In this document: piece after piece, positions 1 to 64,000 of the stretch
Position numbering within the stretch: the stretch's first letter is position 1
Layout: every line of letters starts with the position of its first letter
Source: an uncultured virus (IMG/VR IMGVR_UViG_3300047319_000243)
Lineage: Duplodnaviria > Heunggongvirae > Uroviricota > Caudoviricetes
Direction: 5' to 3' (one strand)
IMG/VR virus record: IMGVR_UViG_3300047319_000243
DNA: 64,000 nt
Notes under the pieces: generated by a model
Seen by the model: only the letters and a program-made list of their open reading frames with translations
The model's database searches: none
What the model was told of the DNA's origin: nothing
Made by a program: the position numbers and the translations under genes

Positions 1-2
1 CG

Positions 3-134
3 ATCAGCGCTGTGCAATCGAATAACTTCGTGCCGGCCCCGCCAGTGCAGAAGTTCATAGACCGCCTGCGGAAGTACATCACCATGTACAACCTGTCGGG
101 CACGTGGGATCAATTCAAAAAGGACAACCTGTAA
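3..134 (+). CDS. 3' end of an upstream hypothetical gene (partial)
   Basis: Frame open from the window start to TAA at 132-134, which overlaps the next ATG (TAATG coupling). Confidence 0.6.
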   Translation: MSAVQSNNFVPAPPVQKFIDRLRKYITMYNLSGTWDQFKKDNL

Positions 135-412
135 TGGAACTCGCAAAATCGGCCGTCGACCGCACCCTCGAAAATTTAGTAGAACTCATCATTAGCCTTG
201 GCGCAGGGGCGAAAATCCCGGCACAGGACGTGCTCGCCAAGCAGCTGCTCGTCAGTCGCACGGTGCTGCGCGAAGCGCTCGTCGTGCTCGAACACCTCAA
301 CGTGTTGAACGTTCGCCCCAAGACTGGCACGACTATCAACAAGCCGGACGACTGGAAAACGCGCAACCACGACATCATCGCGTGGCGCGCTCGCGTCGAA
401 GGGAAGAAGTAA
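134..412 (+). CDS. GntR/FadR-family winged-HTH protein, DNA-binding domain only
   Basis: IPAQDVLAKQLLVSRTVLREALVVL...PKTGTTI...W...DIIAW matches the GntR wHTH pattern; AAGGA RBS and TAATG coupling support the start at 134. Confidence 0.8.
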   Translation: MELAKSAVDRTLENLVELIISLGAGAKIPAQDVLAKQLLVSRTVLREALVVLEHLNVLNVRPKTGTTINKPDDWKTRNHDIIAWRARVEGKK

Positions 413-2290
413 ATGGACATCGTGACGCTCGACTTCGAAACGTTCTACGGCGACGACTACACGCTGTCGAAGCTCACGACGGAGGCGTACGTCCGTGACC
501 CGCGTTTCGAGGCCATCATGGTCGGCATCAAGATCAACAACGACGCGCCGTTTTGGGTGCCGCGTGACTCGATCAAGCTGCACCTCGACTCGCTGCAGCT
601 GCACAAGAAAGCCGTGCTGTGCCACCACGCGCACTTTGACGGCCTGATCTTGACGCACCACTACGGCATCTATCCGCGCATCTATTTCGATACGCTCGGC
701 ATGGGCCGCGCGCTGTTCGGTGCCCATGGGCGCTTGTCCCTCGACAAGTTGGCAGAGCGCTATGGCATCGGCAAGAAAGGCACCGAGGTACACAATGTTA
801 AAGGCTTCCGCTTCGCAGACTTCTCGCCGCAAGGGCTGGCGCGGTATGGTGATTATTGCTGCACTGACGTTGATCTCACTTATCGTCTATTCCTCAAGAT
901 GGTGGGTCAGTTCTCACGACACGAACTCGAACTCAACGACCAGATCATCCGCATGTTCACCGAGCCAAGCCTCATGCTCGACGAGTCCATGCTCGAACAG
1001 TACCGACAGGATTTGCGAAACGAGAAAGTCACTCTCCTGTTGCGCTCAGGCGCGCAGGTGGACGACCTAATGAGCAACGAGAAGTTTGCCCAGCTGCTGC
1101 GCGATCATGGCGTCGAACCGCCCATGAAGGTCTCGCCGCGCACGGGCAAGCTCACGTACGCCTTCGCAAAAACCGATTCGGGCATGCAGGCCCTGCAGGA
1201 GCACCCGGACGAGCGTATCCAGATCATCGTCGAGGCGCGACTCAAGAACAAGACGACGATCGCCGAACGCGGCGCGGAGCGCCTGATCGCCATGGGCCAG
1301 CGCGGGCCGGCGACGATCTATCTCAAGTACAGCGGCGCGGCCGGCACGCATCGCTTGAGCGCGGGCGACAAGATCAACTGGCAGGCGTTCAAGCGTGGCG
1401 CTGCGACGCGCAAGGCGGTCATGGCACCGGAGGGTGAGGTGCTGGTAGTCGGCGACTCGTCCAACATCGAGGCGCGGCTGCTCGACTGGCTGGCGGGCCA
1501 AGACGACATGGTGGAGGTGTACATCAAGGCCGACAAGAAGCTCGGGCCTGACATGTACTGCGTGATCGGCGGCCTCATCTACAAGAAGGAAGTGGTGAAG
1601 GGCCGCAGCGATGAGGACAACGACCAACGTCAACAAGGAAAAATCGCTAAGCTCGGCTTAGGATTTGGGATGGGTGAGGATAAGTTCATCATCAGCGTGC
1701 GCGGCCAAGCGAAGGACAAGGACGGCAGGCCGCTGGTGATCTCGCGCGAGCGCGCGCACTACATCGTTCATGACGTGTATCGCGCTTCCCATCCACACGT
1801 TGTCAAGCTCTGGAAGCGCGCCGAGGCCGCACTTGAGTGTATTGTCAGAGGGCAGGAGAATGTAGGGGTCGATCCGCGAGGCGTGGTGCGCACGTGCAAG
1901 GACGGCCTCGTGATGCCGGGCGGGATGAAGATCATGTATCCCGAACTGCGCCGGGAAAAGAACGACGAGGGCAGGTGGCAGTGGACGTTCTGGAACGGCA
2001 AGATGCGCGAGCATCTATATGGGGCCAAGGTGGTCGAGAACATCATCCAGTGTTTGGCACGGCTGGTCGTGTTCGCGCAGTGTTTGGAGACGCGTAAGGA
2101 GGCGGGGCCGCTCGCGCAGTGGGTCCATTCGGTCCACGACGAGGGGATTTTCCGCACGCAGCAGTTCTACGCGCCGTGGTTGCAGGAAAGGCTGTTGACG
2201 AATATGCGGGTGTCGCCGGACTGGGCACCGGGCTTGCCGCTCAATAGCGAAGGGGGATTCAACAGGCGTTACGGCCTCGCGAAGTCCTGA
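413..2290 (+). CDS. Family A DNA polymerase with 3'-5' exonuclease domain
   Basis: ExoI LDFET, ExoII HAHFD, motif A DSSNIEAR, motif B RQQGKIAKLGLGFG, motif C VHDE. Confidence 0.95.
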   Translation: MDIVTLDFETFYGDDYTLSKLTTEAYVRDPRFEAIMVGIKINNDAPFWVPRDSIKLHLDSLQLHKKAVLCHHAHFDGLILTHHYGIYPRIYFDTLGMGRALFGAHGRLSLDKLAERYGIGKKGTEVHNVKGFRFADFSPQGLARYGDYCCTDVDLTYRLFLKMVGQFSRHELELNDQIIRMFTEPSLMLDESMLEQYRQDLRNEKVTLLLRSGAQVDDLMSNEKFAQLLRDHGVEPPMKVSPRTGKLTYAFAKTDSGMQALQEHPDERIQIIVEARLKNKTTIAERGAERLIAMGQRGPATIYLKYSGAAGTHRLSAGDKINWQAFKRGAATRKAVMAPEGEVLVVGDSSNIEARLLDWLAGQDDMVEVYIKADKKLGPDMYCVIGGLIYKKEVVKGRSDEDNDQRQQGKIAKLGLGFGMGEDKFIISVRGQAKDKDGRPLVISRERAHYIVHDVYRASHPHVVKLWKRAEAALECIVRGQENVGVDPRGVVRTCKDGLVMPGGMKIMYPELRREKNDEGRWQWTFWNGKMREHLYGAKVVENIIQCLARLVVFAQCLETRKEAGPLAQWVHSVHDEGIFRTQQFYAPWLQERLLTNMRVSPDWAPGLPLNSEGGFNRRYGLAKS

Positions 2291-2323
2291 ATTGTAATTA
2301 TTGCCATAACAGACGGGGGTCTC

Positions 2324-2509
2324 ATGGCTAAAAAATTAGTTCGGAATGCGGATCAACTTGCGGATATACTTACATCCCTGATCGATGTCGCCAAGAAACA
2401 GGCGCAGGCCGGTGTGACTAACACGGGCCGTAAGGTCACGCAGAAGGATTTTGAAATCTTGAACCGGGCGCGTCGGGTGAAAAAGACACTCGACGACCCT
2501 CAGAAATAG
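2324..2509 (+). CDS. Hypothetical protein
   Basis: 61-aa ORF with GGGGG RBS, in operon. Confidence 0.6.
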   Translation: MAKKLVRNADQLADILTSLIDVAKKQAQAGVTNTGRKVTQKDFEILNRARRVKKTLDDPQK

Positions 2510-2524
2510 TCTGGAGTCCGAACA

Positions 2525-2821
2525 ATGTCTGAAGTCCAAGCCGAAGTGAAGGAAGTCGTGGAACAATCAGAGCAGGCATCCGGGGCCGGTGAGCAACCGG
2601 CACAGGAACCGGCACAGGAACCGGCACAGGAACCGGCGACGACGCCCGTGGATCAAGCGTCTGAGCCGGCACAGGAACCGGACTGGATCGCCAACGCGAA
2701 GCCGCCGGCTCATCCGGCCGAGGGCCATCTGGCGTCGATCGAGGCGATCGCGCTGACGTGGGGCGGTGATGTGGGCACGATGCTGCGCAATCTGGTCGGC
2801 AAGATTCGCGAAGTTCTGTAA
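2525..2821 (+). CDS. Hypothetical protein with PAQE repeats
   Basis: GGAG RBS; 98 aa. Confidence 0.7.
   Translation: MSEVQAEVKEVVEQSEQASGAGEQPAQEPAQEPAQEPATTPVDQASEPAQEPDWIANAKPPAHPAEGHLASIEAIALTWGGDVGTMLRNLVGKIREVL
2595..2637 (+). repeat. 12-bp tandem repeat AACCGGCACAGG, about 3.5 copies (coding)
   Basis: Read directly; encodes EPAQ units. Confidence 0.9.
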
Positions 2822-2841
2822 GCGCCACGACGGGGGTCACA

Positions 2842-3030
2842 ATGGCTTGGTACGTTGAATCGACGAAGGCTCCGGGACTCCGGTTCCGCATCGTCAAACT
2901 CGACAAGACCTCCATGCACGCGACGCTGAAAGGCGACACGGGTGTGGAGTTCGAAAAGACGTTGACGCAGGACGTGCTCGACAAGTTCGGGTACAAGGTC
3001 ATCCAGATCAAGGACGCGGTGGCAGCGTAA
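2842..3030 (+). CDS. Hypothetical protein
   Basis: 62-aa ORF with RBS and phage-like codon usage. Confidence 0.7.
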   Translation: MAWYVESTKAPGLRFRIVKLDKTSMHATLKGDTGVEFEKTLTQDVLDKFGYKVIQIKDAVAA

Positions 3031-3054
3031 GCTGCCCCTTTTCGTAGGGTCCAA

Positions 3055-3324
3055 ATGTCAAGCTCTCCTAACTACGTCCGCGATTACAAGCAGGAGAAAA
3101 AAACCTCCGACGCGCGCGGCGAGAAGAAGAAGCGCAACGCGCGGGACCGTGCACGCTACGAGCTTGAGAAGCTGGGCATGGTTCACAAGCACGACGGCAA
3201 AGATGTGGATCACATCAAGCCGTTGAGCAAGGGCGGGGCAGAGACGAAGCGCGATAACCTGCGCGTCGTGAGCGAGCATAAGAACCGCTCATTCCCGCGC
3301 AAGAGTGACGGGAGCATGAAGTGA
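3055..3324 (+). CDS. Small HNH endonuclease-like protein
   Basis: DVDHIKPLSKGG...NLRVVSEHKNR motif. Confidence 0.85.
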   Translation: MSSSPNYVRDYKQEKKTSDARGEKKKRNARDRARYELEKLGMVHKHDGKDVDHIKPLSKGGAETKRDNLRVVSEHKNRSFPRKSDGSMK

Positions 3325-4016
3325 AGCCGTACGCATGGAGCCATAGCGCGCTGTCCTCGTTCGACACCTGCCCGCGCCAGTACGAAGAGATCAAGGTACT
3401 GCGTAACTTTCAGGACACGACGAACGCGGCGGCGCTGTGGGGCGATGAGTTCCACAAGGCGGCCGAGACGTACATCAAGGCGAAGTGTGGGCTTGGCGAA
3501 GCATCGCTGCCGGCCAACATGTTGATGTATGACGAGTACCTTTTGCCGTTCGCCACGCGTCCCGGCAACACGTTGGTAGAGCAGAAGTACGCACTCACGC
3601 AGCAACTTGCACCTTGTTCGTTCTACGACAAGAATGTGTGGTGCCGGGGCATCGTCGACGTGCTGACGATCAACGGCCACGTGGCGCATGTGGATGACCA
3701 CAAGACGGGGAAGAACCGTAAGAAGGACATGCAGCAGCTGATCATCTTCGCGCTGCTGACCTTCTACCATCACCCCGAGGTCGACACGTGCCACACGGCG
3801 TTTCACTGGCTGCAGCATGGGTTCGGTGAGACGGCGAAGGATCGCGAGACGTTCTATCGGCATCAGATTCCGCAGCTGTGGGAATCGTTGCTGCCGAAGC
3901 TGCAGCGGTACAAGGCGGCGTTTCAGAACGGGGTGTTCCCGCCGAAGCCGAGCGGGCTGTGCAGGAAGCACTGCGCGGTGCAGACGTGTGAGTACGTTGG
4001 CAGTGGGCGTCGATGA
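3321..4016 (+). CDS. PD-(D/E)XK exonuclease (Cas4/RecB-like)
   Basis: WSHSAL..F.TCPR, G.EFH, GIVD...DHKTG, C-terminal C..C..C cluster. Confidence 0.85.
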   Translation: MKPYAWSHSALSSFDTCPRQYEEIKVLRNFQDTTNAAALWGDEFHKAAETYIKAKCGLGEASLPANMLMYDEYLLPFATRPGNTLVEQKYALTQQLAPCSFYDKNVWCRGIVDVLTINGHVAHVDDHKTGKNRKKDMQQLIIFALLTFYHHPEVDTCHTAFHWLQHGFGETAKDRETFYRHQIPQLWESLLPKLQRYKAAFQNGVFPPKPSGLCRKHCAVQTCEYVGSGRR

Positions 4017-4300
4017 CGCCTGAAGGAAAAGTAAAGGCGAAGGTGAAGGCCCTCCTGAAGCAGTGGGGGGCTTACTTTCATATGCCAGTACAAAACGGGA
4101 TGGGCGAGCCGACGTTAGATTTCATCGCTTGCCTGAACGGTAGGTTCATTGCGATAGAGACCAAAGCACCGGGCAAGAAGCCGACGAAGCGGCAGGAAGT
4201 CACGATGGCTCAGATGCGCGCCGCTGGCGCGTTCGTGTTCGTCGTGTCCAATGACGCCGAGTTGGAAGTGCTCGGGGCATACCTCGCATTACTATCATGA
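4013..4300 (+). CDS. VRR-NUC domain nuclease (putative Holliday junction resolvase)
   Basis: TPEGKVK...G..LDFIAC..GRFIAIETKAPGKKPT.RQ. Confidence 0.9.
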   Translation: MTPEGKVKAKVKALLKQWGAYFHMPVQNGMGEPTLDFIACLNGRFIAIETKAPGKKPTKRQEVTMAQMRAAGAFVFVVSNDAELEVLGAYLALLS

Positions 4301-5889
4301 TCGTACATACACCATCAAAGAGCCTCTTGCTCAAGCTGAGGCCGAAGAAGCTCGCCGAAGTGATGGCGATCTTCCCGTCGCATTCGAAGCAGATCGATCA
4401 CGAAGGGCACAACCTCGCGGTGCCGCACAACCTCGCGGTGGTGAAGGTGCTGCGCAACATGGGCATCAAGGCCCCGTCGCCGATCCGGTATTACTACGGC
4501 TGGCCACGGCCGGCGCGCTTCACGAAGGTGTTCGATCACCAGTACGCCACCGCGGACTTTTTGACGATGCACCCGCGTTGCTTCGTGCTCAACGAGCAGG
4601 GCACCAGCAAGACGGCATCGGCCATTTGGGCCGCCGACTATCTCATGTCGCTCGGACGCGTGAAGCGTGTCCTGATCGCTGGCAAGTTGTCGACGCTCGA
4701 CCACGTGTGGCGCGATGAAATCTTCGACGTTGCAATGCACCGCAGCGCGCTCGTGCTGCACGCCGATGCTGAGAAGCGCCGCCAGCTGCTCGCGCAGCCC
4801 GTCGACTTCTACATCACTAACCATGATGGCTTGAAAATCCTCGCGGATGACATCAAGAAGCGCAAGGACATCGACCTCATCATCATCGACGAGGCGAGCG
4901 CCTTCCGTAACGCGCAGACCGGGCTGTACGAAGTGCTGAAGGACATCAGCAAGGGCCGCAAGCTGTGGATGCTCACGGGCACGCCATGCCCCAACGCGCC
5001 CACGGATGCGTGGGCACTGGCCCGGCTGGTGGACCCGACGCGCGTGCCGCAGTTCTTCACTCAGTTCAAACGCAGGACGATGCAACAGTTGAGCACGTAC
5101 AAGTGGGTGCCGATGCCGGGCAGCCACGAGACGGCGTTCGAGGCGCTGCAGCCGGCGATTCGGTTTAAGAAATCCGAGTGCCTGTCGCTGCCGCCTGTCA
5201 CGTACCAGACGCGTCAGTGCGATCTGTCGAAGGAACAGAAGGACGCGTATCAGGCGATGAAAAATCATCTGGTGCTGGAGTCCAAGGATCAAAAGATCAC
5301 GGCGGCGAACGCGGCCGACAAGATCAGCAAGCTGCGCCAGATTCTGTGTGGCTCGATCAAGGACACCGAGACCGAGCAGTACGTGGCGATCGACCACGCG
5401 CCGCGCCTCAAGGTGTTGTTGGAAGTGATCGAGGAAGCGAGCGCCAAGGTGCTGATCATCGTGCCGTTCAAGGGCATCGTGCAGGTGCTGCGCGACGAGA
5501 TCATGGACTGGCACCAGAAGCGCGGCGACGGCCGGCGTGTCGAGGTCGTGAACGGCGATGTGGCGAAGGGCAAGCGCGATACGATTTTTCAGGACTTCCG
5601 CGATGACCCATCGCTCAACGAGTTGGTGTGTCACCCGAAGGTCATGGCGCACGGCCTGAACCTGACGCAAGCCGACGTGATGGTGTTCTATGCGCCGATC
5701 TACTCCAACGAGGAATCGCTGCAGGTGATGGACCGGATCAACCGGCCCGGCCAGACGCGCAAGATGACCATCGTCCGCATTCAGGCGAACACGTTGGAGC
5801 GTGACATCTACGCCATGGTGAACGATCGCGCCGTGAACCAAGAGACGATCCTGCAGTTGTACAAGAAGCAGTTAGACCTGTTCATTTGA
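4297..5889 (+). CDS. SNF2-family SF2 helicase
   Basis: NEQGTSKT Walker A, IIDEAS, LTGTP, HGLNL, QVMDRINRPGQ. Confidence 0.92.
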   Translation: MIVHTPSKSLLLKLRPKKLAEVMAIFPSHSKQIDHEGHNLAVPHNLAVVKVLRNMGIKAPSPIRYYYGWPRPARFTKVFDHQYATADFLTMHPRCFVLNEQGTSKTASAIWAADYLMSLGRVKRVLIAGKLSTLDHVWRDEIFDVAMHRSALVLHADAEKRRQLLAQPVDFYITNHDGLKILADDIKKRKDIDLIIIDEASAFRNAQTGLYEVLKDISKGRKLWMLTGTPCPNAPTDAWALARLVDPTRVPQFFTQFKRRTMQQLSTYKWVPMPGSHETAFEALQPAIRFKKSECLSLPPVTYQTRQCDLSKEQKDAYQAMKNHLVLESKDQKITAANAADKISKLRQILCGSIKDTETEQYVAIDHAPRLKVLLEVIEEASAKVLIIVPFKGIVQVLRDEIMDWHQKRGDGRRVEVVNGDVAKGKRDTIFQDFRDDPSLNELVCHPKVMAHGLNLTQADVMVFYAPIYSNEESLQVMDRINRPGQTRKMTIVRIQANTLERDIYAMVNDRAVNQETILQLYKKQLDLFI

Positions 5890-5900
5890 GAGTATTCCCC

Positions 5901-6347
5901 ATGGCGACCACAATGGATGATGTAGCGCTGAAAGCGTTCGTCGCGACGATCCCGGCCATGCCGGTCGAGAAGCGCGTGAAGCTCTTTCTCAAGACGCGCG
6001 CGGCGAAGTCCGAAGCGCAGAAGTCGTTCGACGAACAAGAGGCACAGTTCAAGCAGATCATGGAAGCCTGCCAGAACACGATGCTGGCCGATGCCGACAA
6101 GCAAGGCATCACGGGCTTCAAGACGCCATTCGGCACGACGTACGCCGATGAGACGGTGCGCTACTCGATCGCTGACGGCCACGCGTTCTACACGTTCGTG
6201 CAGGCGCAGAAGGACTTGGATTTTCTTGAGCGGCGCGTGTCGTCCACGCACGTGAAAGAGTATATGGAGGCCAACGGGGGTGCGCTGCCGCCGGGGCTGA
6301 GTGTGTTTCGTGAGCGTGTGATGCGCGTGAGGAAGGCTGGGAAATGA
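5901..6347 (+). CDS. Conserved phage replication-region protein
   Basis: Coiled N-terminus, KTPFGT, LERRVS, LPPG; typical of PolA-phage replication modules. Confidence 0.75.
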   Translation: MATTMDDVALKAFVATIPAMPVEKRVKLFLKTRAAKSEAQKSFDEQEAQFKQIMEACQNTMLADADKQGITGFKTPFGTTYADETVRYSIADGHAFYTFVQAQKDLDFLERRVSSTHVKEYMEANGGALPPGLSVFRERVMRVRKAGK

Positions 6348-6901
6348 CAGAAGCACTTGATGTGATGCTCGATCTGGAGACGCTGGGCACGGAGCCGTTT
6401 GCGCCCGTGCTGTCTATCGGCGCATGCACGTTCTACTTGGGCGAGACGCCGAATGGTGTTGAGCCGATCGCCGACACGTTCTATCAGGCGGTCGACATCG
6501 AGAGTTCGATCACGCTCGGCATGCGCCCGTCCGGTGCCACGCTGAAGTGGTGGGTGAACCAGTCGGCCGATGCGCGCGCGGTGTTCCAAGACCCGGCCGC
6601 ATGCTCGCTGCCCGACGCGCTCGACGCGTTCACGGACTGGCTGAACAGCCGCCCGGTGCAGGTGTGGGGCAACTCCGCGCGCTTCGACTGCGGCCTGCTC
6701 GCGGCAGCGTACAAGGCGTGCAGTAAAGAACTGCCGTGGATGTTCTGGAATGAGCGCTGCTATCGCACGGCGAAGAACCTGCCGGGCGCGAGCAGCGTGG
6801 CTATGCAGCGGATGGGGACGCACCACAACGCGTTGGATGATGCGGTCTCACAGGCGATGCACCTGCGTGGCATCTACAGCGCGCTGGGATTGAAGGCGTA
6901 G
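6344..6901 (+). CDS. DEDDh 3'-5' exo(ribo)nuclease
   Basis: MLDLETLG, WGNSARFD, HNALDDA motifs. Confidence 0.9.
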   Translation: MTEALDVMLDLETLGTEPFAPVLSIGACTFYLGETPNGVEPIADTFYQAVDIESSITLGMRPSGATLKWWVNQSADARAVFQDPAACSLPDALDAFTDWLNSRPVQVWGNSARFDCGLLAAAYKACSKELPWMFWNERCYRTAKNLPGASSVAMQRMGTHHNALDDAVSQAMHLRGIYSALGLKA

Positions 6902-6952
6902 GCTCTACGCCATTTGACATAAACGTATTGATCAATTTTTTAAGGATCACTA

Positions 6953-8197
6953 ATGAGCAACCTCATTCCTTTCAATAGCGGCGCTGGCGTCCCGGCACAC
7001 CTCGACTCGCTGTGGGGCGACGACGCGAATATCGCGCAACGCAACGGCATCAACGCGCTGAAGTTCAAGGGCAAGGTCTGGCGCACCATGATCGACGGCA
7101 GCGAGACCGACCTCATGCAAGACGTGAACGGCGACCAAGTGCCGGCGCAGATCGTCAACATCGTGGTGCTCGACCACAACAAGAACCGCAGCCGCGCTTT
7201 CTACGACGGTGGCTTCGAGGACGGCGCGAACAAGGCCCCGACGTGCGCATCGAGCGACGGCGTGAAGCCCGACGCCAATGTGAAGGAGCCGTGTGCGGCC
7301 ACGTGCGCGACTTGCCCGAACGCCGTGAAGGGTTCGAAGATCAGCGACAACGGCAAGCCGACGACGGCATGCGCGCCGAACAAGCGCGTGGCTGTGGTCC
7401 CGGTCGGTGGCATCGGCAAGCACGTGCCGCTGCTGCTGCGTCTGGCGCAGACTTCGGTGTGGGACAAGGACAACGCCGAGAACGAAGCGCAAGGCTGGTT
7501 CGCATGGGACCAGTACCTCGACTTCCTGCGCGCACGCGGCGCGAAGCATACGGCCGCAGTGGAAACGCGCTGTAAGTTCGACAAGCGCATGGCTTACCCG
7601 AAGCTGCTGTTCTCGGCATCGCGCTGGCTGAACCCCGACGAAGCCGTGGCCGCCAAGGCAATGCTCAACGACTCGGTGGATGACATCGCGAAAATCCTGT
7701 CCGGCTCGGGTCTGAACGACGGCCTCACCGGCACGCCGGGCATCCCGACCGATGGCGTCGCGTCCCTGCCGGCGGCAACGGACACGGTGAAGGCCACGAA
7801 GGTCGCCGCAGCTGAGGCAGCAGTCGACGCGATCGACGCGGTGGCGAAGGCCGAAGCCGCCAAGGCCGAAGCAGAAGCCAAGGCCGAAGCAGAAGCCAAG
7901 GCAGCAGCCGAAGCGGTAGCGGCCGAGAAGGCACGCAAGAAGGCAGCGAAGGACGCCAAGGCCAAGGCGGCAGCAGAAGCGGCGGCGGCAGCGGCGGCGG
8001 CAGCGGCAGCGGCGGCAGCGGCGGCGGCGAGCGCCGAGGACGATGACGACGATGAGGACGACGACGCGCCGGCCCCGTTGGCGGCAGCGCCGGTCGCAGC
8101 TGAGCCGATCGCCCCGCAAGCGGGTGTGGGCACGGAGTCGGCAACGCCGGCTGGCCTGTCTGCCCTGCTCGATGGCTGGGACGACACCGACGACTAA
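6953..8197 (+). CDS. Putative ssDNA-binding/annealing protein with Ala-rich linker and acidic tail
   Basis: C.SSDG..PD...C..CP motif, acidic end (GWDDTDD), position before the primase. Confidence 0.7.
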   Translation: MSNLIPFNSGAGVPAHLDSLWGDDANIAQRNGINALKFKGKVWRTMIDGSETDLMQDVNGDQVPAQIVNIVVLDHNKNRSRAFYDGGFEDGANKAPTCASSDGVKPDANVKEPCAATCATCPNAVKGSKISDNGKPTTACAPNKRVAVVPVGGIGKHVPLLLRLAQTSVWDKDNAENEAQGWFAWDQYLDFLRARGAKHTAAVETRCKFDKRMAYPKLLFSASRWLNPDEAVAAKAMLNDSVDDIAKILSGSGLNDGLTGTPGIPTDGVASLPAATDTVKATKVAAAEAAVDAIDAVAKAEAAKAEAEAKAEAEAKAAAEAVAAEKARKKAAKDAKAKAAAEAAAAAAAAAAAAAAAAASAEDDDDDEDDDAPAPLAAAPVAAEPIAPQAGVGTESATPAGLSALLDGWDDTDD

Positions 8198-8206
8198 GCC
8201 ACGTTC

Positions 8207-8235
8207 GGACAAACGGAGCGCCCCTCCGTTTGTCC
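8207..8235. repeat. 29-bp palindromic element, copy 1
   Basis: GGACAAACGGAG-cgccc-CTCCGTTTGTCC. Confidence 0.95.
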
Positions 8236-8257
8236 GGCTCACCCCATAGGAGAAAGA

Positions 8258-8605
8258 ATGTCCCGCATTATCACCGCCGATCGCCTCCAGCAGATCGCAG
8301 ACGCGCATGCAGCTGACCCCAACGCGCCCGGCCCTATCCTCGGGCAATTGATCATCGATGGCAACGTGCCGGTGGAAGCCGTCGCGCGCATGCTGCGCGT
8401 GTCCGATGTGACGATTTACCGCTGGATGTACGGCACCGCGCGCCCGCGCGATCAGGACAAACTCGCGAAGCTGGAGAAACTTCTCACGATTCTCCGCAAA
8501 GCCAAGCGGGCCAAGGAGTTGCCGCTCGCTGGCACCGTGCCACAGCGTATTAAGCTGGTTGAAAAGCTCATCATCGCCTACCGCCCGCTGCGCAGTCCGT
8601 CATAA
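8258..8605 (+). CDS. XRE/Cro-like HTH DNA-binding protein
   Basis: VEAVARMLRVSDVTIYRWMYG HTH; AGGAG RBS. Confidence 0.8.
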   Translation: MSRIITADRLQQIADAHAADPNAPGPILGQLIIDGNVPVEAVARMLRVSDVTIYRWMYGTARPRDQDKLAKLEKLLTILRKAKRAKELPLAGTVPQRIKLVEKLIIAYRPLRSPS

Positions 8606-8634
8606 AATCTGACGCTCGACAATTCGGGGTCCAA

Positions 8635-11538
8635 ATGAATACGCGTGATTTCCTGCAGCTGCTGACCCCCCGTTCGGGGGCGATCTTTATCGCCACGCCC
8701 AGTGCGCAAGGCGGTTGGGTCAACATCCCTCATCGGTCGCTGGATAAAGCCGTCGATCTCGTCAACCAGTTGACGTTCGAGAACCGGCCCGCGTATTTCT
8801 CGATGGCCGGGTACGACAAGGATAAATATTTCGACGACGCGGCGCAGAAGTGGCGGCGTCGCACGCAGGCCAACGCCCGCGCAATCCGGTCGTTCTTCCT
8901 CGATCTGGACGTGAAGCCGGGCGACCCGCTGTGCTTCGACTCCAAGGATCAGGCGTGCCAAAGCCTCAAGGCGTTTGTGAAGAAGGTCGGCCTGCCCCGG
9001 CCGCTCATCGTCGACTCCGGCGGCGGCATCCACGCGTACTGGCCGCTCGTGCAGGACGTGACCACCGCGGAGTGGAAGCCGATCGCTGAGCAGTTCAAGG
9101 CGATCTGCGTGCACGAGCAGTTCAATGCCGACCGTAGTCTCACCTCCGACGAGGCGCGCGTGCTGCGCGTGCTCGGCAGCTACAACGTCAAGCGCAGCGC
9201 GCCGGTCTCGTTGATGGTCCCGCCCCCGCCCCCGATCGCGTTCGAGGACTTCGCTCAGCGCATCACGGGATACGCGGGCCTCCACGGCGTCGCCACAACC
9301 GCAGGTAGGTCGAAGGTCGGCACCCTCGGTTCCGGCCCGGCTGTGGACGTGTGGGGGGCTGGCGACAACCTCGGCGCGACCAACGACCCGCTGAACTTCG
9401 ACCGCATCGTGTTCCACTGCCCTCAGCTGCAGGCGCAGGCCGGCGCGCGCGGGCGCGACTCCGGTGAACAGCTGTGGCGTGCTGGCCTCGGCATCGTCAA
9501 GTTCTGCGAACAGCAGGCGGCCGCCGCGCGCGTGATCTCCGATGGCCACCCTGACTTTGACGCACAACGCACTGCGCAGAAGATCATCAACTGGAACGCT
9601 GGGCCGACGAAGTGCACGCACTTCCACCAGCTGAATCCTTCCACGTGCGAGTCCTGCCCGCACTGGGGCAAGCTCACGTCGCCCGCGCAGCTGGGCCGCC
9701 AGATCATCGACACCCCTGCCCCGCCCATGCAGATCACGGTGCCGCCCGCGCCGGACGCGATCGACCAGACGCCTGTCACGATCACCCTCACCCGCCCGGA
9801 GTTCCCCACGGGCTACTCGCGGCGCGCCGATGGCGCGGTGGTGCGCGAGCACGAGGATCAGGACGGCAAGCCGACATTCGAGACCATCTGCCCGTACGAC
9901 CTTTACCCGCTCGCGATCCGCAGCCAGAACGGCACGGACACCGAGATCGACGAGCACAGCATGTGGCGTGCGCACCTGCCGCTCAAGCGCGGCGCAGGCA
10001 CGGAGCCGCGCGACTTCGCGGTGCCGCTCGGACTGTTGGCCGACCAGCGTGGATTGTCCAAGCTGTTGTTCAGCAAGGGCGTCGTGCTGTCGGGGGATCA
10101 ACCGAAGTTCACCCAACTCTATATGTCTGCCTACCTGCAAAAGCTGGCCAAGGAAGCCGGGCGCGATCAGCTGTACGAGCGCCTTGGCTGGCATGATGGT
10201 CACGAGACGTTCGTGCTCGGCGACCGTGTGATCCACCGCGACGGCACCAGCACGCCGCACACCGCGAGCGACGCGATCCGCGCGACCACCAAGAACGGCC
10301 TCAAGACGGCGGGCACGCTCGCCGGCTGGCAGCAGGCCATGCAGTTCTTCAACCGGCCCGGCTACGAGGGGCATCGCTTCTTCCTCTATGCCTCGTTCGG
10401 CTCGCCGCTTTTCCACATGAACGACACCGGCAACAAGGGCGCGATGCTCGCGGCCGGCGGCGCATCCGGGCGCGGCAAGACGACTTGCCTGAAAGCCTGC
10501 TCGTCCGTGTGGGGTTCGCCCGAGGCGCTGGTGGTCAACGGCAACCGCGAAGGCGCAACCACCAACGCGCTGTACAGCACGCTCGGCACGGTGCATTCCC
10601 TGCCCTTCCTGCTCGACGACATCACCGAGCGCGACAGTGACGAACTGCGCCGCCTTGCACTGAATATCAGCCAAGGCGAAGGCAAGCGCCGCATGCAGGC
10701 CGATGGCACGATGGTGGGCCGTCTGGACACGTGGGCGAACCTCACGCTGACCTCCACGAACGCCGACACGCTTACGTCGCTCATGTCCACCGGCAAGGAC
10801 GTGGACCCCCACCTCATGCGGGTGGTGAGCGTGGAATTCGCGCTCGTCGATGCGCGCGCCGACGCGAAGATCGAAGCCGACCGTTTCATCCGCGCCATGG
10901 GGCAGAATTATGGCCACGCGGGCGCGCTCTTTATGCGCTATATTGCTCAGCACTACGAACAAGTGCGCAAGCTCTACATTCGCAACGTCGAGAAGGTCGA
11001 CCGCCTGTTGGCTTCGCGCAACGCCTCGGCCGAGCGCTACTGGTCCGCAGTCGTCGCCGCCGCGTACACCGCCGCGCAGATCGCCAGCAAGGCCGGCATT
11101 CTCGACTTCCCGTTCGAGGACGACCTGAAGTGGATGATCGCGCTGCTCACGCGCCAACGCGAATCGATTCGTGAGGCTGGCTCGACGCCGGTCGAACTGC
11201 TGACCCAGTTCCTCGACGGCCACGTGCGCAACACGCTGGCGCTGTCGCCCAAGGGCGCAACGAATCTGGACAACATCGTGATCAAGCCGTTCGACGAGTT
11301 GATGATCCGGCACGAACTGGACACCGACACGATCTACGTCTCGCGCACGGCGGTCATGGCGTACTGCGCGGAGCACCGCACGAGCTTCCGCGTGTTCGAG
11401 GCGAATCTGGAGCGCGACGGCGTGCTGGCCAAGCGCAATGCACAAAAGGTTCTCGGTGCCGACACCGTGTATTCGAAAGGGCAAACGCGTTGCTGGATGA
11501 TCAGCGGCGCGACCCTGCGTTCAACGACTGGAATTTGA
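8635..11538 (+). CDS. Primase-helicase (primase N-terminus, DUF927 domain, P-loop helicase)
   Basis: FFLDLD, SGGGIHAYW primase motifs; LGWHDG; GASGRGKT Walker A; LLDD Walker B. Confidence 0.9.
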   Translation: MNTRDFLQLLTPRSGAIFIATPSAQGGWVNIPHRSLDKAVDLVNQLTFENRPAYFSMAGYDKDKYFDDAAQKWRRRTQANARAIRSFFLDLDVKPGDPLCFDSKDQACQSLKAFVKKVGLPRPLIVDSGGGIHAYWPLVQDVTTAEWKPIAEQFKAICVHEQFNADRSLTSDEARVLRVLGSYNVKRSAPVSLMVPPPPPIAFEDFAQRITGYAGLHGVATTAGRSKVGTLGSGPAVDVWGAGDNLGATNDPLNFDRIVFHCPQLQAQAGARGRDSGEQLWRAGLGIVKFCEQQAAAARVISDGHPDFDAQRTAQKIINWNAGPTKCTHFHQLNPSTCESCPHWGKLTSPAQLGRQIIDTPAPPMQITVPPAPDAIDQTPVTITLTRPEFPTGYSRRADGAVVREHEDQDGKPTFETICPYDLYPLAIRSQNGTDTEIDEHSMWRAHLPLKRGAGTEPRDFAVPLGLLADQRGLSKLLFSKGVVLSGDQPKFTQLYMSAYLQKLAKEAGRDQLYERLGWHDGHETFVLGDRVIHRDGTSTPHTASDAIRATTKNGLKTAGTLAGWQQAMQFFNRPGYEGHRFFLYASFGSPLFHMNDTGNKGAMLAAGGASGRGKTTCLKACSSVWGSPEALVVNGNREGATTNALYSTLGTVHSLPFLLDDITERDSDELRRLALNISQGEGKRRMQADGTMVGRLDTWANLTLTSTNADTLTSLMSTGKDVDPHLMRVVSVEFALVDARADAKIEADRFIRAMGQNYGHAGALFMRYIAQHYEQVRKLYIRNVEKVDRLLASRNASAERYWSAVVAAAYTAAQIASKAGILDFPFEDDLKWMIALLTRQRESIREAGSTPVELLTQFLDGHVRNTLALSPKGATNLDNIVIKPFDELMIRHELDTDTIYVSRTAVMAYCAEHRTSFRVFEANLERDGVLAKRNAQKVLGADTVYSKGQTRCWMISGATLRSTTGI

Positions 11539-11539
11539 C

Positions 11540-11812
11540 ATGGACATTAACGCCACCCTCGCCGAGCGCGGCGCGCGCTACGGTGACTTCGCAACCCACG
11601 CGGCGATCTGCCAGCGGATCAAGGAGTCCATGTGGAGGAACCCCGGCTGGTCGCGGCTCGCGCCCGACCAAGCGCAGGCGCTTGAGACCATCGCCGACAA
11701 GATCGCGCGCATGCTCAACGGCGACCCCAACTATCACGACAATTGGCACGACATCGTTGGCTACGCCAAGCTCGTCGCCGATCGGCTCGCCACCCGCGCC
11801 GACCCGTCATAA
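11540..11812 (+). CDS. DUF6378-like phage protein
   Basis: LAERGARYGDF...KIARMLNGDP...DNWHDIVGYA. Confidence 0.8.
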   Translation: MDINATLAERGARYGDFATHAAICQRIKESMWRNPGWSRLAPDQAQALETIADKIARMLNGDPNYHDNWHDIVGYAKLVADRLATRADPS

Positions 11813-11860
11813 CGAAATCCTCCTGAGTTGACGACAGCGGCGCTCAACGCGGCGGTGAAC

Positions 11861-11952
11861 CCCCGGCAACCGCGCCCAAAGCCTTGCTGCATATCGTGAG
11901 CGCCCTACCGGCTTCGGCCGGTAGTGTTATGCGATAAGCGAGGCGGCCGGGG
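11861..11952 (+). ncRNA. Candidate structured RNA: nested long hairpin capped by cUUCGg
   Basis: CCCCGGC/GCCGGGG, GCCTTGCT/AGCGAGGC, GCATA/TATGC and CTACCGGC-TTCG-GCCGGTAG pair in nested order. Confidence 0.4.
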
Positions 11953-11973
11953 AACCTTCCTTACATTCCTCCT

Positions 11974-12000
11974 GCTGTACGTACGTACAGCCGTACGTAC
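11974..12000. promoter_or_regulatory. GTAC-repeat palindrome upstream of parA (candidate centromere/operator)
   Basis: Perfect 18-bp palindrome GCTGTACGTACGTACAGC followed by CGTACGTAC. Confidence 0.45.
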
Positions 12001-12086
12001 AAGTTGCGTGCGGTCCCACACGTAAGACACCTTGTAACTATTCCCTACTGTAACTATGCTGGAGGCTCCTACTTGGAGACTACAAC

Positions 12087-12740
12087 ATGGTTATAACGAT
12101 TGCCAACCCGAAGGGTGGCGTGGGGAAAAGCGTGCTGGCTACGAACATCGCCGCAATAGCCGCCGCCCGTGGGCATAGCGTGACGTTCTTCGATACGGAC
12201 GTTCAGCGGAGTGGCGGCAAGTGGTGCGATCAGCGCAGAAACCTCGGCATCCGACCGCGCATCGACCTGCTCATCCCGAAAGACGACCTGTTCGACGAGT
12301 TGCAGGCGGCATCGCAGAGCAGCGATGTGGTCGTCGTGGACGTCAAGGGTACGGGCGGCCCTGCGCTGACTATTGCGGCTGGTTTGGCGGACCTCGTGGT
12401 GGTCCCGGTGATTCCCGGACAGTTCGAGGTATGGGCGCTCGACGACGCGGCCGACCTGATAGAGAGCCTGCGTGCCACGGGCGCGGGCTTCCGGTGCCGT
12501 GCCGTGATCAACAACGCGCCGACCACGCGTAACAGCCGCGACGTGCGCACCGTTACGGCCGCGCTGAAGGCGTACAAGCATTTCTTCGAGCCGTGCGACA
12601 CGGTGATCTTCGGGCGGCAGGTATTCAAGGACGCGTTGAGCGTCGGCCTGTCGGTGATCGAAATGGATGGCGGCGCACGCGACGTGAAGGCCACCGAGAA
12701 CATCAATACGTTTTTCAACGAGGCAATCAGCAATGGCTAA
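12087..12740 (+). CDS. parA: ParA partition ATPase (short, type Ib-like)
   Basis: Deviant Walker A KGGVGKS, DTDVQRS, VVVD, ADLVVVP. Confidence 0.93.
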   Translation: MVITIANPKGGVGKSVLATNIAAIAAARGHSVTFFDTDVQRSGGKWCDQRRNLGIRPRIDLLIPKDDLFDELQAASQSSDVVVVDVKGTGGPALTIAAGLADLVVVPVIPGQFEVWALDDAADLIESLRATGAGFRCRAVINNAPTTRNSRDVRTVTAALKAYKHFFEPCDTVIFGRQVFKDALSVGLSVIEMDGGARDVKATENINTFFNEAISNG

Positions 12741-13119
12741 GACACCCACACCCGGCATCCAACTCGGCGCGCGCGCCGCGCAACCGCCCGTCGACCGAGA
12801 CAAGCTGCTGGCCGCCGCACACAACGCCGAGCAGCCCAGTGTGGTGCCCGCGCCGCAACCCGTTCGACTGACAACCCCGCCGCCGGCCGAGCGCGCCGCG
12901 GAGCCGAAGGGGCGGACGATCGTATCGGTCGACGACTTGAGGGGCTTCGTGAAGAAGCGCGAGCCGCGCGTACCCATGACGATCCGCGTGCCGGTCAGCC
13001 TGTTCGACGATCTCCAGATGATCCAAAAGTTCGGGGGAAAGACGATGACCGACGTGCTGGTGGAGTCCGCCGCGCCTGTCGTTGCCGAACTCATGAAACG
13101 GATTGGGCAGAAAACATGA
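12733..13119 (+). CDS. Putative centromere-binding partner of ParA (C-terminal ribbon-helix-helix-like)
   Basis: Overlaps the parA stop; disordered N-terminus; PMTIRVPVSLFDDLQ...TMTDVL RHH-like pattern. Confidence 0.7.
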   Translation: MAKTPTPGIQLGARAAQPPVDRDKLLAAAHNAEQPSVVPAPQPVRLTTPPPAERAAEPKGRTIVSVDDLRGFVKKREPRVPMTIRVPVSLFDDLQMIQKFGGKTMTDVLVESAAPVVAELMKRIGQKT

Positions 13120-13709
13120 CCGAAGCCGAGACCACCGAGAAGGATGAGCTAGACGCCGACCTGCGCTGGCTCCACGTGTTCCACTCCATGATCGCCACGG
13201 GGGCACTGGCGAAAATGACGCCGTACGGGCTGGCGGTGTACATCGTGGTCAAGTACCACATCAACATCGCGGATGACCCCGACAAGTTCCCGACGATCGA
13301 TGTGATCGCCAAGGGCGCAGGTATGAGCGAGCGGAAGGTGAAAGACATGCTCAATCACCTAGAGTCGATGGGGTATCTCAAGCGAGCGCGGACGCAGGGC
13401 GGCAAACCGAACACGTACCAGCTGACGGAGCACGTACCGATAATGAAAAACGGGGAACCATACGCCAAGGCCGATTTCTCCCACCTGCCGTTCGAATGGC
13501 AAAAGCCGGTGGATGAACTGAAGGCGCTGCTTAAAAGCGGCGACCTCGACGGCAAACACATCCATCTGCACATTACGTTCAACCAGTTCAACGACCAGTC
13601 CACGCAGAACAACGCCGAAATGATCTTCAACGCGTTGAAAGACCCACAGCTGGCCGAGGCGATGCGCAAGCTGATCGAGAACCGCTCAGCGAAAGTCGCG
13701 GGCCTGTGA
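13116..13709 (+). CDS. Winged-HTH plasmid-type replication initiator (putative)
   Basis: LAVYIVVK...FPTIDVIAKGAGMSERKV...LESMGYL...NTY (HTH_36-like); followed directly by origin-like DNA. Confidence 0.7.
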   Translation: MTEAETTEKDELDADLRWLHVFHSMIATGALAKMTPYGLAVYIVVKYHINIADDPDKFPTIDVIAKGAGMSERKVKDMLNHLESMGYLKRARTQGGKPNTYQLTEHVPIMKNGEPYAKADFSHLPFEWQKPVDELKALLKSGDLDGKHIHLHITFNQFNDQSTQNNAEMIFNALKDPQLAEAMRKLIENRSAKVAGL

Positions 13710-13880
13710 ATAACTTTATCCACAGTCTATTCGTATGAGTGCACAAAATGCCCCTACCCCTATTCTTCATAGGGCATATTGTGCACCCTGCGGAGGGGGG
13801 TAAGGTGCGTTTTGTGCACTTACGAAGCCCCCTCTATATATAGGTTTACACTCTTTTTATACTTACAAGCTTTAAAGGGA
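13705..13880. other. Putative plasmid replication origin
   Basis: Inverted DnaA boxes TGTGAATAA (13705-13713) and TTATCCACA (13716-13724); three GTGCACAAWAYGC repeats (one forward, two reverse, about 13739-13820); AT-rich tract about 13833-13880. Confidence 0.7.
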
Positions 13881-13925
13881 AAATCGGTTGTAGAATTCCT
13901 TCCGACCAAAACAGACCGATCGGTA

Positions 13926-14159
13926 ATGATTCTCTACGGGCAGGGCTATCGTCTGCGATTCATCGATAGGATGCTGCACCACTATGGCTGGATCAGGCGC
14001 ATGGTGGTCATGGATTACTTCGGCCTGTCGCAGCCGCAGGCCAGCGTCGATCTGCAGGCGTACATCAAGCTCGCACCCCACAACGTCGTGTACAACAAGA
14101 CGACGAAGCAGTACGAGTCCACGCCCGAGTTCGAACGCATCTTCAGCGATCTGCCATGA
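13926..14159 (+). CDS. Stand-alone CapW/BrxR-like N-terminal winged-HTH protein (no WYL domain)
   Basis: RLRFID..L..YG.I.R...MDYFGLSQPQASVDLQAY...APHNVVYNKTTKQY....F pattern; start moved to ATG 13926. Confidence 0.75.
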   Translation: MILYGQGYRLRFIDRMLHHYGWIRRMVVMDYFGLSQPQASVDLQAYIKLAPHNVVYNKTTKQYESTPEFERIFSDLP

Positions 14160-14386
14160 TCTGGCCATTCTGGAAGCTGTGCACGTTAATCGTCGTCGGC
14201 GAAACCCTCGCGATCGGGGTGAACGTCTGGACGCTGTGCGACCACTGGAATGATCCATGGTGGTCGTTCGTGCCGAGGGCGATCAACCTCGCCTTGCTCT
14301 GCGGTGCGGCTACGATGGCTGGCTTGATGCTCGGGCGCGCTTACCGGATGGACAGGGAGCACAAGCTACCGAAGAAGAACCAATGA
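14156..14386 (+). CDS. Small membrane protein, two hydrophobic segments
   Basis: ATGA coupling with the upstream gene; hydrophobic stretches. Confidence 0.65.
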   Translation: MIWPFWKLCTLIVVGETLAIGVNVWTLCDHWNDPWWSFVPRAINLALLCGAATMAGLMLGRAYRMDREHKLPKKNQ

Positions 14387-15018
14387 AGAAGCACTATCCG
14401 GTGACGCCCGGTGGCACGATCGTCACGTGGCTGGCCAGCGACACGGCCGATGAGGCATGGGCGAAGCTGTTGGCGGATGCGAGCCACATGCCCTACAAGA
14501 CGAAGGCTGAATTCAAGCTGCGCGGCTACAGCGTGAAGCAGATGGACGCCGCACTCGCCACGGACAAGCCGCCGATGAACTACAAGTTTTCGGATGAACT
14601 ACAAGTTTTCGAACAGCCGATGAGCGCGCTACTAATCGGCCCCCACGAGCGCAAGCAGATCGCGCAGCTGGTCGCGGCGGCGCAAGAGAAACCGGTGAAC
14701 ATGGTCGGCATCACGGAGCGGCTGAAGCTGCCCAAACTGAAGGCCGCGCACATGACGCAGATGACGGCGCAGACAATCGACATCCCCGCCGGCTTCATGG
14801 TGACGTTCAGTTTTGAGACTGGCCACCCGTGCGGGCTATGCCGGCACCTGAGTATCAGCCGCAGCAACAACCGGCTCCCGCATCCGCAGGCAGCATTCAT
14901 GATCGCCCAAGAGTTCGGCTTTTGGGGCGATGACCTCACCTCGCTCGATGGCGTATGGGTCGAGAACTTGAAGGGCCACGGCGATGCGGTCAACCTCGTG
15001 CAGCGCGTGGCCCACTGA
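14383..15018 (+). CDS. Hypothetical protein
   Basis: ATGA-coupled start (MKKHYP); C-terminal RHLSIS...RLP motif. Confidence 0.7.
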   Translation: MKKHYPVTPGGTIVTWLASDTADEAWAKLLADASHMPYKTKAEFKLRGYSVKQMDAALATDKPPMNYKFSDELQVFEQPMSALLIGPHERKQIAQLVAAAQEKPVNMVGITERLKLPKLKAAHMTQMTAQTIDIPAGFMVTFSFETGHPCGLCRHLSISRSNNRLPHPQAAFMIAQEFGFWGDDLTSLDGVWVENLKGHGDAVNLVQRVAH

Positions 15019-15019
15019 C

Positions 15020-15442
15020 TTACTTCGTGAGACCCTTTTTCTTTTCCCAGCTGCGCGACAACGTGTAGCCGCAGTACGCCGTGCCGAAGGTGCCCCACAT
15101 GGCGTCAGGGATCGCAGCAAGCCACGCCTTCATGCCGTTGGCGATCGCGAGGCCGGCGGCCGGCGAGACAGCCGAGCAGATGCCCATGGGCACCGCGCAG
15201 AGGATCAGGATGTACATGACGTACATGAACGACGGCCGGGCGCGTGAAGTCCACGGGTCCGACGACTGAGCCTCGGCGAGCATCACGCTCATGTTCTGCT
15301 TCAACTCAGCGAGCGCGGCATCGGCCTGCGCCTTCATGAGCGTGGCCTCGGCCGTGGCCTTCGCCTGCGGGTCCGGCCAAATCTTGTTCATCCCATCGTC
15401 GAGCAGCTTGGCCACGCCCGAGATCGCGTCGTCGATGATCAC
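15020..15442 (-). CDS. Holin-like protein (GTA 3TM-holin family)
   Basis: AEAQS.DPWTSRARP..MY, TM segments, RSWEK; adjacent to the endolysin. Confidence 0.8.
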   Translation of the reverse strand: MIIDDAISGVAKLLDDGMNKIWPDPQAKATAEATLMKAQADAALAELKQNMSVMLAEAQSSDPWTSRARPSFMYVMYILILCAVPMGICSAVSPAAGLAIANGMKAWLAAIPDAMWGTFGTAYCGYTLSRSWEKKKGLTK

Positions 15443-15951
15443 GACAGCCTCCCACCAGCAGCGATAAACACGTTGGTCAATGCCTGCATCGTGGCTTGAC
15501 GCTGGCCGTAGTTATTGCCCGGCAGCGAGGCCCAAATGTTCGAGCAGCGCGCGACGGCGTTGCCGAGGTTGCCCGCGATGATGTCGGGGATCGCGCCGCG
15601 TTCCTTGATCAGCTGCAGGCACCAGCGATCTTGCGCGCCCGGCCCGAAGTCGGGGAGGTGCAGCAGATCGCGGTAGTGCGCCCAGTCCTTCAGCATGAAC
15701 TGATACCTGCCGCTGGCGTTCGACGTGAGGCCCTTGCTGTTGACCACGATCGACGGACGGCCGCCCGCGAACGGGTGCTGCGCGTAGTCGTCGAAACGGT
15801 GCTTGCCGTCGACGCCGGAGACGATCACATCGTAGCCGTTGTTCTTCGTGATGGGACTCGACGAAGTGCCCTCAGCTGCAGCACTCGCCAACATGTCCAT
15901 GAACGCGCAAATGTTCTGACCACCCAAGGCGGTCGCCGACATAACAGGCAT
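15439..15951 (-). CDS. Endolysin, lambda-R-like lytic transglycosylase
   Basis: EGT...GYDVIV...ASGRYQF...DFGPGAQD...WASLPG.NYGQ. Confidence 0.92.
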   Translation of the reverse strand: MPVMSATALGGQNICAFMDMLASAAAEGTSSSPITKNNGYDVIVSGVDGKHRFDDYAQHPFAGGRPSIVVNSKGLTSNASGRYQFMLKDWAHYRDLLHLPDFGPGAQDRWCLQLIKERGAIPDIIAGNLGNAVARCSNIWASLPGNNYGQRQATMQALTNVFIAAGGRLS

Positions 15952-15952
15952 G

Positions 15953-16192
15953 TCAACCCTCGTTCTTCTCGCCGCGCTTGCGCGTGGCCTGATTCCATAC
16001 CAGAAATGTGATCTGCAGCGTCGTATAGACGACCGTCAGCACGATGGCCAGATGGCCCCAATCGATCACCCCGAGCTTCATAGTGGCTGTCACGAATACC
16101 GGTGGTGTCGCTTTCACTGCGCTGGCCACGGCATCGCTGGTCATGAGCGCACCGATCATGCGACCTCTCTTTTCGTTAGGATTCCACATCAT
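15953..16192 (-). CDS. Putative holin
   Basis: Small, TM segment and basic C-terminus; directly upstream of the endolysin. Confidence 0.6.
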   Translation of the reverse strand: MMWNPNEKRGRMIGALMTSDAVASAVKATPPVFVTATMKLGVIDWGHLAIVLTVVYTTLQITFLVWNQATRKRGEKNEG

Positions 16193-16206
16193 TTCTTATG
16201 TCCTGA

Positions 16207-19092
16207 TTATGGCACGACGAGCGTAGTTTCTTCTGAAACTACCGCGAACGCAGAGTCGTCTCGTGACAACACTACGACCTGTTGGAGACCGGAGACCGCG
16301 AGCGCTTCGCTCACGGATGTGCTTGCAAACGCAGAGGGGCCGCCATGCAGAGCGGCGTGGGACCGGAGCAGCCCGGCGCGAGCGCGAGCGCCGACGCCAG
16401 ACAAGGGGAGTGCGAGAGACGCCTGCAGCTGGCCAGCGCGAACGCCGGCCACGAGGCCAAGGAGACCGAAGCCCGAAATCGAATGGACTTTGCCGGTGGC
16501 CGCCACGCGCGTGATGCCGCGAGCCACCGTGGGCTGAACAACGCCTGCGACGGCCTGCGCGTTGACGCCCGTGAGCGAAGTCGTCGTTTCGGTGCCGACG
16601 ACGCCCGGTGCCGCGCCGCTTGCGTCGACGCCCGTGATGTCCTGCCGGTAAACCGAGCCGGTGACGAGCGTGCCGGGGACGCAACTAATCGTCTTGCCGT
16701 GAACCGCCAGCGAGCGCTTCGCGCCGACCGAGCCGGCAGCCGCCGTGGCCGCGTTGCCGTCCAGCTGGATGACCTTGTTGTGCGTCAGGATCACGCTGCC
16801 GGCGCGGCCCGAGGCGTGAACGCGCGCCGTATCCACCGAGCGGTTTACCGATACGGGGGCGACACGGCCCGCAGCCTGCACGCCCGGCGCGGCGACGGTG
16901 CGCCCGGTCGAGTCGATGCCACCGGCCTGAGTTCCCGCTTGGTTGCCTGTAGGCGAGACGGTTAGTTGCGAAAGAGTGTTTCCTACGCGCGCGGTGCCAC
17001 CCACGCCCGCCAGCTGCGTATTTCGAGTGCTGATTGCAGCGCCTACGCGGCCCGTAGCAGCCGCTGCCGAGAGGGCGGTGGTGGATTGGTATGCCGGCGA
17101 GCCGACGCGGCCCGTGGCGACCGTTCCTGTGAGCGCGACGTTCTTCGAAACCTGCGTCACACCGACCGAGCCGACCCTCGCGGTGCCCTTGACGCCCGTG
17201 AGCGCCTTCGTGACCACCGCCGCAGGGGTGCCAACACGGCCGACACCCTTCGCGCCACCGACGCGCACCGTCGCGCTGCCGCTCGGCACACCGCCGATCA
17301 GGACGGCGATTTCCGTGCTGGGGCAGTTGGCCGTGGAGAGGCTGGTGTACGAGGCGACCGCGCTCGTGATGTTCGTCTGGAACCCGACCTGATACGAGCC
17401 GTTGGACTGCGTGAAGTCCGCGCCGGCATCGTTGAACGCGCCGAGCGAGAACGTGTTCGGGTTGTTCGTGAACCACGCAGCATGCAGCGCTTCGATCGAT
17501 GAGCCAGTCATCGTCGGCGTCATGGCCGGCAGCGGGTGGTTCGTGGTCTGCGGATAGGTCAGCGTCTCGTGGCCGGCCGCGTTGTCGATCTGCAGGTTGA
17601 TGCTGCCGACTGCGCGGTACAGCGCGACGTGCGCGGCCGTGACCGTCAGCGAGGCGAACGTGAAGGTCGGGTCAGGATCGCCGTTCGCGTAAATCTTTGC
17701 GTAGATGTTGCCGAGCGTGCCCGACTGCACCAGCGAGTAGCCGGAGGGCAGCCCGCTCGGCGTGCCACCGAGCAACGACACGAGCACCATGTCGCCGGGG
17801 TACGGGTAAATCTTCGAGAGCGCGCCCGTGATGGACAGTACACCCTGCGTCGGCGCGTTGATGTCCCCCTCGTTGACCACGGCCGAGGCGTTACCGGCCT
17901 GCGCGACCGCTGGCGTGCCCTGCGTGAGCGCGACGCCACCCGCGACCTTGAGCACCACTTGGAAACCGTGGTGCCAGTTCGGCGTCGTGTTGTCCTCGCC
18001 CGCCGCCGTGATCAGTTCGGCGTTGCCGGTGTTCGCGTTGCCCGTGAGCGTCTTATCGCCGATCCACGTCGACGGGCCGACACCCGCATCGTAGACGCGC
18101 TGCGTGAAGCCCGAGGGGACCGTCCACGCGCCCGCGTTTTGGCCGGCGGGGTAAGCCGTCGTCGAGAACATCGCCACGCATCGACCGCTGCCGTAGTACG
18201 GCATGACGGCGGGCGCGCGCAGCGGCCACTTGACGTTAGAAATATCGTACGCCGAGACCCCATCGCTGTAGATGTGGCCTTCGCTCCACCCGTCGATCGG
18301 AGTCAGCTGGTCGACGTTGTAATACGCCGCGCTGGCCGCGTCGATGCGCGCCGAATCGCTCGATGCGATCGCGATCGTCGTCGGGTCGCCAGACTGGAAC
18401 GTGCGGTAGAACAGCGCGTAGCCGATGCGCGCGGAGAGCGTCGTCCACCCGCTCGGGGGCGTGACCGTCCCGCTCGCGCTGTTCGTCGTGGCGAGCACCA
18501 GCACCACATCGCCGGGCGCGACACCCGCAGGCAGCGGCAGGGACACCGACGTGCCATTGTTGCGCGACCACGTTGACGCGCGGTAGATGACCCCCGAGAG
18601 GGCCGCCGCGGTGCCGACCTTACCTGTCGCCTTGTTGCCAGATAGCGCGAGCGTCGCCGACTTGCTCACGCCCACGCTGCCGCGTACGCCGGTCGCCTTG
18701 TTGCCAGTCAGCGCGCGGGTCACGCTGCTGTTCGTGACGCCCGCCGTGCCGACGCGACCCGTCGCCTTGTTGCCGCTGAGTGCGACCGTAGTCGAGCCAC
18801 TGCCCGTCGCGGTTGCCGTGCCGACGCTGCCGGTCGCCTTATTGCCTGTCAGCGCGCGCGTGACCGAGCCACTGGCAACGGTTGCCGTGCCGACTCTGCC
18901 CGTCGCCTTATTGCCGCTGAGCGCGATGACCCCCGGCGTGGCCGATGCCGGCGCGTAGCCGATCGGCTCGCCGTCCGAACCCCAGCCGAGATCGACAGTG
19001 GTGACACCGGATGCGGGCGCTTGGAGGTCGAACGGCGCGCCGTCGTCACCGAACCCAAGCGCGCGCAGGTCAGACGCTTGCGGCAGACTCAT
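16207..19092 (-). CDS. Tail fibre/receptor-binding protein with ALxGxxATGxVG repeats
   Basis: 961 aa, Gly/Thr/Ala-rich, repeated fibre motif, last gene of the structural operon. Confidence 0.75.
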   Translation of the reverse strand: MSLPQASDLRALGFGDDGAPFDLQAPASGVTTVDLGWGSDGEPIGYAPASATPGVIALSGNKATGRVGTATVASGSVTRALTGNKATGSVGTATATGSGSTTVALSGNKATGRVGTAGVTNSSVTRALTGNKATGVRGSVGVSKSATLALSGNKATGKVGTAAALSGVIYRASTWSRNNGTSVSLPLPAGVAPGDVVLVLATTNSASGTVTPPSGWTTLSARIGYALFYRTFQSGDPTTIAIASSDSARIDAASAAYYNVDQLTPIDGWSEGHIYSDGVSAYDISNVKWPLRAPAVMPYYGSGRCVAMFSTTAYPAGQNAGAWTVPSGFTQRVYDAGVGPSTWIGDKTLTGNANTGNAELITAAGEDNTTPNWHHGFQVVLKVAGGVALTQGTPAVAQAGNASAVVNEGDINAPTQGVLSITGALSKIYPYPGDMVLVSLLGGTPSGLPSGYSLVQSGTLGNIYAKIYANGDPDPTFTFASLTVTAAHVALYRAVGSINLQIDNAAGHETLTYPQTTNHPLPAMTPTMTGSSIEALHAAWFTNNPNTFSLGAFNDAGADFTQSNGSYQVGFQTNITSAVASYTSLSTANCPSTEIAVLIGGVPSGSATVRVGGAKGVGRVGTPAAVVTKALTGVKGTARVGSVGVTQVSKNVALTGTVATGRVGSPAYQSTTALSAAAATGRVGAAISTRNTQLAGVGGTARVGNTLSQLTVSPTGNQAGTQAGGIDSTGRTVAAPGVQAAGRVAPVSVNRSVDTARVHASGRAGSVILTHNKVIQLDGNAATAAAGSVGAKRSLAVHGKTISCVPGTLVTGSVYRQDITGVDASGAAPGVVGTETTTSLTGVNAQAVAGVVQPTVARGITRVAATGKVHSISGFGLLGLVAGVRAGQLQASLALPLSGVGARARAGLLRSHAALHGGPSAFASTSVSEALAVSGLQQVVVLSRDDSAFAVVSEETTLVVP

Positions 19093-21125
19093 GTCGAGGT
19101 CACTCCCATGTCACCGAACCAGACGCTTTGGCTGTTGGCGCTGGCGGAACCGGTCGGGACAGAGACGTAGCCATACACGTCCACCACACCGTCCTCGGTC
19201 GGGGTGAACGAGATCGTTACCTGCCCCCATGCGTTCGTCGCCGCACTCGCCGCCACGCTCTGATCACCCACGCCCGCCACGGCCCCGACCAACGTCATGA
19301 GGCCCGCGCCGAGGTTCGTCGCGTCACTGCGCTGGACCCACCCCGTCACCGTCACCGTCTTGCCGGCGAGCGCCGCGACGCGCATCAGCCGCGTGGTGTA
19401 CGGGGTGGAAGGGCTATACGCGCGGTAGTCGTTGAGAGTCGCCTTGACGCTCTGCGCAGTGGTGCCGTGCACAACCGACTGATCCACCGTTTGCGTCATC
19501 TGCATGGTGTAGACGCGGTTATCCCACCGCGCACCGCCCACCGCCGTCATGCGCACGACGGACGCGCTCATGCTGATCACGGGCGCGCCGGAGGCGAAGG
19601 ACGGACGTTCGAGGATGGTCGTCGAGCTGTTTGACCCGACCACGTCGGTCGTGTTGTTGGCGAACTTCGTGCCGCGCACGCGCGCAAACGCCCCGTAATT
19701 GTTGCCGTTGTAGTACGTATAAACTGCGTTCGTCGCGCTATCGATCTGGCCGATCCAAATATCGTACAGCCGGTCAGGGACACTACACCCGAGCCAGATG
19801 CCAACATTGCACCCGGTCAGACGGCGAACGCGAATCTTCACCGGCCAGTAATACTCGGTGTTGACGTACACGAAGTTGCTGCCGCATCCGAACACCCCGT
19901 AGTCAAGTTCGTAGTCGCACGCCCCCACCACAACGCCAAGGTTCGGGTACGTCGACCAGAACTGCGAGCAATCGACCAATCCAACCCATTTGCAGATGCG
20001 CCCCTGCTGCCCCCCGAACGCGAGCGCCTCACCGGTCGAGCCGATGCCCCCGAAGGTCGAGTCAGGGAAAATATGCCAGTTGAACCCGTTACCGCTGGAC
20101 CCGTTGGCCCAAAAATTCGCTTGGATGCGCAGGCCGTTAAACCACGTCTGGCCGGTCTGAGTCGACATCGCGGTGCGATCCCATCCGCCCGTCCACGTGA
20201 TCGGACTGGCCATCGTGCCGGACCCCTTGGGGACGCATGTCGTGGTGCTGTAGCGCGGGCGCAAACCGACCATCGAGTAGGTCGGCACCGTTTCGGTCGT
20301 GCCGTAATACACGCGCGACCCCGACGCACGCCCCGTGTCCGTCTGCTGGCCAAGGTTGACCGTCGTGCCGTCGATGTACTGAACCGAATACCACTCAGGC
20401 TCGCCGGTCGTGTTCTTGCCGATCACGCAGCAGTGCGACAGATGCCCCGGCGTGTGCGGCGCCGTGGTCGCGATGATGTTGCCGAAATACAAGTTGCCGC
20501 TACTGCTGAACGGCTTGACGGATACGTAGATCGCGATGCTGTTGATGCCGGATGGCAGCGGATTGCCGCCGTTCTCCCACAGCATCGGGACGCCGGACGG
20601 CCCGCCGATGGCCGATGCGAACGTGTCCTGCGTGAGATAGACGATCGGCACCTGCCCGGCGCTATCGGAGCACAGCGCGAGCCGCACGACCCCTGTCGCC
20701 AGCGAAGTGCCGCTGTAGCCGAAGTTGCAGGAAAGGCACGAGTAGGCGCTCAGGTCGAGATTGCTGAGGGCCTTATACGCGACCAAACCAGTCGTGAACG
20801 CGCTCGCCAGCGTGAACGCCAGCTGCTGCGCGCCGTACCGGCGCGCCGTCGTGTTGAACGTGTTCGTGACGTTCGCCGCAGCCGTCCACGTGTTCGACGG
20901 GAAGCCGTTGTCGATCGTGTAGGTCAGGGCCGAAGCGAGCGTCACATTGCCGCTGTTGCTCGTCCACGTCGCGTTGCCGACGCTCTGCGCGGCTGGGCTG
21001 GCGATCACACGTACGCTGTCCCCGGCCGCAGGCGTAAACGCGCTGAAGGACTTCACGCGGTTCGCGAACGAATTACCGCTATTCGAGTCGTTCCCGCCTT
21101 CGGGGTCAACGTACCAAGTCGCCAT
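19089..21125 (-). CDS. Tail spike/fibre-like protein
   Basis: N-terminal WYVDPEGGNDSNSG motif; beta-rich, 678 aa. Confidence 0.7.
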   Translation of the reverse strand: MATWYVDPEGGNDSNSGNSFANRVKSFSAFTPAAGDSVRVIASPAAQSVGNATWTSNSGNVTLASALTYTIDNGFPSNTWTAAANVTNTFNTTARRYGAQQLAFTLASAFTTGLVAYKALSNLDLSAYSCLSCNFGYSGTSLATGVVRLALCSDSAGQVPIVYLTQDTFASAIGGPSGVPMLWENGGNPLPSGINSIAIYVSVKPFSSSGNLYFGNIIATTAPHTPGHLSHCCVIGKNTTGEPEWYSVQYIDGTTVNLGQQTDTGRASGSRVYYGTTETVPTYSMVGLRPRYSTTTCVPKGSGTMASPITWTGGWDRTAMSTQTGQTWFNGLRIQANFWANGSSGNGFNWHIFPDSTFGGIGSTGEALAFGGQQGRICKWVGLVDCSQFWSTYPNLGVVVGACDYELDYGVFGCGSNFVYVNTEYYWPVKIRVRRLTGCNVGIWLGCSVPDRLYDIWIGQIDSATNAVYTYYNGNNYGAFARVRGTKFANNTTDVVGSNSSTTILERPSFASGAPVISMSASVVRMTAVGGARWDNRVYTMQMTQTVDQSVVHGTTAQSVKATLNDYRAYSPSTPYTTRLMRVAALAGKTVTVTGWVQRSDATNLGAGLMTLVGAVAGVGDQSVAASAATNAWGQVTISFTPTEDGVVDVYGYVSVPTGSASANSQSVWFGDMGVTST

Positions 21126-21136
21126 AGCTCAGCCTC

Positions 21137-21595
21137 TTAGTCGATTTCGATCAGCGCCGTGCCGACAGCGTTCGTCGGCATCGTGAGCGTGAGCGTGCCG
21201 GCCGTGATGGTCTGCGCGCCGAAGGTGTGGACCGAGACGGCGTTCTTGCCGGCGGCCGTGCCGTTGTAGATCAGCACGGTGTCGAACGAGGTCGAGAGCG
21301 TGACGCCCGAGAACACGATCGAGGCCGAAGGCGTGACGATCGCCGAGGTGCCCGAACTCGACGGCGCGGTGCCGAACGAGACGTTCACGCCCCCAGCGGT
21401 GTAGCCGGTGCCCGAGACTTCGCCAGTCGTCGTGTAAGCGGTGGTCGCCGCGCCGAGCGAGGCCGATGCCAGAAAGAGGGCGGCCTTGAAGGTGTCCGCG
21501 ACTGCGCTGCCGCGCGTGGGCGGCACGCCGAAAGCGTGAACGCCGTTGAGCAGATCGACCTTGAAGGACGTGCACATTGCTTGGGTGTTTGCCAT
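21137..21595 (-). CDS. Virion structural (tail-associated) protein
   Basis: SFK.DLL.G.H.F...DTFKAAL...EVSGTGYTAGG motif of phage tail proteins. Confidence 0.75.
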   Translation of the reverse strand: MANTQAMCTSFKVDLLNGVHAFGVPPTRGSAVADTFKAALFLASASLGAATTAYTTTGEVSGTGYTAGGVNVSFGTAPSSSGTSAIVTPSASIVFSGVTLSTSFDTVLIYNGTAAGKNAVSVHTFGAQTITAGTLTLTMPTNAVGTALIEID

Positions 21596-21604
21596 GGTGG
21601 CTCC

Positions 21605-21802
21605 TTAACCGAAAGTTGCGATTGCGCCGTCAGCGAACACCGTCTTGAGGTGCACATGGGCGCTGCGATGAACCATGGAGCCGTCCGCAGGCAGGTGGTA
21701 CTGCACCCAGCGAACAACTTCCTCGTCGTTTTCGAACCCGCCTTCGAGCTTCAGAAGTTCGGATTCCTCAACTTCTCCGTGAATCGTATTGATCAGTGCC
21801 AT
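21605..21802 (-). CDS. Hypothetical protein
   Basis: 65-aa ORF in the structural operon. Confidence 0.65.
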   Translation of the reverse strand: MALINTIHGEVEESELLKLEGGFENDEEVVRWVQYHLPADGSMVHRSAHVHLKTVFADGAIATFG

Positions 21803-21808
21803 AGCGCT

Positions 21809-22393
21809 TTAGTTAATGGTGATGGTGCCAGTCAGCAGGCGCGTCACTACGCCGCCGCTGTCGGTTGCGTCGAGCACGTAATAGCCGAGATTCCACGCCA
21901 GCCCTGCGGTCTGCAGTTCCGGGATGATCGTCAGGTCGTGCGGGTCGACAAAAATGCCCACGCCCTGTGCGAGCGTGACGAGCGGGGTGCCCGTGTGGTT
22001 CGGGTTGTCGTAGACCGACATGCCGAGCGTCATGCCGTCGAGCGCCATCGGCGTGCTGAACACCAGAAAGCCGCCCGAGGTGTACGCCGAGAAGTCGGCC
22101 GAGTTCACGTCGTTGAACGCCACCTGATCGGCGCTGACGATCGTCGCGCGGTGCCAGTCAGCACCCTGCGGCGGGTAACGCGTCGCGTTGATCTGCGACA
22201 TGCCGTGCGCGGAGACGACAGCCACCGGCCAGCCCGGCGGGACACCGTGACCGGGAGCGGTAATAACTGCTGGCGCAGTTTGCGAGATCGCCGTGATCGG
22301 CACCGCGCTCAGTTCGTCCGTCCCCCACCTCACGGTGGGGTGGAACGTCGCGCCGGCACTTACACAGAAGTCCTTATTAATTACACAATCCAC
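21809..22393 (-). CDS. Virion/tail-associated protein
   Basis: ITAISQTAPAVIT...HG motif; structural operon. Confidence 0.65.
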   Translation of the reverse strand: MDCVINKDFCVSAGATFHPTVRWGTDELSAVPITAISQTAPAVITAPGHGVPPGWPVAVVSAHGMSQINATRYPPQGADWHRATIVSADQVAFNDVNSADFSAYTSGGFLVFSTPMALDGMTLGMSVYDNPNHTGTPLVTLAQGVGIFVDPHDLTIIPELQTAGLAWNLGYYVLDATDSGGVVTRLLTGTITIN

Positions 22394-22430
22394 GTGTGCC
22401 CCCGTTCGAATAGGCTGAAGTGTACATTGG

Positions 22431-25400
22431 TTATTGCTTCGTGGGCATCGCCGCGTAACCCAGCTGTTCCTTGGCTACAGGCATCTGGCGCTTGGTGACT
22501 GCGATGCCGAGACCCGCGCCGAGGGCGTTCTCCGTGAGGTGGCGGCGCACGATGCTCGACAGATCGGTGATCGCCTGCGTCGGGTTCGCGCGGTTGTAAT
22601 CGCCGACCATTTCGAGCGCGTTCGTCATGTCGCCCGGGTCTTTCGACTGCGTGGCCTTGAACACCCGATCGCCAATGATCTCGCGGCGATGCTGCAAGAT
22701 TTGCTGGTTCTCGGAGAACTCATGCGCCGCTTCGTCGCGCGTCGCCTTCTCGGCCGTGCGGAAGCCGGCCGCCTGCAGGCCGATGTCCCATGCGCCTGCG
22801 TCGTTGAGCGGGGCCGGCAGCTTGTTGCCCTTGGCGTCGGTGTAGCCGCCGGGGCCGATCGCGCCCGCGAGTTCCGCCGCCTTGTAATACGGCTTGATAC
22901 CCGAGGGCAGCATGTTCTCCAGCCCCTTGATGTAGTTGCCTTCCATCATCGTATGCGCGCCGAGGCCCACATCGATCAAGCCGTTGAGCGCCGGGCCGAG
23001 CAGCTGCTGCGACTGCTCGCCGATCTTGTCCTTCAGCTGCGCGCGCGAGGCGAGGAATTCGCTGCCGGGCAGCAGGTTTTCGAGGCCGAAGGTCGAGGTG
23101 TCCATGTTGATCAGCGACCCCGCGCCGTGCGCAATGAAGTCGCCCGTGCCTTGCCCGAACGTGTTCGTCAGGAAGTTGCGGAAGTCGCCGCGGATATCGC
23201 TCGGGTCGTCGTTGTCTTTCATCAACGTGTTGTAGACACCCGCGAACGCATTGGCGAACGGCAGGCCGAGCGCGCCGGAAATCGCGAAGGTCGCCGCCAT
23301 CAGGCCGCCGAACTCGCGGCGCGACTCCTTGATGCGCTGCTGGCCCTCGGGCGTGCTCTTGTCCTTGGCGAAATAGCCGTCCTGCACCGTGCGCACGATC
23401 TGCTGCATCGTCTGCAAGTTGTAATTCATGAAGCTCGTGAACAGCGGCGTGGACCTGCCGGCGAACCCGAACTTGCCGATCTGGCGTGCGGTGTTGTCCG
23501 GGTCGAAGTTGTCCATCGCGTTGTTGATCGCTTCGTGCGCCCAGTCGGTCGCGCCGTTCACGTCCATCGGCCGGAAGCCCTTGGAGCCGGCGCGCGCCAT
23601 GCGATAGGCCGCGAGGCCAACGGTCAAGCGGTTGGTCATTTCGGCGTACTGCGCCGACATCGAGGCGAGGCGCGCCATGTCCTGCTGACGCTGCGTGGAG
23701 CCTTCCATCGCGTGCTGCAGCTGCTGCGCTTGGCCGAGCTTGAGCACGCCGCGATCGTGCATTTCCTGAACGAATGCCTTGTCCTCGGGGTTCAGGCCCG
23801 GCATGTTGTCGAACTTCATGCCGGTGCTCATGACGCCGTGGATGCCATCAGCACCCCAGCCTGCCGCGATCGAGTTGCGGATCACGTTCATCGCGGTGCC
23901 AGTGGCCTTCGCCATTTCCTTCGCCGCGCCGACGAAGCCGTAGCGTGCACCGAGGATCGGCACCCCCCGATGGTAGGGTTGCGCCATCGTGCGAATGAAG
24001 AAAGCGGGCGACACAGCCAGATAGAAGCTATGGCCGAACGAGTTCAGCATGTTGATGTGCGTGTTGTCCACACGCGTCATGCCGTTCTGGTAGCGCTTGT
24101 TGATCTCGCCCGAGACCATCGTTGCGCGCGCCGCTGCGTCGCCATCCGCACCGCGATTCATCAACTCGTTGGAGGATTTCATATCCCTCAGCGATTGAGC
24201 GAACTGGCGGTTGGTGTACGCGTTGCTCAAGTCCTGCACGGTGCCGCTCGCGCGGCGCGCGAAGTTGCCGACGAAATCGCCGTCGTAACCGGGCACGCCC
24301 TTGCGTTCCATCTTCGCGCTGCGGCCCGCCGTCTCCGGCAGCATCGAGAGCAGCTGGCGCGTGATGTTCTGTTTGACGGCCATCTGTTGCTCGGGCGTAA
24401 GCGACGTGTCGATGTTCGCATTGTCGTGCAGCGAGCGCTCCAGCTGACGCAGGGCAGGGGTGATGCCCGCCGCGCCCTGCATGTCGTTGATCGTGAGCAT
24501 GCCACGGCTCGACTGCGGCACGTCGATCACGTCAGCGCCGCCGGCCTTCACGAGCTTGTCGAACAGGCCCTGCGCCTGATCGAGCGAGTCCACGCGGAAA
24601 AACGCGTTTTTCTGATCGCGCAGATTGCCCAGCACCTTGTTCGAACCGCCGAGCGCCTGCTCCAGCTTCGCCTGCACGGCCGGCGTGATCTGCGCGCCGT
24701 CCTTGAACTTGATGTTGACGTAGTGATCGCCGTCGCGGCCGAGCGAGAAGTACGGGGCCTTGGTCTGCGCGTAATACATGCGCTTGATCTCAGCGAGGCC
24801 GTTCTGCAGCGGGGAACCCTCGGGCAAGTCCTTCGCCTCGGTGAACATGTCGCGCACGCGCTGGTCGAGCGCCGACGCAGCGCCGTCCAGATGCAGATCG
24901 GCGTTGGCGTTCGTCGCACCCTGCAACGACTTGTCCATGAAGTCCATCAGCGGCATGTGCTTGGCCGCGAAATCGGACTGCGCACGCGCGAGGGCCAGCT
25001 GGTTCTCCAGACGCGCGCGGGCTTCGTCGCCCGGCTGCAGGCGCGCGATCTCCGCTTCGAGACGCGGCACCACGCCCGTGTGCACGCTCATCAGGTTCGA
25101 CGAGATCGAGGCCACCGTCTGCACGTACGTCTTGCGGTTCTGCTGCGCGCCTTCGATGAGCGTTTTCTGCAACGGCTCGGGCAGCTGACGGAACTCGCGA
25201 TGGATCGCGTTCACGTAGTCGGCGTTGGCCCCCAGTGCCTTGTCGATCTTGAGGTTGTCGGCGTAATTCTTCGTGAAGTCGAAGCCGTTGATCGACGCCT
25301 CGCCCGCGATGCGCATGAGCTTGAGGTTGAACGCCTTGGCGTCCTTCGTCGCACGCAGCGCCGCCTTGGCGCGCTCGCTGTACTCGCCGAGCGACTGGCT

Positions 25401-28400
25401 CAGCTGCTCAGCCACGACACGGCGCGCGTCGCGCGCGGCGCGGTAGCCGTCAACCGCTTTAGCGAAACCAGACTCGACCATGGCCGGCGTCGTGCGCACT
25501 TGATGCGCAATGAAGTCGACGGTTTTCCAGCCTAGCATCTTTTGGAAGAGGCCCCGGTTCGCGGTCGGCAGCTTGTCGGTGATGCGCTCGATGTGATCGG
25601 CCGCGCTCGCCATGGAGTGCAGCACTTGGTCCGTCGAGTGGAGCGCGCCAGCCGGAGACGAGTCGAAATCGCGCTGCATCTTGGCCACGTCGAAATACTC
25701 GTCGTTGAGGCTCATGGCGCGGTCGAAGAACGAAGCGGCCGGGGCCGGCTTGCCGGTTGCGCCGAACAGCTTCTTGACGAAATCCACAGCACGTTGCCAC
25801 AGCGACTTGGGCGCGGCGTTGCCTTCGGCGGCCGGCACGGTGTCCTTCAGGAACTGCTGGAACGACGGGTTCGAGTTGAGTTCCGCGAGGAATTCGTGGT
25901 TGTTCGTGAGGCCGTACTCGTGCGCGTACTTGTCGGCCGACGCGTGCAGGATCACCTCGTTGCGCAGCGCTTCGAGTTCCTGCCCCATACGCAGCATGCG
26001 CGCTTCAAATTGGGACTTGGGCACGTAGCCGCGCGCGACGGCCTGCCGCAGACCATCCGCGAAGTTGATCAGGTGCGCCTGCGCCGCGTGCGTCGCCTCG
26101 TGCAGCAGGGTCGATTCGGTCATGCCGCGACGGAACAGATCGATCGCGTCGTGCGCGGGCGTGTACTGGCCGAGCGTGTCCACGTCCCTCGGGTGATCCA
26201 TGTCACCGTGCCCCATGATCTTCGTGGGCAGGTTCAGGCTCTGCAGGAACTTGGCGTACGTGCGCACCCAGCCCTTCGAACCGTTCTCGGCGAGGTTGCC
26301 CAGCACGTCATGCAGCTTGCCCTCAACGTGTTGACCGCCGATCGAGTCGAGCAGGTTCGGGTTCGTCTGGCCCGGCAGGTTCGAACGGCTCGCAAGCGTC
26401 TCGCCGGTCTGGCCATCGAGCGCGTCGCGGCCATACTCCAGCATGCCGTCGATGTAGTCGTTCGCGCGCTTGCTGCCGTCGCTCATGTCCTTGAACTTGC
26501 GGCCCGTCATGTCCTTGAACGCGTTGAGCAGCGACTGCACGTGCGTAGCGTGTTCGGCCTGCTCGGGCGTGAGCGTGCCCTTAGCCGCGTACTCATCGGC
26601 CACGGACTTGAGCGCGTCGCGCATGTCGAACGCTTGCTCGATGGGCTTCTTCCCGGTGTTGTCGGGCAGGGTGGCCATCACGCGCGCGGTGCCGGCGGGC
26701 GGCGGCGTATCGAGCGGGCTTGCGATCGGCTTAGCGGGTTCTGCCGGGGCTTCCGGGGGGTTCGCCTTAGCGCGCGAGTCTTGCAGATTGTCGAGGCGCT
26801 TCTGCTGGTCGGCCTGCATCCGCCCCCAATCGGCCTCGCTCATGTGGTCGGGGCGGCCTTCCTCCGCGCTCCGCTTTACCGCCGCTTCGGACTGAGCGAT
26901 CTGCTCATCCAGAAACCGGTTGTACACATCGCGCACTGCCGGATCGCGGCGCGCGCGGCCTTCCCATGCCGCCTCGCCTGCCTCGGTCAAGATGCTGCTC
27001 GGCTTCAACGGCCCCACGCTCTCGCCGTAGTGGTCGTACATGGCTGACGCGACGCCTTGGCGCTTCCAGTCATCGTGCGTGCCGACCCATGCCGCGAAAG
27101 CATTAGGATCGCCATGATTGAACTCCGTGGACAACTCACCGATCTCGTTACCGGCCTCGTCGCGCGCGACAATTCGGCCCTCGTTCGGGTCGTACTCGGT
27201 TGTGTACTTGCGTCCGTCCTTCGTGGCGCGCTGCGCGATGTCGGTGACAGGCACGCGCGGGTTCGGGCCTTGCGCGACGGGCAGTTGGTTCGCCTTGTAG
27301 CCCTCTGCGGGCGCGGCCGGTTCCTCGGCCTTCGGCATCGCTTCCTTCCACTGGTCGGAGAGCGCCTGCAGGCGGTCGCGCGTGGCTTGCCCCAACTTCT
27401 TGTCGGATTGCAGCAGGCCATCCACCGCGTCGATCTGCTCTTGATGCGATGCCATCTTGTCGATGCCGAGCGCGTCCAGTTGCTTCTGCACCGGGATCAG
27501 CGCCTGCTTCTTGATCGTGTCGTCGCCCGTCACCGCCTTGTTCGCTGCGGTGATGTCGCTCGTGATCTCGTCGGCGGCCTTCGGCGCGTTCGCCTCGCGC
27601 GGCGCGGGCGTGGCAGTTTCAGGCGGTGTTTCTGCTTTCGCCTCAACAGGTTGCGCGCTGGTCCCCTCATTCGTGGGGGTAGCAGCGGCCGGCGCTTCGG
27701 TCTGCTCGGGGTACAGCTGGTTCGCGCGCTCCTGCACCGTGAGTTCGCGCTCGTGGCCGTTCGCGGCGTCCTGCGCCCACACGCCAGACGGCGCGTTGAA
27801 CGCGGCCTCGGCGTCGGCCTTGGCGGCGTCGGTCTGCTTCTTCGTCGGCTTGCGCGAGTCGGCACCCGTCAACTGGTTGATGAATGCCTGCGTCGACATC
27901 GCGGGCGGCGTCTGCGGCAGCTGCACCGCTTCGGCCGGCGCGGCGGGCGCGCTCAGGTCGAGTTGACCCTGATCACCAGTTTGCTCGGGCGCGGCCGGCT
28001 GCTCGAACAGATCGCCCTGATTCGGGTTCTCGGCAGGAGCCTCGCGCATGCCGCCACCGCCGAACATGTCGCCTTGCTCGCCCGGTTGCAGCGGCGCACC
28101 AGCTTCGGCCGCCGGGGGCGCGCCAAACATTTCGCGCTGGCCATCGGTGTACTGCGGACCCTGAATCGAGTCCGGCGTGAACAGGCTCGCGTCGATCGGC
28201 AGCGGATTGTTTTCGCGGATCGCGTTCTCAGCGTTCTGGCGGAACGCGGCGGCGGCATTCGGATCGGCCTTGGCGAGTGCTGCGGCGTACTGATCCGCCA
28301 GCTGCCCACGAATCTCAGGCGTCGCTTCCGTACCTGCCAACATGTCGGCGCGTGACTTCGCGTTGCGCACGGCGAGCGCCTTGCCCGCGAGACCGAGCGG

Positions 28401-29228
28401 CGACATCACGGCCGTCAGCCCCAGCATCGGGCCGATCTGCGACTTCATGGCGTCCCACGGACTCGTGTCATCCACGCCATAGTGGTTCTCGATCGCCGCG
28501 CTCGTGCCGGCCTGCGCCATGCCCAAACCAACGTTCTCCGCGGCGAGGCCCGGCAGCGCCTTGGCGACCGGCGCGAGAATGCCGTCCCGCCCCGCCAGCT
28601 GCCCGAGGATACCCTCGGCCGTCGTCGTGCCTTCGATACCCACCATCTTGCCGAGCGCCGTGCCAGCGCCGCCGAGCAGGCGACCACCGACCATGCCCAT
28701 CGCCGTCTGACCCGCGAACGTCGCGCCCGCGTTGAGCGCGGCGGCCTGCCGAGCCGTCGCATCATCGACACCCTTGGCCTTCGCTTTCTCCAACGTGTCT
28801 TGGCCGGCGGCACCACCACCCATCGCGCCGAGCGCCGCAGCACCGACCGCCGTAGCAGCAAGAGCAGGCGCGCCGAGCGTCGCAGCACCCGCACCGATCG
28901 CCATCGCCGGTGCCGCGCCCGCCGCGATCTCACCGCCTTGCGCCAAGTTATTGACGAGCCAGCCATGCTGTTCCGGCTGCAGCTGCAGGCCGGGCTTCGC
29001 GCCCATGCCCTCGCCGAACTGGCGCACCGCGCCCCCGACGTTATCCGCGCCCGCGTATTGCAGCGCCTTACCCGCCATCGTCGGGAGGTCTACGAGCGCG
29101 CCGCGCGCGATACCCGTGCCGATTTCGCCGAGCGCGCCGCGCGCGGGCGGCGGTGCGACTTCCTGCGCAGTGCTCGGGTCGAACTGGCCGTCAACAGGTT
29201 GAGCGGTGCTCGGGTCGAAGTTAGCCAT
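22431..29228 (-). CDS. Large internal virion (ejection/polyvalent) protein with GNAT-like and HExxH domains
   Basis: About 2265 aa from MANFDPST; KRQGVASAMY GNAT motif A; LLHEATH; YFSLGRDG (PLxRFG-like). Confidence 0.85.
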   Translation of the reverse strand: MANFDPSTAQPVDGQFDPSTAQEVAPPPARGALGEIGTGIARGALVDLPTMAGKALQYAGADNVGGAVRQFGEGMGAKPGLQLQPEQHGWLVNNLAQGGEIAAGAAPAMAIGAGAATLGAPALAATAVGAAALGAMGGGAAGQDTLEKAKAKGVDDATARQAAALNAGATFAGQTAMGMVGGRLLGGAGTALGKMVGIEGTTTAEGILGQLAGRDGILAPVAKALPGLAAENVGLGMAQAGTSAAIENHYGVDDTSPWDAMKSQIGPMLGLTAVMSPLGLAGKALAVRNAKSRADMLAGTEATPEIRGQLADQYAAALAKADPNAAAAFRQNAENAIRENNPLPIDASLFTPDSIQGPQYTDGQREMFGAPPAAEAGAPLQPGEQGDMFGGGGMREAPAENPNQGDLFEQPAAPEQTGDQGQLDLSAPAAPAEAVQLPQTPPAMSTQAFINQLTGADSRKPTKKQTDAAKADAEAAFNAPSGVWAQDAANGHERELTVQERANQLYPEQTEAPAAATPTNEGTSAQPVEAKAETPPETATPAPREANAPKAADEITSDITAANKAVTGDDTIKKQALIPVQKQLDALGIDKMASHQEQIDAVDGLLQSDKKLGQATRDRLQALSDQWKEAMPKAEEPAAPAEGYKANQLPVAQGPNPRVPVTDIAQRATKDGRKYTTEYDPNEGRIVARDEAGNEIGELSTEFNHGDPNAFAAWVGTHDDWKRQGVASAMYDHYGESVGPLKPSSILTEAGEAAWEGRARRDPAVRDVYNRFLDEQIAQSEAAVKRSAEEGRPDHMSEADWGRMQADQQKRLDNLQDSRAKANPPEAPAEPAKPIASPLDTPPPAGTARVMATLPDNTGKKPIEQAFDMRDALKSVADEYAAKGTLTPEQAEHATHVQSLLNAFKDMTGRKFKDMSDGSKRANDYIDGMLEYGRDALDGQTGETLASRSNLPGQTNPNLLDSIGGQHVEGKLHDVLGNLAENGSKGWVRTYAKFLQSLNLPTKIMGHGDMDHPRDVDTLGQYTPAHDAIDLFRRGMTESTLLHEATHAAQAHLINFADGLRQAVARGYVPKSQFEARMLRMGQELEALRNEVILHASADKYAHEYGLTNNHEFLAELNSNPSFQQFLKDTVPAAEGNAAPKSLWQRAVDFVKKLFGATGKPAPAASFFDRAMSLNDEYFDVAKMQRDFDSSPAGALHSTDQVLHSMASAADHIERITDKLPTANRGLFQKMLGWKTVDFIAHQVRTTPAMVESGFAKAVDGYRAARDARRVVAEQLSQSLGEYSERAKAALRATKDAKAFNLKLMRIAGEASINGFDFTKNYADNLKIDKALGANADYVNAIHREFRQLPEPLQKTLIEGAQQNRKTYVQTVASISSNLMSVHTGVVPRLEAEIARLQPGDEARARLENQLALARAQSDFAAKHMPLMDFMDKSLQGATNANADLHLDGAASALDQRVRDMFTEAKDLPEGSPLQNGLAEIKRMYYAQTKAPYFSLGRDGDHYVNIKFKDGAQITPAVQAKLEQALGGSNKVLGNLRDQKNAFFRVDSLDQAQGLFDKLVKAGGADVIDVPQSSRGMLTINDMQGAAGITPALRQLERSLHDNANIDTSLTPEQQMAVKQNITRQLLSMLPETAGRSAKMERKGVPGYDGDFVGNFARRASGTVQDLSNAYTNRQFAQSLRDMKSSNELMNRGADGDAAARATMVSGEINKRYQNGMTRVDNTHINMLNSFGHSFYLAVSPAFFIRTMAQPYHRGVPILGARYGFVGAAKEMAKATGTAMNVIRNSIAAGWGADGIHGVMSTGMKFDNMPGLNPEDKAFVQEMHDRGVLKLGQAQQLQHAMEGSTQRQQDMARLASMSAQYAEMTNRLTVGLAAYRMARAGSKGFRPMDVNGATDWAHEAINNAMDNFDPDNTARQIGKFGFAGRSTPLFTSFMNYNLQTMQQIVRTVQDGYFAKDKSTPEGQQRIKESRREFGGLMAATFAISGALGLPFANAFAGVYNTLMKDNDDPSDIRGDFRNFLTNTFGQGTGDFIAHGAGSLINMDTSTFGLENLLPGSEFLASRAQLKDKIGEQSQQLLGPALNGLIDVGLGAHTMMEGNYIKGLENMLPSGIKPYYKAAELAGAIGPGGYTDAKGNKLPAPLNDAGAWDIGLQAAGFRTAEKATRDEAAHEFSENQQILQHRREIIGDRVFKATQSKDPGDMTNALEMVGDYNRANPTQAITDLSSIVRRHLTENALGAGLGIAVTKRQMPVAKEQLGYAAMPTKQ

Positions 29229-29230
29229 TA

Positions 29231-30697
29231 TTATTTCTTCTCCACAATCGGCGACCACGTGCCGTCTGCGTTGTACATTTGCACGTTGCCCTGCCCATCA
29301 CGGTATTGACGGCCCGGCACAAATTTCGGCTGCGAGCCTTGCGCGCTGATCGGCCCCGGCATTCCGCCGGGATGCGTCGCGCGCGTGCCGTACGTCGTGA
29401 GCGGAATGCCCATGTGCGTCACCGGATCGACACCCACGGTCGTGCCGGTCGGCACCGTGCCCGTCGCGTTCGCATAGTGCTGCTCGCCCACCTGCATACC
29501 GGTCGTGGCGATATTGCCCACCAACGAGTTGTCAGAGCCGTACATCGACGCGTTGGCGTACGTGTTCGCGTTCTGGATACCGGCCAACGAGGTGTTAAAC
29601 GCGTCCGCACCTTGCCCCGAGGTCGCGCCTTGGTTGTTCGGTCCCATGACCGCGCCCAAGATATTGCCGATCGCACGACCGCGCGTGGCGCGGTCGAAAA
29701 TGTCGCTGCCGCCGTTGATGTAATCAATCGCGTCGCGCATGAAGCCGTGCGCGCGCTGTGCCTGTGCGTCGAAGCCGGCGCTGATCGCAGCTTGCGGGTC
29801 GCGAATGCCTGCGGGCATCGCACCGCCCATAGCGACAGATGCGGCCGGGAGCGGGTTCGCCAGACGATCAGCCAGTGCCGGGGAGGGCTGGCCACCATCC
29901 GCGCCGACGCCCGCGCGCGCGAGGCGTTCAGGCGTGTACTGCGGCGCGGCGGCAGCGGCCGGGGCCGGCTTTGCAGCGGCGGGCGCGGCGGCGGTAGCGG
30001 GCGCAGGCGCGGCGGCTTGCGCGGCCTTCGCCTCCGACGCGTTGAGGCGATCCGAGTACGGCGTGAGGCTCGACGAGCTACCACCGAACGCTTCCTCGGG
30101 GATGTACGGAATGCCCGCGCCGAACGCATTGGGCACGCGCAGCATTGTGTTGCCGACACCCATCACCGCGCGCGCCGGCATCGCGATCAAGTCCGCAGCT
30201 GCGGCACCCATATGCGCGACACCGCTAGCCATCGGGTTCACCACGTTGCCCATGATCGCGGCGCGGTCGCTCGCGGACTGCGCGGCGGCGGCCGGCGACT
30301 GCGGCGGGAGCAGCGAGGGTGCGGACTGCGCGGCGGCGTAATACGCATTGTCCGCAGGCGTCGCGACGTTCGTCGGGCCGAAAGCGGGCGCGGCGGACGG
30401 AGCCGGGCCAACGGCCGGGGCAGGAGCCGGAGCCGGGGCGGCGGGAGCCGGAGCGGGCGGAATGCCGCCGACACCACCGAACGAGTTGGGGGCCACGCCC
30501 GCGTCGCGCGGCAGCTGCATGTTCCGCAGCATCATCGTCATGTTCGGGTCGACGGCCGGCGCGACGAACGGCGGCCGGGCCGGGCCGGGGGCGGGAGTAG
30601 GCGAGAACGCCTGCGGCGCGAGCGCGCTCGCGCCAGTCGGCAACATGTGCGGAACGCCCGAGGCGTCGGGGTACATGGGCAGGTTCTGATTAGCCAT
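29231..30697 (-). CDS. Internal virion/DNA-transfer protein, Pro/Ala-rich
   Basis: Position before the large ejection protein; low-complexity composition. Confidence 0.7.
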   Translation of the reverse strand: MANQNLPMYPDASGVPHMLPTGASALAPQAFSPTPAPGPARPPFVAPAVDPNMTMMLRNMQLPRDAGVAPNSFGGVGGIPPAPAPAAPAPAPAPAVGPAPSAAPAFGPTNVATPADNAYYAAAQSAPSLLPPQSPAAAAQSASDRAAIMGNVVNPMASGVAHMGAAAADLIAMPARAVMGVGNTMLRVPNAFGAGIPYIPEEAFGGSSSSLTPYSDRLNASEAKAAQAAAPAPATAAAPAAAKPAPAAAAAPQYTPERLARAGVGADGGQPSPALADRLANPLPAASVAMGGAMPAGIRDPQAAISAGFDAQAQRAHGFMRDAIDYINGGSDIFDRATRGRAIGNILGAVMGPNNQGATSGQGADAFNTSLAGIQNANTYANASMYGSDNSLVGNIATTGMQVGEQHYANATGTVPTGTTVGVDPVTHMGIPLTTYGTRATHPGGMPGPISAQGSQPKFVPGRQYRDGQGNVQMYNADGTWSPIVEKK

Positions 30698-30707
30698 GTC
30701 GGTGTCC

Positions 30708-32744
30708 TTAATTCGAATAGTTGTGGTTCGTCACGTCGGCGGTCGAGTTGCTGCTGCTCGTGCTGTCCACCGTGCTGCTGCTGGTGCTCGTGCTGTCGAC
30801 CGTGCTCGTGCTCTTGCTCGTCGAATTCGACGTGCTGTTCGAAGTCACATTGCTCACCGAGTCGTTGAACGAGTTGCTGACGTTGAAGCCCACGCCGTAG
30901 CTCGTGTGATCGCCGATCTGACCGGAGAGGTTCACCGACGAGAGCGAGGACGCGGCCAGCTGCGCGGCCACCTGTGCGCCGCCCTTGACGGACTCGATCA
31001 GATAGTTGATCTGCTGCAGCAGCGTCTGCACGTTCGCCTTCGCCGCCTCGATCCGCACATCGGCGGTCGCCTTGGAAATGTCGGTGTCCGCGCGCATCAC
31101 GGCCACTTCACTGTCGATGCGGGACTGCTCGCCGCGCACCTGCGCGCTGAACACATCCGTGTTCGCCGAGTACGCTTTCACGAGCGCGCCGATGCGCTCC
31201 GTCTCCGCGCTCACCGACGTGCGGTACGCATCGGTCAACGACTTGAACACGTCGAGCGGCACCTCTTGCCCGACCTTGATCTCGATGTTCTTCTGCGCGA
31301 CCAGCGCATCCACCGCCGTCTTGAACCCGTTCACGCGCTGCCCGTAGGCGCTCGCCTGAATGTTGTAGATGTCGGCCTTCGACACCTCGGCCTTGACGCG
31401 CGTCGCGTACATGTCGTACTCGGCGGCCTTGGCGCGCACGGTCTCGGCGTAGGCTCCGACCATGGCCGAATAGCCCTCGATCGCCGTCTTGTTGACGGTC
31501 GCCTCGGTGTTCGCCGCCTCGACGCGCGCACGGAACATGTCGACCAGCGACTGCGCGGCGGTGATGCGCGCGCGGTATGTGTCAACCGCTTGCATGTTGA
31601 GGTCGCCGATCAGCTTCTGGCCTTCCAACTCGGCCTTGTAGACATCGAGCTTAGACAGTTCGGCCTGCAGCGAAGCCTTGAACGCCTCGACGCGCGCGGC
31701 GAACGCCTGAATGTCGGCGCTGTAACGCGCGACGGTCTCGCGATAGATGTCGATGCCGATCTGCTGCACGTACTTCGCGGTCTCGAACGAGCGCTGGGCG
31801 ATCTGGCTGTTGTAGTTGATCAGCCCTTCCTCGACCTTCCATGCGGTGTCGAAAGCGTACTTGCGGTTGCTCTGCTCCAGATCGGCCTGCTTCACCATCA
31901 CGTCGCGCGACTGATCCACCAGCGTCGATTGCGAGTCCTGCAGGCCCTGCGCGATCTCAAGCGCGAGCGCGCCCGGCGGCTTCGTGAAGCCGAGCCGCGC
32001 GAAACTGCGCATTGCCTCGGCCACCTTGCGGCCCGATGCCGTGATCTCGCGGTCGCGGCCACGATTCCAGATCGCCGCCTCCACGTCGGGGGAGAGACCC
32101 GTCGACGCGCCATTCACCCACGCGTTGAGCGTTGAGCGAAGGTCGGTCAGCAGGCCGGACGTGTACGCCTGCTCGCTGAAACTGAAAATGTAATCGGGCG
32201 CGAGCGGCGAGTCCGGCGTGACAGCGGTGAAAGTGGGCAGCGCGAGCAGCGGCGCGGCCGGCACCGAGATACCCATGAGGCTCGGCACATCCGGCAGCAC
32301 GATGTCCGGCGCGTCCGGCACCACCACGCCGTTGAGCGTCGGCGCGACCGGCGCGTTAGCGTTGAGCGCATCCGGCACCGCGAACGAGAGGTCGATCGGC
32401 ACCATCTGGTCGGTGAACTCGGGCGCGTTGCCCGGCGTGATCCCCGTGACCGCCGTGAGGGTCGGCGTGGCCGGCGCGGCCGGCAGATTCATCGTGAGGT
32501 CGCCGGGCGCGGTGGGCGCAACCGGCATGATGAACTGATCCACCTGCGCACCCACGGCCGGGAGCGTCCCGTCCACCGTGGGCAGCTGGCCCAGCTGCGC
32601 CGCCGCAACTTCGAGTTGCTGCAGAAAGCCGAGCGCTTCAGTAAATGCGGTGCCCGCGTACTGTTGCGCGTTGGCGAAACCCTGTGTGACTAGCGCGGAC
32701 GCGCCATTTGACGGCGGGGCCGGGATAGCAAGCTCGTCGCTCAT
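30708..32744 (-). CDS. Virion protein with long alpha-helical region and Ser/Thr tail
   Basis: 678 aa; Pro-rich N-terminus, coiled-coil C-terminus. Confidence 0.75.
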   Translation of the reverse strand: MSDELAIPAPPSNGASALVTQGFANAQQYAGTAFTEALGFLQQLEVAAAQLGQLPTVDGTLPAVGAQVDQFIMPVAPTAPGDLTMNLPAAPATPTLTAVTGITPGNAPEFTDQMVPIDLSFAVPDALNANAPVAPTLNGVVVPDAPDIVLPDVPSLMGISVPAAPLLALPTFTAVTPDSPLAPDYIFSFSEQAYTSGLLTDLRSTLNAWVNGASTGLSPDVEAAIWNRGRDREITASGRKVAEAMRSFARLGFTKPPGALALEIAQGLQDSQSTLVDQSRDVMVKQADLEQSNRKYAFDTAWKVEEGLINYNSQIAQRSFETAKYVQQIGIDIYRETVARYSADIQAFAARVEAFKASLQAELSKLDVYKAELEGQKLIGDLNMQAVDTYRARITAAQSLVDMFRARVEAANTEATVNKTAIEGYSAMVGAYAETVRAKAAEYDMYATRVKAEVSKADIYNIQASAYGQRVNGFKTAVDALVAQKNIEIKVGQEVPLDVFKSLTDAYRTSVSAETERIGALVKAYSANTDVFSAQVRGEQSRIDSEVAVMRADTDISKATADVRIEAAKANVQTLLQQINYLIESVKGGAQVAAQLAASSLSSVNLSGQIGDHTSYGVGFNVSNSFNDSVSNVTSNSTSNSTSKSTSTVDSTSTSSSTVDSTSSSNSTADVTNHNYSN

Positions 32745-32793
32745 TCATCGGACTCCTAAAGGATACCGAATGATACGCGAGCCGGGGATAACG

Positions 32794-34689
32794 TTACAGA
32801 CTTACTTGCAATTGCGGAATGTCGTAGCGGCCGATCTGCCACTGGAACGGGTCGATCGAGCCGTCCACCGCGCAGTCGACATCGCCGATCGGCATCGACG
32901 GGTTCCCGTTGGCCGGCGAGTACATGCCGACGCGCCCGAGTTGCGCACGCCACGCGGGGGTATGCTGCCCAGTCCAGTAGTGCGCCGCCATGCCGCGCGG
33001 CCCCGCCGGGTTGAGCGGGTTGGTGTTGCCCCCCGTGGCGTACTGCATGAAAATCGGGCTGCCCATGGTGCCGCGCGTGCCGTCCCACGGCAGCGCGTAG
33101 GTGATCAGGATCGAGCCGTTGATGAACTGCTGCGGGTAGAACATCGACGAGTCTTTCGTCGGCGGCTGACTGAATTCGAGCTTGAACGGGGAGACCGCCG
33201 CCCCGGTCGACCGGATCGTGCCGTTGTAAATCCACGCGCCGCTCGCGTCGTTCAGGACGATCGCCACGGCATCGGTCACGAGGTCGTGCAGCACAGAGCG
33301 CGGCGTACCGCCGAACACGAGCGGCGTCCATGAGCCGTTCTGAAGGACGAAACCGCCCGTCGCGGTGATCGCGTACGCCAAGCCCTTGCGCGTTACCACG
33401 ACATCGAGCGTGCCGGTCGGCGGGGTAGGCGGCCCGCTGCCGCCGATCGTTACGGGGTACGGCACGCCGTCAATCCCCAAGATCGCGTCACCCGCCGGGG
33501 TGATCGTCGCCCACTGATCGAAACGGTTGGTTGTCGCGAACCGACCGAACCGCGTGTCCAGCACCCCGGTCGATGACGCGATGCCCAGCCCCTTCCACAC
33601 GATCGACTTCGAGACCGTGCTCCAGACGAACGCGTAGCCGGTCATCTGCGGCGCGGCGGTCGGGTCCGCGCTCCAGCCCACACCGCCGTCGCCATATGCC
33701 TGCCCGCCCTGAAACATCACCGCGATAAGGCCCGAAGTGGAGGGCTGCGAGAGCGGCCATTGCTGCCAGTACCGGCTCGTGCCGATGTTGCCGTACATCG
33801 CCGTGTTGGAGCCATCGCCCGACGGGGCGTAGCGAATCCCGTCGCCAGCGGTGCCCAGCCAACCGTTACCGAAATAATACGAGCAGTCGCCCCATAGGTA
33901 CGCGTTCGAATAATTGTTCGCGATCGTCACGAGCGCATCCTCGGACATCGTGGCGGTCGCCCCATTCTTCGTGATCTGGATGAGGCTGCGGTGCGGCATG
34001 TTGACCGTTGGGCGGCTCGACGCGAACGAGGGCAGGCCATACGTGCTCGAATAGCGCGGATCGCTGGCCGTCCACACGTTCATGAAAAACGAGTCGGTCA
34101 CATAGTCGTATGTGAGTTGGCCGCCCCAGTCCGGTTGCGCGACGAGCGTGCGCGACGTTTCCGTGAGCGTCTTGTCGAGCGCCACCAGCTGACTCTGATT
34201 GTTGACGGTGCCGGGCTGATAGCGCCCGAACGTCTGGTCGACGAACGGGGCGGCATAGGCGAGGTACGTGACCTTGGTCGTCTTGTCCATGACCGCGCCG
34301 AGCAGCACGCCCGTGCGGTAGATCGGCGAGTAATACTCGGTCGTGCCGGGCGTCGTGGTCTGCACCGGCACCTCGTAGTCGAATGTGATCTCCACGTCCG
34401 GGATCACCGGCTGCTCGATCTCGACATCCGGGGTGGTTTCTGTGCTGGCGGGGGTCGCCGGGGGCGCGATCCTGATCGTGTCCTGCCCCATGATCGACGA
34501 GACCGTGATCACCGCGCCATCAGGCAGCGCCGTGGTCTGCGTCAGCTGCGAGAGGCCCCCGCGTTCCATGCGGTTCTTGAGCACGCCGAGCAGCGTGCGG
34601 GCCTGCCCCACGTACGGAGCGGCGGCCTCGTTGTCCTCTCCGAAGTCCTTGCGGACCTCGCCGAACTCACGCATCCCATCCCCCGACAC
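32794..34689 (-). CDS. Virion structural protein
   Basis: 631 aa, beta-rich, in operon. Confidence 0.7.
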   Translation of the reverse strand: MSGDGMREFGEVRKDFGEDNEAAAPYVGQARTLLGVLKNRMERGGLSQLTQTTALPDGAVITVSSIMGQDTIRIAPPATPASTETTPDVEIEQPVIPDVEITFDYEVPVQTTTPGTTEYYSPIYRTGVLLGAVMDKTTKVTYLAYAAPFVDQTFGRYQPGTVNNQSQLVALDKTLTETSRTLVAQPDWGGQLTYDYVTDSFFMNVWTASDPRYSSTYGLPSFASSRPTVNMPHRSLIQITKNGATATMSEDALVTIANNYSNAYLWGDCSYYFGNGWLGTAGDGIRYAPSGDGSNTAMYGNIGTSRYWQQWPLSQPSTSGLIAVMFQGGQAYGDGGVGWSADPTAAPQMTGYAFVWSTVSKSIVWKGLGIASSTGVLDTRFGRFATTNRFDQWATITPAGDAILGIDGVPYPVTIGGSGPPTPPTGTLDVVVTRKGLAYAITATGGFVLQNGSWTPLVFGGTPRSVLHDLVTDAVAIVLNDASGAWIYNGTIRSTGAAVSPFKLEFSQPPTKDSSMFYPQQFINGSILITYALPWDGTRGTMGSPIFMQYATGGNTNPLNPAGPRGMAAHYWTGQHTPAWRAQLGRVGMYSPANGNPSMPIGDVDCAVDGSIDPFQWQIGRYDIPQLQVSL

Positions 34690-35833
34690 GGCGGCGCAGC
34701 GTGGTCGGCTTCAGTTCGATGGTGTTGATGTCGAAGTCCGCGCCGTCGCGGTTGCGGACCTCAAACTGCCAGTAGCGCGCGCTCAAGCCCTTGCCCAGCT
34801 GCACGCGGTTGCCGTGCAAGTTGCTCGTGCCGTTGCCGCGCAGCAGGTAGTCGCGCTGATCCGTCTCATCGGTCAACACGCGCAGCACCAGATCGCCGTC
34901 CGAGCGATACCCGACGTAGACGCGATCGACGCGCTTGAGGTGCGACGAGCCGAAGTCGGAGATTCCCACGCGCGCATACGCGTCGATCATCGCGCCGTTA
35001 TCGGTCGCGCCCGAGAGAGCAAAAAGGCCATCCGCGCACGCGCCGATCGTCACGCCGTTGAATTGCGCGAAGCTCGTGAACGGGAAGTTGTCGTACCGCG
35101 TGAGCGCCATCGTCTCGGTGTGCATCGCGAAGGTCTGCGGCGCGCCGGCCGAGACGCGCCCGGTCATGACCAGATGCAGCGCCGGCAGCGTCAGCTGCGC
35201 GACACCCACCGTTTCGCCGAAGCCTTCCGCCGCGAGACGCATCACCGGCAGCGCGAGCGAGACGCTGCCGATCGAGCCGGTGCGGCCCTCGACGGCGAGC
35301 GCGAGACGCCGGAGCGTGAGCGCGACGCCGGCCGCTTGGCCCGCGATACCCGTGATCGAGATTACGCGCGGGCGCAGCTGCAGCGCCACACCGCCGATCA
35401 CCGACTGGCTCGCCGTGCTCGCTAGGCGCAGCGAAGGCAGGCGCAGCGACACCGACCCGATGACGCCTGTCGCGCCACTCGTTGACAGAGAAAGCGACGG
35501 CAGCGCGAGGCTCACGCCCGAGGCCGGGCGCATCACCAGCTGCGGCACCGGCAGCGTCAGGCGCACCGCGCCGTTCGCGCCGATCAGCCCGGTCGCTTGC
35601 AGTTTCAGCGACGGCAGGCGCATGCCCACCGCCGCCGATGTCCCGCCGCCCGCGATCGAGAGCTTGAACGTGGGCAGGGTGAGGGACACGCTGATCGACG
35701 CACCCACCGTTCCCGCGATGCCCATCTGCGGCACCGGCAGCGTCAGCACAACTCCCGCTTGCACGGGCGCGCCGACCGACCGCAGTACGGTGCGCGCTTT
35801 GTTGCCGGACAGGAAAGTGGTTACGTCGGCCAT
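34667..35833 (-). CDS. Virion structural protein
   Basis: Repeated LxLP motifs; C-terminal GKGL.ARYWQF. Confidence 0.75.
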   Translation of the reverse strand: MADVTTFLSGNKARTVLRSVGAPVQAGVVLTLPVPQMGIAGTVGASISVSLTLPTFKLSIAGGGTSAAVGMRLPSLKLQATGLIGANGAVRLTLPVPQLVMRPASGVSLALPSLSLSTSGATGVIGSVSLRLPSLRLASTASQSVIGGVALQLRPRVISITGIAGQAAGVALTLRRLALAVEGRTGSIGSVSLALPVMRLAAEGFGETVGVAQLTLPALHLVMTGRVSAGAPQTFAMHTETMALTRYDNFPFTSFAQFNGVTIGACADGLFALSGATDNGAMIDAYARVGISDFGSSHLKRVDRVYVGYRSDGDLVLRVLTDETDQRDYLLRGNGTSNLHGNRVQLGKGLSARYWQFEVRNRDGADFDINTIELKPTTLRRRVGGWDA

Positions 35834-35847
35834 GCGTTACCCCCCGA

Positions 35848-36624
35848 TTACTGCGCCGGAACCGTCATCTGCCACGTCGGCAGGGTGGTCGTTGCGCCCT
35901 GCGCGAACTGCGTCGAGTTCAGGTTCATTTCTGCGCCGCTCGTCGCGATCGCGCCGTCGATGCGCAACAGCTGGCCCGCCGAGTCCAGCGTGTTGTTGTC
36001 GAGCACCGCGCCGTGTTGACGGAACCAGCCCGCCACGCCGCCCGCGATGTTCAGACCGCTCCACGTTTGCGTCGAGAGCTTCGTGAGCACACCCGCCACG
36101 CTGTTGTCGAACAGCAGGCCGTTGGACGGTGCCGAGCCGTTGGCCATGGCGGCGGCCGAGGTCGTGATGCTGCCCGTCGTCACGGGGACGATCGAGAAGC
36201 CGTTCGCGCCTGCGGCCACGCCCAAGCCCGCGTAGATCGTGACGACGTTGCTGCTCGCGATCGCGGTATAGTCCGGCGAACTCTTGTAGCGGTTGATCTG
36301 TGCGGCCACATCGGCGGCCGTCTGCGCGAGCGTGCCGTTGAAGGGCACCGACGCGCCGAGGCAGTCCACGCCGTTGATCGTCAACGAGTTGACCGCGCCG
36401 GCCGAGCCGCCCGTGAGCGTCACCGAGCCAGTCGCCTGCACCTCGTTGACGATACCCTGCGAGTTGTTCGTGATACGGCACAGCAGCGTGCCAGTCGCCG
36501 CGGCGTCGGCCGAGGCCGGCTGCGCGCCCGTGTAGATTTCGATCAAGCCGTTGCGCAGCGCACCGTCGATGCTGCCTTGCTTGGCGAGGTAGTTGATCAT
36601 GCCGGTCGAGTAGCGTGCGGTCAT
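35848..36624 (-). CDS. Virion structural protein
   Basis: IYTGAQPASAD...AGWFR...RIDG motif. Confidence 0.75.
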   Translation of the reverse strand: MTARYSTGMINYLAKQGSIDGALRNGLIEIYTGAQPASADAAATGTLLCRITNNSQGIVNEVQATGSVTLTGGSAGAVNSLTINGVDCLGASVPFNGTLAQTAADVAAQINRYKSSPDYTAIASSNVVTIYAGLGVAAGANGFSIVPVTTGSITTSAAAMANGSAPSNGLLFDNSVAGVLTKLSTQTWSGLNIAGGVAGWFRQHGAVLDNNTLDSAGQLLRIDGAIATSGAEMNLNSTQFAQGATTTLPTWQMTVPAQ

Positions 36625-36636
36625 GGTGTGGACTCC

Positions 36637-37881
36637 TTAATAATTGGTCGCAATAAAACGGTTCGGGCCGGGCATAAAGACTGCCGCGCCTTGGCCGCTC
36701 GCTGAAAACGTGTACTTCGAACGCGTGAGATTGCGGATCGACAGGTCCGGCATGCCGACGCAGATGCCTTGCTGCGAGAGCCACATCGGCAACTCGCGCG
36801 CGCCCGCGCTGTCGTCGCCAAACAGGGAGCCGTCCACCATGTCGATCGCACCGGGGATCGCCCCGTATGGCACCTTCGGCACGTACTGGAACTCGCTGGG
36901 GTCGCTGCCCACGAGCAGGCCGCAGCTGCGGTCGGTGCCGACGAAAAAGCCGCTGTTCGCGCCCTTGTCGTAAAGCTCTTTCTCGACCATCGGCGCGAGC
37001 ATCGTGATCCGGCCGTCCAGCTGGATGTACTCGCGCATGTCGAACAGTTCCGGCGCGAACGGCTGCGAGGGGTAGAGCGTGTCGCCCACCGCCACGTACG
37101 CACGGCCGCGATAGAACGTCACCAGCTGCCCGCGCGGGCAAGGTGAGAGGAATTGTGTCGCGAGCGGGAGCGAAAGCTCGCTCGTGTCGTTGCCGTACGT
37201 CCAGAACTGCACCCCGACCGGCACGAGGCCCGCGAGATACAACGCCGTTCCGTTGGCCGTCGTCAGGTAGATCGCCTGCGTCACCACGTCATGATCGACG
37301 GCGTACGGCAGCGTGAAGGTGAGGCCGCCTGCCGCCGGCACCTCGACCACGCCCGCGAGCGGCTGCGCGCCGGACTCTTGCCCATCAGCGCGCATTTGCG
37401 TCACAACGAATTGATAGGAACCGGCGGGCATGCGGCCCGGCCCGACCGAGACGTACGGCAACGTCGGCACCGGCAGGCCCCACGAGCGCGACGCGCCGTT
37501 CTCGACCACACCGGTATCGATGCCGTTGTTGAAGTACACGCGGTCGTTCACGCGCACGTACGACACGGGCGAGTCGCCATCGTAGAGCGCGGCGATCGGC
37601 GTCGCGCTCATGTCGGCGTTCAGCTGCTGCAGCTGGCCATTGGCCACGAACAGGCACATCGAGCCTTGCGGATCGGCCCACACGGAATGCGCGGCACCTG
37701 CGCGCACTTGCGTGTAGCCGTCACGGCGCGCGAGGCGGCCCGTCTTGTCCAGATCGACGTTCACCGCCGAGGCGAGATCGGAGACCGTGAAGCGTTCGGG
37801 CGTGACCTCGTTACGCAGTCCGCTAAACGACTGATAGGCGACTACATCTTGGTCGCGCTGCGGGGCTTGGTTGTCGGGCAT
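36637..37881 (-). CDS. Tail nozzle/stabilisation-like virion protein
   Basis: FSGLRN...NVDLD..G.L.RR.G; follows the adaptor gene. Confidence 0.65.
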   Translation of the reverse strand: MPDNQAPQRDQDVVAYQSFSGLRNEVTPERFTVSDLASAVNVDLDKTGRLARRDGYTQVRAGAAHSVWADPQGSMCLFVANGQLQQLNADMSATPIAALYDGDSPVSYVRVNDRVYFNNGIDTGVVENGASRSWGLPVPTLPYVSVGPGRMPAGSYQFVVTQMRADGQESGAQPLAGVVEVPAAGGLTFTLPYAVDHDVVTQAIYLTTANGTALYLAGLVPVGVQFWTYGNDTSELSLPLATQFLSPCPRGQLVTFYRGRAYVAVGDTLYPSQPFAPELFDMREYIQLDGRITMLAPMVEKELYDKGANSGFFVGTDRSCGLLVGSDPSEFQYVPKVPYGAIPGAIDMVDGSLFGDDSAGARELPMWLSQQGICVGMPDLSIRNLTRSKYTFSASGQGAAVFMPGPNRFIATNY

Positions 37882-37887
37882 ATCCCC

Positions 37888-38664
37888 TCATCGCGTCCAC
37901 GAGAAACCATTCGCGCCGTACGCGATGGAGGTGCCGACGAACATCTTGCGCTTCGCTTCGCGCTTGGCTTGCGTCACCGCATCCTCGAACGCGGCCTTGT
38001 GCTGATCGGCCGAAGTCGGCGCGCCTGCATCAGCGTCGTACGTGCGTTGCGCGCGGTACGCGGCCCACTCCAGCACGTCCAGCTGATAGTCCTCGGGCAG
38101 TTCCGACTCGCGATCGAGGCAGTCGCGGCCATAGCCCGTCATGGGCAGGCGCACGACGCGCAGCGGGACGATCTGCCCGTCCTCGTTGTCCGAGGGGATC
38201 GGATAGACGTTGAACGTGACGCGCGTCTGCCGCGCATACACCAGCGTCTCGTCCGTGAAGTAGGCGAGCGGCGCGCCCGGCGGCAGCATCGAGCTATACG
38301 GGTTCAGCGGATCGAAGAACGTGACCTCGACCGGCGCGGCTTGCGTGACGAGCGCGTGGCCCGAGCGCTGCAGATCGTAGGGCGTTTTCGAGATCGGATC
38401 GGTGTACTGCGCAGACAGCACCCCGATTACCGAAGGGTGCAGCGCGTATTCTTGAACCCCGGACTTCAGGCGCACCTGCGTCGCTTGCGGCGTCGTCGAA
38501 TCCCGCAGGATCAACGACTGGCGCGCGAAGCGGCGTTCGGCGTCCTTGATGTAAAGGAGCAACGTCTCATCCGACCACAACGAATCGCTATCGCCCGCGA
38601 TCAAGTCGCTGCGATCCCGCAATACGTTGAAGCGAAGTTCGTTCAGTTGCTCCCCGAGATTCAT
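37888..38664 (-). CDS. Head-tail adaptor-like protein
   Basis: WSDETLLLYI...VYPIP...LEWAAYRA; position in operon. Confidence 0.7.
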   Translation of the reverse strand: MNLGEQLNELRFNVLRDRSDLIAGDSDSLWSDETLLLYIKDAERRFARQSLILRDSTTPQATQVRLKSGVQEYALHPSVIGVLSAQYTDPISKTPYDLQRSGHALVTQAAPVEVTFFDPLNPYSSMLPPGAPLAYFTDETLVYARQTRVTFNVYPIPSDNEDGQIVPLRVVRLPMTGYGRDCLDRESELPEDYQLDVLEWAAYRAQRTYDADAGAPTSADQHKAAFEDAVTQAKREAKRKMFVGTSIAYGANGFSWTR

Positions 38665-39021
38665 TTACGCTCCGCGCCGGTTGGTGATAACGCGGTACGG
38701 GAAGCGCAGACGATCGCGATAGCCGATGACCGTGTTCATGTTGTCGGTGATCGGCACGGACTTGACGGCGTGATCCAGCACGTCGCAGACCGAGCGCGGC
38801 ACTTCGACCTCGTGACCCGCTTGGATCATGAAGCTTCGTCCGTTCACCTGAATAAATTGGCCACCCGGCGGGATTTCGTCATTGTCCTCGATCAGAATGC
38901 GCACCTTCTCCTCCACGGGAGCGGCCTTTTTCGCGGGCTTCGGTGCCTTCAGGTTGATCGAGGGCATGCCGTCATCGAGCGCACTGCCGAGGTTGTCGCC
39001 GAGTTCGTCGTGCTTGGTCAT
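38665..39021 (-). CDS. Conserved phage hypothetical protein
   Basis: IQVNGRSFMI..G.EVEVP. Confidence 0.75.
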   Translation of the reverse strand: MTKHDELGDNLGSALDDGMPSINLKAPKPAKKAAPVEEKVRILIEDNDEIPPGGQFIQVNGRSFMIQAGHEVEVPRSVCDVLDHAVKSVPITDNMNTVIGYRDRLRFPYRVITNRRGA

Positions 39022-39266
39022 GGTTTTGTCGCCTGTTTGAACGCGTCTGCATACTCGTCATCAGGCCCCGGAGGGGGCTTGAGTTGATCGAGGTGGAGAC
39101 CGACGAAGGTTTTCACTTCCTCGGCCGTCGTGAATGCGTAACCCTTCCACGGGTCTTGATACTCAGACTTCGGCTTGCGGTTGCTTTCCGTGATCTTCGG
39201 ATCACAGATTTCCACTTCGTAGCCGTTCGTCAGTTTCTCGATCCGCAGTACGGTATCGCCCATCAC
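39018..39266 (-). CDS. Hypothetical protein
   Basis: RBS; coupled to the next gene. Confidence 0.7.
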   Translation of the reverse strand: MMGDTVLRIEKLTNGYEVEICDPKITESNRKPKSEYQDPWKGYAFTTAEEVKTFVGLHLDQLKPPPGPDDEYADAFKQATKP

Positions 39267-39280
39267 GGGTTTTCCTTCGA

Positions 39281-39317
39281 ATAAAAAGAGCCGGGCGCCA
39301 CGGGTGAGCGCCCGGCT
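39281..39317 (-). terminator. Rho-independent terminator
   Basis: AGCCGGGCGC/GCGCCCGGCT stem followed by CTTTTTAT on the minus strand. Confidence 0.75.
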
Positions 39318-39337
39318 AAGGCGCTGAGGCTAAGACG

Positions 39338-39733
39338 TTAAGCCTGTGCTTGATACACGTACGTCGCCGATGCGTCGAACGCGCCGGCCGGGATCAGAAC
39401 GGCGTTCAGGTTGCCCTGATTCGGCGTCGAACCCTTGACGGTCGGGCCAAGCGTCGAGCTGATCGACTTCGAGGCGGCCGAGCCGGAACCGGAGGCCAGC
39501 GTCGTGACGAGCGCTGCGGCGTCAGCCATGCCGTCGAACCACTCGATCTCACGACCGACGTTGTTCGCAACCGAACTGGCGATGCACACCAGACGGAAGT
39601 AGCGCGGCACGAAGCCGAGCGGCAGGGAGAAGGCGGCCGGCGTGCCAGCGTCGCCCACGAGCATGCCCGTGGAGAAGTTGACGACCGATTCCGACAGGCC
39701 CGTGGTGGGCTGCGAGATAACTTGGTTAGGCAT
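39338..39733 (-). CDS. Putative capsid decoration/minor capsid protein
   Basis: Directly after the MCP; LGFVPRY...EWFDGM motif. Confidence 0.7.
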   Translation of the reverse strand: MPNQVISQPTTGLSESVVNFSTGMLVGDAGTPAAFSLPLGFVPRYFRLVCIASSVANNVGREIEWFDGMADAAALVTTLASGSGSAASKSISSTLGPTVKGSTPNQGNLNAVLIPAGAFDASATYVYQAQA

Positions 39734-39761
39734 GGAGTGCTCCTAAATGATGTTCGTAAGC

Positions 39762-39781
39762 GAGGCCCCCGAAGGGGCCTC
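39762..39781 (-). other. GC-rich UUCG hairpin after the MCP (mRNA stabiliser or weak terminator)
   Basis: GAGGCCCC-TTCG-GGGGCCTC on the minus strand, no U-tract. Confidence 0.6.
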
Positions 39782-39786
39782 AGCTA

Positions 39787-40824
39787 TTAGGCCGTTGCGC
39801 AGACTTCGAGGCGCGCCATATACGCGTCATTCAGGATCACGCAGGCGGTCATGGCCTTCCAGCCGATCGTGCCACGTTGCGCCAAAGGATCGGACACCGA
39901 AGGACTCGGGTTAACGACCATCGGGGTCAGCGAATCCTTACCCTTCAGCGGAACGATACCGAACGCGTCGCGCGCGAGGTACAGGACCGGGTACACGTCG
40001 GCGTTCGTGCCGCTCGTCGAGCGCATCGCGCCAGCTGCGCCGCCTGCGTCGGTCCACGGTGCGAACACCGTCGACTGCAGGTAGCGAACCTGTTCAACCG
40101 AGCCGATCTCGTTTTCCCACGGCGTCACGGTGCCGTATTGCTTCGGGTTCACGTAGCCGGTCATGTTGCGGATGTCGGATTCGAGGTCCGGGTGCGTGAT
40201 GGCCACGTACGCAGCTTCGATCGGTTCCGTGCGGAAGTCCGCGGTCGACTTCACGACTTGCGTGATGCGCTTCGCGTTCTGGCGCGTGAGGGCCGTGGTG
40301 ATCTTGCGCTGCGTCGCGAGCGACATCGTGGTGTTGACTTGCGAACGGGCGGTGCCGTTGGCGTACCACACGTTGACGCCTGCCTTCAGGACGTTGAAGC
40401 GGATCGCTTCGATCGTCTGCGCTGCCGATTCGCCCAGCGCTTCGGTCGCTTGCGCGAGAACCTGATCTTCAGCCGTGTCGCGCACGACATCGGTGATCGT
40501 GAGGTAGTCGCCGTACTGGACGAGCGTCACGGTGTAGTCGACGTTCGCCAGCTTCTTGCCGGTGGGCGTCACACCTTCGACCAGCGGATTGATCGCCAGC
40601 GGCGTGCTGAAAGCGTTCGCCGGGTTGCCGTCACCCGCTGCGCCGGTTGCGCCAGCGAGGAAGTAACGACGGAACTTGGCGATCTTCGTCGAGTTCGTCG
40701 GGATCGGGTAGGTCTGGCCGAACTTCTCGATCACGAGATACGGCAGGCCACGCTTGAGCAGTTGCGAGACAGCATAGGCTGCAACTCGCGGGGAAATGTC
40801 ACCATATTGGGTAACTGCGGCCAT
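39787..40824 (-). CDS. Major capsid protein, N4-gp56 family
   Basis: EGVTP, QYGD...ITD, EIGSV..VR, DPLAQRGTIGWK. Confidence 0.92.
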   Translation of the reverse strand: MAAVTQYGDISPRVAAYAVSQLLKRGLPYLVIEKFGQTYPIPTNSTKIAKFRRYFLAGATGAAGDGNPANAFSTPLAINPLVEGVTPTGKKLANVDYTVTLVQYGDYLTITDVVRDTAEDQVLAQATEALGESAAQTIEAIRFNVLKAGVNVWYANGTARSQVNTTMSLATQRKITTALTRQNAKRITQVVKSTADFRTEPIEAAYVAITHPDLESDIRNMTGYVNPKQYGTVTPWENEIGSVEQVRYLQSTVFAPWTDAGGAAGAMRSTSGTNADVYPVLYLARDAFGIVPLKGKDSLTPMVVNPSPSVSDPLAQRGTIGWKAMTACVILNDAYMARLEVCATA

Positions 40825-40946
40825 GGTCGGCTCCTAAAAAGGCAAGATTTATTCTGGAATCCTGACTTTGCAGTGCCAGCCACAACCCGCTTGTATGGGC
40901 GTCTCGCAGTGCTCAGTACAACAGACGAAACTATAGTGCGCGATTT

Positions 40947-41186
40947 TTACACGTTCGCGATCGAAAGCGCAATGGTTTTGAACGGCAAAGACACCGCGCG
41001 CGACTCGATACTGACGCGCGTGGCGGTCGAGGCGAGCAGTTCGCGGCAAATGTCCTTCTCCGCGAGGCCCATATTCGTCGCGTTGATGTCGATCGCCGTG
41101 GCCGCGCCGTCGTTGATCTTTTGCAGCAGATTGCGCACGTTCTGATCGAGGGCAGCGCCCTGAATAGCTTGGTCGGTGATCGACAT
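40947..41186 (-). CDS. Hypothetical protein
   Basis: AAGGAG RBS; 79 aa between scaffold and MCP. Confidence 0.65.
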   Translation of the reverse strand: MSITDQAIQGAALDQNVRNLLQKINDGAATAIDINATNMGLAEKDICRELLASTATRVSIESRAVSLPFKTIALSIANV

Positions 41187-41195
41187 CGTTTCTCC

Positions 41196-42167
41196 TTAGT
41201 CTTTCTTCGCGGCGAATTCCGCGAAAGCGGCATCAAAATCGTCGGGGTCGGCGGCGCTCACCGGCTCGCTGCGGCTCGTCTTGACCACCTTCAGGGCAGC
41301 AGCAGCGGCGGCAGCGGCCGGCGCGAGTGCACGAGCAGCGGGGGCAGGGGCTGCGGGGGCTGCGGCAGCAGGAGCAGCAGGAGCAGCAGGAGCAGCGGCA
41401 GGAGCAGACGGCGCATAGTTCGTCTCTTTCTTGAAACGCGTGATCAGATCGGCCACATCGCTCGGCGAGCCTTGTGCTGCAACCTGTTGATAGGCAGATT
41501 TCAGATATGCCGGTTGGCTGTCGATCCACGCCAGCGTCGCGTCGCGCACCTGATCATAGTCAGGCACCAGTTCCACGATGTCGCTGTACTGGTTGCGCGT
41601 CGTCGTGCGCTGCACGCCGGACTCCAGCGCTTGCAGGCGCGGGCCAAGCTGGGAATAGATGTGGTTGAGCAGCTGGTGATACTCGGCGCGGCGCATCAGG
41701 CGCTCACCGTTCATCACGTCCGGCCACTCTTTCGCGTACGCGTCGATCGCCGCCTGCTCGTCGCCGCTGTACACCGGGGTCTCAGGCGCGGCCGGTTCAG
41801 CGGCCGGAGCGGGCGCGGCGGGCGCGGCGGCAGGCGCGGGGGCCTTCTTCAGTTCTGCGATCTGCGCGTTGAGCGCGGCGATCTGCGCGGCGTGGTCCGG
41901 GGCGGCGGGCGCGGCGGGCGCGGCGGGTTCAGCCGGGGCGGCCGGTTCAGCGGGCGCGGCCGGTTCAGCGGGCGCGGCGGGCGCGGCCGGCTCTGCGGGT
42001 ACATCAGCAACTGCGCCAGTCGGTTCCGGCGTGGCTACCGCGGACGGGGACGCTTCAGCCGATTCAGGCGCGGCCGGCGCAGCTGCAGATGTCGGGGCCG
42101 ATTCGGGGGTCTGCAGTTCCGCAAATGCGGCGGCAAACTCGTCATCGGGAATAGTGTTCTGTGTCAT
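41196..42167 (-). CDS. Capsid scaffolding protein (putative)
   Basis: Pro/Ala-rich; DDFDAAFAEFA end; between portal and MCP. Confidence 0.75.
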   Translation of the reverse strand: MTQNTIPDDEFAAAFAELQTPESAPTSAAAPAAPESAEASPSAVATPEPTGAVADVPAEPAAPAAPAEPAAPAEPAAPAEPAAPAAPAAPDHAAQIAALNAQIAELKKAPAPAAAPAAPAPAAEPAAPETPVYSGDEQAAIDAYAKEWPDVMNGERLMRRAEYHQLLNHIYSQLGPRLQALESGVQRTTTRNQYSDIVELVPDYDQVRDATLAWIDSQPAYLKSAYQQVAAQGSPSDVADLITRFKKETNYAPSAPAAAPAAPAAPAAAAPAAPAPAARALAPAAAAAAAALKVVKTSRSEPVSAADPDDFDAAFAEFAAKKD

Positions 42168-42197
42168 GTCGCTTTCTACGCAAGTTGGTTAATAAAG

Positions 42198-42449
42198 TCA
42201 AGCCATCCTAACGAATAGCTCGTCAATAAGTTGCTCATACAGCTGCGCTCGGGCCTGCGCCGCCGGCAGGTCCGCCTGCTGGCATCGCCGCAGCGAATTG
42301 TCCGATTGGGTCAGCCGCAGCTGCAAGAGCTGACGCATTGCCCATAGACCCGTCTCCTGCCGGTGCAGGCGAACCGACTGCACCAGTTCCTGCTCCTGCT
42401 GCCGGCGCGCCTGCACCTCCCGTGGCTGCGCCGCCTTCGCTTGATTCAT
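42198..42449 (-). CDS. Small helical protein overlapping the portal 3' end
   Basis: 83 aa; GGGGG/AGG RBS-like upstream; usual slot after the portal. Confidence 0.55.
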   Translation of the reverse strand: MNQAKAAQPREVQARRQQEQELVQSVRLHRQETGLWAMRQLLQLRLTQSDNSLRRCQQADLPAAQARAQLYEQLIDELFVRMA

Positions 42450-44553
42450 CCTGTGCCCCCATCATGGCGTGCGGACTCAACTGATCGGGGTTGAGTCCCT
42501 TTTGCAAAGCGTCGAGGATGACGTTCGCCGTGGTCGCCTCGGCCGCCGCGCTGTTCTTGCCGGCTTGCGACAAGTCCTTGAGCGCTGCCGCGAGGGTCTG
42601 GCGGATCGTCGCCTGCGTCATTTCCTGCTGCTGCTGCTGCGTCATCTGCGCCTGCTGCTGCGTCTGCTGATCGATCTGATCGCACTTCTCGTCGTCGAAC
42701 ACCAAGTCCTCGACTTGTAGATCACGCACGCGCACGCGGGCACGCGCGAGGTTGCGCATGTTCACGTACTTCTTTTCCTCGTCCGTGAGCGTCGTCGCGA
42801 AGTTGTCCAGCTGCAGGCCCAGCACTTCCTTCGCGATCAGGCTCGTCGCGCCACGCGCGACCGGCTTGAAGTCACCGCGAATCGCCGGATTCGGGTTGAA
42901 ATTCCGGTTGAATACGAGCAGCGACGCGATCACGGACTCCGTGAAAACGTCGAAATTGCGCACCACGTCCTTGAACGGCAGGGCGGCATCGCCGCGCAGC
43001 ATCGAGGCACCGGTGGCCGTACGGAACGGCTCAGAGGGCCCTTTCTGCATGTCGCCGCCGGTCCCCGCGCTCACGAACGTCTCCTGATCGGCGAAGTCCG
43101 AGAACATGCGCGCGAGGCCCTGCATCTTGTCGATGTTCATCGGCAACTCGATCGGCCGCACCGCCGGATACTGGGCCGTCGCCGGGTTGTCGTCATCGCG
43201 CTGGATCACCATGTCCGGATTGATCGTCGTGATGTCCTGATCGAGACGCAGCAAGGCGTTGTTGACCTCGAAAATGCGCTGCACCGCGCCGTTGTCGAGC
43301 GCCATGCGCACCGCCGCGCACACGCCCAACTGCGAGTCGCGCATGATCGCGGGCAGGCCGTTGCCGAGCAGGAACGACTCGTCCTCTTCGAAAATGAAGT
43401 GGTGGTACATGCGCACCGTTTCGCCCGTGCCGTCCGTGTCGAGATCGCTCCACGGGTCCAGCTGCGCCTTCACGACGTAGTTCTCCATGATCCACACGAT
43501 CGCGCGCAAGTCTTCCTGCAACTTGTTGTCAGGAACATTCACGCCGCACGCGGCAAGCTCCGCGCCGGAGACGAAGCCCGTCCACACCAGCGCCTCGAAC
43601 TTGTTGACCTCGCCGGTCTCGGCGGTGTTCAGCTGCACGCCCATCGCGCGCAGTTCGGTCTCGAACGCGCGGCGCTTGTAATTGCCGGTCGGGCGGTCGC
43701 GCAAAAACGCGTTGATCTGCGGCGCGAGGAAGTCGCTGCGCTTTTTCAACTCGATGACTTGGTGCTTGCTCATCACCACGCGCTCGAACTGGCCGTCCAT
43801 CTGGTCGAGGTGCTTGGCGCTCATGTCGGGGTAATAGTCCCACAAGCTCACCCACTCGAAGCACGGCCGATAGGCGGTGTACGGCACCGCGATCAGCTGC
43901 CCTTGCGCCGACATTTCCCACTTGCGCAGCTGTTCCTCGCGCGTGAACGGCCCCTTGAGCACGCCCGCGCCGTATTGGATGCCACTTGCCAACACCTTGC
44001 GGCACAGCGCCACGTAGTCGAGCAGGCGGGTGCCGCCAAGCTCCTGCAGCTGATCCTCGATTTCGAGTTCCATGCGATCGGCGCGCTTCTTCGCGAACTC
44101 GCGGATCGCCGCCTCGATCACCTCGTCGTCGGGCTGCTGCGGCTGGCCGGTCATGCCGCCTTGGCCCTGCTGGTCGGCCATCACCTTGTCCAGAACCGTC
44201 TGCAGATCGGCTTGTTCGAGGTTCGGCACGGCCGAGGCCGCCACCGTCCAGTTCTTGTCGTCCGCCTGAAACAACAAATTCATCAGCCGGGAGAGCATCG
44301 ACACGCACTTCACCCGGGTGAGCTTCGGGTAGGCGTGCGAACGGTTCTTGTCGATGCTTTTCTCGGTGTCCGGGTCGTAAATGCCGAGAAATTGGCGCGC
44401 ATTACGCTCCCATTTCAACTCGGCGAGCCGGCGGTCGCTCTCATATCGGCGAAAACGCGAGTGAAGCTCTGCGCCGAGCCGACGCATGCCCTCGGGATCG
44501 ATTTTCACGGTGCCCGCGGTGGCGGCGGCAGTCGGATCAGCAGCAGATGTCAT
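42235..44553 (-). CDS. Portal protein
   Basis: 772 aa after terL; G.GVLKGP, DYYPD, G.GLP..MRD.Q, TATGASML, Q-rich C-terminus. Confidence 0.88.
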   Translation of the reverse strand: MTSAADPTAAATAGTVKIDPEGMRRLGAELHSRFRRYESDRRLAELKWERNARQFLGIYDPDTEKSIDKNRSHAYPKLTRVKCVSMLSRLMNLLFQADDKNWTVAASAVPNLEQADLQTVLDKVMADQQGQGGMTGQPQQPDDEVIEAAIREFAKKRADRMELEIEDQLQELGGTRLLDYVALCRKVLASGIQYGAGVLKGPFTREEQLRKWEMSAQGQLIAVPYTAYRPCFEWVSLWDYYPDMSAKHLDQMDGQFERVVMSKHQVIELKKRSDFLAPQINAFLRDRPTGNYKRRAFETELRAMGVQLNTAETGEVNKFEALVWTGFVSGAELAACGVNVPDNKLQEDLRAIVWIMENYVVKAQLDPWSDLDTDGTGETVRMYHHFIFEEDESFLLGNGLPAIMRDSQLGVCAAVRMALDNGAVQRIFEVNNALLRLDQDITTINPDMVIQRDDDNPATAQYPAVRPIELPMNIDKMQGLARMFSDFADQETFVSAGTGGDMQKGPSEPFRTATGASMLRGDAALPFKDVVRNFDVFTESVIASLLVFNRNFNPNPAIRGDFKPVARGATSLIAKEVLGLQLDNFATTLTDEEKKYVNMRNLARARVRVRDLQVEDLVFDDEKCDQIDQQTQQQAQMTQQQQQEMTQATIRQTLAAALKDLSQAGKNSAAAEATTANVILDALQKGLNPDQLSPHAMMGAQDESSEGGAATGGAGAPAAGAGTGAVGSPAPAGDGSMGNASALAAAADPIGQFAAAMPAGGPAGGAGPSAAV

Positions 44554-44580
44554 GGAGTCCTCACTAATTTGGCCGTGAGT

Positions 44581-46017
44581 CTATCGCATGGCGTAACTAT
44601 TGCCCACATTTCGACGCCCATATCGCTGTTTTTGCACCAGTTTCCGCCCCGCGTGATCCTCGCCCTTCTTCGCATGCCGGCACAGGTACGTGAAAGCGTC
44701 CGCGATGTTCGAATGCACGTTCTTATCCGGGATGTCGCGCTGCACATCGGACTTGCTGATCGTGTATTTGTACCCGCCGGTCAGCGCGCGGATCAATTTC
44801 GTGCACGACGGGTCGATTTCGAGGCCGGGGCCGTCGCCGGTCAACCGCATCATGTAATACATGGCCGGATCGAGCCGCGAGTCGATCGAATTGTCAGGGT
44901 TGTAGACCACCGGGAAGTGCTTTTTCAACTCGTTGATCACGCTCGAACCCTGCTTGGCCTGCGACGAGTTGACCGATGACGGGTCGGGGATCACCAGCAC
45001 CTCATAACCGCGATACTTCACGGCCAGTTTCGGCCGCAGCTTCTCGGCGATGAACCGGTCGGTGGCGAAGTCGTCGAGCGCGAACTCGTCCAGAATCCGC
45101 ACTTTGCCCACCGTGTCGTCGTACTGGCCGATGCAGCAGCCCATGCGCTTGCCCGGATCGTATGCGATCAGCAGCTGGCGCGCGGGGTTCGCGGCGAGCG
45201 GGCGCTTGGCGATGTGGATGTCGCGATTGAACATCGGAAACACCGGCTTGCCGGACATCGAATAGCCCCACTCGACCTCGATGAACTGCTTGACCCAGTG
45301 GATCGTCTTGCCCTTGGCCAAGTTCGTGTAGTAGTCACGCTTGCCCGGCAGGTTCTCGGTGTTCTCGGCCTTGTCGCTGAAGCCAGACGGCTGTTTGAAG
45401 TAGGTCCAGTTGTCAGGCACGGGCTGTTCCGGCGGCAGCGCGTCGTGATCCTCCAGCATCGGATACCACCAGTCGGTCTCCATGCCCGGATTCGACGCGC
45501 CCCACATGCCCCAGTTCGTCGCGCCCCCGTCGATCTCAGGCGGATAGCGCCCGCAGCGCGCGGAGAGCGCTTCCACAATCTCTTGAGGGATTTGCACGAA
45601 CTCGTCGATGATGGCGAAGGTCACTTCGAGCGAGAGCACGCGGTTCACGTCGTCGGGCGTATCGAGCGGGCGGAACATCACCTCGCACTCCACGTCGCCG
45701 AAGCGCAAAATGAAGTCGCTCGTGGTCGCCTTCCACTTGCCGGCCTGCCCGTCTTTGAACCAGTAGTTGAAGCTCTTGATCGTCGTGTCGCGCAGCTGCG
45801 GCATCGTCGAGCGCACGATCACGCACCGCGAGCGGCGGATGCCGTCGATCGGCGAGGGCGCTTGCAGGCCCGCCATGTAGATGAGCTTGAAAAAGATCGC
45901 GGTCGTTTTCCCCGAGCCGACCGGGCCGATGATCCAGTCCAGAAATAGCTCTGACTCTTTGTAGTGCTTAATAAAGTCGCGGCCTGTCGGCGGCGGGGAG
46001 TATTCGACTGACGCCAT
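44581..46017 (-). CDS. terL: Terminase large subunit
   Basis: GPVGSGKT Walker A, IIDE Walker B, SNP, C-terminal nuclease (YDPG, NIADAFTY). Confidence 0.92.
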   Translation of the reverse strand: MASVEYSPPPTGRDFIKHYKESELFLDWIIGPVGSGKTTAIFFKLIYMAGLQAPSPIDGIRRSRCVIVRSTMPQLRDTTIKSFNYWFKDGQAGKWKATTSDFILRFGDVECEVMFRPLDTPDDVNRVLSLEVTFAIIDEFVQIPQEIVEALSARCGRYPPEIDGGATNWGMWGASNPGMETDWWYPMLEDHDALPPEQPVPDNWTYFKQPSGFSDKAENTENLPGKRDYYTNLAKGKTIHWVKQFIEVEWGYSMSGKPVFPMFNRDIHIAKRPLAANPARQLLIAYDPGKRMGCCIGQYDDTVGKVRILDEFALDDFATDRFIAEKLRPKLAVKYRGYEVLVIPDPSSVNSSQAKQGSSVINELKKHFPVVYNPDNSIDSRLDPAMYYMMRLTGDGPGLEIDPSCTKLIRALTGGYKYTISKSDVQRDIPDKNVHSNIADAFTYLCRHAKKGEDHAGRKLVQKQRYGRRNVGNSYAMR

Positions 46018-46020
46018 GTA

Positions 46021-46140
46021 TTACCCGAGAAGAGAGCGAACGAGGATGACGGTGAGTGCGCCGGCCACGAAGCCGGAGATCGCGCACAAGCCGACTACCA
46101 GTCTCAGTGCGCCGGACAGTTGTTCTTCAGTGACGTTCAC
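46021..46140 (-). CDS. 39-aa membrane peptide
   Basis: GTG start coupled to the upstream stop; MNVTEEQLSGALRLVVGLCAISGFVAGALTVILVRSLLG. Confidence 0.5.
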   Translation of the reverse strand: MNVTEEQLSGALRLVVGLCAISGFVAGALTVILVRSLLG

Positions 46141-46622
46141 GCTGCAGCCCTTGCCATTTTGTTGTGGAGTTCGATCGCGATCGAGGCGGCCTGCACCAAG
46201 TCGCTCGCGTAGCGAATCGTCATCATGCGGGCCTCGGCTTTCATCAGGGCCACGCTCTCACGGGCGCGCGTCACGTCCATCTGACACAGGTCGGCCCCGT
46301 CCTCCAGCAGCTGCATCAGGTCGCGCAGGCCCTCGGACATGACCGGGCGCTGCCACCGCTGGGCGTGCATGTCGAAGCTGTCGCACAGCCCCTCCAACGA
46401 CGGCTTGATGGGATACGTGCAGCCATCCATGAAGTGCTTGAAGCAGGGCACCTCCACGCCGTCGTCGACCATCACCAGCACTTCCTCGTTCACGTCGAGT
46501 TCGGTCAGGATGTGGTCGATGGGCGCGAAAACGGAGTGCAGTCGCCACGGCTCGTGACGCAGCAGCTTGCCGCCGCGGTCCCACCCTTGGGGGCGCTTTT
46601 TGGGTTTCTTGGTAGCGGGCAT
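46137..46622 (-). CDS. Hypothetical protein
   Basis: 161-aa ORF in operon. Confidence 0.7.
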   Translation of the reverse strand: MPATKKPKKRPQGWDRGGKLLRHEPWRLHSVFAPIDHILTELDVNEEVLVMVDDGVEVPCFKHFMDGCTYPIKPSLEGLCDSFDMHAQRWQRPVMSEGLRDLMQLLEDGADLCQMDVTRARESVALMKAEARMMTIRYASDLVQAASIAIELHNKMARAAA

Positions 46623-46624
46623 GA

Positions 46625-46816
46625 TTACCAGTTCTGCAAACGGTGCACGAGGATGCTAGCCAGTTGGTCCATGACCTCGTATTGCTGTGCCAAAAGCTGT
46701 TGCTGGATAGGCTTCACCATCGCCAGCTTGTCCGAACACAGGAACGCGTGAAGCTTGCCGATGCGATCCTCCAGATCGGCCAGTTCCTGCTCGACTCGTT
46801 GTTTTGCGTCACTCAT
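46625..46816 (-). CDS. crAss001_48-related / T4 DenB.1-like helical protein (candidate immune-signal sponge)
   Basis: QRV..E..DL..RI.KL..FL.S........Q..LL..Q...M......L..R; start at MSDAK. Confidence 0.7.
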   Translation of the reverse strand: MSDAKQRVEQELADLEDRIGKLHAFLCSDKLAMVKPIQQQLLAQQYEVMDQLASILVHRLQNW

Positions 46817-47040
46817 TGGAAAACCTCGTCCGGGCCGGGCAACGCGTCGCACGGCACCACCATCAGTTGCACGGAGCCGTCAGGACGGCCCCCGATCACG
46901 ACTCGGCGCGTGCGAAGCGCCGCGCCGACCGCCAATTCTTCCGCGTTGGTGATCACGACCTCATCGATCCCCAGCTTGTACATCAGAATGGCCACGATCC
47001 GGGCGTCGGACTCGGAGTCGTGTTGGAGGACGCGAATCAT
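46813..47040 (-). CDS. Hypothetical protein
   Basis: Start at MIRVLQ; coupled to neighbours. Confidence 0.6.
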   Translation of the reverse strand: MIRVLQHDSESDARIVAILMYKLGIDEVVITNAEELAVGAALRTRRVVIGGRPDGSVQLMVVPCDALPGPDEVFQ

Positions 47041-47041
47041 A

Positions 47042-47182
47042 TCAGTGCTCGTAGAAGCCCGAGAGGTCATCCTCGGCCGCCGCCTCCCGAATAGCCTCAC
47101 CGAGATCGCGCAGGCCGCTGCCGATGAACCAGCAGCCGATGACGATGCACATACCGATCCAAAACACGCCGAAGTCGCTCAT
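47042..47182 (-). CDS. 46-aa membrane peptide
   Basis: TGATG-coupled; MSDFGVFWIGMCIVIGCWFIGSGLRDL... Confidence 0.55.
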   Translation of the reverse strand: MSDFGVFWIGMCIVIGCWFIGSGLRDLGEAIREAAAEDDLSGFYEH

Positions 47183-47565
47183 CACAGTTCATCCCCCACG
47201 ACGTTGAGGAATGTCTCGGCGTCGCGGTGCTCGCGCGCCTCGCGGTGCAGCGCTTCTTTCAGCTGATACCCGAGCAGGGGCCACAGCTGCTCGATCGCAT
47301 GCTCGCGGGCCAGATCACGGCCGACCGACGCCTCGAACATCGCCGGGTGCGCGCAGCAGCTGGTGCCGACGATCTTGAACCCGTTCTTGAGCACCATGAC
47401 GCAGATCGTGACGAGCGCCAGTTCGGCGTCGTCCTCGTGGGCGTGGCCCATCCAGCGTGCGCCGTCGTGCATCGCGCCTTGCGCGGCGGTGAAGTAGTAC
47501 GTCCGGTCGATTGCCGCCTCGATGTCGGACGGTTTGACGCGCGGCACGCTGTTCTGCTGATCCAT
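47182..47565 (-). CDS. N4 Gp49/Sf6 gp66-family protein (candidate Acb4-like sponge)
   Basis: PRV...DIEA.I....YFT...TICV..LKNGF...G.S.C.....F....G...A...A...LW.L.GY.LK. Confidence 0.8.
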   Translation of the reverse strand: MDQQNSVPRVKPSDIEAAIDRTYYFTAAQGAMHDGARWMGHAHEDDAELALVTICVMVLKNGFKIVGTSCCAHPAMFEASVGRDLAREHAIEQLWPLLGYQLKEALHREAREHRDAETFLNVVGDEL

Positions 47566-47567
47566 GC

Positions 47568-48011
47568 TTATCCCAAGTTGAGAATGATGTTGAAGCCAGT
47601 GCCCGCGCTCGTGTCCTCGGCTTTCTTATCGAGTCCAGCCCAGCGGACGGTATCGGCGATGATCTTCTGGCGCACCGCATCGCTCGTACCGGGGTTCTGC
47701 GCCATCTTGAAGGCGGTTTCCAGATACGCCTCGGCCTGCAGGCGCGCCTTCACCTTGAAGCTCATGCCCTCGACTTTCAGGGCCTCCACGGCGTCTTGAA
47801 ACGCCTTGATGAATACCGGGTGCTTCACCAGTTCCTCGAACTGGGCGTGGGTCAGCCCGTAGGCGGCGCAGATGTTCTGCGGCGAATCCACCTTCATCGC
47901 CAGTTCGTACGGCAGCATCGGCGGGAACCCCATATCGATAGGGTTGCGCATGTCGACGTCTGTCAGACCGGGCAGATTGGGGGTTGGCGGCAGCGCCAGC
48001 GGGTTGTCCAT
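47568..48011 (-). CDS. terS: Terminase small subunit (putative)
   Basis: First gene of the late operon; N-terminal HTH-like region; C-terminal FNIILNL tail. Confidence 0.65.
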   Translation of the reverse strand: MDNPLALPPTPNLPGLTDVDMRNPIDMGFPPMLPYELAMKVDSPQNICAAYGLTHAQFEELVKHPVFIKAFQDAVEALKVEGMSFKVKARLQAEAYLETAFKMAQNPGTSDAVRQKIIADTVRWAGLDKKAEDTSAGTGFNIILNLG

Positions 48012-48298
48012 TACGCGGGAATCCTAACTAATTTGCGCCAAGCATATAGCAACACGGCCCCGCCGGGAAGTGTAAGTAAGAGGAATTTTTGGGGTGAGGT
48101 TTTTCGGGGGCGCGCGGTGGGTGGCTTAGTTTCTCGTCTGAGTGTAACTAAGTGGTTTTTGGCCGGATTCTATATGCGGGGCCATGGACGCGCTACCCCC
48201 CGGGCGTGCCTGAAACCCCCCCGGGGGGTGTCCGCTGGGGGAAAAGAATTACTGCCCGGCGGCGCGCGTGGCGCACGGCGCGCGGGCGTCAGGGCCGT

Positions 48299-48327
48299 TT
48301 GATATACAACGTGTTGTCAGGTAAATT
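48299..48327 (+). promoter_or_regulatory. Sigma70-like promoter for the early region
   Basis: TTGATA-17-TAAATT with ACAACGTGTTGT in the spacer. Confidence 0.5.
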
Positions 48328-48608
48328 CGAAGCGTAGTAGATGTTTTGTCGTAAGCAGTAGCGCAGTCCTATACGGTGATTCGCACGGCACGCCTAGCAG
48401 CGGACCAATACGCGATAGCCTGCGGACTACGCTACGCCGCTTGCGATGTTTCAGGGTGCACGGATAGGACCGGATTCGTTCTAGGTCCAATGCGGTGCAC
48501 GGAACCGAGCGTTTAACGGTTCCGTGCATGACTGACATTCCGTGCATGCTTTACGTGCGCACGCATAGTGCGTGCGCACGCTCTCTAACAATTCGGGGAA
48601 TATCACTC

Positions 48609-49289
48609 ATGGCAAGCAAAACCATCGTTTCGTCTGGCGCGGCTGTTATCGTTTCCGCATGGCACTACGGCATTGCCGATGCTTTCCAAGCCACCCTAAA
48701 GGCTAAGGACAAGGCACTGGCAATGGTGCGCAAGCAATACAGCGAACGCCCGACGTTCGATCAATACAAGCTCGATCTCGCCGCGCTGCAGTCCATCGCG
48801 GAAGAGAAAGGGCGTTCGTATGAATGGCTTCGCAAGTGCTACGCGAGCGCCATTGTCGAACTGTTTGAAGAGTTGCCCGTATCTGCCGACCCTGAAGCAT
48901 TGCGCAAGCGTGCTGAACGTGCGGCGAAAAAGGCACAACAAAAGCAGGTGTTGATCGATACGGGTCTAACGCAAAAGCCGAAAGATTGGGTTGATGTAGA
49001 AGTACCGGCGCAAGCCAAAACCAAGTCTAAGGCAGGTGCGCCGAAGGGTCAGACGCAGGAACAACCCGTCAACTATCAGGAAGGCTTAGAACAGTTCCTG
49101 ACGCGGCATGACACGTTTGAAGTTCTCGACGCACTGGCGCGTATTCTGGCGTCAGACAAGCAAACCGAGCTAGAGGCCGCCGGTCTGGCCAGCATTGCAA
49201 GCAAGCTTAGGCAGTCCATCAAACCGCGCGAAGTGAAGCAAACCGCAAAACGCACCACGCAGAACAACGCGAAGCAAAACGCAGCGTGA
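48609..49289 (+). CDS. Hypothetical early protein
   Basis: GGGGA RBS before ATG 48609 (MASKTIV). Confidence 0.75.
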   Translation: MASKTIVSSGAAVIVSAWHYGIADAFQATLKAKDKALAMVRKQYSERPTFDQYKLDLAALQSIAEEKGRSYEWLRKCYASAIVELFEELPVSADPEALRKRAERAAKKAQQKQVLIDTGLTQKPKDWVDVEVPAQAKTKSKAGAPKGQTQEQPVNYQEGLEQFLTRHDTFEVLDALARILASDKQTELEAAGLASIASKLRQSIKPREVKQTAKRTTQNNAKQNAA

Positions 49290-49299
49290 AGTAACCCTC

Positions 49300-49328
49300 G
49301 GACAAACGGAGTTGCCCTCCGTTTGTCC
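49300..49328. repeat. 29-bp palindromic element, copy 2
   Basis: GGACAAACGGAG-ttgcc-CTCCGTTTGTCC. Confidence 0.95.
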
Positions 49329-49353
49329 CTCAACGAGTTGAAAGGAAAACGCC

Positions 49354-49428
49354 ATGGAAATTTATCAATTGTTGATCATCCTATTCGGACAAGTTCTAAC
49401 CATTCTGGTTATGGCTCTCATGCGGTGA
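49354..49428 (+). CDS. 24-aa hydrophobic peptide
   Basis: AAAGGA RBS; MEIYQLLIILFGQVLTILVMALMR; terminator downstream. Confidence 0.6.
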   Translation: MEIYQLLIILFGQVLTILVMALMR

Positions 49429-49449
49429 TATTCCCCATAGTTTCATCTC

Positions 49450-49480
49450 GCCCGCTAGGTCAAGCCTAGCGGGCTTTTTT
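49450..49480 (+). terminator. Rho-independent terminator
   Basis: GCCCGCTAGG-tcaag-CCTAGCGGGC-TTTTTT. Confidence 0.9.
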
Positions 49481-49510
49481 GCGTCTGTGTTATCCATCCA
49501 ACGTGTTGTG

Positions 49511-49539
49511 GGACAAACGGAGTTTGCCTCCGTTTGTCC
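49511..49539. repeat. 29-bp palindromic element, copy 3
   Basis: GGACAAACGGAG-tttgc-CTCCGTTTGTCC. Confidence 0.95.
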
Positions 49540-50122
49540 GCGCGTCTCTCCATACCGCCTCGACGGTATCCGGTCTCACTGCCTAGCCAATAGCCTGTAC
49601 TGTTGGTTATCGGTCTCCCTACGTTGTAACTAAGAGATTCGTCTGGCTACAAACTCGCTTAGTTACGCAATTCCCGGAATAGCGACACTGTAAGGAACTG
49701 TAAGTAACTATCGGTTATTCCGCTTAGCCAATACCGGCGGGCTTCTCCAGCCGGTCTCATAGTTGCGTTACATTTGCTGGTGTAACCAGAGCTTATTGGT
49801 GCCAGACTCCATGTCCTTGTTTCCATTGGGGAATTGGTATCCAATAATCTGCTAATAAACTCATTAAACTCAAAAAGCAGGGTGATTTAGGCGATGTATA
49901 AAGTCGAATCCGAAGAGGCAGAGGCAGTAATTCTGCATACAAACAATCATTGAGGTGGTGTTACTGCCTCCACCGAATTACGTTTTCCCTGTTTGCGCCT
50001 CCTATCTCCGAAAACCTGCTTTTTGCGCTTTTTGCGCTTTTTCCCTTATAAATCAAGGCCCGAAAATTCCCATAGTTTCACCAGTTTGCTTAGTGCCTGC
50101 TTTTTAGGCGGCATTTCGTGGC

Positions 50123-50260
50123 TACCACCTCATAATGTGTGGAGGTGGTAACGGGCATAGACTCGCTATTCGTGAGGCTGTAGATAACGGATTCGTGAGG
50201 CAGTGAATACGTATCCGTGAGGCAGTAGTCCTTACCACCTCATAATGTGTGGAGGTGGTA
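50123..50260. repeat. Two identical 28-bp self-inverted repeats enclosing three iteron-like repeats
   Basis: TACCACCTCATAATGTGTGGAGGTGGTA at 50123-50150 and 50233-50260; ATYCGTGAGGCWGT at 50168, 50191 and 50213. Confidence 0.9.
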
Positions 50261-50344
50261 GAGAGGCGTGAACAGGCGCTCGCTGAGGCTGTACTGCCTC
50301 ATTGGTTATGTGTATGCTTCGGTTTCCTAACCAATCACTGCCTC

Positions 50345-50373
50345 GGACATTCGGAGTTGGCCTCCGTTTGTCC
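50345..50373. repeat. 29-bp palindromic element, copy 4
   Basis: GGACATTCGGAG-ttggc-CTCCGTTTGTCC. Confidence 0.95.
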
Positions 50374-50401
50374 GGCGCGACAACACGTTACTGCCTCTAC
50401 G

Positions 50402-50953
50402 ATGGCCTCTGCTCTAGACCTGAAAGGAAAGAAGTTCGGTGATCTCCACGCGATCGAACGATACGAGAACGACGACGCCGGCCGATCGCAGTGGGTTTGC
50501 ATCTGCGACTGTGGCGGGGCGCATATCGCCCGTGGGTCGTATCTGGTCGAGGGGCGCACGACGCGCTGCTCGACGTGCGTGAGAGCCGATGGCATTCGCA
50601 TCATCGTGTGGCACCACCTGTCTATCCACCGCTACGCAGACGGTGGCTTCGCCGATGGCTGTGCAGGCTTCTGTGAGGCGCTGCGCAACGGCAGCAGGGT
50701 GATCGAGCCGCTGTGGATCGATAAGGTGAGGCGCAAGCGCCATAGCCCGCCGATGCTGCTCGACACGCTGCGCAGGCTCGCCGCGGCGGGATACGTCAAG
50801 ACCAAGACGGACACCGCGTCGCTCACCTCATGGGCCAAGCGCAACGACCACAAGATCGAGTGGCACATCCACAACGAGGGCGACGCGGTGTGGGCAGCGT
50901 GGCACCAGCTGACAGGCGAGTGGCGCGGGCCGGCAGATCGCAAGCCCCAATAA
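50402..50953 (+). CDS. Protein with an N-terminal Cys-rich domain of the kind found in phage AP2/HNH-associated proteins
   Basis: DLKGKKFG.L...W.C.CDCG...L..G.T..C..C. Confidence 0.65.
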   Translation: MASALDLKGKKFGDLHAIERYENDDAGRSQWVCICDCGGAHIARGSYLVEGRTTRCSTCVRADGIRIIVWHHLSIHRYADGGFADGCAGFCEALRNGSRVIEPLWIDKVRRKRHSPPMLLDTLRRLAAAGYVKTKTDTASLTSWAKRNDHKIEWHIHNEGDAVWAAWHQLTGEWRGPADRKPQ

Positions 50954-51271
50954 CAGGTGATCGGGACACATCGCGTCTTGTCAATATTTGTCCCACGATT
51001 TACTCAAGTAATAGTTACATCCCCGTGCGCAGAAACTGCGCAAAAGCCTGTCAACCGAAAGCGAACTGCCGCGTTGCGCACACGTTTGCAATCTCGCAAG
51101 TGATTGATAGATAAGGCAAGACGGACTTGTAACTAAGCGTTAGAAAAGATTGCCAGAGGATTTACATCTTTTCAGATCTTTTTGTCTTGCGGTTCTTCAA
51201 TGCTCATTTCATAATGCAATCCACTGACCGGTTGGACAAGAAGCGAACACCCGGCAGCACAAATTACAGGC

Positions 51272-51300
51272 GGACAAACGGAGGCCGACTCCGTTTGTCC
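51272..51300. repeat. 29-bp palindromic element, copy 5
   Basis: GGACAAACGGAG-gccga-CTCCGTTTGTCC. Confidence 0.95.
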
Positions 51301-51336
51301 GGCACACAACGGCAGTACCCCACAAGGCGCACGGCA

Positions 51337-51657
51337 ATGAAAGTGGTGTTTAGCAAAGGCTTCCCGATCCCTAAAACCCGCTACGCTGGTATTGAGGACA
51401 TCGAAGCATTGGAGACAGAAGCGGAGAAGCGTTCGGTGATCGTGCAAGGCGTGCGCAACGTGCGCATGGTCGCCGGCAAGCTGACGCTGGAGTTTCACGA
51501 CCCGATCAACGCGTGCGTCGCGTGCACTGAACTCGGGTTCAAAGGCGCGGACAACGAGCGCACGGTTGATGTGCCGCTGCGCTATCGCGACGGCGTGCAT
51601 GCGGCGGCCGTGATCGGCAAGTATGCGTACAGCGACTACGAGATCAAGACGCGGTGA
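51337..51657 (+). CDS. Hypothetical protein
   Basis: ATG after repeat copy 5 (MKVVFSKG). Confidence 0.7.
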   Translation: MKVVFSKGFPIPKTRYAGIEDIEALETEAEKRSVIVQGVRNVRMVAGKLTLEFHDPINACVACTELGFKGADNERTVDVPLRYRDGVHAAAVIGKYAYSDYEIKTR

Positions 51658-51830
51658 TTGTGCGCAACAACGCGCGGTGGACGAGGCTCGCCACAGAGAC
51701 GCCGGGCAACGTGATGGTGACGTGTCGTGTGGGCTTCGACTTCAAGAGCGTGCGCACGGTGGCGGTGACGTATTGGCGCAGCAAACGCAACGGCAAGCGC
51801 TACTGCCACATATCACCGGGCAGGTACTGA
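51654..51830 (+). CDS. 58-aa basic hypothetical protein
   Basis: GTGA-coupled start; MIVRNNARWTRLATETPGNV... Confidence 0.5.
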   Translation: MIVRNNARWTRLATETPGNVMVTCRVGFDFKSVRTVAVTYWRSKRNGKRYCHISPGRY

Positions 51831-51866
51831 AGCCTTATCCCACAAGGGGTTGACCCACAAGACGAC

Positions 51867-51895
51867 TTGACAGTAATCCTAATTTGTGAGACAAT
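51867..51895 (+). promoter_or_regulatory. Sigma70 promoter
   Basis: TTGACA-17-GACAAT with an extended TGn before the -10. Confidence 0.65.
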
Positions 51896-51947
51896 ATAGG
51901 CGTTGGTGAAGGAAGGGCAGCAGTAGATGACAGGGCAGTAACGACGC

Positions 51948-51976
51948 GGACAATCGGAGGCCAACTCCGATTGTCC
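51948..51976. repeat. 29-bp palindromic element, copy 6
   Basis: GGACAATCGGAG-gccaa-CTCCGATTGTCC (symmetric variant). Confidence 0.95.
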
Positions 51977-52016
51977 GCTGTCACATCCAACGTGCAAAAC
52001 GCGGTACGCACGAGCC

Positions 52017-52045
52017 GGACAAACGGAGGGCAACTCCGAATGTCC
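52017..52045. repeat. 29-bp palindromic element, copy 7
   Basis: GGACAAACGGAG-ggcaa-CTCCGAATGTCC. Confidence 0.95.
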
Positions 52046-52074
52046 GAACACAAACGAGATAGAAGGAGCAGGAC

Positions 52075-52530
52075 ATGAACGAATCGATCTACATTGGGTC
52101 GTGGGACGATCTCAAGCTGTTCGGGATCAACGCGCTGACGGGTGAAGCGTGTGCATATGGGCGGCGTCTGCTGTGCGACGTGAACGAGGATGGCGCGGCG
52201 CTCATGCTCGACTATCTCGGCGTGACGATGCTGAGCAAGAACTGGAACAGCACGGTGGCAGGTAAGCCGGCGGTGGCCAGCGTCATGCTGCATCGCGACT
52301 CGTGCTTGCAGATCGCCGAGTTCGCATTGACGCGAGCGGGGGCGATCGCGATCCTGTATCGCAACGACGGCACCATGTCTGGCCTGTTCTCGCAGGAGTT
52401 GCTGAACAGCTATCAGCGCATGATGGCCGACAACGCGCCGGAAGGGTGGAAGCTGCTCACGCTGATTCGATCGAACGCGCCGCAGGAAGGCTCGCGCAAC
52501 GTGCACCAGTTCAGCGGCCGGAGCGTATGA
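52075..52530 (+). CDS. Hypothetical protein
   Basis: AAGGAG RBS; GINALTGEACAYG.RLLCD motif. Confidence 0.8.
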   Translation: MNESIYIGSWDDLKLFGINALTGEACAYGRRLLCDVNEDGAALMLDYLGVTMLSKNWNSTVAGKPAVASVMLHRDSCLQIAEFALTRAGAIAILYRNDGTMSGLFSQELLNSYQRMMADNAPEGWKLLTLIRSNAPQEGSRNVHQFSGRSV

Positions 52531-52533
52531 GCC

Positions 52534-52785
52534 ATGGTTGTCAGCAAGCGAGCACACGTGAACGTCGTGGCCGAGCGGCGCGATGCCGGCCAGCGCTACG
52601 TCTATCTGCAGATATCGAACGGCCTCACGTTCGAGTGGATACACGGGACGCAGGTTGTACGCACGAAGAAGTACCCGGAGCTTTCCAGTCCGATGCGAAC
52701 GCAGTTTGTAATCACGAAAGACAACCCGAGCATGCGCGACGTGAAAGACGCGTGCATGAACTACGCCAACGGCGTGCCGTACTAG
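52534..52785 (+). CDS. Hypothetical protein
   Basis: 83-aa ORF in operon. Confidence 0.65.
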   Translation: MVVSKRAHVNVVAERRDAGQRYVYLQISNGLTFEWIHGTQVVRTKKYPELSSPMRTQFVITKDNPSMRDVKDACMNYANGVPY

Positions 52786-52793
52786 GAGAGAGC

Positions 52794-52922
52794 ATGAGAA
52801 AGTTCGATGCGACCGAGTATCTGGACAGCGAGGAAATGATCGCTGCGTATGTGGAAGCAGCCCGCGAGACGGGCGACCCGGAACTGATCGCCGCCGTGCT
52901 GGCGGACGTGGCCAAGCAGTAA
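52794..52922 (+). CDS. 42-aa N-terminal fragment of an addiction-module antidote (HI1420/HigA-like) antitoxin
   Basis: AGGAGAG RBS; MRKFDATEYLDSEEMIAAYVEAARETGDPELIAAVLADVAKQ. Confidence 0.75.
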   Translation: MRKFDATEYLDSEEMIAAYVEAARETGDPELIAAVLADVAKQ

Positions 52923-52928
52923 CCAACC

Positions 52929-52957
52929 GGACAAACGGAGGCAGCCTCCGTTTGTCC
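52929..52957. repeat. 29-bp palindromic element, copy 8
   Basis: GGACAAACGGAG-gcagc-CTCCGTTTGTCC. Confidence 0.95.
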
Positions 52958-52986
52958 GAACATCAACGAGTGAAAAGGAGAGCAGC

Positions 52987-53592
52987 ATGAGCAAGCGTTA
53001 CCGTGATGCGTTCGCAATTCAGCAGGGCGCATGCAACCCCATCGCAATCGTCAACTCGCTGAAGTCTGCGATCGACGAACTGCGCGCCGAGAACGCAGGC
53101 ACCGACGAGATCAACGGCGACATGGCCGTGCGTGCGATGGTGCATCAGCTGGCGCACCTGACCAGCATCCAGTACTTCGATCAGACGGCATACGAGGCGA
53201 TGATGCAGCGCGTCGAGTCGGGCAAGGTGGCCGAGATCAAGGCACAGCAGGCGCTCAACGCACAGATCGACGCGGCTGTTGATGCCAATCTGCAACCCGT
53301 GTTCGGCAAGAAGGTGCCCGCTGGTTGGGACAAGATCGAAGCCGATACGCCTGTGTTCGTCAAGCGTGCGCTTGAGTCGTACCAGTACCTGCCCACGTAT
53401 GCGAAGGTGGCGATCGAACGGCTCGATGCAGATAGCACGTTGCGCCGGGGCCTCATGCTCGAAACGTTGCTTGAGTCGTACGCCAAGACGTACGGCATGG
53501 AGGTGGAAGATCACATCCGTGCGTCGGCGCATCACATCTGTCTGCGTCGCTTTCCCGACTACGCGCCGTTGATCGTCAAGAGCGAGGACTGA
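52987..53592 (+). CDS. Hypothetical protein
   Basis: AAGGAG RBS; 201 aa. Confidence 0.8.
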   Translation: MSKRYRDAFAIQQGACNPIAIVNSLKSAIDELRAENAGTDEINGDMAVRAMVHQLAHLTSIQYFDQTAYEAMMQRVESGKVAEIKAQQALNAQIDAAVDANLQPVFGKKVPAGWDKIEADTPVFVKRALESYQYLPTYAKVAIERLDADSTLRRGLMLETLLESYAKTYGMEVEDHIRASAHHICLRRFPDYAPLIVKSED

Positions 53593-53593
53593 C

Positions 53594-54169
53594 ATGAGCC
53601 GCGTCTTTGTGTATGCCCGTGTGTCGACGGTCGATCAGACGACTGACAACCAGCTGCGCGAGATCGAGGGCGCAGGGTTCAAGGTCGAGCCTCGCCGCAC
53701 TGTGGCCGAGAGCATATCGGGCAGCGTGGCAGCGAACGAGAGGCCCGGGTTCAGCAAGTTGATGGATAAGCTTGAGTCGGGCGACGTGCTCGTGGTGACG
53801 AAGCTTGACCGCCTCGGCCGCAATGCCATGGATGTGCGAGCAACCGTCACGGCGCTGGCCACGATGGGCGTGCGTGTGCATTGCTTGGCGTTGGGTGGCG
53901 TCGATCTCACTAGCCCCGCGGGCAAGATGACGATGGGCGTGATCGCATCGGTCGCTGAGTTCGAACGTGATCTGCTGATCGAGCGAACGAACGCAGGCTT
54001 AGACCGTGCACGTGCGCAAGGGGCCAAGTTCGGCCGACCGTCAGCGCTGAGTGCGACGCAGCAGGCTGAGGCACTGAAGCGGCTGAGCGCAGGCGAGAAC
54101 GTGTCGCAGCTGGCACGTGAGTACAAGACGAGCCGCACAACCATACAGCGGCTGAGAGATAAGCAGTAA
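53594..54169 (+). CDS. Small serine recombinase (resolvase/invertase family)
   Basis: YARVST catalytic Ser, KLDRLGR, AEFERDL..ERT..G, GRP, C-terminal HTH. Confidence 0.96.
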   Translation: MSRVFVYARVSTVDQTTDNQLREIEGAGFKVEPRRTVAESISGSVAANERPGFSKLMDKLESGDVLVVTKLDRLGRNAMDVRATVTALATMGVRVHCLALGGVDLTSPAGKMTMGVIASVAEFERDLLIERTNAGLDRARAQGAKFGRPSALSATQQAEALKRLSAGENVSQLAREYKTSRTTIQRLRDKQ

Positions 54170-54176
54170 CCAACCC

Positions 54177-54205
54177 GGACAAACGGAGGCCGACTCCGTT
54201 TGTCC
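54177..54205. repeat. 29-bp palindromic element, copy 9
   Basis: GGACAAACGGAG-gccga-CTCCGTTTGTCC. Confidence 0.95.
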
Positions 54206-54227
54206 ACCAACGAGTGGAGAGGAAAGC

Positions 54228-54638
54228 ATGAGCGCATGGGTATGTAGTGAGTTGCACATCAACACGCTGGCCACGTATCTCGCGGCGCGTGAGATCGAGG
54301 TCGAGTGGCAGGGTGGCACGTTCAAGTGCATCGAACAGCCGGCGAACGTGGCCAGCATCTTGATGACCGAGAACGTGAAGTCGGTGAACTATCGCTACGA
54401 CGAGAACGATATGCCGAGCATGACGTATGCACTGGCACACATCCCCGATCCGATCCCGATGTACAAGCTGATCGGCTGCTATACGTATCAGGCGTGTGAG
54501 CATCCGGGATGGGAGCAGTCACTTGCCAAGCTGTTGTGTGATGCGGGCGAGCACCACATCGAGGCGCAGCTGGGCAAGACGCAGGATCAGATTCAGAAAA
54601 CGCGTGACTGGAACGACGCACCTTGGGGGATTGACTAA
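54228..54638 (+). CDS. Conserved phage hypothetical protein
   Basis: EN.KSVNYRY...CY.YQACEH..W..S.A...W..APWG. Confidence 0.8.
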   Translation: MSAWVCSELHINTLATYLAAREIEVEWQGGTFKCIEQPANVASILMTENVKSVNYRYDENDMPSMTYALAHIPDPIPMYKLIGCYTYQACEHPGWEQSLAKLLCDAGEHHIEAQLGKTQDQIQKTRDWNDAPWGID

Positions 54639-54675
54639 TGAAAACCGACCGTAGTGCGTGCGTAGGGGGTGCGGC

Positions 54676-54870
54676 ATGAGCCAACAACCGGTATCGGATG
54701 GACTGGCCGGCGACATTGCCGACTTTCTCGTAGAACTATCGCTGTGCTATAGCCGCGATGGCGAGTTCAATCACTTCACCGCGCAGATCGGCACGGTGGA
54801 AATCCGCGAGAGAGCAATCGAACTGGCGAAGCAGTTGGGCGTCCAGTTCCCTGACGAGGACGAAGCATGA
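54676..54870 (+). CDS. Hypothetical protein
   Basis: GGGGG RBS; coupled to the next gene. Confidence 0.6.
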   Translation: MSQQPVSDGLAGDIADFLVELSLCYSRDGEFNHFTAQIGTVEIRERAIELAKQLGVQFPDEDEA

Positions 54871-55106
54871 GCACAAAGGTAAAGGTGGAACTGACGCCGC
54901 AGGGCGGCATCGATCTGGTCGAGGCGCACCTGAAGCATGAGCCGGAAGGCTTCTGGTTCAACGTCAATCAGGCTGGCCGCGTCGGCACGGGCAAGGCCGC
55001 TGAGTTGGAACTGAGCATCGGTGGTGCCGAACAGGGCACCTTCATCGTGCTGAATGCCGATGGTACGTGGAGGATGACGACAGAGGTCTACGTCGCAGTC
55101 AACTAA
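54867..55106 (+). CDS. Hypothetical protein
   Basis: ATGA coupling; GAGGA RBS. Confidence 0.7.
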   Translation: MSTKVKVELTPQGGIDLVEAHLKHEPEGFWFNVNQAGRVGTGKAAELELSIGGAEQGTFIVLNADGTWRMTTEVYVAVN

Positions 55107-55116
55107 GCAGTACCCC

Positions 55117-55145
55117 GGACAAACGGAGGCTGACTCCGTTTGTCC
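55117..55145. repeat. 29-bp palindromic element, copy 10
   Basis: GGACAAACGGAG-gctga-CTCCGTTTGTCC. Confidence 0.95.
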
Positions 55146-55169
55146 TCAACGTGTTGAAAGGAGAGTGCC

Positions 55170-55571
55170 ATGCAGTACAAGCTCAAGCATGACTGCCCGC
55201 GTTGCGAGGGCAAGAAGGTCCAGCTGTGCGGTGTCAACGAGGTGGCGTTCAAGGGCGTTACTGCCACGTTCGAGGGTGTTTGTGTAGCGTGCGGGATGTA
55301 CGTACATACACAGCGCCGGGCCGGCGTGGGCGTGATGCGCAGCTGGAGCGGCGACGGCCGCCTGCTCTACAAGTGGGTCTACAACGGCCGCATCACGAAG
55401 GTCAGCATCGCGGTGCCTTTCAGCATGATGCAGTACGGCGAGACGGAGTTCATGCTCGGCAACGTGAAGCTCAAGCTTATCCATCGCTTTCGCACCTTCA
55501 CCGGTCTGCTGCCCGAGTCGTGGCTAATTGACATCAGCGGCGAAGTCGTTGACGCGGTGGAAACCCTTTAG
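55170..55571 (+). CDS. Hypothetical protein with CxxC...CxxC zinc ribbon
   Basis: CPRC...CVAC; AAGGAG RBS. Confidence 0.75.
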   Translation: MQYKLKHDCPRCEGKKVQLCGVNEVAFKGVTATFEGVCVACGMYVHTQRRAGVGVMRSWSGDGRLLYKWVYNGRITKVSIAVPFSMMQYGETEFMLGNVKLKLIHRFRTFTGLLPESWLIDISGEVVDAVETL

Positions 55572-55584
55572 TTACAAGGGATTG

Positions 55585-55611
55585 TACAATATGTCAGTCA
55601 ATTCTGACTGA
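55585..55611 (+). promoter_or_regulatory. -10-like TACAAT followed by an operator-like palindrome
   Basis: TACAAT (55585-55590); TCAGTCA-attc-TGACTGA (55594-55611) directly before the AGGAGG RBS. Confidence 0.5.
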
Positions 55612-55625
55612 TAGGAGGTAAGAGA

Positions 55626-57104
55626 ATGGCGCAGTATGCTCCCCAAGCCCGCAAGCGAGCGGTTACTCATCGCGAGCAATCCGGGAATATCTATTGGACG
55701 CAGGCTGAGAAGAAGCAGGTAGCCGACGAAGCGTTCTATAGGTTACAGCGAGATAAGTCGTTATCCAGCATAGAAGCGATCGAGCAGGCACAGCGCAAGA
55801 CGCTGCCAAAGAATCGCCAGCGTGAGGGGTTAGCGCACATCGGGTTCGCGAAGTTCAAGCCATGGATCGAGCCGTTGTGGCATGAGATCGGCGAGAAGCA
55901 GGGCAAGCAGGCGAATGCGCGGGTGCAAGCTGAGCAGCTATTCCTTACCAGTCCCCCCGAGCCGCAGCCGGCACAGGAGCCAGCTGCACCGGAACCCGAA
56001 GCACAGAACGAGAACGAAGAAATGGCGGCGAACAACCCTCAAGAGATTCAGACCGTAGTTGGCGCGGCATTGGCGGCGGCCATGGACAAGAAAGGTGCGG
56101 ACAAGATAGCGACCAAGCCGAACCCACCGGGCAAACATGGCGGCTCACGCAAGATGCCGGAGAAGATCACCCGCTGGACGAACGACGAACGAGTATGGTT
56201 TATCACCCGTGTCGATGCGCTACGTGCTGAGGACACGATGCTATCGCTTACTCGGGCAGCGCATCGAGCCAACGCGGAAATGCCGCCAGAGAGACAGCGC
56301 ACAAGCACCGATTGGAGTTGGGCGAACATAGCGCCGTGGGCCGACAACATGCTCAAGATCGCCAAGTCCGAACGCATGGCGCGCGAGCACAAGGCACAGC
56401 AGGATGCGGAAGCAGCGCGCCAAGCGGCTGAGTCGGCCGAGGCAAGGGCGAAGGCTGAGCAGGCTGAGATCGATGCGGCTATTGCCAACAACACCGAAGC
56501 GCTCGAAGCCCGCGAGCGAGAGATCGAGGCGCGCATCGATGCGGAGGTTGCGGCACGAGTGGCAGCAGCTGAGGCGCGTTTGCGAGAGCAGCAGGTGAGC
56601 CGCCCGCTTGAGGGGATCATCCAGCTGTTTGCGGATAGGTTTGCTGAGGTGGCGGTCAAGTCGTTTGCAGGTGCGATCAACCGAGCAGTCTCGGACCAGA
56701 TGATGGCGATGCGCATTGATGCGGCAGTGCCAACGCCGCGAGTGGCTACGCCTGTTGAGAAAGCCATTGCGCCGCCACGTGAGCGACTGCCCAAGGTGTG
56801 CGTGGTTGGGCTGATCAACCAGCAGGAGCAGGACGTGAAGCGAGCGTTCGAGGACACGATCGACTTCGTGTTCGTGAAGTCGCAGACGCAAGGCGGCAGC
56901 GGTGGGCACGGTGGCGCGGGCATGCTGGCCAAGGCGAACAGCTGCGACATCGTGGCGTGTATGACTGACTTCGTAGGTCACGACGTTGAGTGGGCAGCCA
57001 AGAAGCTGAACATCCCATACTACCGAGTCAACGGCTCTGTGTCGGGCCTCAAAAGATGGCTGACCGAGTGGCTGACTGGAGAGTATTCAGGGAACGGAGG
57101 ATAA
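55626..57104 (+). CDS. Multidomain protein: two WT..E helical repeats, coiled coil, C-terminal DUF2325-like domain
   Basis: YWTQAEK and RWTNDER repeats; CDIVACMTDFVGH...AKKLNIPY...GSVSGL. Confidence 0.75.
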   Translation: MAQYAPQARKRAVTHREQSGNIYWTQAEKKQVADEAFYRLQRDKSLSSIEAIEQAQRKTLPKNRQREGLAHIGFAKFKPWIEPLWHEIGEKQGKQANARVQAEQLFLTSPPEPQPAQEPAAPEPEAQNENEEMAANNPQEIQTVVGAALAAAMDKKGADKIATKPNPPGKHGGSRKMPEKITRWTNDERVWFITRVDALRAEDTMLSLTRAAHRANAEMPPERQRTSTDWSWANIAPWADNMLKIAKSERMAREHKAQQDAEAARQAAESAEARAKAEQAEIDAAIANNTEALEAREREIEARIDAEVAARVAAAEARLREQQVSRPLEGIIQLFADRFAEVAVKSFAGAINRAVSDQMMAMRIDAAVPTPRVATPVEKAIAPPRERLPKVCVVGLINQQEQDVKRAFEDTIDFVFVKSQTQGGSGGHGGAGMLAKANSCDIVACMTDFVGHDVEWAAKKLNIPYYRVNGSVSGLKRWLTEWLTGEYSGNGG

Positions 57105-57222
57105 TAGTTACTGTTGTAAATCAGTGCGTTCGTCGAGTGGTCCGTGGGCGGGGCCACGCCGATAATTCAAGTTCGGTCATCGACAAATGCTGCCGTATGC
57201 AAGCGGCGAACGCACTGACCCC

Positions 57223-57251
57223 GGACAAACGGAGGCCGACTCCGAATGTCC
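57223..57251. repeat. 29-bp palindromic element, copy 11
   Basis: GGACAAACGGAG-gccga-CTCCGAATGTCC. Confidence 0.95.
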
Positions 57252-57275
57252 TTAACGTGATGAAAGGAGATCGAC

Positions 57276-57911
57276 ATGGAAGCAGTAGCCATGGGAGAAA
57301 AGACGGAGTTCAAGTTCAGCGAACTCTCTGAGAAAGCGAAGCAGACCGCGCGTGACTGGTATCGCGAATGCGTGTCGCAGGATTGGGAACCGGACCTCGA
57401 CGACGCCGCCACGTGCCTGAGCTATCTCGGGTTCGAGGTGAACAAGGAAAGCTACTCCACGCGAGTCGGCACACGGCAGCGCTGGGCGATCAGCTACTCG
57501 ATCGGCTACTGCCAGAGCGACTTTGCCGACTTCGCCGCTGAATGGAAGGCCGAGGCGATCGACATGGCCGGACTTCTGGCGTATGCACCGATCGACACGG
57601 AACTCCACAAAATGTGTGCTCGTGCGATGGCGCTCATGCTGCGCCATCCGCTTGCTGTTGGTGCGGTTAGGCGGCGCAATCATGGCGGCTCCGAATGCGA
57701 GTACGCATACCGTAACCCCGACGATGGGCAAGCTGTCGATGATGTGGACTTCGCGTTGCAGCACGATCTCGAAGCCATTGCCAAGGACATATGCGCTTGG
57801 CTGTACAAGCAGTTGAGGGATGAGTACGAGTATCAGACCAGCGACGAGCAGGTGATCGAAGGCATCGAGGCCAACGAATACGACTTCGACGAGGATGGCG
57901 AACGCGTATGA
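57276..57911 (+). CDS. Acidic conserved phage/plasmid protein (family often labelled 'antitoxin of TA stability system')
   Basis: F.ELSE.AK..AR.WY...YAP.DTELH...WLY.QL..EYEY.TSDE....I.ANEY.F...G. Confidence 0.75.
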   Translation: MEAVAMGEKTEFKFSELSEKAKQTARDWYRECVSQDWEPDLDDAATCLSYLGFEVNKESYSTRVGTRQRWAISYSIGYCQSDFADFAAEWKAEAIDMAGLLAYAPIDTELHKMCARAMALMLRHPLAVGAVRRRNHGGSECEYAYRNPDDGQAVDDVDFALQHDLEAIAKDICAWLYKQLRDEYEYQTSDEQVIEGIEANEYDFDEDGERV

Positions 57912-58186
57912 GCCGCACGTTTGTTACCGCCCGGCTCTACTGGATCAACGAGGCTGAGGGCGAGGGGCATTACGTCGACGGCGGCGAATCCATCGAGATC
58001 GTGACAGCGCCCATCGACTTCGCCACGGCTGAGGCGCATGTGCAGCTAGGCGGCGAGGCGGCGGTGTTTGATCCCAAGCAGAATGGCGCGATTGAAGTGT
58101 TCGATAGTGGGTGGGGGCCGCTGTTCTCGGGCCTGTGGGAAGGCTGTACTTTTCACGTACTTGTTAGGAGGATCGAGAGTGATTAA
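57908..58186 (+). CDS. Hypothetical protein
   Basis: ATGA coupling. Confidence 0.7.
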   Translation: MSRTFVTARLYWINEAEGEGHYVDGGESIEIVTAPIDFATAEAHVQLGGEAAVFDPKQNGAIEVFDSGWGPLFSGLWEGCTFHVLVRRIESD

Positions 58187-58448
58187 CGCTCACAAGCTGT
58201 TCAAGAGCCTGCGTGATGCAGGCATGGACGAGAGGCAGGCCGACGCATTCGCCGCAGCGATCGACGACTTCATGCGCGAGGACATCGCGACGAAGGGTGA
58301 CGTAGCGGCGGTGCGCGCTGACATCACACTGGCCGTCGAGCAGGTGAAGTCGCACACGTGGCAGACATGCCTCACCGTTTGCGGCGCGGTCGGTGTGATC
58401 CAGATCGGCGTGATCTATGCCCTGATCGAACGCCTCATTGCTAGGTAA
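58179..58448 (+). CDS. DUF1640/CCDC90-like coiled-coil membrane protein
   Basis: AGGAGG RBS and GTG; L.DAGM.E.QA.A....IATKGD; C-terminal TM. Confidence 0.75.
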   Translation: MINAHKLFKSLRDAGMDERQADAFAAAIDDFMREDIATKGDVAAVRADITLAVEQVKSHTWQTCLTVCGAVGVIQIGVIYALIERLIAR

Positions 58449-58454
58449 ACAGCC

Positions 58455-58778
58455 ATGATGCGAGAGGACATGATTGCCACACTCGGCGCAGACGTACACG
58501 AGTTGACGGCCAGCAAGATGTTCGAGCGCGGCGACATGGCATGGAAGTTCGCGCGCCGTGTAGTGATCCGCGCCGAGCCGGTGTCGTACCGTGCAGCGAT
58601 GACGCACCTGAAACTGGCTGAGCCGCAAGGCATGGTGGTGAAGGCGCGGCGCGGCCCCAAGGGCGGATGGATCGGTGCGACGTACACGCAAGAGATAACC
58701 CGACCGCTGCCGAAGGGTAGCCCGTGGGCATGGTACATCGTGGTCAAGGTGGTGCCCCGTACTACCCCGCAGAAGTAG
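58455..58778 (+). CDS. Hypothetical protein
   Basis: 107-aa ORF in operon. Confidence 0.65.
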   Translation: MMREDMIATLGADVHELTASKMFERGDMAWKFARRVVIRAEPVSYRAAMTHLKLAEPQGMVVKARRGPKGGWIGATYTQEITRPLPKGSPWAWYIVVKVVPRTTPQK

Positions 58779-58794
58779 TGTCGTTTTTTGTACG

Positions 58795-58831
58795 TAGAAT
58801 CGTTAGCGATTCTAACTAATGCAGTTATAAT
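58795..58831 (+). promoter_or_regulatory. Promoter with overlapping palindrome
   Basis: TTAGCG-17-TATAAT; TAGAATCG-ttag-CGATTCTA covers the -35. Confidence 0.5.
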
Positions 58832-58851
58832 TCACGTGAGGAAAGGAAACC

Positions 58852-60060
58852 ATGAGTCTGCGTAATTCGACCCTGTTGTATCGCCCGGCCCTGTCTGTCT
58901 GGACCGCTCGCAAGCTGGACAAGACGCAGAGCGTTCTCGTCGCGCACAACGCTGACGCCAAGGAAGGCGTGGCGAACGTGCACAAGAACCTGTTGCCCGA
59001 GTGCAAGGAACTGGAGGACGTGACCAAGTGGGCCACGCAGTTCCGCACGTTCATCTACACGTCGACGCTGCCGTGGGATGACAGCGGATGGCGCATCGGG
59101 CAGGTGGCGCGCCACATGGAGTTCATGCAGGAGATCGGCGACCGCATCAATCTCGGCAACCTGTTGGTGGATGCGCTCATGCGTGTCTATCAGTCGCGCG
59201 TCGAGGACGCCAAGTTCACGCTCAACAAGATGTTCAACCCGATGGACTATCCGAGTGTGCAAGAGGTGCGCTCGCGGTTCTCGTTCGCGGTGAGCGTGAT
59301 GCCGATGCCGGCGGCGTCGGACTTCCGCGCGGTCGAGGGTATCCCGAAGGCCGAGGTTGAGAAGCTGGAGAAAGCGGCGGCCGAGGCAGTCGAGCAGCGC
59401 ATCGCCGAGGCCATGAAGGAAGCGTACGAGCGGCTGTATGAAGTGGTGGCGGCCATGGCCAACACGCTCGACGGGTACGACGGCGGCACGATCAAGAAAT
59501 TCAACGACTCGTTGGTAGGTAACATCGCCAAGATCGTGAAGGTCATGCCGGCGCTGAACTTGACGAACGACCCGAAGCTCGCAGCGCTGGCGAGCGACGC
59601 CGAGGAACTGGCGAACTATGCGGCCATGGACTTGCGTCAGCACGCGCCGACTCGTGAGGCAGCGATCAACGAGGCGCGCAAGCTGCAGATGAAGTTCAAG
59701 GGGTCGATCGCAGCATCCCTGCCGGCCACGGGCGATACGAAGGTGAAGGCCCCGAAGATCAAGGCCGGGCCGCGACCGGCGCAGAAGGCGACGCCAGTCG
59801 GCACGAAGGCGATCGAGCAGGCCAAGGCGGCGGTGAAGAAAGCCCCGGCGAAGAAGGCAGCACCTGCGCCGACGCCCGCGCAGAAGAAGGTCGCGAAGAA
59901 GGTGGTTGAAGAAACGCTGAAGAAGTTGGCAGATAAGAAAGCGCCGGCACCGAAGCGCCCGGCTCAGAGGAAGCCGACCGTAGTGGCTGAGGCGGCGGTG
60001 GCGCGCGTGCAGCAGGCGGCCGATCCGAAGGCCCTGTTCGGCGACATGATGGACATGTAA
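58852..60060 (+). CDS. DUF3150-like protein with Lys/Ala/Pro-rich tail
   Basis: W.ARK.D...TLPW.D.G.R...YPS..EVR.RF...LNLTNDP.L; upstream of AAA/VWA genes. Confidence 0.7.
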   Translation: MSLRNSTLLYRPALSVWTARKLDKTQSVLVAHNADAKEGVANVHKNLLPECKELEDVTKWATQFRTFIYTSTLPWDDSGWRIGQVARHMEFMQEIGDRINLGNLLVDALMRVYQSRVEDAKFTLNKMFNPMDYPSVQEVRSRFSFAVSVMPMPAASDFRAVEGIPKAEVEKLEKAAAEAVEQRIAEAMKEAYERLYEVVAAMANTLDGYDGGTIKKFNDSLVGNIAKIVKVMPALNLTNDPKLAALASDAEELANYAAMDLRQHAPTREAAINEARKLQMKFKGSIAASLPATGDTKVKAPKIKAGPRPAQKATPVGTKAIEQAKAAVKKAPAKKAAPAPTPAQKKVAKKVVEETLKKLADKKAPAPKRPAQRKPTVVAEAAVARVQQAADPKALFGDMMDM

Positions 60061-60068
60061 GAAAAGAT

Positions 60069-60097
60069 GGACAAACGGAGGCAGACTCCGTTTGTCC
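60069..60097. repeat. 29-bp palindromic element, copy 12
   Basis: GGACAAACGGAG-gcaga-CTCCGTTTGTCC. Confidence 0.95.
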
Positions 60098-60138
60098 GAA
60101 CCACTTCTACCCAACGAGATTAAAGGATAACACCAATC

Positions 60139-61254
60139 ATGGCTATCAAACTCAAAGAACTCCCGCCCGTCCTGATCCGCAACTACATGGCCAAGACGAA
60201 CACGCTGATCACCAGCAAGCCGGCGCTCGGCAAGACGCAGACGATCGAGCAGTTCGCCAAGTACATGCAGCGCAAGGTGAAGGACTTCCGGTCGTGGGCT
60301 TTCTACGCCCCCACGATGTCGCCGATGGACATCCAAGCGAGCGCGCCTGACAACGAGCGCGGCACGCTGCGGCTCTACAACAACGAGGCGCTGCCCAACG
60401 CATACACGGACCCGGACGCCGTGGGCGTGCTGTTCATCGACGAAATGATGAACGCCGATCAGTCCACGCTCAAGCTGCTGCAGAAGTACGTCAACGGCGA
60501 GGACATGAGCGGCGTTCTGCGTAAGCCGGACAACGTGATGGTGGTCGCCGCGGGCAACCGCTTGGCAGATAAGTCGAGCGTGCAGCAGCATGGCCGCGCG
60601 TTCATGTCGCGCTTCGAGCAGCTGGAGGTGTACAGCGATGCGAACGACAACATCGAGTACGCCGCCAAGCACGCATGGCACCCGAACGTGCAGACGTTCT
60701 TCAAGGATCACCCGGCGAGCATCGACAACTACGACGAGGTGTACGAGACGGCGGGTAGCGCAGCGGGCAAGGCAGCGGCGGGCCAGCCGCGCAACGACAC
60801 GCTGACCGAGGAAGGCAAGCGCGGGCTGTGGGCGAACATGCGTAGCTGGGAGCGCATCAGCAAGAAGGAATACGCGGCCGACCAGCTGGGCCAACCGCTC
60901 ACCTTGGCTGAGGCCGTGGGCAACCTCGGCAGCGGCGTGGGCGCGGCGTACGAGGCCCACAAGCGTGCTCTCGCTACCCTGCCGGCGTTTGCTGCGATCA
61001 TGGCTGACCCCAAGGGCGCACCGATCCCGGTCAAGATGGATGAGCAGTACGCGCTCGCGATGGTCATCGCGCTGAAGTGCAACGCGGACCAGATTTCTCA
61101 GGTCAAGACGTACGGCGAGCGCATGCCGCTGGAGTTGCAGGCCGCAGTGCTGCGCCACTTGATGCAGCGCAAGAACTTCGACGTGTCGGGCACGGACGAC
61201 TATGTGGACTGGATCAGCAACCCGAAGCTGTCCAAGCTGTTGAACGGTCGTTGA
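60139..61254 (+). CDS. MoxR-like AAA+ ATPase
   Basis: SKPALGKT, LFIDE, AAGNR..D, SRF, RSWE. Confidence 0.88.
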   Translation: MAIKLKELPPVLIRNYMAKTNTLITSKPALGKTQTIEQFAKYMQRKVKDFRSWAFYAPTMSPMDIQASAPDNERGTLRLYNNEALPNAYTDPDAVGVLFIDEMMNADQSTLKLLQKYVNGEDMSGVLRKPDNVMVVAAGNRLADKSSVQQHGRAFMSRFEQLEVYSDANDNIEYAAKHAWHPNVQTFFKDHPASIDNYDEVYETAGSAAGKAAAGQPRNDTLTEEGKRGLWANMRSWERISKKEYAADQLGQPLTLAEAVGNLGSGVGAAYEAHKRALATLPAFAAIMADPKGAPIPVKMDEQYALAMVIALKCNADQISQVKTYGERMPLELQAAVLRHLMQRKNFDVSGTDDYVDWISNPKLSKLLNGR

Positions 61255-61257
61255 TCG

Positions 61258-61461
61258 ATGCCTAAGTTCAAGGTGCAAGTAGACAAGCTCACCGTCTACG
61301 AGTTGGAGGTGGAGGCCGACACGCGGGAAGCCGCGTGCTCGGTCGGCGCGAAGCTCATCGAGGCGATGGGCGATGGGCGTGTGTACCACCGCAAAGAGTC
61401 GTATCCATACGAGGCGAATTTTGCCGAGGAAGTAAAACCGAAAACGCGGGGGAAGGAATGA
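61258..61461 (+). CDS. Small hypothetical protein
   Basis: KFKV.V......EVEADT.EAA. Confidence 0.65.
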   Translation: MPKFKVQVDKLTVYELEVEADTREAACSVGAKLIEAMGDGRVYHRKESYPYEANFAEEVKPKTRGKE

Positions 61462-61652
61462 ACAAGCAACTGAAGGTGTTCGAGGTCGAGATCGAGGAAA
61501 CGGTGCGCTACACGTATTCGATCCGTGCGAAGGACCAGACGCAGGCCAAGCGCCTCGCCACGCTGGCGCATCGCGATGACGGTGCTGATCGCGCGAGCGC
61601 TAACACCGAAGTCACCGAGCAGCAGCTGACCTACGTGCATGAGGTGGCGTGA
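61458..61652 (+). CDS. Small hypothetical protein (DpnD/PcfM-like pattern)
   Basis: AAGGA RBS; KVFEVEIEET.....I.A.D..QA. Confidence 0.65.
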   Translation: MNKQLKVFEVEIEETVRYTYSIRAKDQTQAKRLATLAHRDDGADRASANTEVTEQQLTYVHEVA

Positions 61653-62818
61653 TGAGCGAGAACGTTGCCGCGCCGGCCGCCGTCCGGCTTACGATCCGTC
61701 ATCCGTTCTGGACGGAAATCTATTACAGCATGACGGTCATCGAGTCCGATGGCTCGGATGGTGTCGAGACGCAAGCCACCGATGGGCGCAACCTGTGGAT
61801 CAACACCGAGTTCTTTAAGAGCATCCCGCTGGATCAGCAGGTGTCGGAGATCGTGCACGAGTTGTGCCACAAGATCTTTCTCCACACGACGCGACGCGGC
61901 CAGCGTGACCCGAAGCTGTGGAACATCGCGTGCGATTACGTCATCAACGCGATGATGAAAAACAACGGCTTCGTGCTGGGCAATGACTGGCTGCTCGACA
62001 TGAAGTACGACGGCTGGCTTGCTGAGGCCGTCTATGCCGATCTGGCGAAGAAGCAGGACGAGCAGCAGCAACAGCAGCAGCCCGGCCAAGGCAAGGGGCG
62101 AGGGCAGAGCCAAGGGCCGCAGCTGCCCAAGGGTCGCCAAGACATCCGCGAGGCGCAGGGGACGCCGGAGGAACAGGCCAAGCAGGAGGACGAGGTGAAG
62201 GCGCTCGTCGATCGCGCGCTCGCCAATGCGAAGGCCATGGGCAACGTGCCGGTGGGCATGGAGTCGGGCACGGCGCAGGCGTTCAAGTCGCCGAGCGAAC
62301 CGTGGTACAACCACTTGCACCGCTACATGCAGTCGCTGGCGGTGAACGAGTACAACTGGGCACGCATCAACCGGCGCGCGCTGCTCACGCATGGTGTGTT
62401 CGCGCCGCTGCATTACTCGGAAGCGTTGGGCGACATCGCGCTGGGCATCGACACGTCGGGCAGCTGCTATATGGCGGCCGAGCAGGCGCGCTTCGCTGAG
62501 CACCTGAATGCGATTCTCGCGGAGGCCAAGCCGCGCCGCGTGCACGTGTACTACTTCGACACGAAGGTGTATCCGGGCGAGGTGATCGAGGCCGGCGAGT
62601 TCGACGTGCAGACGAAGCCCAAGGGTGGGGGAGGCACGTCGTTCGTCCCGCTGTTCGAGCAGCTGCAGGAGGACGGCATCGAGCCGGAGTTGTGCATCAT
62701 CCTGACTGACTTGCTCGGCCGCTTCCCGAAGGACGAGCCGACGTATCCTGTGGTGTGGGCCAACACGCTGCCGTATGGCGTGGCCCCGTTCGGTGAGACG
62801 ATCTACCTTGTTGACTAA
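61649..62818 (+). CDS. DUF2201-type metallopeptidase-VWA protein
   Basis: ATDG, HELCH (HExxH), WNIACDY.IN; MIDAS-like IDTSGS; GGGGTSF; LTD. Confidence 0.88.
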   Translation: MMSENVAAPAAVRLTIRHPFWTEIYYSMTVIESDGSDGVETQATDGRNLWINTEFFKSIPLDQQVSEIVHELCHKIFLHTTRRGQRDPKLWNIACDYVINAMMKNNGFVLGNDWLLDMKYDGWLAEAVYADLAKKQDEQQQQQQPGQGKGRGQSQGPQLPKGRQDIREAQGTPEEQAKQEDEVKALVDRALANAKAMGNVPVGMESGTAQAFKSPSEPWYNHLHRYMQSLAVNEYNWARINRRALLTHGVFAPLHYSEALGDIALGIDTSGSCYMAAEQARFAEHLNAILAEAKPRRVHVYYFDTKVYPGEVIEAGEFDVQTKPKGGGGTSFVPLFEQLQEDGIEPELCIILTDLLGRFPKDEPTYPVVWANTLPYGVAPFGETIYLVD

Positions 62819-62831
62819 GGACCGCGGCGTG

Positions 62832-63083
62832 ATGGAGACGCACCTTGCCCTGCTGGGCTGGGTGCCTTTCCGCTGGGGCCAAGCCGCAGCCCACAACCCG
62901 TCGTGGCACGACATTGTTGTATGGGTGAACTTCGCGCCCGATGACGCCGGCGACTGGTTCGGCTGGACGCGCAACAGCGTGTTCCCCACGCCCGACTTCG
63001 ACGAGATAAAAGAGTGGCCGAAAGACGATGCGCTGTTCTGGCAGCTGGCCAAAGGCCTGACAGAAGATGAGAGGTTCAAGTGA
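62832..63083 (+). CDS. Trp-rich hypothetical protein (paralogue of the next gene)
   Basis: METHLALLGWVP...DALFW. Confidence 0.65.
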   Translation: METHLALLGWVPFRWGQAAAHNPSWHDIVVWVNFAPDDAGDWFGWTRNSVFPTPDFDEIKEWPKDDALFWQLAKGLTEDERFK

Positions 63084-63391
63084 AGATCGTGAACAGGGAA
63101 GCCATGGAGGCGCACCTGACGTTGCAGGGGTGGACACCGGCATCGTATGGGTCGATCGGCGCGAGGAAGGGCAACATCGTCTGGTATATGTTCCGCGAGT
63201 ACAACGGGGACGGGGATGAGAGCTTCAAGTTCGGGCACTCGCTGTTGAACCCGGTTGACCCGGACAAGCATGATCTCGAAGTGTGGTACTGGAGCGATGA
63301 GTTGTTCTGGCCGTTCGCGCGTCATCTGCAGAAAGACGCGACGCGCATCAAGACGGAGAGCGTTGTCGAGCACTTCGTCCGCAAGATTTAA
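63080..63391 (+). CDS. Trp-rich hypothetical protein
   Basis: MEAHLTLQGWTP...DELFW. Confidence 0.7.
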   Translation: MKIVNREAMEAHLTLQGWTPASYGSIGARKGNIVWYMFREYNGDGDESFKFGHSLLNPVDPDKHDLEVWYWSDELFWPFARHLQKDATRIKTESVVEHFVRKI

Positions 63392-63422
63392 TACGACCGT
63401 AGTGAGTGAGAAGGAGAGCATC

Positions 63423-63713
63423 ATGGCAAGCATGGACGATAGGATTGAAGAAGTCAGAGACCGGCTGATCCGCATGGAATCGCGCATGGTGCAGCTGGGC
63501 GATCACGTGGGTGCGAACCTGCGTGTGCGCGAAAAGATCGATGTGAAGTTCGACGCGCAGGGCGAGCCGTATGTCGAGATCGACTCGCCTGAACAGTCGC
63601 TGTCGCGCATCGTGCGCATCATGCGCGAGAAAGGTGTCAAGGCGGGCGAAGTCCCGTTGCTTATCGGCGGCCTGCGTGTGGCCGTCATCTACCCCGCACG
63701 CATTACGAACTAG
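63423..63713 (+). CDS. Hypothetical protein
   Basis: AAGGAG RBS (MASMDDR). Confidence 0.7.
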   Translation: MASMDDRIEEVRDRLIRMESRMVQLGDHVGANLRVREKIDVKFDAQGEPYVEIDSPEQSLSRIVRIMREKGVKAGEVPLLIGGLRVAVIYPARITN

Positions 63714-63720
63714 GACCATC

Positions 63721-63984
63721 ATGGAACAGGCAGTCAACCCGAACACCACCGATCTCGTCACGCCGGAGCAGCCGCCGGAAGTAGCGGCCATGCTCGATGC
63801 GCTGCCGGGACTCGTGGGTGCCATCGACGCAGCAGTGAAAGACGTGGCCGGCAAGCAGATGCCGTTCGTGCTGCTCGTATTCCCCGGCCAAGGCGCGCTG
63901 CACGCGACCAACATCAACCCCGCCTCGCAGGCGATCACTGCTATCAAGCAGCTGGCGCACGAGTGGCACGAGCAGGGTGCGTAG
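63721..63984 (+). CDS. Hypothetical protein
   Basis: AGGA RBS (MEQAVNP). Confidence 0.7.
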   Translation: MEQAVNPNTTDLVTPEQPPEVAAMLDALPGLVGAIDAAVKDVAGKQMPFVLLVFPGQGALHATNINPASQAITAIKQLAHEWHEQGA

Positions 63985-64000
63985 CCCGCTAAATTCATTT

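Follow-up and report, generated by a model that had tools for sequence, protein, structure and literature searches.

The stretch of DNA analysed here, 64,000 nucleotides from an uncultured virus (hereafter the window), was found to carry a compact replication and partition cassette, and it is likely to represent a low-copy circular plasmid prophage that combines stable plasmid lysogeny with a separate PolA-based replisome for lytic growth. We infer, as the best reading of the whole, that the window holds almost all of a temperate podophage genome and that its host is related to Burkholderia. The copying-and-partition cassette sits exactly where relatives carry a different cassette or an integrase, and this short-tailed soil virus is therefore probably maintained as a plasmid in the bacteria that it infects. 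An initial annotation of the window had proposed a phage-plasmid with two replication systems, which was supported by the presence of a par and Rep cassette in a sister genome and of TrfA, RepL or integrase genes in the same slot of further relatives.

The sister, G002, is a complete circular genome of 63,289 bp with terminal repeats, in which most core proteins were 80–96% identical to those of the window. Its collinear alignment to the window takes in 52,249 of 64,000 bases, and by this collinearity the window covers approximately 99% of a phage of ~65 kb, with ~0.9 kb falling outside. In the sister, the counterpart of this missing ~0.9 kb holds small ORFs only, which speaks against an integrase just outside the window, the finding that the initial annotation had named as contrary to its reading. 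Within the window the annotation had reported no integrase or protelomerase, and none was found by Pfam among 119 ORFs scanned (62 + 57), drawn from the 220 ORFs of at least 90 aa and a few shorter ones.

The lytic replication block (413–11538, plus strand; Pfam and PHROG) comprises PolA (413–2290), a PD-(D/E)XK nuclease, an endonuclease, an SNF2 helicase, an exonuclease and a DUF927 primase-helicase (8635–11538), and it was also kept in relatives without any cassette. To call this set a full lytic replisome is slightly generous, as no SSB was identified in it. The lysis, tail and head genes (15020–46622, minus strand; Pfam, PHROG and NCBIfam) include a holin, an endolysin, an adaptor, a portal-like gene, TerL and an N4-gp56-type capsid gene (39787–40824) that scored over the TIGR04387 cut-off. 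No RNA polymerase was matched in the window by Pfam or PHROG, and the capsid was the only N4-like (Schitoviridae) trait. The nearest cultured phages were at most 45% identical in capsid, TerL or PolA, and no P1, N15, SSU5 or AB type was present among the listed matches to these three proteins.

Several further features of the genome were recorded. The region 48000–50300, between the terminase and the early genes, is long, mostly non-coding and of lower GC content, with a perfect 28-nt direct repeat (50123 and 50233), and is likely a packaging or genome-end region. A pair of genes for a MoxR-like AAA ATPase and a DUF2201 vWA/metallopeptidase (60139–62818) is kept in most relatives. For an ORF of 42 aa (52796–52924), adjoining the resolvase region, the match to the HI1420 addiction antidote (PF21716) was confined to the antidote's N-terminal half, and no toxin partner was recognised. 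Twelve copies of a ~30-nt palindrome of the GGACAAACGGAG-N5-CTCCGTTTGTCC type were located at 8207, within 49300–57250 (10 copies) and at 60069, mostly directly 5′ of early-gene ribosome-binding sites; the sister has 11 copies, and the pattern was present in 0/14 other records. These palindromes are possibly operators, hairpin promoters or gene-cassette recombination sites, and may offer a lead to the missing repressor, for which no candidate was found in the window by Pfam or PHROG, nor among the clade-restricted genes listed.

The cassette is built around parA, a small partner gene and a winged-helix gene, which overlap by 8 and 4 nt and form one operon (12087–13709), confirming the coordinates and the coupling annotated initially. 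The product of parA (12087–12740, plus strand) is a 217-aa ParA of the short Walker type (type Ib, ParF-like), with the Walker A motif at its N-terminus and no N-terminal HTH, a type Ib trait. It matched Pfam CbiA/MipZ/AAA_31 and PHROG 164 (E 1e-33), and its best solved relative was TP228 ParF (E 1.8e-9); the match to NCBIfam ParA_partition (NF041546) had an E-value of 9e-36, yet stayed under the profile cut-off.

The partner (12733–13119, plus strand; 128 aa) has a Pro/Ala-rich N-terminal half and a conserved C-terminal half, predicted by a single-sequence model to form an extended segment and two helices. Homologues come after parA in the relatives G008, G009 and L199, and in the Atlas the protein scored 0.94 to a 'stability/partitioning determinant', with weak RHH/CopG rows. 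It showed no detectable similarity to ParG, and is probably a ParG-like centromere binder. Of the RHH-like partner initially described, the coupled partner gene stood, whereas the fold had no database support: no RHH match was obtained in Pfam, PDB or Foldseek and the single-sequence model matched nothing, so that the RHH fold is a lead from the Atlas rows and the compatible secondary structure. The ParF-like ParA and its conserved, coupled partner constitute a partition system with a putative centromere, for which the candidate is a promoter/centromere (parC-like) region at 11953–12086 (plus strand) with short TAC/GTA repeats and two copies of TGTAACTA. Similar short degenerate repeats were seen by eye 5′ of parA in G002, G008 and G009 and on the plasmids pRBH2-3 and pA29BJ2. 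No sigma-70 promoter consensus or terminator was found at the cassette.

The motif TGTAACTA occurs seven times in the window against 0.14 expected, always between genes (12033, 12049, 48143, 49625, 51019, 51128 and 55576), and four times in the sister. A role as a shared operator was unsupported: both copies before parA are missing from the sister's cassette, which has none, and the contexts differ.

The third gene (13116–13709, plus strand) encodes a putative replication initiator (Rep) of 197 aa, predicted from homologues, Pfam and a structural model to combine a RepA_N/DnaD-type winged helix with a family-specific C-terminal part. HTH_36 and DnaD_N matched below the Pfam cut-off, PHROG 'replication initiation' families matched weakly (E 1e-8 to 5e-6), and no curated Rep profile in Pfam or NCBIfam passed its cut-off. 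For the model (pLDDT 85.6), the top four VIA-align rows were staphylococcal RepA-NTD, DnaD, DnaB and DnaD, at Z 7.7–7.2, values that fall short of the tool's threshold of 8 and differ by no more than 1 from those of unrelated winged helices. Foldseek returned generic regulators and kinases in its first rows and a RepA initiator fourth, yet the latter was best by query TM-score. The modelled fold appears nearest to the RepA_N/DnaD initiators. A full HMMER search gave 293 representatives of the Rep family at E≤0.001, from which an alignment of 95 members was made (the query, one relative at 75% and 93 of the 150 top-ranking representatives); it was too divergent for pattern scans. HTH_36 was present in 93/95 aligned members and DnaD_N in 36/95 at E≤0.001. 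RepA_N (PF06970) matched neither the query nor was it among 25 of the 33 families listed for the 95 members, and the RepA_C profile matched nothing anywhere, controls included.

Directly behind the Rep stop codon, an origin-like arrangement was observed. Two DnaA boxes stand back to back (13705–13713 on the minus strand and 13716–13724 on the plus strand), and the second, TTATCCACA at 13716, is the sole strict match in 64 kb to what we take to be the DnaA box consensus. Fourteen bases past this box the first of three imperfect 15-bp palindromes of the form GTGCA-N5-TGCAC begins (13739, 13772 and 13805, spanning 13739–13819 with a 33-bp period), which are presumed Rep sites. They are followed by a presumed AT-rich unwinding element (13826–13895) that includes the lowest-GC 60-mer of the window (13836, 28% GC). 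The triple-palindrome score at this position was the highest among 266 window tiles, and it was reached in 0/1500 base shuffles, with the palindrome spacing fixed after the fact.

To assess conservation, 14 loci were compared, namely the window, 11 Burkholderiaceae loci and two plasmid loci, with one broken copy (L169) dropped. Three matched palindromes scored at least 26/30 in 12/14 loci, the best triple had a 32–33 bp period in 14/14 (range searched 28–37), and a DnaA-like box lay 14–16 nt ahead of the first palindrome in 12/14; several of these loci are close kin, so that the independent cases are fewer than 14. The palindrome sequence differs between Rep subfamilies, the chromosomal-island homologues having GTGTC-type origins, while the layout stays, a pattern that would fit an initiator paired with its own target sites. 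The origin-like DNA noted initially is substantiated by the DnaA boxes, the three palindromes and the lowest-GC 60-mer, and the Rep-like assignment of the winged-helix gene fits the PHROG matches, the nearest modelled fold and the conserved origin layout.

Among 398 Burkholderiaceae genomes 22 matched Rep, 12 of them strongly; these 12 had integrative-element-like contexts, one with TraJ, and parA was found within ~1.5 kb in 0/12. The islands (L160–L171) carry Rep with a like origin, many with a small excisionase-like ORF upstream (by eye), and are candidates for mobilisable elements that can replicate once excised. Rep was found in 2/72,556 plasmids and 1/50,697 phage records, a word-index search returned only two homologues, and IMG/VR scans with Rep gave one and two loci. 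A class-wide sample of 400 genomes gave no match at 1e-20, a search with no positive control and therefore uninformative. No replication or stability experiment on the family was found in the literature searched. An alternative casts the winged-helix gene as a transcription regulator, or as a passenger acquired from an integrative mobilisable element, with a cassette that does not replicate the phage. While most homologues with context do sit in chromosomal islands without parA, and generic regulators and kinases head the Foldseek rows, the DnaA box, three phased palindromes and AT tract recur behind the gene across the family, established Rep families fill the same position in sister phages, and none of the three frames is broken in either of two assemblies, so we regard this alternative as very improbable.

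The position of the cassette was examined by blastn against the sister. Similarity ends at 11952 and restarts at 14382, with flanks of 86% and 91% nucleotide identity, delimiting an exchangeable lifestyle cassette (11953–14381) between the DUF6378/primase and lysis genes. The sister's slot holds a different parA (27%), a small partner, a DnaA box and an unrelated Rep matching plasmid proteins annotated RepL. A capsid query of IMG/VR returned 135 related stretches, of which 80 were kept and 15 records were taken whole. Among the relatives, the slot holds TrfA with six iterons in G008, RepL in G009 and a tyrosine integrase in G007 and G019; L199 has flanks 97–99% identical to G009 on both sides, but a TrfA-like Rep in the slot. 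Likewise, a prophage on chromosome 1 of Burkholderia anthina LMG 22950 (capsid 85%) ends at the slot with an integrase and is flanked by a 17-bp repeat. ParA was found in 4/20 records and an integrase in 2/22, and the two were together in none. As the slot between primase and lysis genes holds par and Rep kits or an integrase in these relatives, it is best described as an exchangeable lysogeny cassette. Two H-NS-like genes adjoin trfA in the G008 cassette (L106:4712-5662). A 77-aa ORF (13926–14159, plus strand) is common to G008, G009 and G019 (tblastn 49–52%) and had no Pfam, NCBIfam or PADLOC match.

A FastTree tree was built on the capsid, TerL, primase and helicase of 18 genomes. A single clade of eight (support 0.93) contained all four par and Rep phages, all three genomes with an integrase and one provirus close to the B. 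anthina prophage. Within it, the TrfA-bearing G008 grouped with the integrase-bearing G007 and G019 (0.95), while the deep branching order had a support of 0.38. Judged by sequence comparison, the slot has been swapped within this one subclade among an integrase and several unrelated par and Rep cassettes. The 10 genomes outside the clade had ParA in 0/10 and an integrase in 0/9 (all but Rollin being searched for the latter), which suggests that the lineage also thrives without such a cassette. Direct terminal repeats were present in G002 and G009, although in assemblies these can also come from lytic concatemers. Among isolate genomes, none of the relatives turned up as a free replicon; the capsid query yielded one chromosomal prophage and one MAG contig, and 1/94 genomes of the genus concerned.

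These patterns also bear on whether the cassette serves stable lysogeny at all. It could instead provide host-DnaA-dependent early replication together with ParA positioning, or transient carriage (pseudolysogeny), in a lytic or carrier-state phage that lacks stable immunity-based lysogeny. That no repressor was found in the window and that cultured relatives such as Rollin lack the slot genes would fit such a phage, and one report, in its accessible part, makes the case that many phages with par genes lie nearer to virulent ones (10.1101/2025.11.07.687105). However, the cassette alternates with an integrase at one position in one clade, the integrase-type relative is a chromosomal prophage, and an aid to early replication would not be expected to exclude an integrase. 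The carrier-state explanation is consequently considered unlikely, and stable maintenance as a plasmid prophage is preferred.

A small serine resolvase of 191 aa (53594–54169, plus strand; Pfam Resolvase and HTH_7) was also identified, with a possible function in multimer resolution. Among 18 genomes it was limited to the window and the sister. The initial annotation had listed a resolvase alongside the operon, and its presence was verified; as a core cassette part it was rejected, because it is missing from the par and Rep phages G008 and G009 and is therefore not required. Together with the Rep homologues in integrative-element-like loci, this recombinase could suggest that the phage integrates by an unrecognised route, through the resolvase or host XerCD, and that Rep only briefly maintains excised circles, as proposed for integrative elements. 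Set against this are the size and type of the enzyme, a 191-aa resolvase rather than a large serine integrase, its absence from G008 and G009, the unbroken course of the window through the slot where integrated relatives open, and the collinearity of its ends with the circular sister. There is accordingly little to recommend integration of this kind, which we rate as a very slight chance, over persistence as a plasmid.

The integrity of the cassette was assessed in further data. The region was detected in nine rhizosphere metagenome runs, five with at least half of its words and one possibly the source of the window, and four of the nine were compared in detail. No well-supported joint in these four runs removed the cassette. 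In a second assembly the cassette was 99.9% identical (3 mismatches in 2,429 nt) with all three frames intact, and a single contig from another study covered 9877–17000 with 30 differences. An assembly chimera was rejected, as the cassette is intact in both. The right edge of the cassette is polymorphic: a minority contig in run X1 skips 221 bases (14160–14380) and loses a membrane-like ORF of 76 aa.

Taken as a plasmid prophage, the window would be expected to function as follows. The operon would be transcribed from the region 5′ of parA, and the three palindromes would be bound by Rep, whose dimers probably line up on one helix face given the 33-bp period. Rep and host DnaA on the adjacent boxes may then melt the AT-rich tract, allowing the host replisome to copy the prophage. 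The partner would bind the repeats 5′ of parA and recruit the ParF-like ATPase for segregation, and would probably also repress the par–Rep operon. On induction, the phage PolA, SNF2 helicase and DUF927 primase-helicase would perform lytic replication.

The order of parA, small ORF and HTH gene recurs on two circular plasmid records, Polaromonas pA29BJ2 and Acinetobacter pRBH2-3, both untyped. Their Rep group, which includes that of phage vB_IME_Ab2712, was 29–31% identical to the window Rep. DnaA boxes and three palindromes lie behind the Rep gene of pA29BJ2 in a somewhat different order, and pRBH2-3 is without a consensus DnaA box and has weaker palindromes (24/30 only). Neither plasmid matched Rep3_N, TrfA or RepL, no other annotated Rep was present in their gene tables, which are incomplete, and no characterisation of either replicon was found in the literature searched. 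The record of pRBH2-3 (L004/L006, NZ_CP110465.1) is a 75-kb circle with an N4-gp56 capsid, DNA polymerase, RNA polymerase, recombinase and a 10.9-kb ORF. On account of this capsid, these polymerases and this ORF on a circle of that size, it looks like a candidate N4-like plasmid prophage. A 74.6-kb phage record (OK149216.1) has Rep in common with pRBH2-3. Other circular 'plasmids' with related phage modules were observed in Massilia (87 kb; L001/L002, NZ_CP024609.1; capsid 53%, ParAB, integrases), Endozoicomonas (54 kb; L003, NZ_CP103299.1; capsid 43%) and E. coli (60.5 kb; L185, CP061838.1; DUF927 primase, toxin–antitoxin pair).

A broader proposal can be made, towards which we lean with modest confidence. 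The 197-aa Rep would found a new proteobacterial RepA_N/DnaD-like initiator family whose origins follow one fixed scheme (DnaA box, 14 nt, three 15-bp palindromes at 32–33 bp, AT tract). The module would travel between plasmids, integrative mobilisable elements and two phage groups unrelated to each other, making both the PolA podophage and the N4-like Acinetobacter element plasmid prophages. In the podophage clade it would be one among several interchangeable replicons that alternate with an integrase between near-identical genomes. These phages form a natural series of close relatives that differ mainly in prophage upkeep (integrase, three replicon kinds, none), so that a change from integrated to plasmid lysogeny or back, and the replacement of Rep to evade incompatibility, become directly testable in Betaproteobacteria. 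For plasmids to which typing tools assign no Rep (pA29BJ2, pRBH2-3), the family also provides a candidate initiator and origin. It points to plasmid life as an option for an N4-like phage, and its minireplicon of 2 kb might serve as a vector part.

Compared with known systems, the partition genes resemble the type Ib TP228 ParFGH in the short ParA with ParF as best PDB match, the small downstream partner and the short upstream repeats, but differ in that the partner is without detectable similarity to ParG and the centromere is a presumed one. The closest N-terminal winged helix to that of the Rep model was staphylococcal RepA (PDB 4PTA/4PT7; Z 7.7, rmsd 3.3, 97 aligned); unlike RepA_N/DnaD-type initiators, the window Rep has 11% identity, a different C-terminal part, proteobacterial hosts and an origin 3′ of the gene with DnaA boxes. 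The window shares the parA–small ORF–HTH triad with pA29BJ2 and pRBH2-3/vB_IME_Ab2712, and with pRBH2-3 also a polymerase, a recombinase and the N4-gp56 capsid, whereas pRBH2-3 encodes an RNA polymerase and the 10.9-kb ORF and pA29BJ2, a plasmid of the ordinary kind, has no phage genes. In the accessible text of a survey of N4-like viruses, integrase-based lysogeny is discussed and the word plasmid is absent (PMC10654107).

The literature searched (subscription journals lie outside its coverage) contained no account of the lineage, of the three unrelated Rep types trading with an integrase in one slot, or of the initiator family and its origin. The expectation of a little-described group therefore holds for the lineage but not for the two-system lifestyle, the logic of which is already known from cluster A mycobacteriophages, where parABS replaces the integrase, from the alternative replicases of P1, and from crAssphage with RepL. 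Like P1, N15, the SSU5 group and the AB phage-plasmids, the window has Rep, partition and virion genes, but its virion module and size differ from theirs. In P1 subgroup 1, a single position is taken by one or the other of two replicases (PMC7969092); in the main text of that source, as far as accessible, the term 'DNA polymerase' is absent and integrase alternation is not described, while its supplement covers 780 elements and may include relatives. The accessible main text on tyPPing gives 10 types with many singletons, and the terms 'podo' and 'Burkholderia' are absent from it (PMC12977533). The crAssphage Carjivirus communis has been proposed, in the part of the source available, as a phage-plasmid with RepL genes and two origins; the window differs in order and host, and exchange of a par cassette is not described there (PMC10983915).

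The cluster A mycobacteriophages, which also carry a Pol I gene of their own, resemble the window's clade in that an integrase alternates with a partition cassette. According to the accessible text of the study concerned, parABS replaces the integration cassette in about 20% of 621 temperate phages, and some cluster A parABS phages carry RepA, which is necessary and sufficient for low-copy extrachromosomal replication (PMC7157519). In contrast to the window, those phages have actinobacterial hosts and unrelated virion genes, whereas the slot described here holds at least three unrelated Rep families (HTH_36, RepL and TrfA types), each with its own origin.

Follow-up and report, generated by a model that had tools for sequence, protein, structure and literature searches.

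Of the switches that control defence islands in bacteria, the WYL-domain repressors CapW and BrxR are understood best. CapW (7TB6 from S. maltophilia, 7TB5 from P. aeruginosa PA17 and 9C5G from R. leguminosarum) is a repressor of CBASS operons with the architecture wHTH-WYL-WCX, and BrxR (7T8K/7T8L from Acinetobacter and 7QFZ from E. fergusonii) is a WYL repressor that controls BREX as well as further defence islands. A passage of PMC11662680 assigns residues 1-70 of R. leguminosarum CapW to the winged helix-turn-helix (wHTH), residues 71-136 to the linker and residues 137-193 to the WYL domain. The sites bound by BrxR and CapW are described, in passages of PMC9122589 and PMC9122601, as inverted repeats of 10-11 bp with a 5-bp spacer, near the promoter of the regulator itself. 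Here, we describe a 77-aa phage protein that matches the first domain of these repressors and that had been put forward, in an initial annotation, as a candidate super-repressor of host defence operons. No publication describing stand-alone CapW/BrxR heads in phages was found in full-text literature searches, which covered chiefly the running text of papers.

Genome context and reading frame

The window, by which we mean the whole stretch of DNA analysed (about 64 kb, 62.7% G+C), is a phage sequence encoding a terminase, a major head protein, a holin, an endolysin, a DNA polymerase, a helicase and a primase, together with a 2274-aa ORF and a serine recombinase. The genes surrounding the 77-aa ORF, hereafter the CapW-head gene, are as follows:

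8635-11538: DUF927 primase, upstream of the CapW head
12087..12740, + strand: ParA-type partition ATPase (CbiA, 1.4e-12; phrog_164, ParA-like, 1.2e-33)
12733-13119: 128-aa ORF with no family, overlapping the ParA gene
13116..13709, + strand: Rep-like wHTH protein of 197 aa, resembling phage replication initiators (O-like/DnaD-like; phrog_270, 1.3e-8)
13926..14159, + strand: CapW-head gene, 77 aa, ATG to TGA; stand-alone CapW/BrxR-type wHTH
14156..14386, + strand: hydrophobic small protein of 76 aa, coupled to the CapW head through an ATGA overlap
14383..15018, + strand: 211-aa protein, coupled through an ATGA overlap; last gene of the + strand block
15020-15442: holin
15439-15951: endolysin

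The ORF at 13926..14159 was confirmed on the + strand from ATG to TGA; a homologue with 84% identity opens with the same residues, in support of this ATG as the start. The protein sequence given in the initial annotation agreed with the translation at every residue it contained and lacked the final four (SDLP). Its coupling to the next gene was also borne out, as the stop codon of the CapW-head gene shares bases with the start of the 76-aa ORF in the ATGA at 14156-14159. The ATGA overlaps between the 77-aa, 76-aa and 211-aa ORFs indicate that the three genes are translationally coupled. The CapW-head gene, present in a single copy in this phage, is the first of this trio and lies beside the ParA/Rep-like module; the trio forms the end of the + strand block, where the 211-aa gene converges on the holin gene.

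For the 76-aa protein, searches of Pfam, PHROGs, PADLOC and NCBIfam assigned no family, a weak match to DUF6404 (E 0.012) falling under the cut-off. Likewise, the 211-aa protein had no family in Pfam, PHROGs, PADLOC or NCBIfam and no usable Atlas match; its homologues of about 140 aa span 60% of its length and are without a Pfam domain. PADLOC thus returned 0 families for the two proteins downstream of the CapW head, and it gave only weak, chance-level matches for the Rep-like protein upstream. The latter protein is assigned to phrog_270, a replication initiation protein, with a Pfam HTH_36 match (2.2e-4) under the cut-off.

No nucleotide-level relative of the region was found among cultured phages, where the best primase match was 28% identical and the Rep-like protein had one match, at 29% identity. 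Among the records searched, the nearest is a viral contig. Near-identical contigs were present in several rhizosphere metagenome runs, and the 77-aa ORF itself was identical on contigs from four other metagenome runs. A near-identical locus, L002, deviates at one base. The search of metagenome contigs found no close relative.

Fold, contact residues and missing sensor

The 77-aa protein is a stand-alone CapW/BrxR-type winged helix without the sensor. A phmmer search of the PDB gave five matches, all of them CapW or BrxR: CapW from S. maltophilia (7tb6, E 2.5e-12), from P. aeruginosa (7tb5, 3e-12) and from R. leguminosarum (7e-6), followed by two BrxR proteins (0.004-0.007). All five matches were confined to the N-terminal 70-90 residues of CapW or BrxR, the CapW alignment pairing residues 2-74 of the query with N-terminal residues 9-92. 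The AlphaFold2 model, built with 39 family members, reached a pLDDT of 93.3 and showed the topology H1-H2-H3-wing, with the following elements:

Helix H1: residues 4-20
Helix H2: residues 25-32
Recognition helix H3: residues 36-49
Wing strands: residues 54-57 and 62-65

In Foldseek, all 15 matches at E<=1e-3 were CapW or BrxR chains, and generic winged helices came next at E values of about 1e-2. The structural match to the CapW wHTH, on which the initial annotation had staked its assignment, was found in 7tb6, the best of these chains (TMq 0.95, rmsd 0.5 A, 74 columns).

The residues implicated in DNA binding are retained. According to a passage of PMC9122588, the R32A mutant and the S42/Q45/S47 triple mutant of S. 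maltophilia CapW were designed to disrupt DNA binding; in the phmmer alignment, R32, S42, Q45 and S47 fall on identical residues of the query (R25, S35, Q38 and S40, respectively). Among 39 short members of the family, R25 was present in 37, S35 in 34, Q38 in 29 and S40 in 25, with threonine at this last position in a further 12.

The C-terminus carries a conserved tail, F69-x-R71-x-F73, and the sequence ends F69-E-R71-I-F73-SDLP. The initial annotation had the protein ending where the WYL domain would start, which needs correction, because it actually stops at the boundary between wHTH and linker. The 77-aa protein had no Pfam WYL match, and no remnant of a linker, WYL or WCX domain was detected in any frame of the window when the C-terminal portions of 20 full-length relatives served as tblastn queries (best E 0.13). 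No match at E<=1 was obtained for the protein in Pfam, PHROGs, PADLOC or NCBIfam, libraries without a model of the N-domain; this blank is uninformative, since the full-length relatives match Pfam only in their WYL domain. The cluster to which the 77-aa protein belongs carries the precomputed label PF26109.1. Collectively, the phmmer, Foldseek and tblastn results upheld the assignment as a phage-borne, stand-alone CapW/BrxR-type wHTH lacking WYL. As a homologue of the first domain, the protein would work, at most, like the DNA-binding half of the CapW/BrxR repressors.

Distribution and phylogeny of the short forms

An exhaustive search at E<=1e-3 yielded 572 clusters, defined at 50% identity. 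Among the matches listed, the 31 that ranked highest were all of 170 aa or less, and the first full-length protein (287 aa) appeared at rank 32 with an E value of 2.3e-10. The short proteins have their own start and variable N-terminal leaders and stop just past the conserved F-x-R-x-[WFY] tail; under a loose pattern, the tail lay at the C-terminal end in 57 of 152 proteins. A pattern scan of viral contigs gave 104 relatives, and the 80 that were kept comprised 67 short forms (one cut by the contig end) and 13 full-length forms. Bacterial genomes, taken at one per species, gave 127 relatives, with 76 full-length, 3 short and 1 intermediate among the 80 kept. For plasmids, the best 40 of 390 matching records were almost all annotated as WYL domain-containing. 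Two of the three bacterial short genes adjoin Mu-type transposition genes or a serine recombinase.

The patterns used to collect the viral and bacterial sets required the S-x-P-Q-A motif, so that the agreement of the two groups in the recognition helix is in part a product of the selection. In an unbiased set of 39 short proteins, P37 was found in 22 and Q38 in 29.

To place the short forms among their relatives, a domain tree of 161 rows and 78 columns was computed by a quick method; its branches are long and only clustering is claimed from it. The short/full label required 3 changes on this tree versus a shuffled mean of 52.5 (0 of 500 shuffles as low), and the query belonged to a starred (95) group of 42 rows made up entirely of short forms. 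The depth of this clade, together with an identity of at most about 50% between short forms and any full-length protein, argues against recent capture of a host regulator. On these sequence comparisons, the short forms did not arise as a series of recent truncations; they constitute an old and conserved clade, carried mostly by phages.

Cultured phages contributed 3 tblastn matches in 50,697 records, the best, at 52.9%, being in Stenotrophomonas phage Sonora, whose copy is part of a run of small genes that carry no annotation. One family member is a fusion of a Cro/CI-type HTH (HTH_3, 1.7e-13) with a CapW head. No conserved partner gene was found among the neighbours of the short genes at the loci compared: 96 of 144 neighbours (144 of 196 candidates having been tested) were without a PHROG and were mostly unknown small proteins, and the named ones included recombinases, nucleases, a methyltransferase and Lar-like proteins.

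A gene that spans only the first domain of a known architecture might be a decaying, functionless remnant of a full-length regulator gene. We consider this extremely improbable, since dozens of 50%-identity short clusters share one end point, just past the F-x-R-x-[WFY] tail, and the short forms make their own clade. The lack of any WYL/WCX trace in the frames of the window and the identity of the ORF in contigs of four other metagenome runs also speak against decay.

Predicted homodimer

The CapW head is predicted to form a symmetric homodimer via helix 1 and helix 2. The two-copy prediction gave an ipSAE of 0.57 (0.58, 0.57 and 0.51 in the runs) versus 0.00 for the best of three controls. 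In calibration, 20 of 30 proteins with structures solved as pairs of one chain attained the ipSAE mark applied, as did 1 of 23 with single-chain structures. Contact agreement between the runs was at least 80%, with a partner pLDDT of at least 86. The dimer model suggested in the initial annotation was thus returned as a predicted homodimer, a pass that may stem from solved CapW/BrxR dimers already familiar to the model.

The predicted interface comprises residues 12, 15, 19-20, 24, 27 and 30-31 (helix 1/helix 2). These residues overlap the positions that best separate short from full-length forms:

Position 16: R in 95% of full-length forms; L or M in short forms
Position 19: W in 95% of full-length forms; H or V in short forms
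Position 20: D or E in 88% of full-length forms; Y in 69% of short forms
Position 27: D in 78% of full-length forms; A or H in short forms

We infer that the H1/H2 face, which would contact the partner's linker/WYL in full-length proteins, may have been reshaped in the short forms so that they associate with themselves. The same remodelling could be expected of a protein-level decoy, in which the free head would dock on the face of host CapW or BrxR that normally holds the wHTH or WYL of the partner and would thereby disturb the repressor. Such a decoy is very unlikely, as the remodelled face is predicted to self-associate and the DNA-contact residues, needless for a pure decoy, are strongly conserved in the short family.

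Operator of the full-length relatives

A common motif with the consensus GCGTATAnTTAnTATACGCATA was found upstream of 74 bacterial full-length genes, in the 200 nt before each; the consensus box, GCGTATA-N5-TATACGC, can be written out as GCGTATAnTTAnTATACGC. Within these 200 nt, the box was matched at 10 or more of 14 positions in 68 of the 74 genes versus 0 of 74 control stretches, and at 11 or more in 53 of 74 versus 8 of 1480 composition-matched shuffles; many of the full-length loci are related, so these counts are not independent, and several phyla are spanned. The E. coli CapW site, as quoted in a passage of PMC11662680, fits the box at 11 of 14 positions by our reading. The box was also present upstream of 7 of the 13 full-length genes on viral contigs.

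The full-length genes lie largely among defence genes. In a hand count covering the first 66 of 76 loci and 120 proteins, 47 of the 66 had a strong PADLOC match in an immediate neighbour. CBASS parts were found at 31 of these 47 loci and Wadjet JetA/B/D at 14, with both in three and other systems at 5; among the remaining full-length loci, seven had weak PADLOC matches only and 12 had none. A link of CapW/BrxR to Wadjet is already in print (discussion of PMC11662680).

None of 67 short genes had the box within -300..+50. The window contained one site matching at 11 of 14 positions, at 19403 inside a tail gene, for a chance expectation of 1.05-1.17, and the box count in three other phage genomes with short genes was at chance. 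Both the CapW-box consensus and its absence from the phage loci were worked out here.

Candidate sites in the phage

The 216-nt intergenic region upstream of the CapW head, lying between the Rep-like gene and the CapW-head gene, includes an AT-rich stretch and holds the following sites, neither of which is assigned to a strand:

13702..13727: candidate operator; an imperfect palindrome of 26 bp, AT-rich at its centre, with arms 9/10 and the core CTGTGAATAA-ct-TTATCCACAG
13739-13753 (inverted), 13772-13786 and 13805-13819 (direct): three copies of the 15-nt motif GGGCATWTTGTGCAC; candidate operator/iteron-like sites

The palindrome overlaps the stop codon of the Rep-like gene, and position 13726 (T>G) is the sole difference from the four other metagenome runs and L002, in which the palindrome is more symmetric. 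The direct copies of GGGCATWTTGTGCAC are spaced 33 nt apart, and the motif was found only at 13739..13819 within the window. The palindrome and repeats may serve as operators, or they may be bound by the Rep-like protein encoded next to them.

An upstream region of this kind fits self-regulation and forms a counterpoint to host targeting. In this main rival explanation, the CapW head would be a regulator of the phage's own genes with a specificity diverged from that of CapW, its dimer binding the palindrome at 13702-13727 and/or the GGGCATWTTGTGCAC repeats and auto-repressing the three-gene operon without a ligand. It would then resemble the Aca-type repressors, which act on accessory operons and whose gene promoters may lie more than 250 nt upstream. 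The position of the gene agrees with such a role, as it is the first of three coupled genes below a region with a palindrome and window-unique repeats. The age and phage residence of the clade, as well as the family member in which an HTH_3 (Cro/CI-type) domain is fused to a CapW head, point in the same direction. The published BrxR and CapW sites likewise lie near the regulator's own promoter, as described in PMC9122589 and PMC9122601.

The short genes as a group show no sign of adjacent operators. Palindromes of at least 9/10 within 250 nt upstream were present at 4 of 66 short genes versus 175 of 1658 control windows (10.6%), which is no enrichment, and no shared k-mer was found upstream of the short genes. 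At 36 of 62 short-gene loci, an upstream same-strand ORF lies 40 nt or less away (hand count). In this phage, a simple sigma-70 scan detected no promoter in 11700-15200, and the repeats could equally belong to the Rep-like protein. We regard regulation of the phage's own genes as a genuine possibility, albeit a doubtful one.

A further element, a 27-bp palindrome (11+5+11) of the form GACAAACGGAG-N5-CTCCGTTTGTC, occurs in 12 copies before early genes (chance 0) and has BrxR-like geometry. It is unlikely to be the operator of the CapW head, given that its equivalents in the complete related phage G002 have an 8-nt spacer and compensatory stem changes. This change of spacer with compensating stems led us to read the element as an RNA or ssDNA hairpin.

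The neighbourhood also raises the prospect of an accessory factor of a plasmid-type replication/partition module, which would bind the repeats and control origin firing, copy number or partition. The CapW-head gene is directly downstream of ParA, the 128-aa ORF and the Rep-like wHTH, and the interval that separates it from the Rep-like gene contains the three repeats and the AT-rich stretch. With regard to the features of an iteron-type origin, ParA is clear, the Rep-like protein has weak or PHROG-level matches, and GGGCATWTTGTGCAC is present in three copies, of which two are direct and one is inverted, so that they do not make up a phased array. Homologues of ParA, the 128-aa ORF and Rep197 were found beside no other short gene except at the near-identical L002, apart from one weak ParA match eight genes away. 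Moreover, in G002, whose primase is 66% identical, the CapW head belongs to another module and six classical iterons of 21-22 bp lie about 2 kb away from it. An accessory role in replication appears quite improbable on this evidence, and the repurposing for the adjacent plasmid origin suggested in the initial annotation found nothing specific beyond proximity to ParA, the Rep-like gene and the three repeats.

Possible mode of action

The best reading of these data, which we hold tentatively, is a ligand-blind repressor acting on host CapW boxes. The recognition surface of the CapW head matches that of the full-length 'PQAS-type' regulators, and on this basis the head would recognise the same operator, GCGTATA-N5-TATACGC. 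As the phage and the other short-gene loci are without this operator, the likeliest targets would be the CapW boxes of the host. Bound to promoters of CBASS, Wadjet and further defence islands, the dimer would have no ssDNA sensor and could keep a defence operon repressed after the host's own repressor had been released. The ParA/Rep-like neighbourhood might, as a conjecture, fit a role during plasmid-like carriage.

Several points temper this reading of a ligand-blind repressor. We infer that the half-site specificity of the CapW head would be unchanged, and the spacing of the recognition helices in the new dimer interface may not fit the 7-5-7 box. Furthermore, published work (abstract of PMC9122588) indicates that CBASS protects in a first infection even without induction through CapW, so that blocking induction may help an infecting phage little. 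The super-repressor proposed in the initial annotation thus keeps circumstantial support from the host operator, the retained contact residues and the lack of a phage operator, and loses ground through the old, separate clade and the dispensability of CBASS induction. A wider form of the idea is that the whole family serves phage and phage-plasmid counter-defence, ligand-blind dimers on the CapW box repressing CBASS, Wadjet and WYL islands, with the main job in this phage being to shield a plasmid-like prophage from the anti-plasmid system Wadjet. This wider form seems unlikely.

Comparison with known systems

A phage-borne DNA-binding head that has kept its contacts and shed its sensor is the simplest imaginable tool to jam a defence switch. 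One operator consensus that is common to host regulators across distant bacteria and absent from the phage copies provides a concrete handle on this question. If the heads regulate phage genes instead, they would relate the DNA-binding module of a defence regulator to a phage regulator family and would provide an example of a domain rebuilt to dimerise alone.

Like CapW, the phage head is a winged helix (42-43% identity, TMq 0.91-0.95, rmsd 0.5 A) with the recognition-helix motif S-x-P-Q-A-S-x-D and an arginine equivalent to R32; a dimer is predicted for the head. Unlike CapW, it is encoded by a phage, is without the linker, the WYL ssDNA sensor and the WCX dimerisation domain, and lies neither beside a defence operon nor near a CapW-type box. 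The near-invariant R16, W19 and D/E20 of full-length proteins are replaced by M16, H19 and Y20 in the phage head. With BrxR, the head shares the same fold (TMq 0.87-0.92), whereas the two are less alike in sequence (phmmer E 0.004-0.007 at 25-29% identity), the base-contacting motif S-R-Q-Q corresponds to S-Q-P-Q, and the linker, WYL and WCX are again missing. The CapW box derived here nevertheless has the geometry of the BrxR operators described in the published passages, namely 10-11-bp inverted repeats with a 5-bp spacer.

A repeated palindrome of the early genes and its counterpart in a relative

A 27-nt palindrome, GACAAACGGAG-N5-CTCCGTTTGTC, was found in 12 copies in the window, where none would be expected by chance.

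8208, 49301, 49512, 50346, 51273, 51949, 52018, 52930, 54178, 55118, 57224 and 60070: copies of the 27-nt palindrome

Most copies are positioned approximately 10 nt past a stop codon and 23-42 nt ahead of the next start, and most are followed by a conserved CAACGWGTTGAAAGGAG stretch; two of the 12 are situated inside called ORFs. Compensating changes in both arms were observed in one copy, and AA/TT changes confined to a single arm in three. Collectively, the palindrome looks like a lineage-specific intergenic hairpin of the early genes, acting as a terminator, processing site or promoter element.

Equivalent hairpins, GGACATTCCGG-N8-CCGGAATGTCC, precede early genes of G002, a complete related phage genome of 62.9 kb (the record of locus L010; also loci L163-L166) whose primase is 66% identical to that of the window phage.

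G002 44025-44054, 47612-47641 and 57116-57146: examples of these hairpins
G002 6651-6785: six direct repeats of TCCCAAACACCGG, spaced 21-22 bp apart

The six direct repeats are a classical iteron array, and the gene for the CapW head (the stand-alone CapW/BrxR-type winged helix) of G002 is located about 2 kb away from it.

Other features of the window, including a recombinase compatible with plasmid-like carriage

Three further features of the window were recorded.

11972-12002: perfect, GTAC-rich palindrome, TGTACGTACG-tacagc-CGTACGTACA, located upstream of parA at a distance of about 85 nt
53594-54169 (+): 191-aa serine recombinase/invertase (phrog_125, 1.3e-58)
22431-29258 (-): 2274-aa ORF in the structural block

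The palindrome upstream of parA is a candidate par operator or centromere-like site, and the serine recombinase/invertase, together with ParA, fits plasmid-like carriage. The last ~600 residues of the 2274-aa ORF match phrog_11358 (1.4e-34), a family of giant phage proteins of unknown function.

Separately, a gene-poor stretch of 2.2 kb (48012-50248) separates the two divergent gene blocks. Several perfect palindromes lie within it, including those at 48554-48580 and 49450-49474, and two copies of the unit TACCACCTCA-taatgtgt-GGAGGTGGTA are present, one at 50123 and one at 50233, where the next gene starts. The stretch possibly represents a control region or the genome ends.

Strain variation around the CapW-head operon

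Position 13726, within the 26-bp palindrome upstream of the CapW-head gene, is T in the window and G in contigs of all four other metagenome runs compared and in the viral locus L002; G renders the palindrome more symmetric. In one contig of run X4, 14592 is joined to 15021, and the 428 nt thus missing (14593-15020) comprise the greater part of the 211-aa gene. Run X4 additionally contains a diverged strain, whose 76-aa and 211-aa genes differ at many positions.

Neighbors and fusions of CapW-type regulators

A gene for a phrog_10171 protein adjoins the CapW-head gene in two loci.

L010 3648-3974: phrog_10171 protein, upstream of the CapW head (3971-4216)
L014 4295-4816: phrog_10171 protein

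The two genes of L010 share an ATGA overlap, and the C-terminus of the phrog_10171 protein (…TWTGQGGMPNWMKGK…) resembles an H-NS-type DNA-binding motif. Fusions were found among the family members as well: in P0007 (145 aa), residues 7-61 form a Cro/CI-type HTH (HTH_3, 1.7e-13) and residues 74-143 a CapW head, and in P0079 (253 aa) a CapW-type head comes after a JetD C-terminal domain (1.7e-28), an arrangement that may reflect read-through from a Wadjet gene into its regulator. Of 66 genes that encode full-length CapW-type regulators and have the conserved box (bacterial loci L084-L152), 14 are directly adjoined by Wadjet genes (JetA, JetB or JetD), and three of these 14 loci also contain CBASS parts.

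Follow-up and report, generated by a model that had tools for sequence, protein, structure and literature searches.

The c repressor of the Streptomyces phage phiC31 has palindromic operators that are conserved in many intergenic regions, one of them tied to autoregulation; these sites are shorter than those described here, and the protein is not known to be related to our candidate. The stoperators of Cluster A mycobacteriophages (L5, TipsytheTRex) are 13-bp, asymmetric and orientation-dependent, and are bound by a monomeric repressor with an HTH and a Stoperator domain, which terminates elongation and gives immunity when bound (PMC9283540, PMC6550527). Phage P1, a plasmid-state phage, has about 22 dispersed C1 operators, 17-bp and asymmetric, together with autoregulation and a wider immunity system that includes an antisense RNA (PMC8546580). 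T4-type PeSL elements consist of a sigma70 promoter and a terminator stem-loop and drive gene shuffling (PMC2839356).

We compared these systems with a palindrome dispersed through a 64,000-nucleotide stretch of DNA (the window) from an uncultured Caudoviricetes virus (IMGVR_UViG_3300047319_000243). This stretch appears to span almost the whole of a 64,402-bp contig. As in Cluster A, each genome has numerous sites, which lie in promoter regions and in narrow gaps between genes, the site motif diverges between relatives along with the (here putative) repressor, and a plasmid-maintenance module recalls the plasmid prophages of some Cluster A members (PMC9283540, PMC6550527). Unlike Cluster A, the site is a symmetric palindrome of 29-31 bp used in either orientation, and the candidate protein is modelled as a homodimer, with no sequence or fold match to the Cluster A repressor among the matches listed. 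The plasmid state, the dispersed sites, the possible autoregulation and a complementary RNA stretch resemble the P1 system, from which the site differs in length and symmetry (PMC8546580); no C1 homology of the candidate was found (no PHROG or Pfam match). PeSLs, too, are units repeated between the genes of an early region whose gene content varies (PMC2839356). Unlike PeSLs, the sites contain neither promoter nor coding-strand T-run terminator and gene order is kept: no plus-strand terminator was found at the 11 copies scanned, promoter-like matches fall outside the palindrome unit at varying distance, and gene gains, losses and swaps are not concentrated at the units. A CI-type S24 peptidase is absent from 5/5 records searched and from the window, and neither candidate nor window has the HTH_3 plus S24 Pfam matches of a lambda CI-type repressor. 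The array is most likely a stoperator-like network in which a previously undescribed protein recognises symmetric sites of 29-31 bp.

Palindromic sites in the window and its relatives

All 12 palindromes of the original prediction are present as exact matches at the coordinates it gave (Table 1). No extra copies occur in the window at up to 3 mismatches, no lone half-sites were found, and 100 dinucleotide shuffles of the window contained none. Every copy (12/12) is intergenic in our gene calls and has a 5-bp core; as had been described, the core reads GSNRM in copies 5-12 and is reversed in copies 2-4 (copy 1 is neither), and arm variation is uncompensated in copies 4, 7 and 11. Copies 1, 2, 8, 9, 10 and 12 do lie shortly after a stop codon, at 9, 10, 6, 7, 10 and 8 bp respectively, a range of 6-10 bp in place of the 7-11 bp proposed. 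The flanking words exist but are looser than had been implied, with RAGTA/GCAGTA upstream of 5/12 copies and AACGWG downstream of 8/12. The downstream AAC-NN-GTY-AGGAG leader is a motif separate from the palindrome, since relatives carry it without one. Copy 3 and its flank form an inverted version of the copy-2 unit (I1, 64 nt, 75% complementary).

Table 1. Coordinates of sites and associated features in the window
Feature	Position	Strand	Remarks
Site copy 1	8207..8235		before HTH gene 8258 and primase operon; same place in relative G002
Site copy 2	49300..49328		10 bp past candidate regulator stop; before small ORF and anti-RBS stretch
Site copy 3	49511..49539		directly after terminator
Site copy 4	50345..50373		centre flipped vs G002 ortholog (8 mismatches unflipped, 1 when flipped)
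Site copy 5	51272..51300		sigma70-like match at 51187 upstream
Site copy 6	51948..51976		sigma70-like match at 51867-51895 upstream
Site copy 7	52017..52045		copies 6 and 7 correspond to one site in G002
Site copy 8	52929..52957		between stop and RBS
Site copy 9	54177..54205		stop/RBS gap; centre flipped vs G002 (3 vs 1 mismatches)
Site copy 10	55117..55145		stop/RBS gap; centre is exact reverse complement of G002 ortholog
Site copy 11	57223..57251		exact motif match
Site copy 12	60069..60097		before ATPase/DUF2201 genes
Candidate binding protein (226 aa, first early gene)	48609..49289	+	no family in Pfam or PHROG; co-variation with site at residues 66-80
Sigma70-like match upstream of candidate regulator	48299..48327	+	consensus match only
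RBS region of candidate regulator	48595..48606	+	target of complementary stretch
24-codon hydrophobic ORF	49354..49428	+	strong RBS; G002 counterpart 26 codons
Exact 12-nt complement of regulator RBS	49425..49436	+	14-nt compensated version in G002
Intrinsic terminator-like hairpin and T run	49450..49480	+	also in G002
Serine resolvase/invertase	53594..54169	+	rejected as enzyme of site
ParA, partner, winged-helix rep-like gene (plasmid-state module)	12087..13709	+	no site in front; rejected as binder
HTH gene behind copy 1	8258..8605	+	likely target; rejected as binder

Sites were found in all nine complete genomes (window included), and 74 were kept after 5 low-scoring matrix matches were dropped. 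Each of the eight complete relatives carries 6-11 copies of its own version of the motif ahead of early genes. Across the clade the site is 29-31 bp long and symmetric, its centre occurs in either orientation, and its outer GACA..TGTC is fixed while the inner part is phage-specific; G002 has exactly the site of the window. A host-element origin was rejected: a relaxed pattern gave 27 single matches in genome_contigs and 31 in metagenome_contigs, and none of these contigs was nucleotide-like to the window.

A candidate binding protein encoded by the first early gene

Among 33 core families, motif distance is tracked by that of gene 48609-49289 alone (r 0.66, p 0.0005; next-best family r 0.28, core mean -0.17), and on this comparative sequence evidence its product is the best candidate for a protein that binds the palindrome. 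Co-variation is strongest over residues 66-80 (r 0.81-0.89; family-wise permutation p 0.002), with none in the C-terminal part. Reducing the four genomes that share the QWVRKPY type to one lowers the residue-window correlation to 0.50-0.57 over six genomes. QWVRKPY may be the ancestral type; its helix is paired with a TGGTY site in four further contigs (L133-L135, found by protein, and L148, found by motif), of which L133 and L135 are not independent because they resemble G008 and G007. In 7/9 genomes the homolog of gene 48609-49289 is preceded by a site at a distance of 75-210 bp; the window and G002 have none upstream of the regulator gene. In G006 (one record, 67% complete) another gene occupies the regulator slot and just two degenerate, relic sites are found.

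The candidate is predicted to form a helical homodimer with a score of 0.70 (best of 3 controls, 0.00), above a mark reached by 20/30 solved homodimers and 1/23 single chains; at least 48% of contacts were common to the runs, with pLDDT of at least 63. Residues 73-78 fall in the predicted interface, and the geometry of the dimer may therefore account for some of the co-variation. The protein has no PHROG, Pfam or PDB-sequence match among the matches listed. Foldseek gave no match at E 0.001 for the whole candidate or its N-domain, which proves nothing, because monomer models were searched and the predicted dimer is intertwined; the best VIA match (Z 6.5, rmsd 2.7-2.8, 75 aligned) is an unrelated helical bundle. 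In the Atlas, only unnamed viral clusters match at 0.9 or above. DUF3102, at 0.81-0.83, is a lead only. The family comprises 119 representatives at E up to 0.001; searches of 50,697 phage records and 72,556 plasmid records gave no match. One homolog is annotated Burkholderia. Among the papers listed by literature searches, titles and abstract starts describe neither the motif nor the family, which supplements of metagenomic phage catalogues might mention.

The original proposal for EMSA listed four proteins, none of which is the best candidate, and did not name gene 48609-49289. The resolvase, ParA and the HTH gene 8258 were set aside as binders because they are missing from site-bearing relatives. 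The HTH gene, which lies behind copy 1 and is missing in site-bearing G004, is likely a target rather than a binder.

Probable role of the palindromes and its alternatives

The palindromes are probably operators of the homodimeric 48609-49289 product, at which it would lower early and replication transcription. The evidence favours the repressor or stoperator network that had been one option of the original prediction. Each half-site would present two recognised blocks, GACA and the phage-specific inner block, separated by two loosely specified bases, and the protein would occupy 6-12 sites across the early and replication transcription units. Bound in leaders and between genes it would block elongation, and at a site adjoining the regulator promoter it would act on its own promoter. 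Comparison of the genomes shows the sites, with their form and position across the clade, arms that do not covary as a stem, and sites that co-vary and co-occur with the protein. We infer binding, repression rather than activation, action as a roadblock, and a role in lysogeny. In this phage, with its plasmid-maintenance module, repression would keep the prophage silent and confer immunity; where relatives have no lysogeny module, the protein would time early-gene shut-off. The lysogeny role is weakened by G004, G005, G007, G008 and G009, which have neither tyrosine integrase nor ParA.

The same protein and sites might instead activate transcription by recruiting host RNA polymerase, or bridge sites and so help fold or eject the DNA that enters first, which we consider unlikely. 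All co-variation evidence is compatible with any function, the regulator gene opens the early region and persists in relatives that have no lysogeny module, and in four genomes the upstream site lies 3-11 bp before a -35-like box and could equally be an activator site. Most sites, however, follow promoter-like matches at a distance of tens of bases (sigma70-like matches are not enriched over shuffles, 5 vs 4.5) or in stop/RBS gaps too short for a promoter, and 6/74 fall inside plus-strand ORFs in our gene calls. N4-like virion RNA polymerase promoters were also considered and found no support: no PDB sequence matches the 2275-aa virion protein, in which the catalytic words searched for are absent.

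The headline of the original prediction, that the palindromes are portable, PeSL-like cassette joints at which genes are captured, deleted or shuffled by site-specific or homologous recombination from copy to copy, is very unlikely to be correct. Two gene insertions that separate the window from G002 do adjoin a site (behind the copy 8 leader and before copy 9), the gene before copy 8 is replaced, the window has one additional copy, and 3/11 orthologous centres are flipped, for which neutral inversion by template switching is the best reading; incidental recombination can use repeats of 30-60 bp as substrates. Some breakpoints thus adjoin sites and others do not: genes have also been gained and lost in the middle of units (51661-51835, 54638, 57325-58774). 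Gene order is kept, with 14/1908 shared gene-pair orders swapped, and all shared early genes remain on one strand. Lineage-specific genes are depleted directly after a site (15/42 vs 81/130 elsewhere, p 0.004) and not enriched before one.

Neither recombinase family co-occurs with the site across the clade. The serine resolvase, put forward as the enzyme, was found only in the window and G002; it and tyrosine recombinase are each absent from 5/5 records searched, and G004, G005, G007 and G008 carry sites with neither family. Cores differ between copies, in contrast to the common central crossover of serine and tyrosine recombination sites. Among the joints listed (all but 9) from assembled contigs of four sequencing runs, contigs that drop rare products, those at sites came only from X4; their intervening letters match a G002-like strain, so they are mapping artefacts. 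Likeness to integron attC was rejected, as the upstream AAC is not conserved and most carriers have no integrase. A likeness to resolvase half-sites was rejected on its opposite orientation and on absence of the enzyme in relatives.

That the palindrome acts as an RNA hairpin in processing, stability or translation control of a polycistronic early transcript is highly improbable. Most copies in the window sit between stop and RBS and fold as a 12-bp stem without mismatches (roughly -15 to -22 kcal/mol), but in relatives the arms vary independently and without G-U strand bias, some copies fold at merely -4 to -8 kcal/mol, and centres occur in both orientations. Over the 62 sites outside the window and G002, pairing at arm positions 6-8 was 21/19.2, 25/25.1 and 33/35.2 (observed/expected under independent draws), and G-U and A-C mismatches stood at 44 to 45; neither the arm covariation nor the G-U bias on the transcribed strand of a structured RNA is seen. 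Rfam returned nothing at gathering level across 47900-61300. The original preference for a dsDNA protein-binding site over an RNA stem is supported.

A dispersed centromere of the N15 type, another original option, has next to no chance of being right: the window does encode ParA and a small partner, but ParA was found only there, in G002 (27% identical, yet with an identical site) and in G010, and is missing from six complete site-bearing genomes.

A proposed feedback switch and its implications

Behind copy 49300, an RNA stretch is complementary to the RBS of the regulator's own gene, with compensated changes in G002, and this suggests a feedback switch. If the 48609-49289 product is bound, copy 49300 would end the regulator transcript before the anti-RBS stretch, leaving the message translatable (positive feedback); if unbound, read-through RNA would silence the regulator and yield a small membrane peptide. 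The helix of residues 66-80 and the inner site block would form a swappable specificity code across the clade. We offer only tentatively, as a composite that may well not hold in full, a one-protein lysis-lysogeny switch that unites a new DNA-binding fold, an early-operon roadblock, RBS feedback at copy 49300 and this code.

Purely by comparison, an unannotated phage protein family has been paired with a specific DNA site and a candidate specificity helix has been singled out, and the compensated anti-RBS stretch makes the feedback mechanism directly testable. If binding is confirmed, the family would be a new repressor family, probably with a new DNA-binding fold, and would mean that stoperator-like control arose independently a second time, in phages for which one homolog is annotated Burkholderia. 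Its operator-repressor pairs, long and mutually distinct, would also form a set available from nature.

Palindromic sites in the window and its relatives

The window covers almost an entire phage genome (a 64,402-bp contig). The plus strand carries the early and replication genes and the minus strand those for the virion; ParA with a rep-like gene and a serine resolvase are also encoded. Its capsid protein shares 45% with that of the closest named phage, and the sequencing runs that contain this DNA are rhizosphere metagenomes. An ATPase homolog bears a Burkholderia label.

A search for the palindrome pattern revealed 12 exact matches in the window and none in 100 shuffles; near matches and lone half-sites were absent from the window. 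The spacing, core polarity and three uncompensated copies described in the original prediction were reproduced to within one base, and the dispersed palindrome is a real feature of the window. An ATPase alignment yielded 14 viral loci, and ten records were taken whole. Using per-genome matrices, we found 6–11 sites in each of eight complete relatives, after dropping five low-scoring hits (one in the relative G002 and four in G007, one of these within a minus-strand gene) and one hit in G006, which is 67% complete. The outer GACA..TGTC is invariant, total length is 29–32 bp across genomes, and the inner block varies by genome (CGGAG, CCGCG, YGGTY, YGTTG, YGGTA or CCGG). Of the 74 sites retained, none falls within the minus-strand genes, which make up about half of each genome, and six fall within plus-strand ORFs according to the simple gene calls made here.

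Features of the window and related loci (window positions unless a locus is named)
Feature	Position	Observation
Virion-region protein	22431-29258	2275 aa; without Pfam or PDB sequence match
Swappable lifestyle module after primase	11800-14400	ParA + rep-like gene; same slot in G003 (tyrosine integrase) and G010 (TrfA + ParA, two H-NS-like genes)
G/C-run hairpin, then conserved AAAAGAATTACT word	48185-48250	Between presumed small terminase and early region; could be a packaging or end signal
Candidate regulator gene	48609-49289 (+)	226 aa; first early gene
Candidate regulator's first residues	48648-48707	Dense strain differences (sequencing runs X2-X4); helix forming predicted dimer interface
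Leader repeats AAC-NN-GTY-AGGAG	e.g. 49331, 55147	Ahead of early genes, palindrome present or not; resemble start-associated sequence
Same leader, G006	L108:12112-12450	Short tandem array
Hydrophobic ORF, anti-RBS stretch, terminator	49354-49480	Resemble dual-function small RNA; peptide could be membrane toxin, exclusion factor or regulator
Eight GAGGCWGT-type words	49921-50396	Non-coding; with next row, missing from corresponding place in G002 and other relatives
Second palindrome, 28 bp	50123-50150, 50233-50260	Two identical copies; with GAGGCWGT stretch, possible origin or second regulator site
42-aa ORF	52794-52922	Resembles N-terminus of addiction-module antidote (PF21716); not found in relatives searched

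A candidate binding protein

All nine complete genomes with sites encode the candidate regulator gene, which is flanked by sites and diverges fast (26–37% outside G002). It was chosen on presence, after which 33 core families (at least 8 members each, one merged family omitted) were tested; it alone tracked motif distance (r = 0.66, p = 0.0005; r = 0.64, p = 0.0015 without G002). The co-variation is local to residues 66–80 (r = 0.81–0.89, family-wise p = 0.002), a correlation that falls to 0.50–0.57 once four like genomes are collapsed to one. Contigs outside the first test agree with this pairing: three found by protein (L133-L135) carry TGGTY sites. A scan for the TGGTY pattern returned 20 loci on 6 contigs, five from this clade and one an unrelated single hit, and the one new contig among them (L148) encodes the helix expected for such sites. 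In G006, an unrelated gene occupies the regulator slot and two relic sites are present.

The AlphaFold model is helical and confident (pLDDT 90), with conserved basic residues on helix 71–86. The predicted homodimer, with its interface in the N-terminal domain, scores 0.70 (contact agreement at least 48%, pLDDT at least 63), a mark attained by 20/30 solved homodimers and 1/23 single chains; three controls gave 0.00 at best. The palindromes are probably operators at which the predicted homodimeric product would lower early and replication transcription.

P1 C1 is described with 22 dispersed, asymmetric 17-bp operators (PMC8546580), and Cluster A stoperator motifs are reported to diverge together with their repressors (PMC6550527). 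The proposed action would resemble both systems as those accounts present them, but site symmetry sets the candidate apart from either class; homology to P1 C1 or Cluster A repressors was not detected.

Recombination and RNA readings

Some differences between the window and G002 adjoin sites, and incidental recombination there is therefore possible. Site centres are flipped in 3/11 orthologous pairs; in yeast, a polymerase that switches templates from one short inverted repeat to the other is reported to invert spacers and homogenise arms (PMC8604942), and the same presumably happens here. The original prediction offered, as one of several readings, that the sites are cassette joints, with the resolvase (53594-54169) as candidate enzyme. 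In relatives, gains and losses are not concentrated behind sites: lineage-specific genes are rarer directly after sites (15/42) than elsewhere (81/130), and the order of shared early genes (14 of 1,908 pairs swapped) and their strand are kept, which argues against joints. The resolvase, confined to the window and G002, was found in 0/5 records by profile search, as was tyrosine recombinase (0/5), and drops out as the site's enzyme. ParA occurs in three genomes (the window, G002 and G010), and the HTH gene (8258-8605) is missing from G004. An RNA stem is very unlikely: at the 62 sites in genomes other than the window and G002, complementarity at arm positions 6–8 does not exceed the independent-draw level and G-U and A-C mismatches are about equally frequent (44 versus 45); the near-perfect hairpins of the window are a special case within the clade. 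Identity as a PeSL was rejected on comparison with the elements as described in PMC2839356.

Site placement and proposed action of the regulator

Sites recur beside the regulator's own promoter (upstream site in 7/9 genomes; four upstream sites 3–11 bp ahead of a −35-like box), tens of bases downstream of promoter-like matches, and inside operons in the stop-to-RBS interval; these promoter calls are consensus matches with no enrichment over shuffles. Placements behind promoter-like matches or between stop and RBS are suited to an elongation roadblock, as has been proposed for stoperators (PMC9283540), and the candidate regulator bound at leader and intergenic sites would block transcript elongation.

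In the window and G002, the candidate regulator gene has no upstream site and one 10–11 bp downstream. Behind that site come a short hydrophobic ORF, an anti-RBS stretch complementary to the gene's own RBS, and a terminator. The two genomes have different versions of this RBS, and the complement changes along with it (12 nt in the window, 14 nt in G002, both exact); equally long complements were found for 0/46 and 0/50 control gene starts. Duplex energies are −27.6 and −28.6 kcal/mol for cognate pairs and −23.6 and −21.0 kcal/mol for crossed pairs. The anti-RBS stretch is missing from the remaining seven genomes. A roadblock at copy 49300 would exclude this stretch from the regulator message, and we infer positive feedback in these two related genomes.

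The window's parA module has no site in front. Tyrosine integrase was found in G003 and G006 (99/154 candidate ORFs scanned), and neither lifestyle module was seen in G005, G007, G008 or G009. As these modules vary among genomes, lysogeny is likely one use of the regulator and its sites, and early shut-off during the lytic cycle another.

In the more distant G012, G013 and G014, the corresponding places hold palindromes of another kind (11 copies in each of the first two and 5 in G014), and their first early gene is another gene: that of G012 has only weak C-terminal likeness to the candidate regulator (E = 0.0015, probability 16%), and that of G014 has none. In distant relatives (loci L138, L139 and L140), the dispersed palindromes differ and have a 1–2 bp centre that can face either way; the first genes differ too, and these would be further candidate regulator-site pairs.
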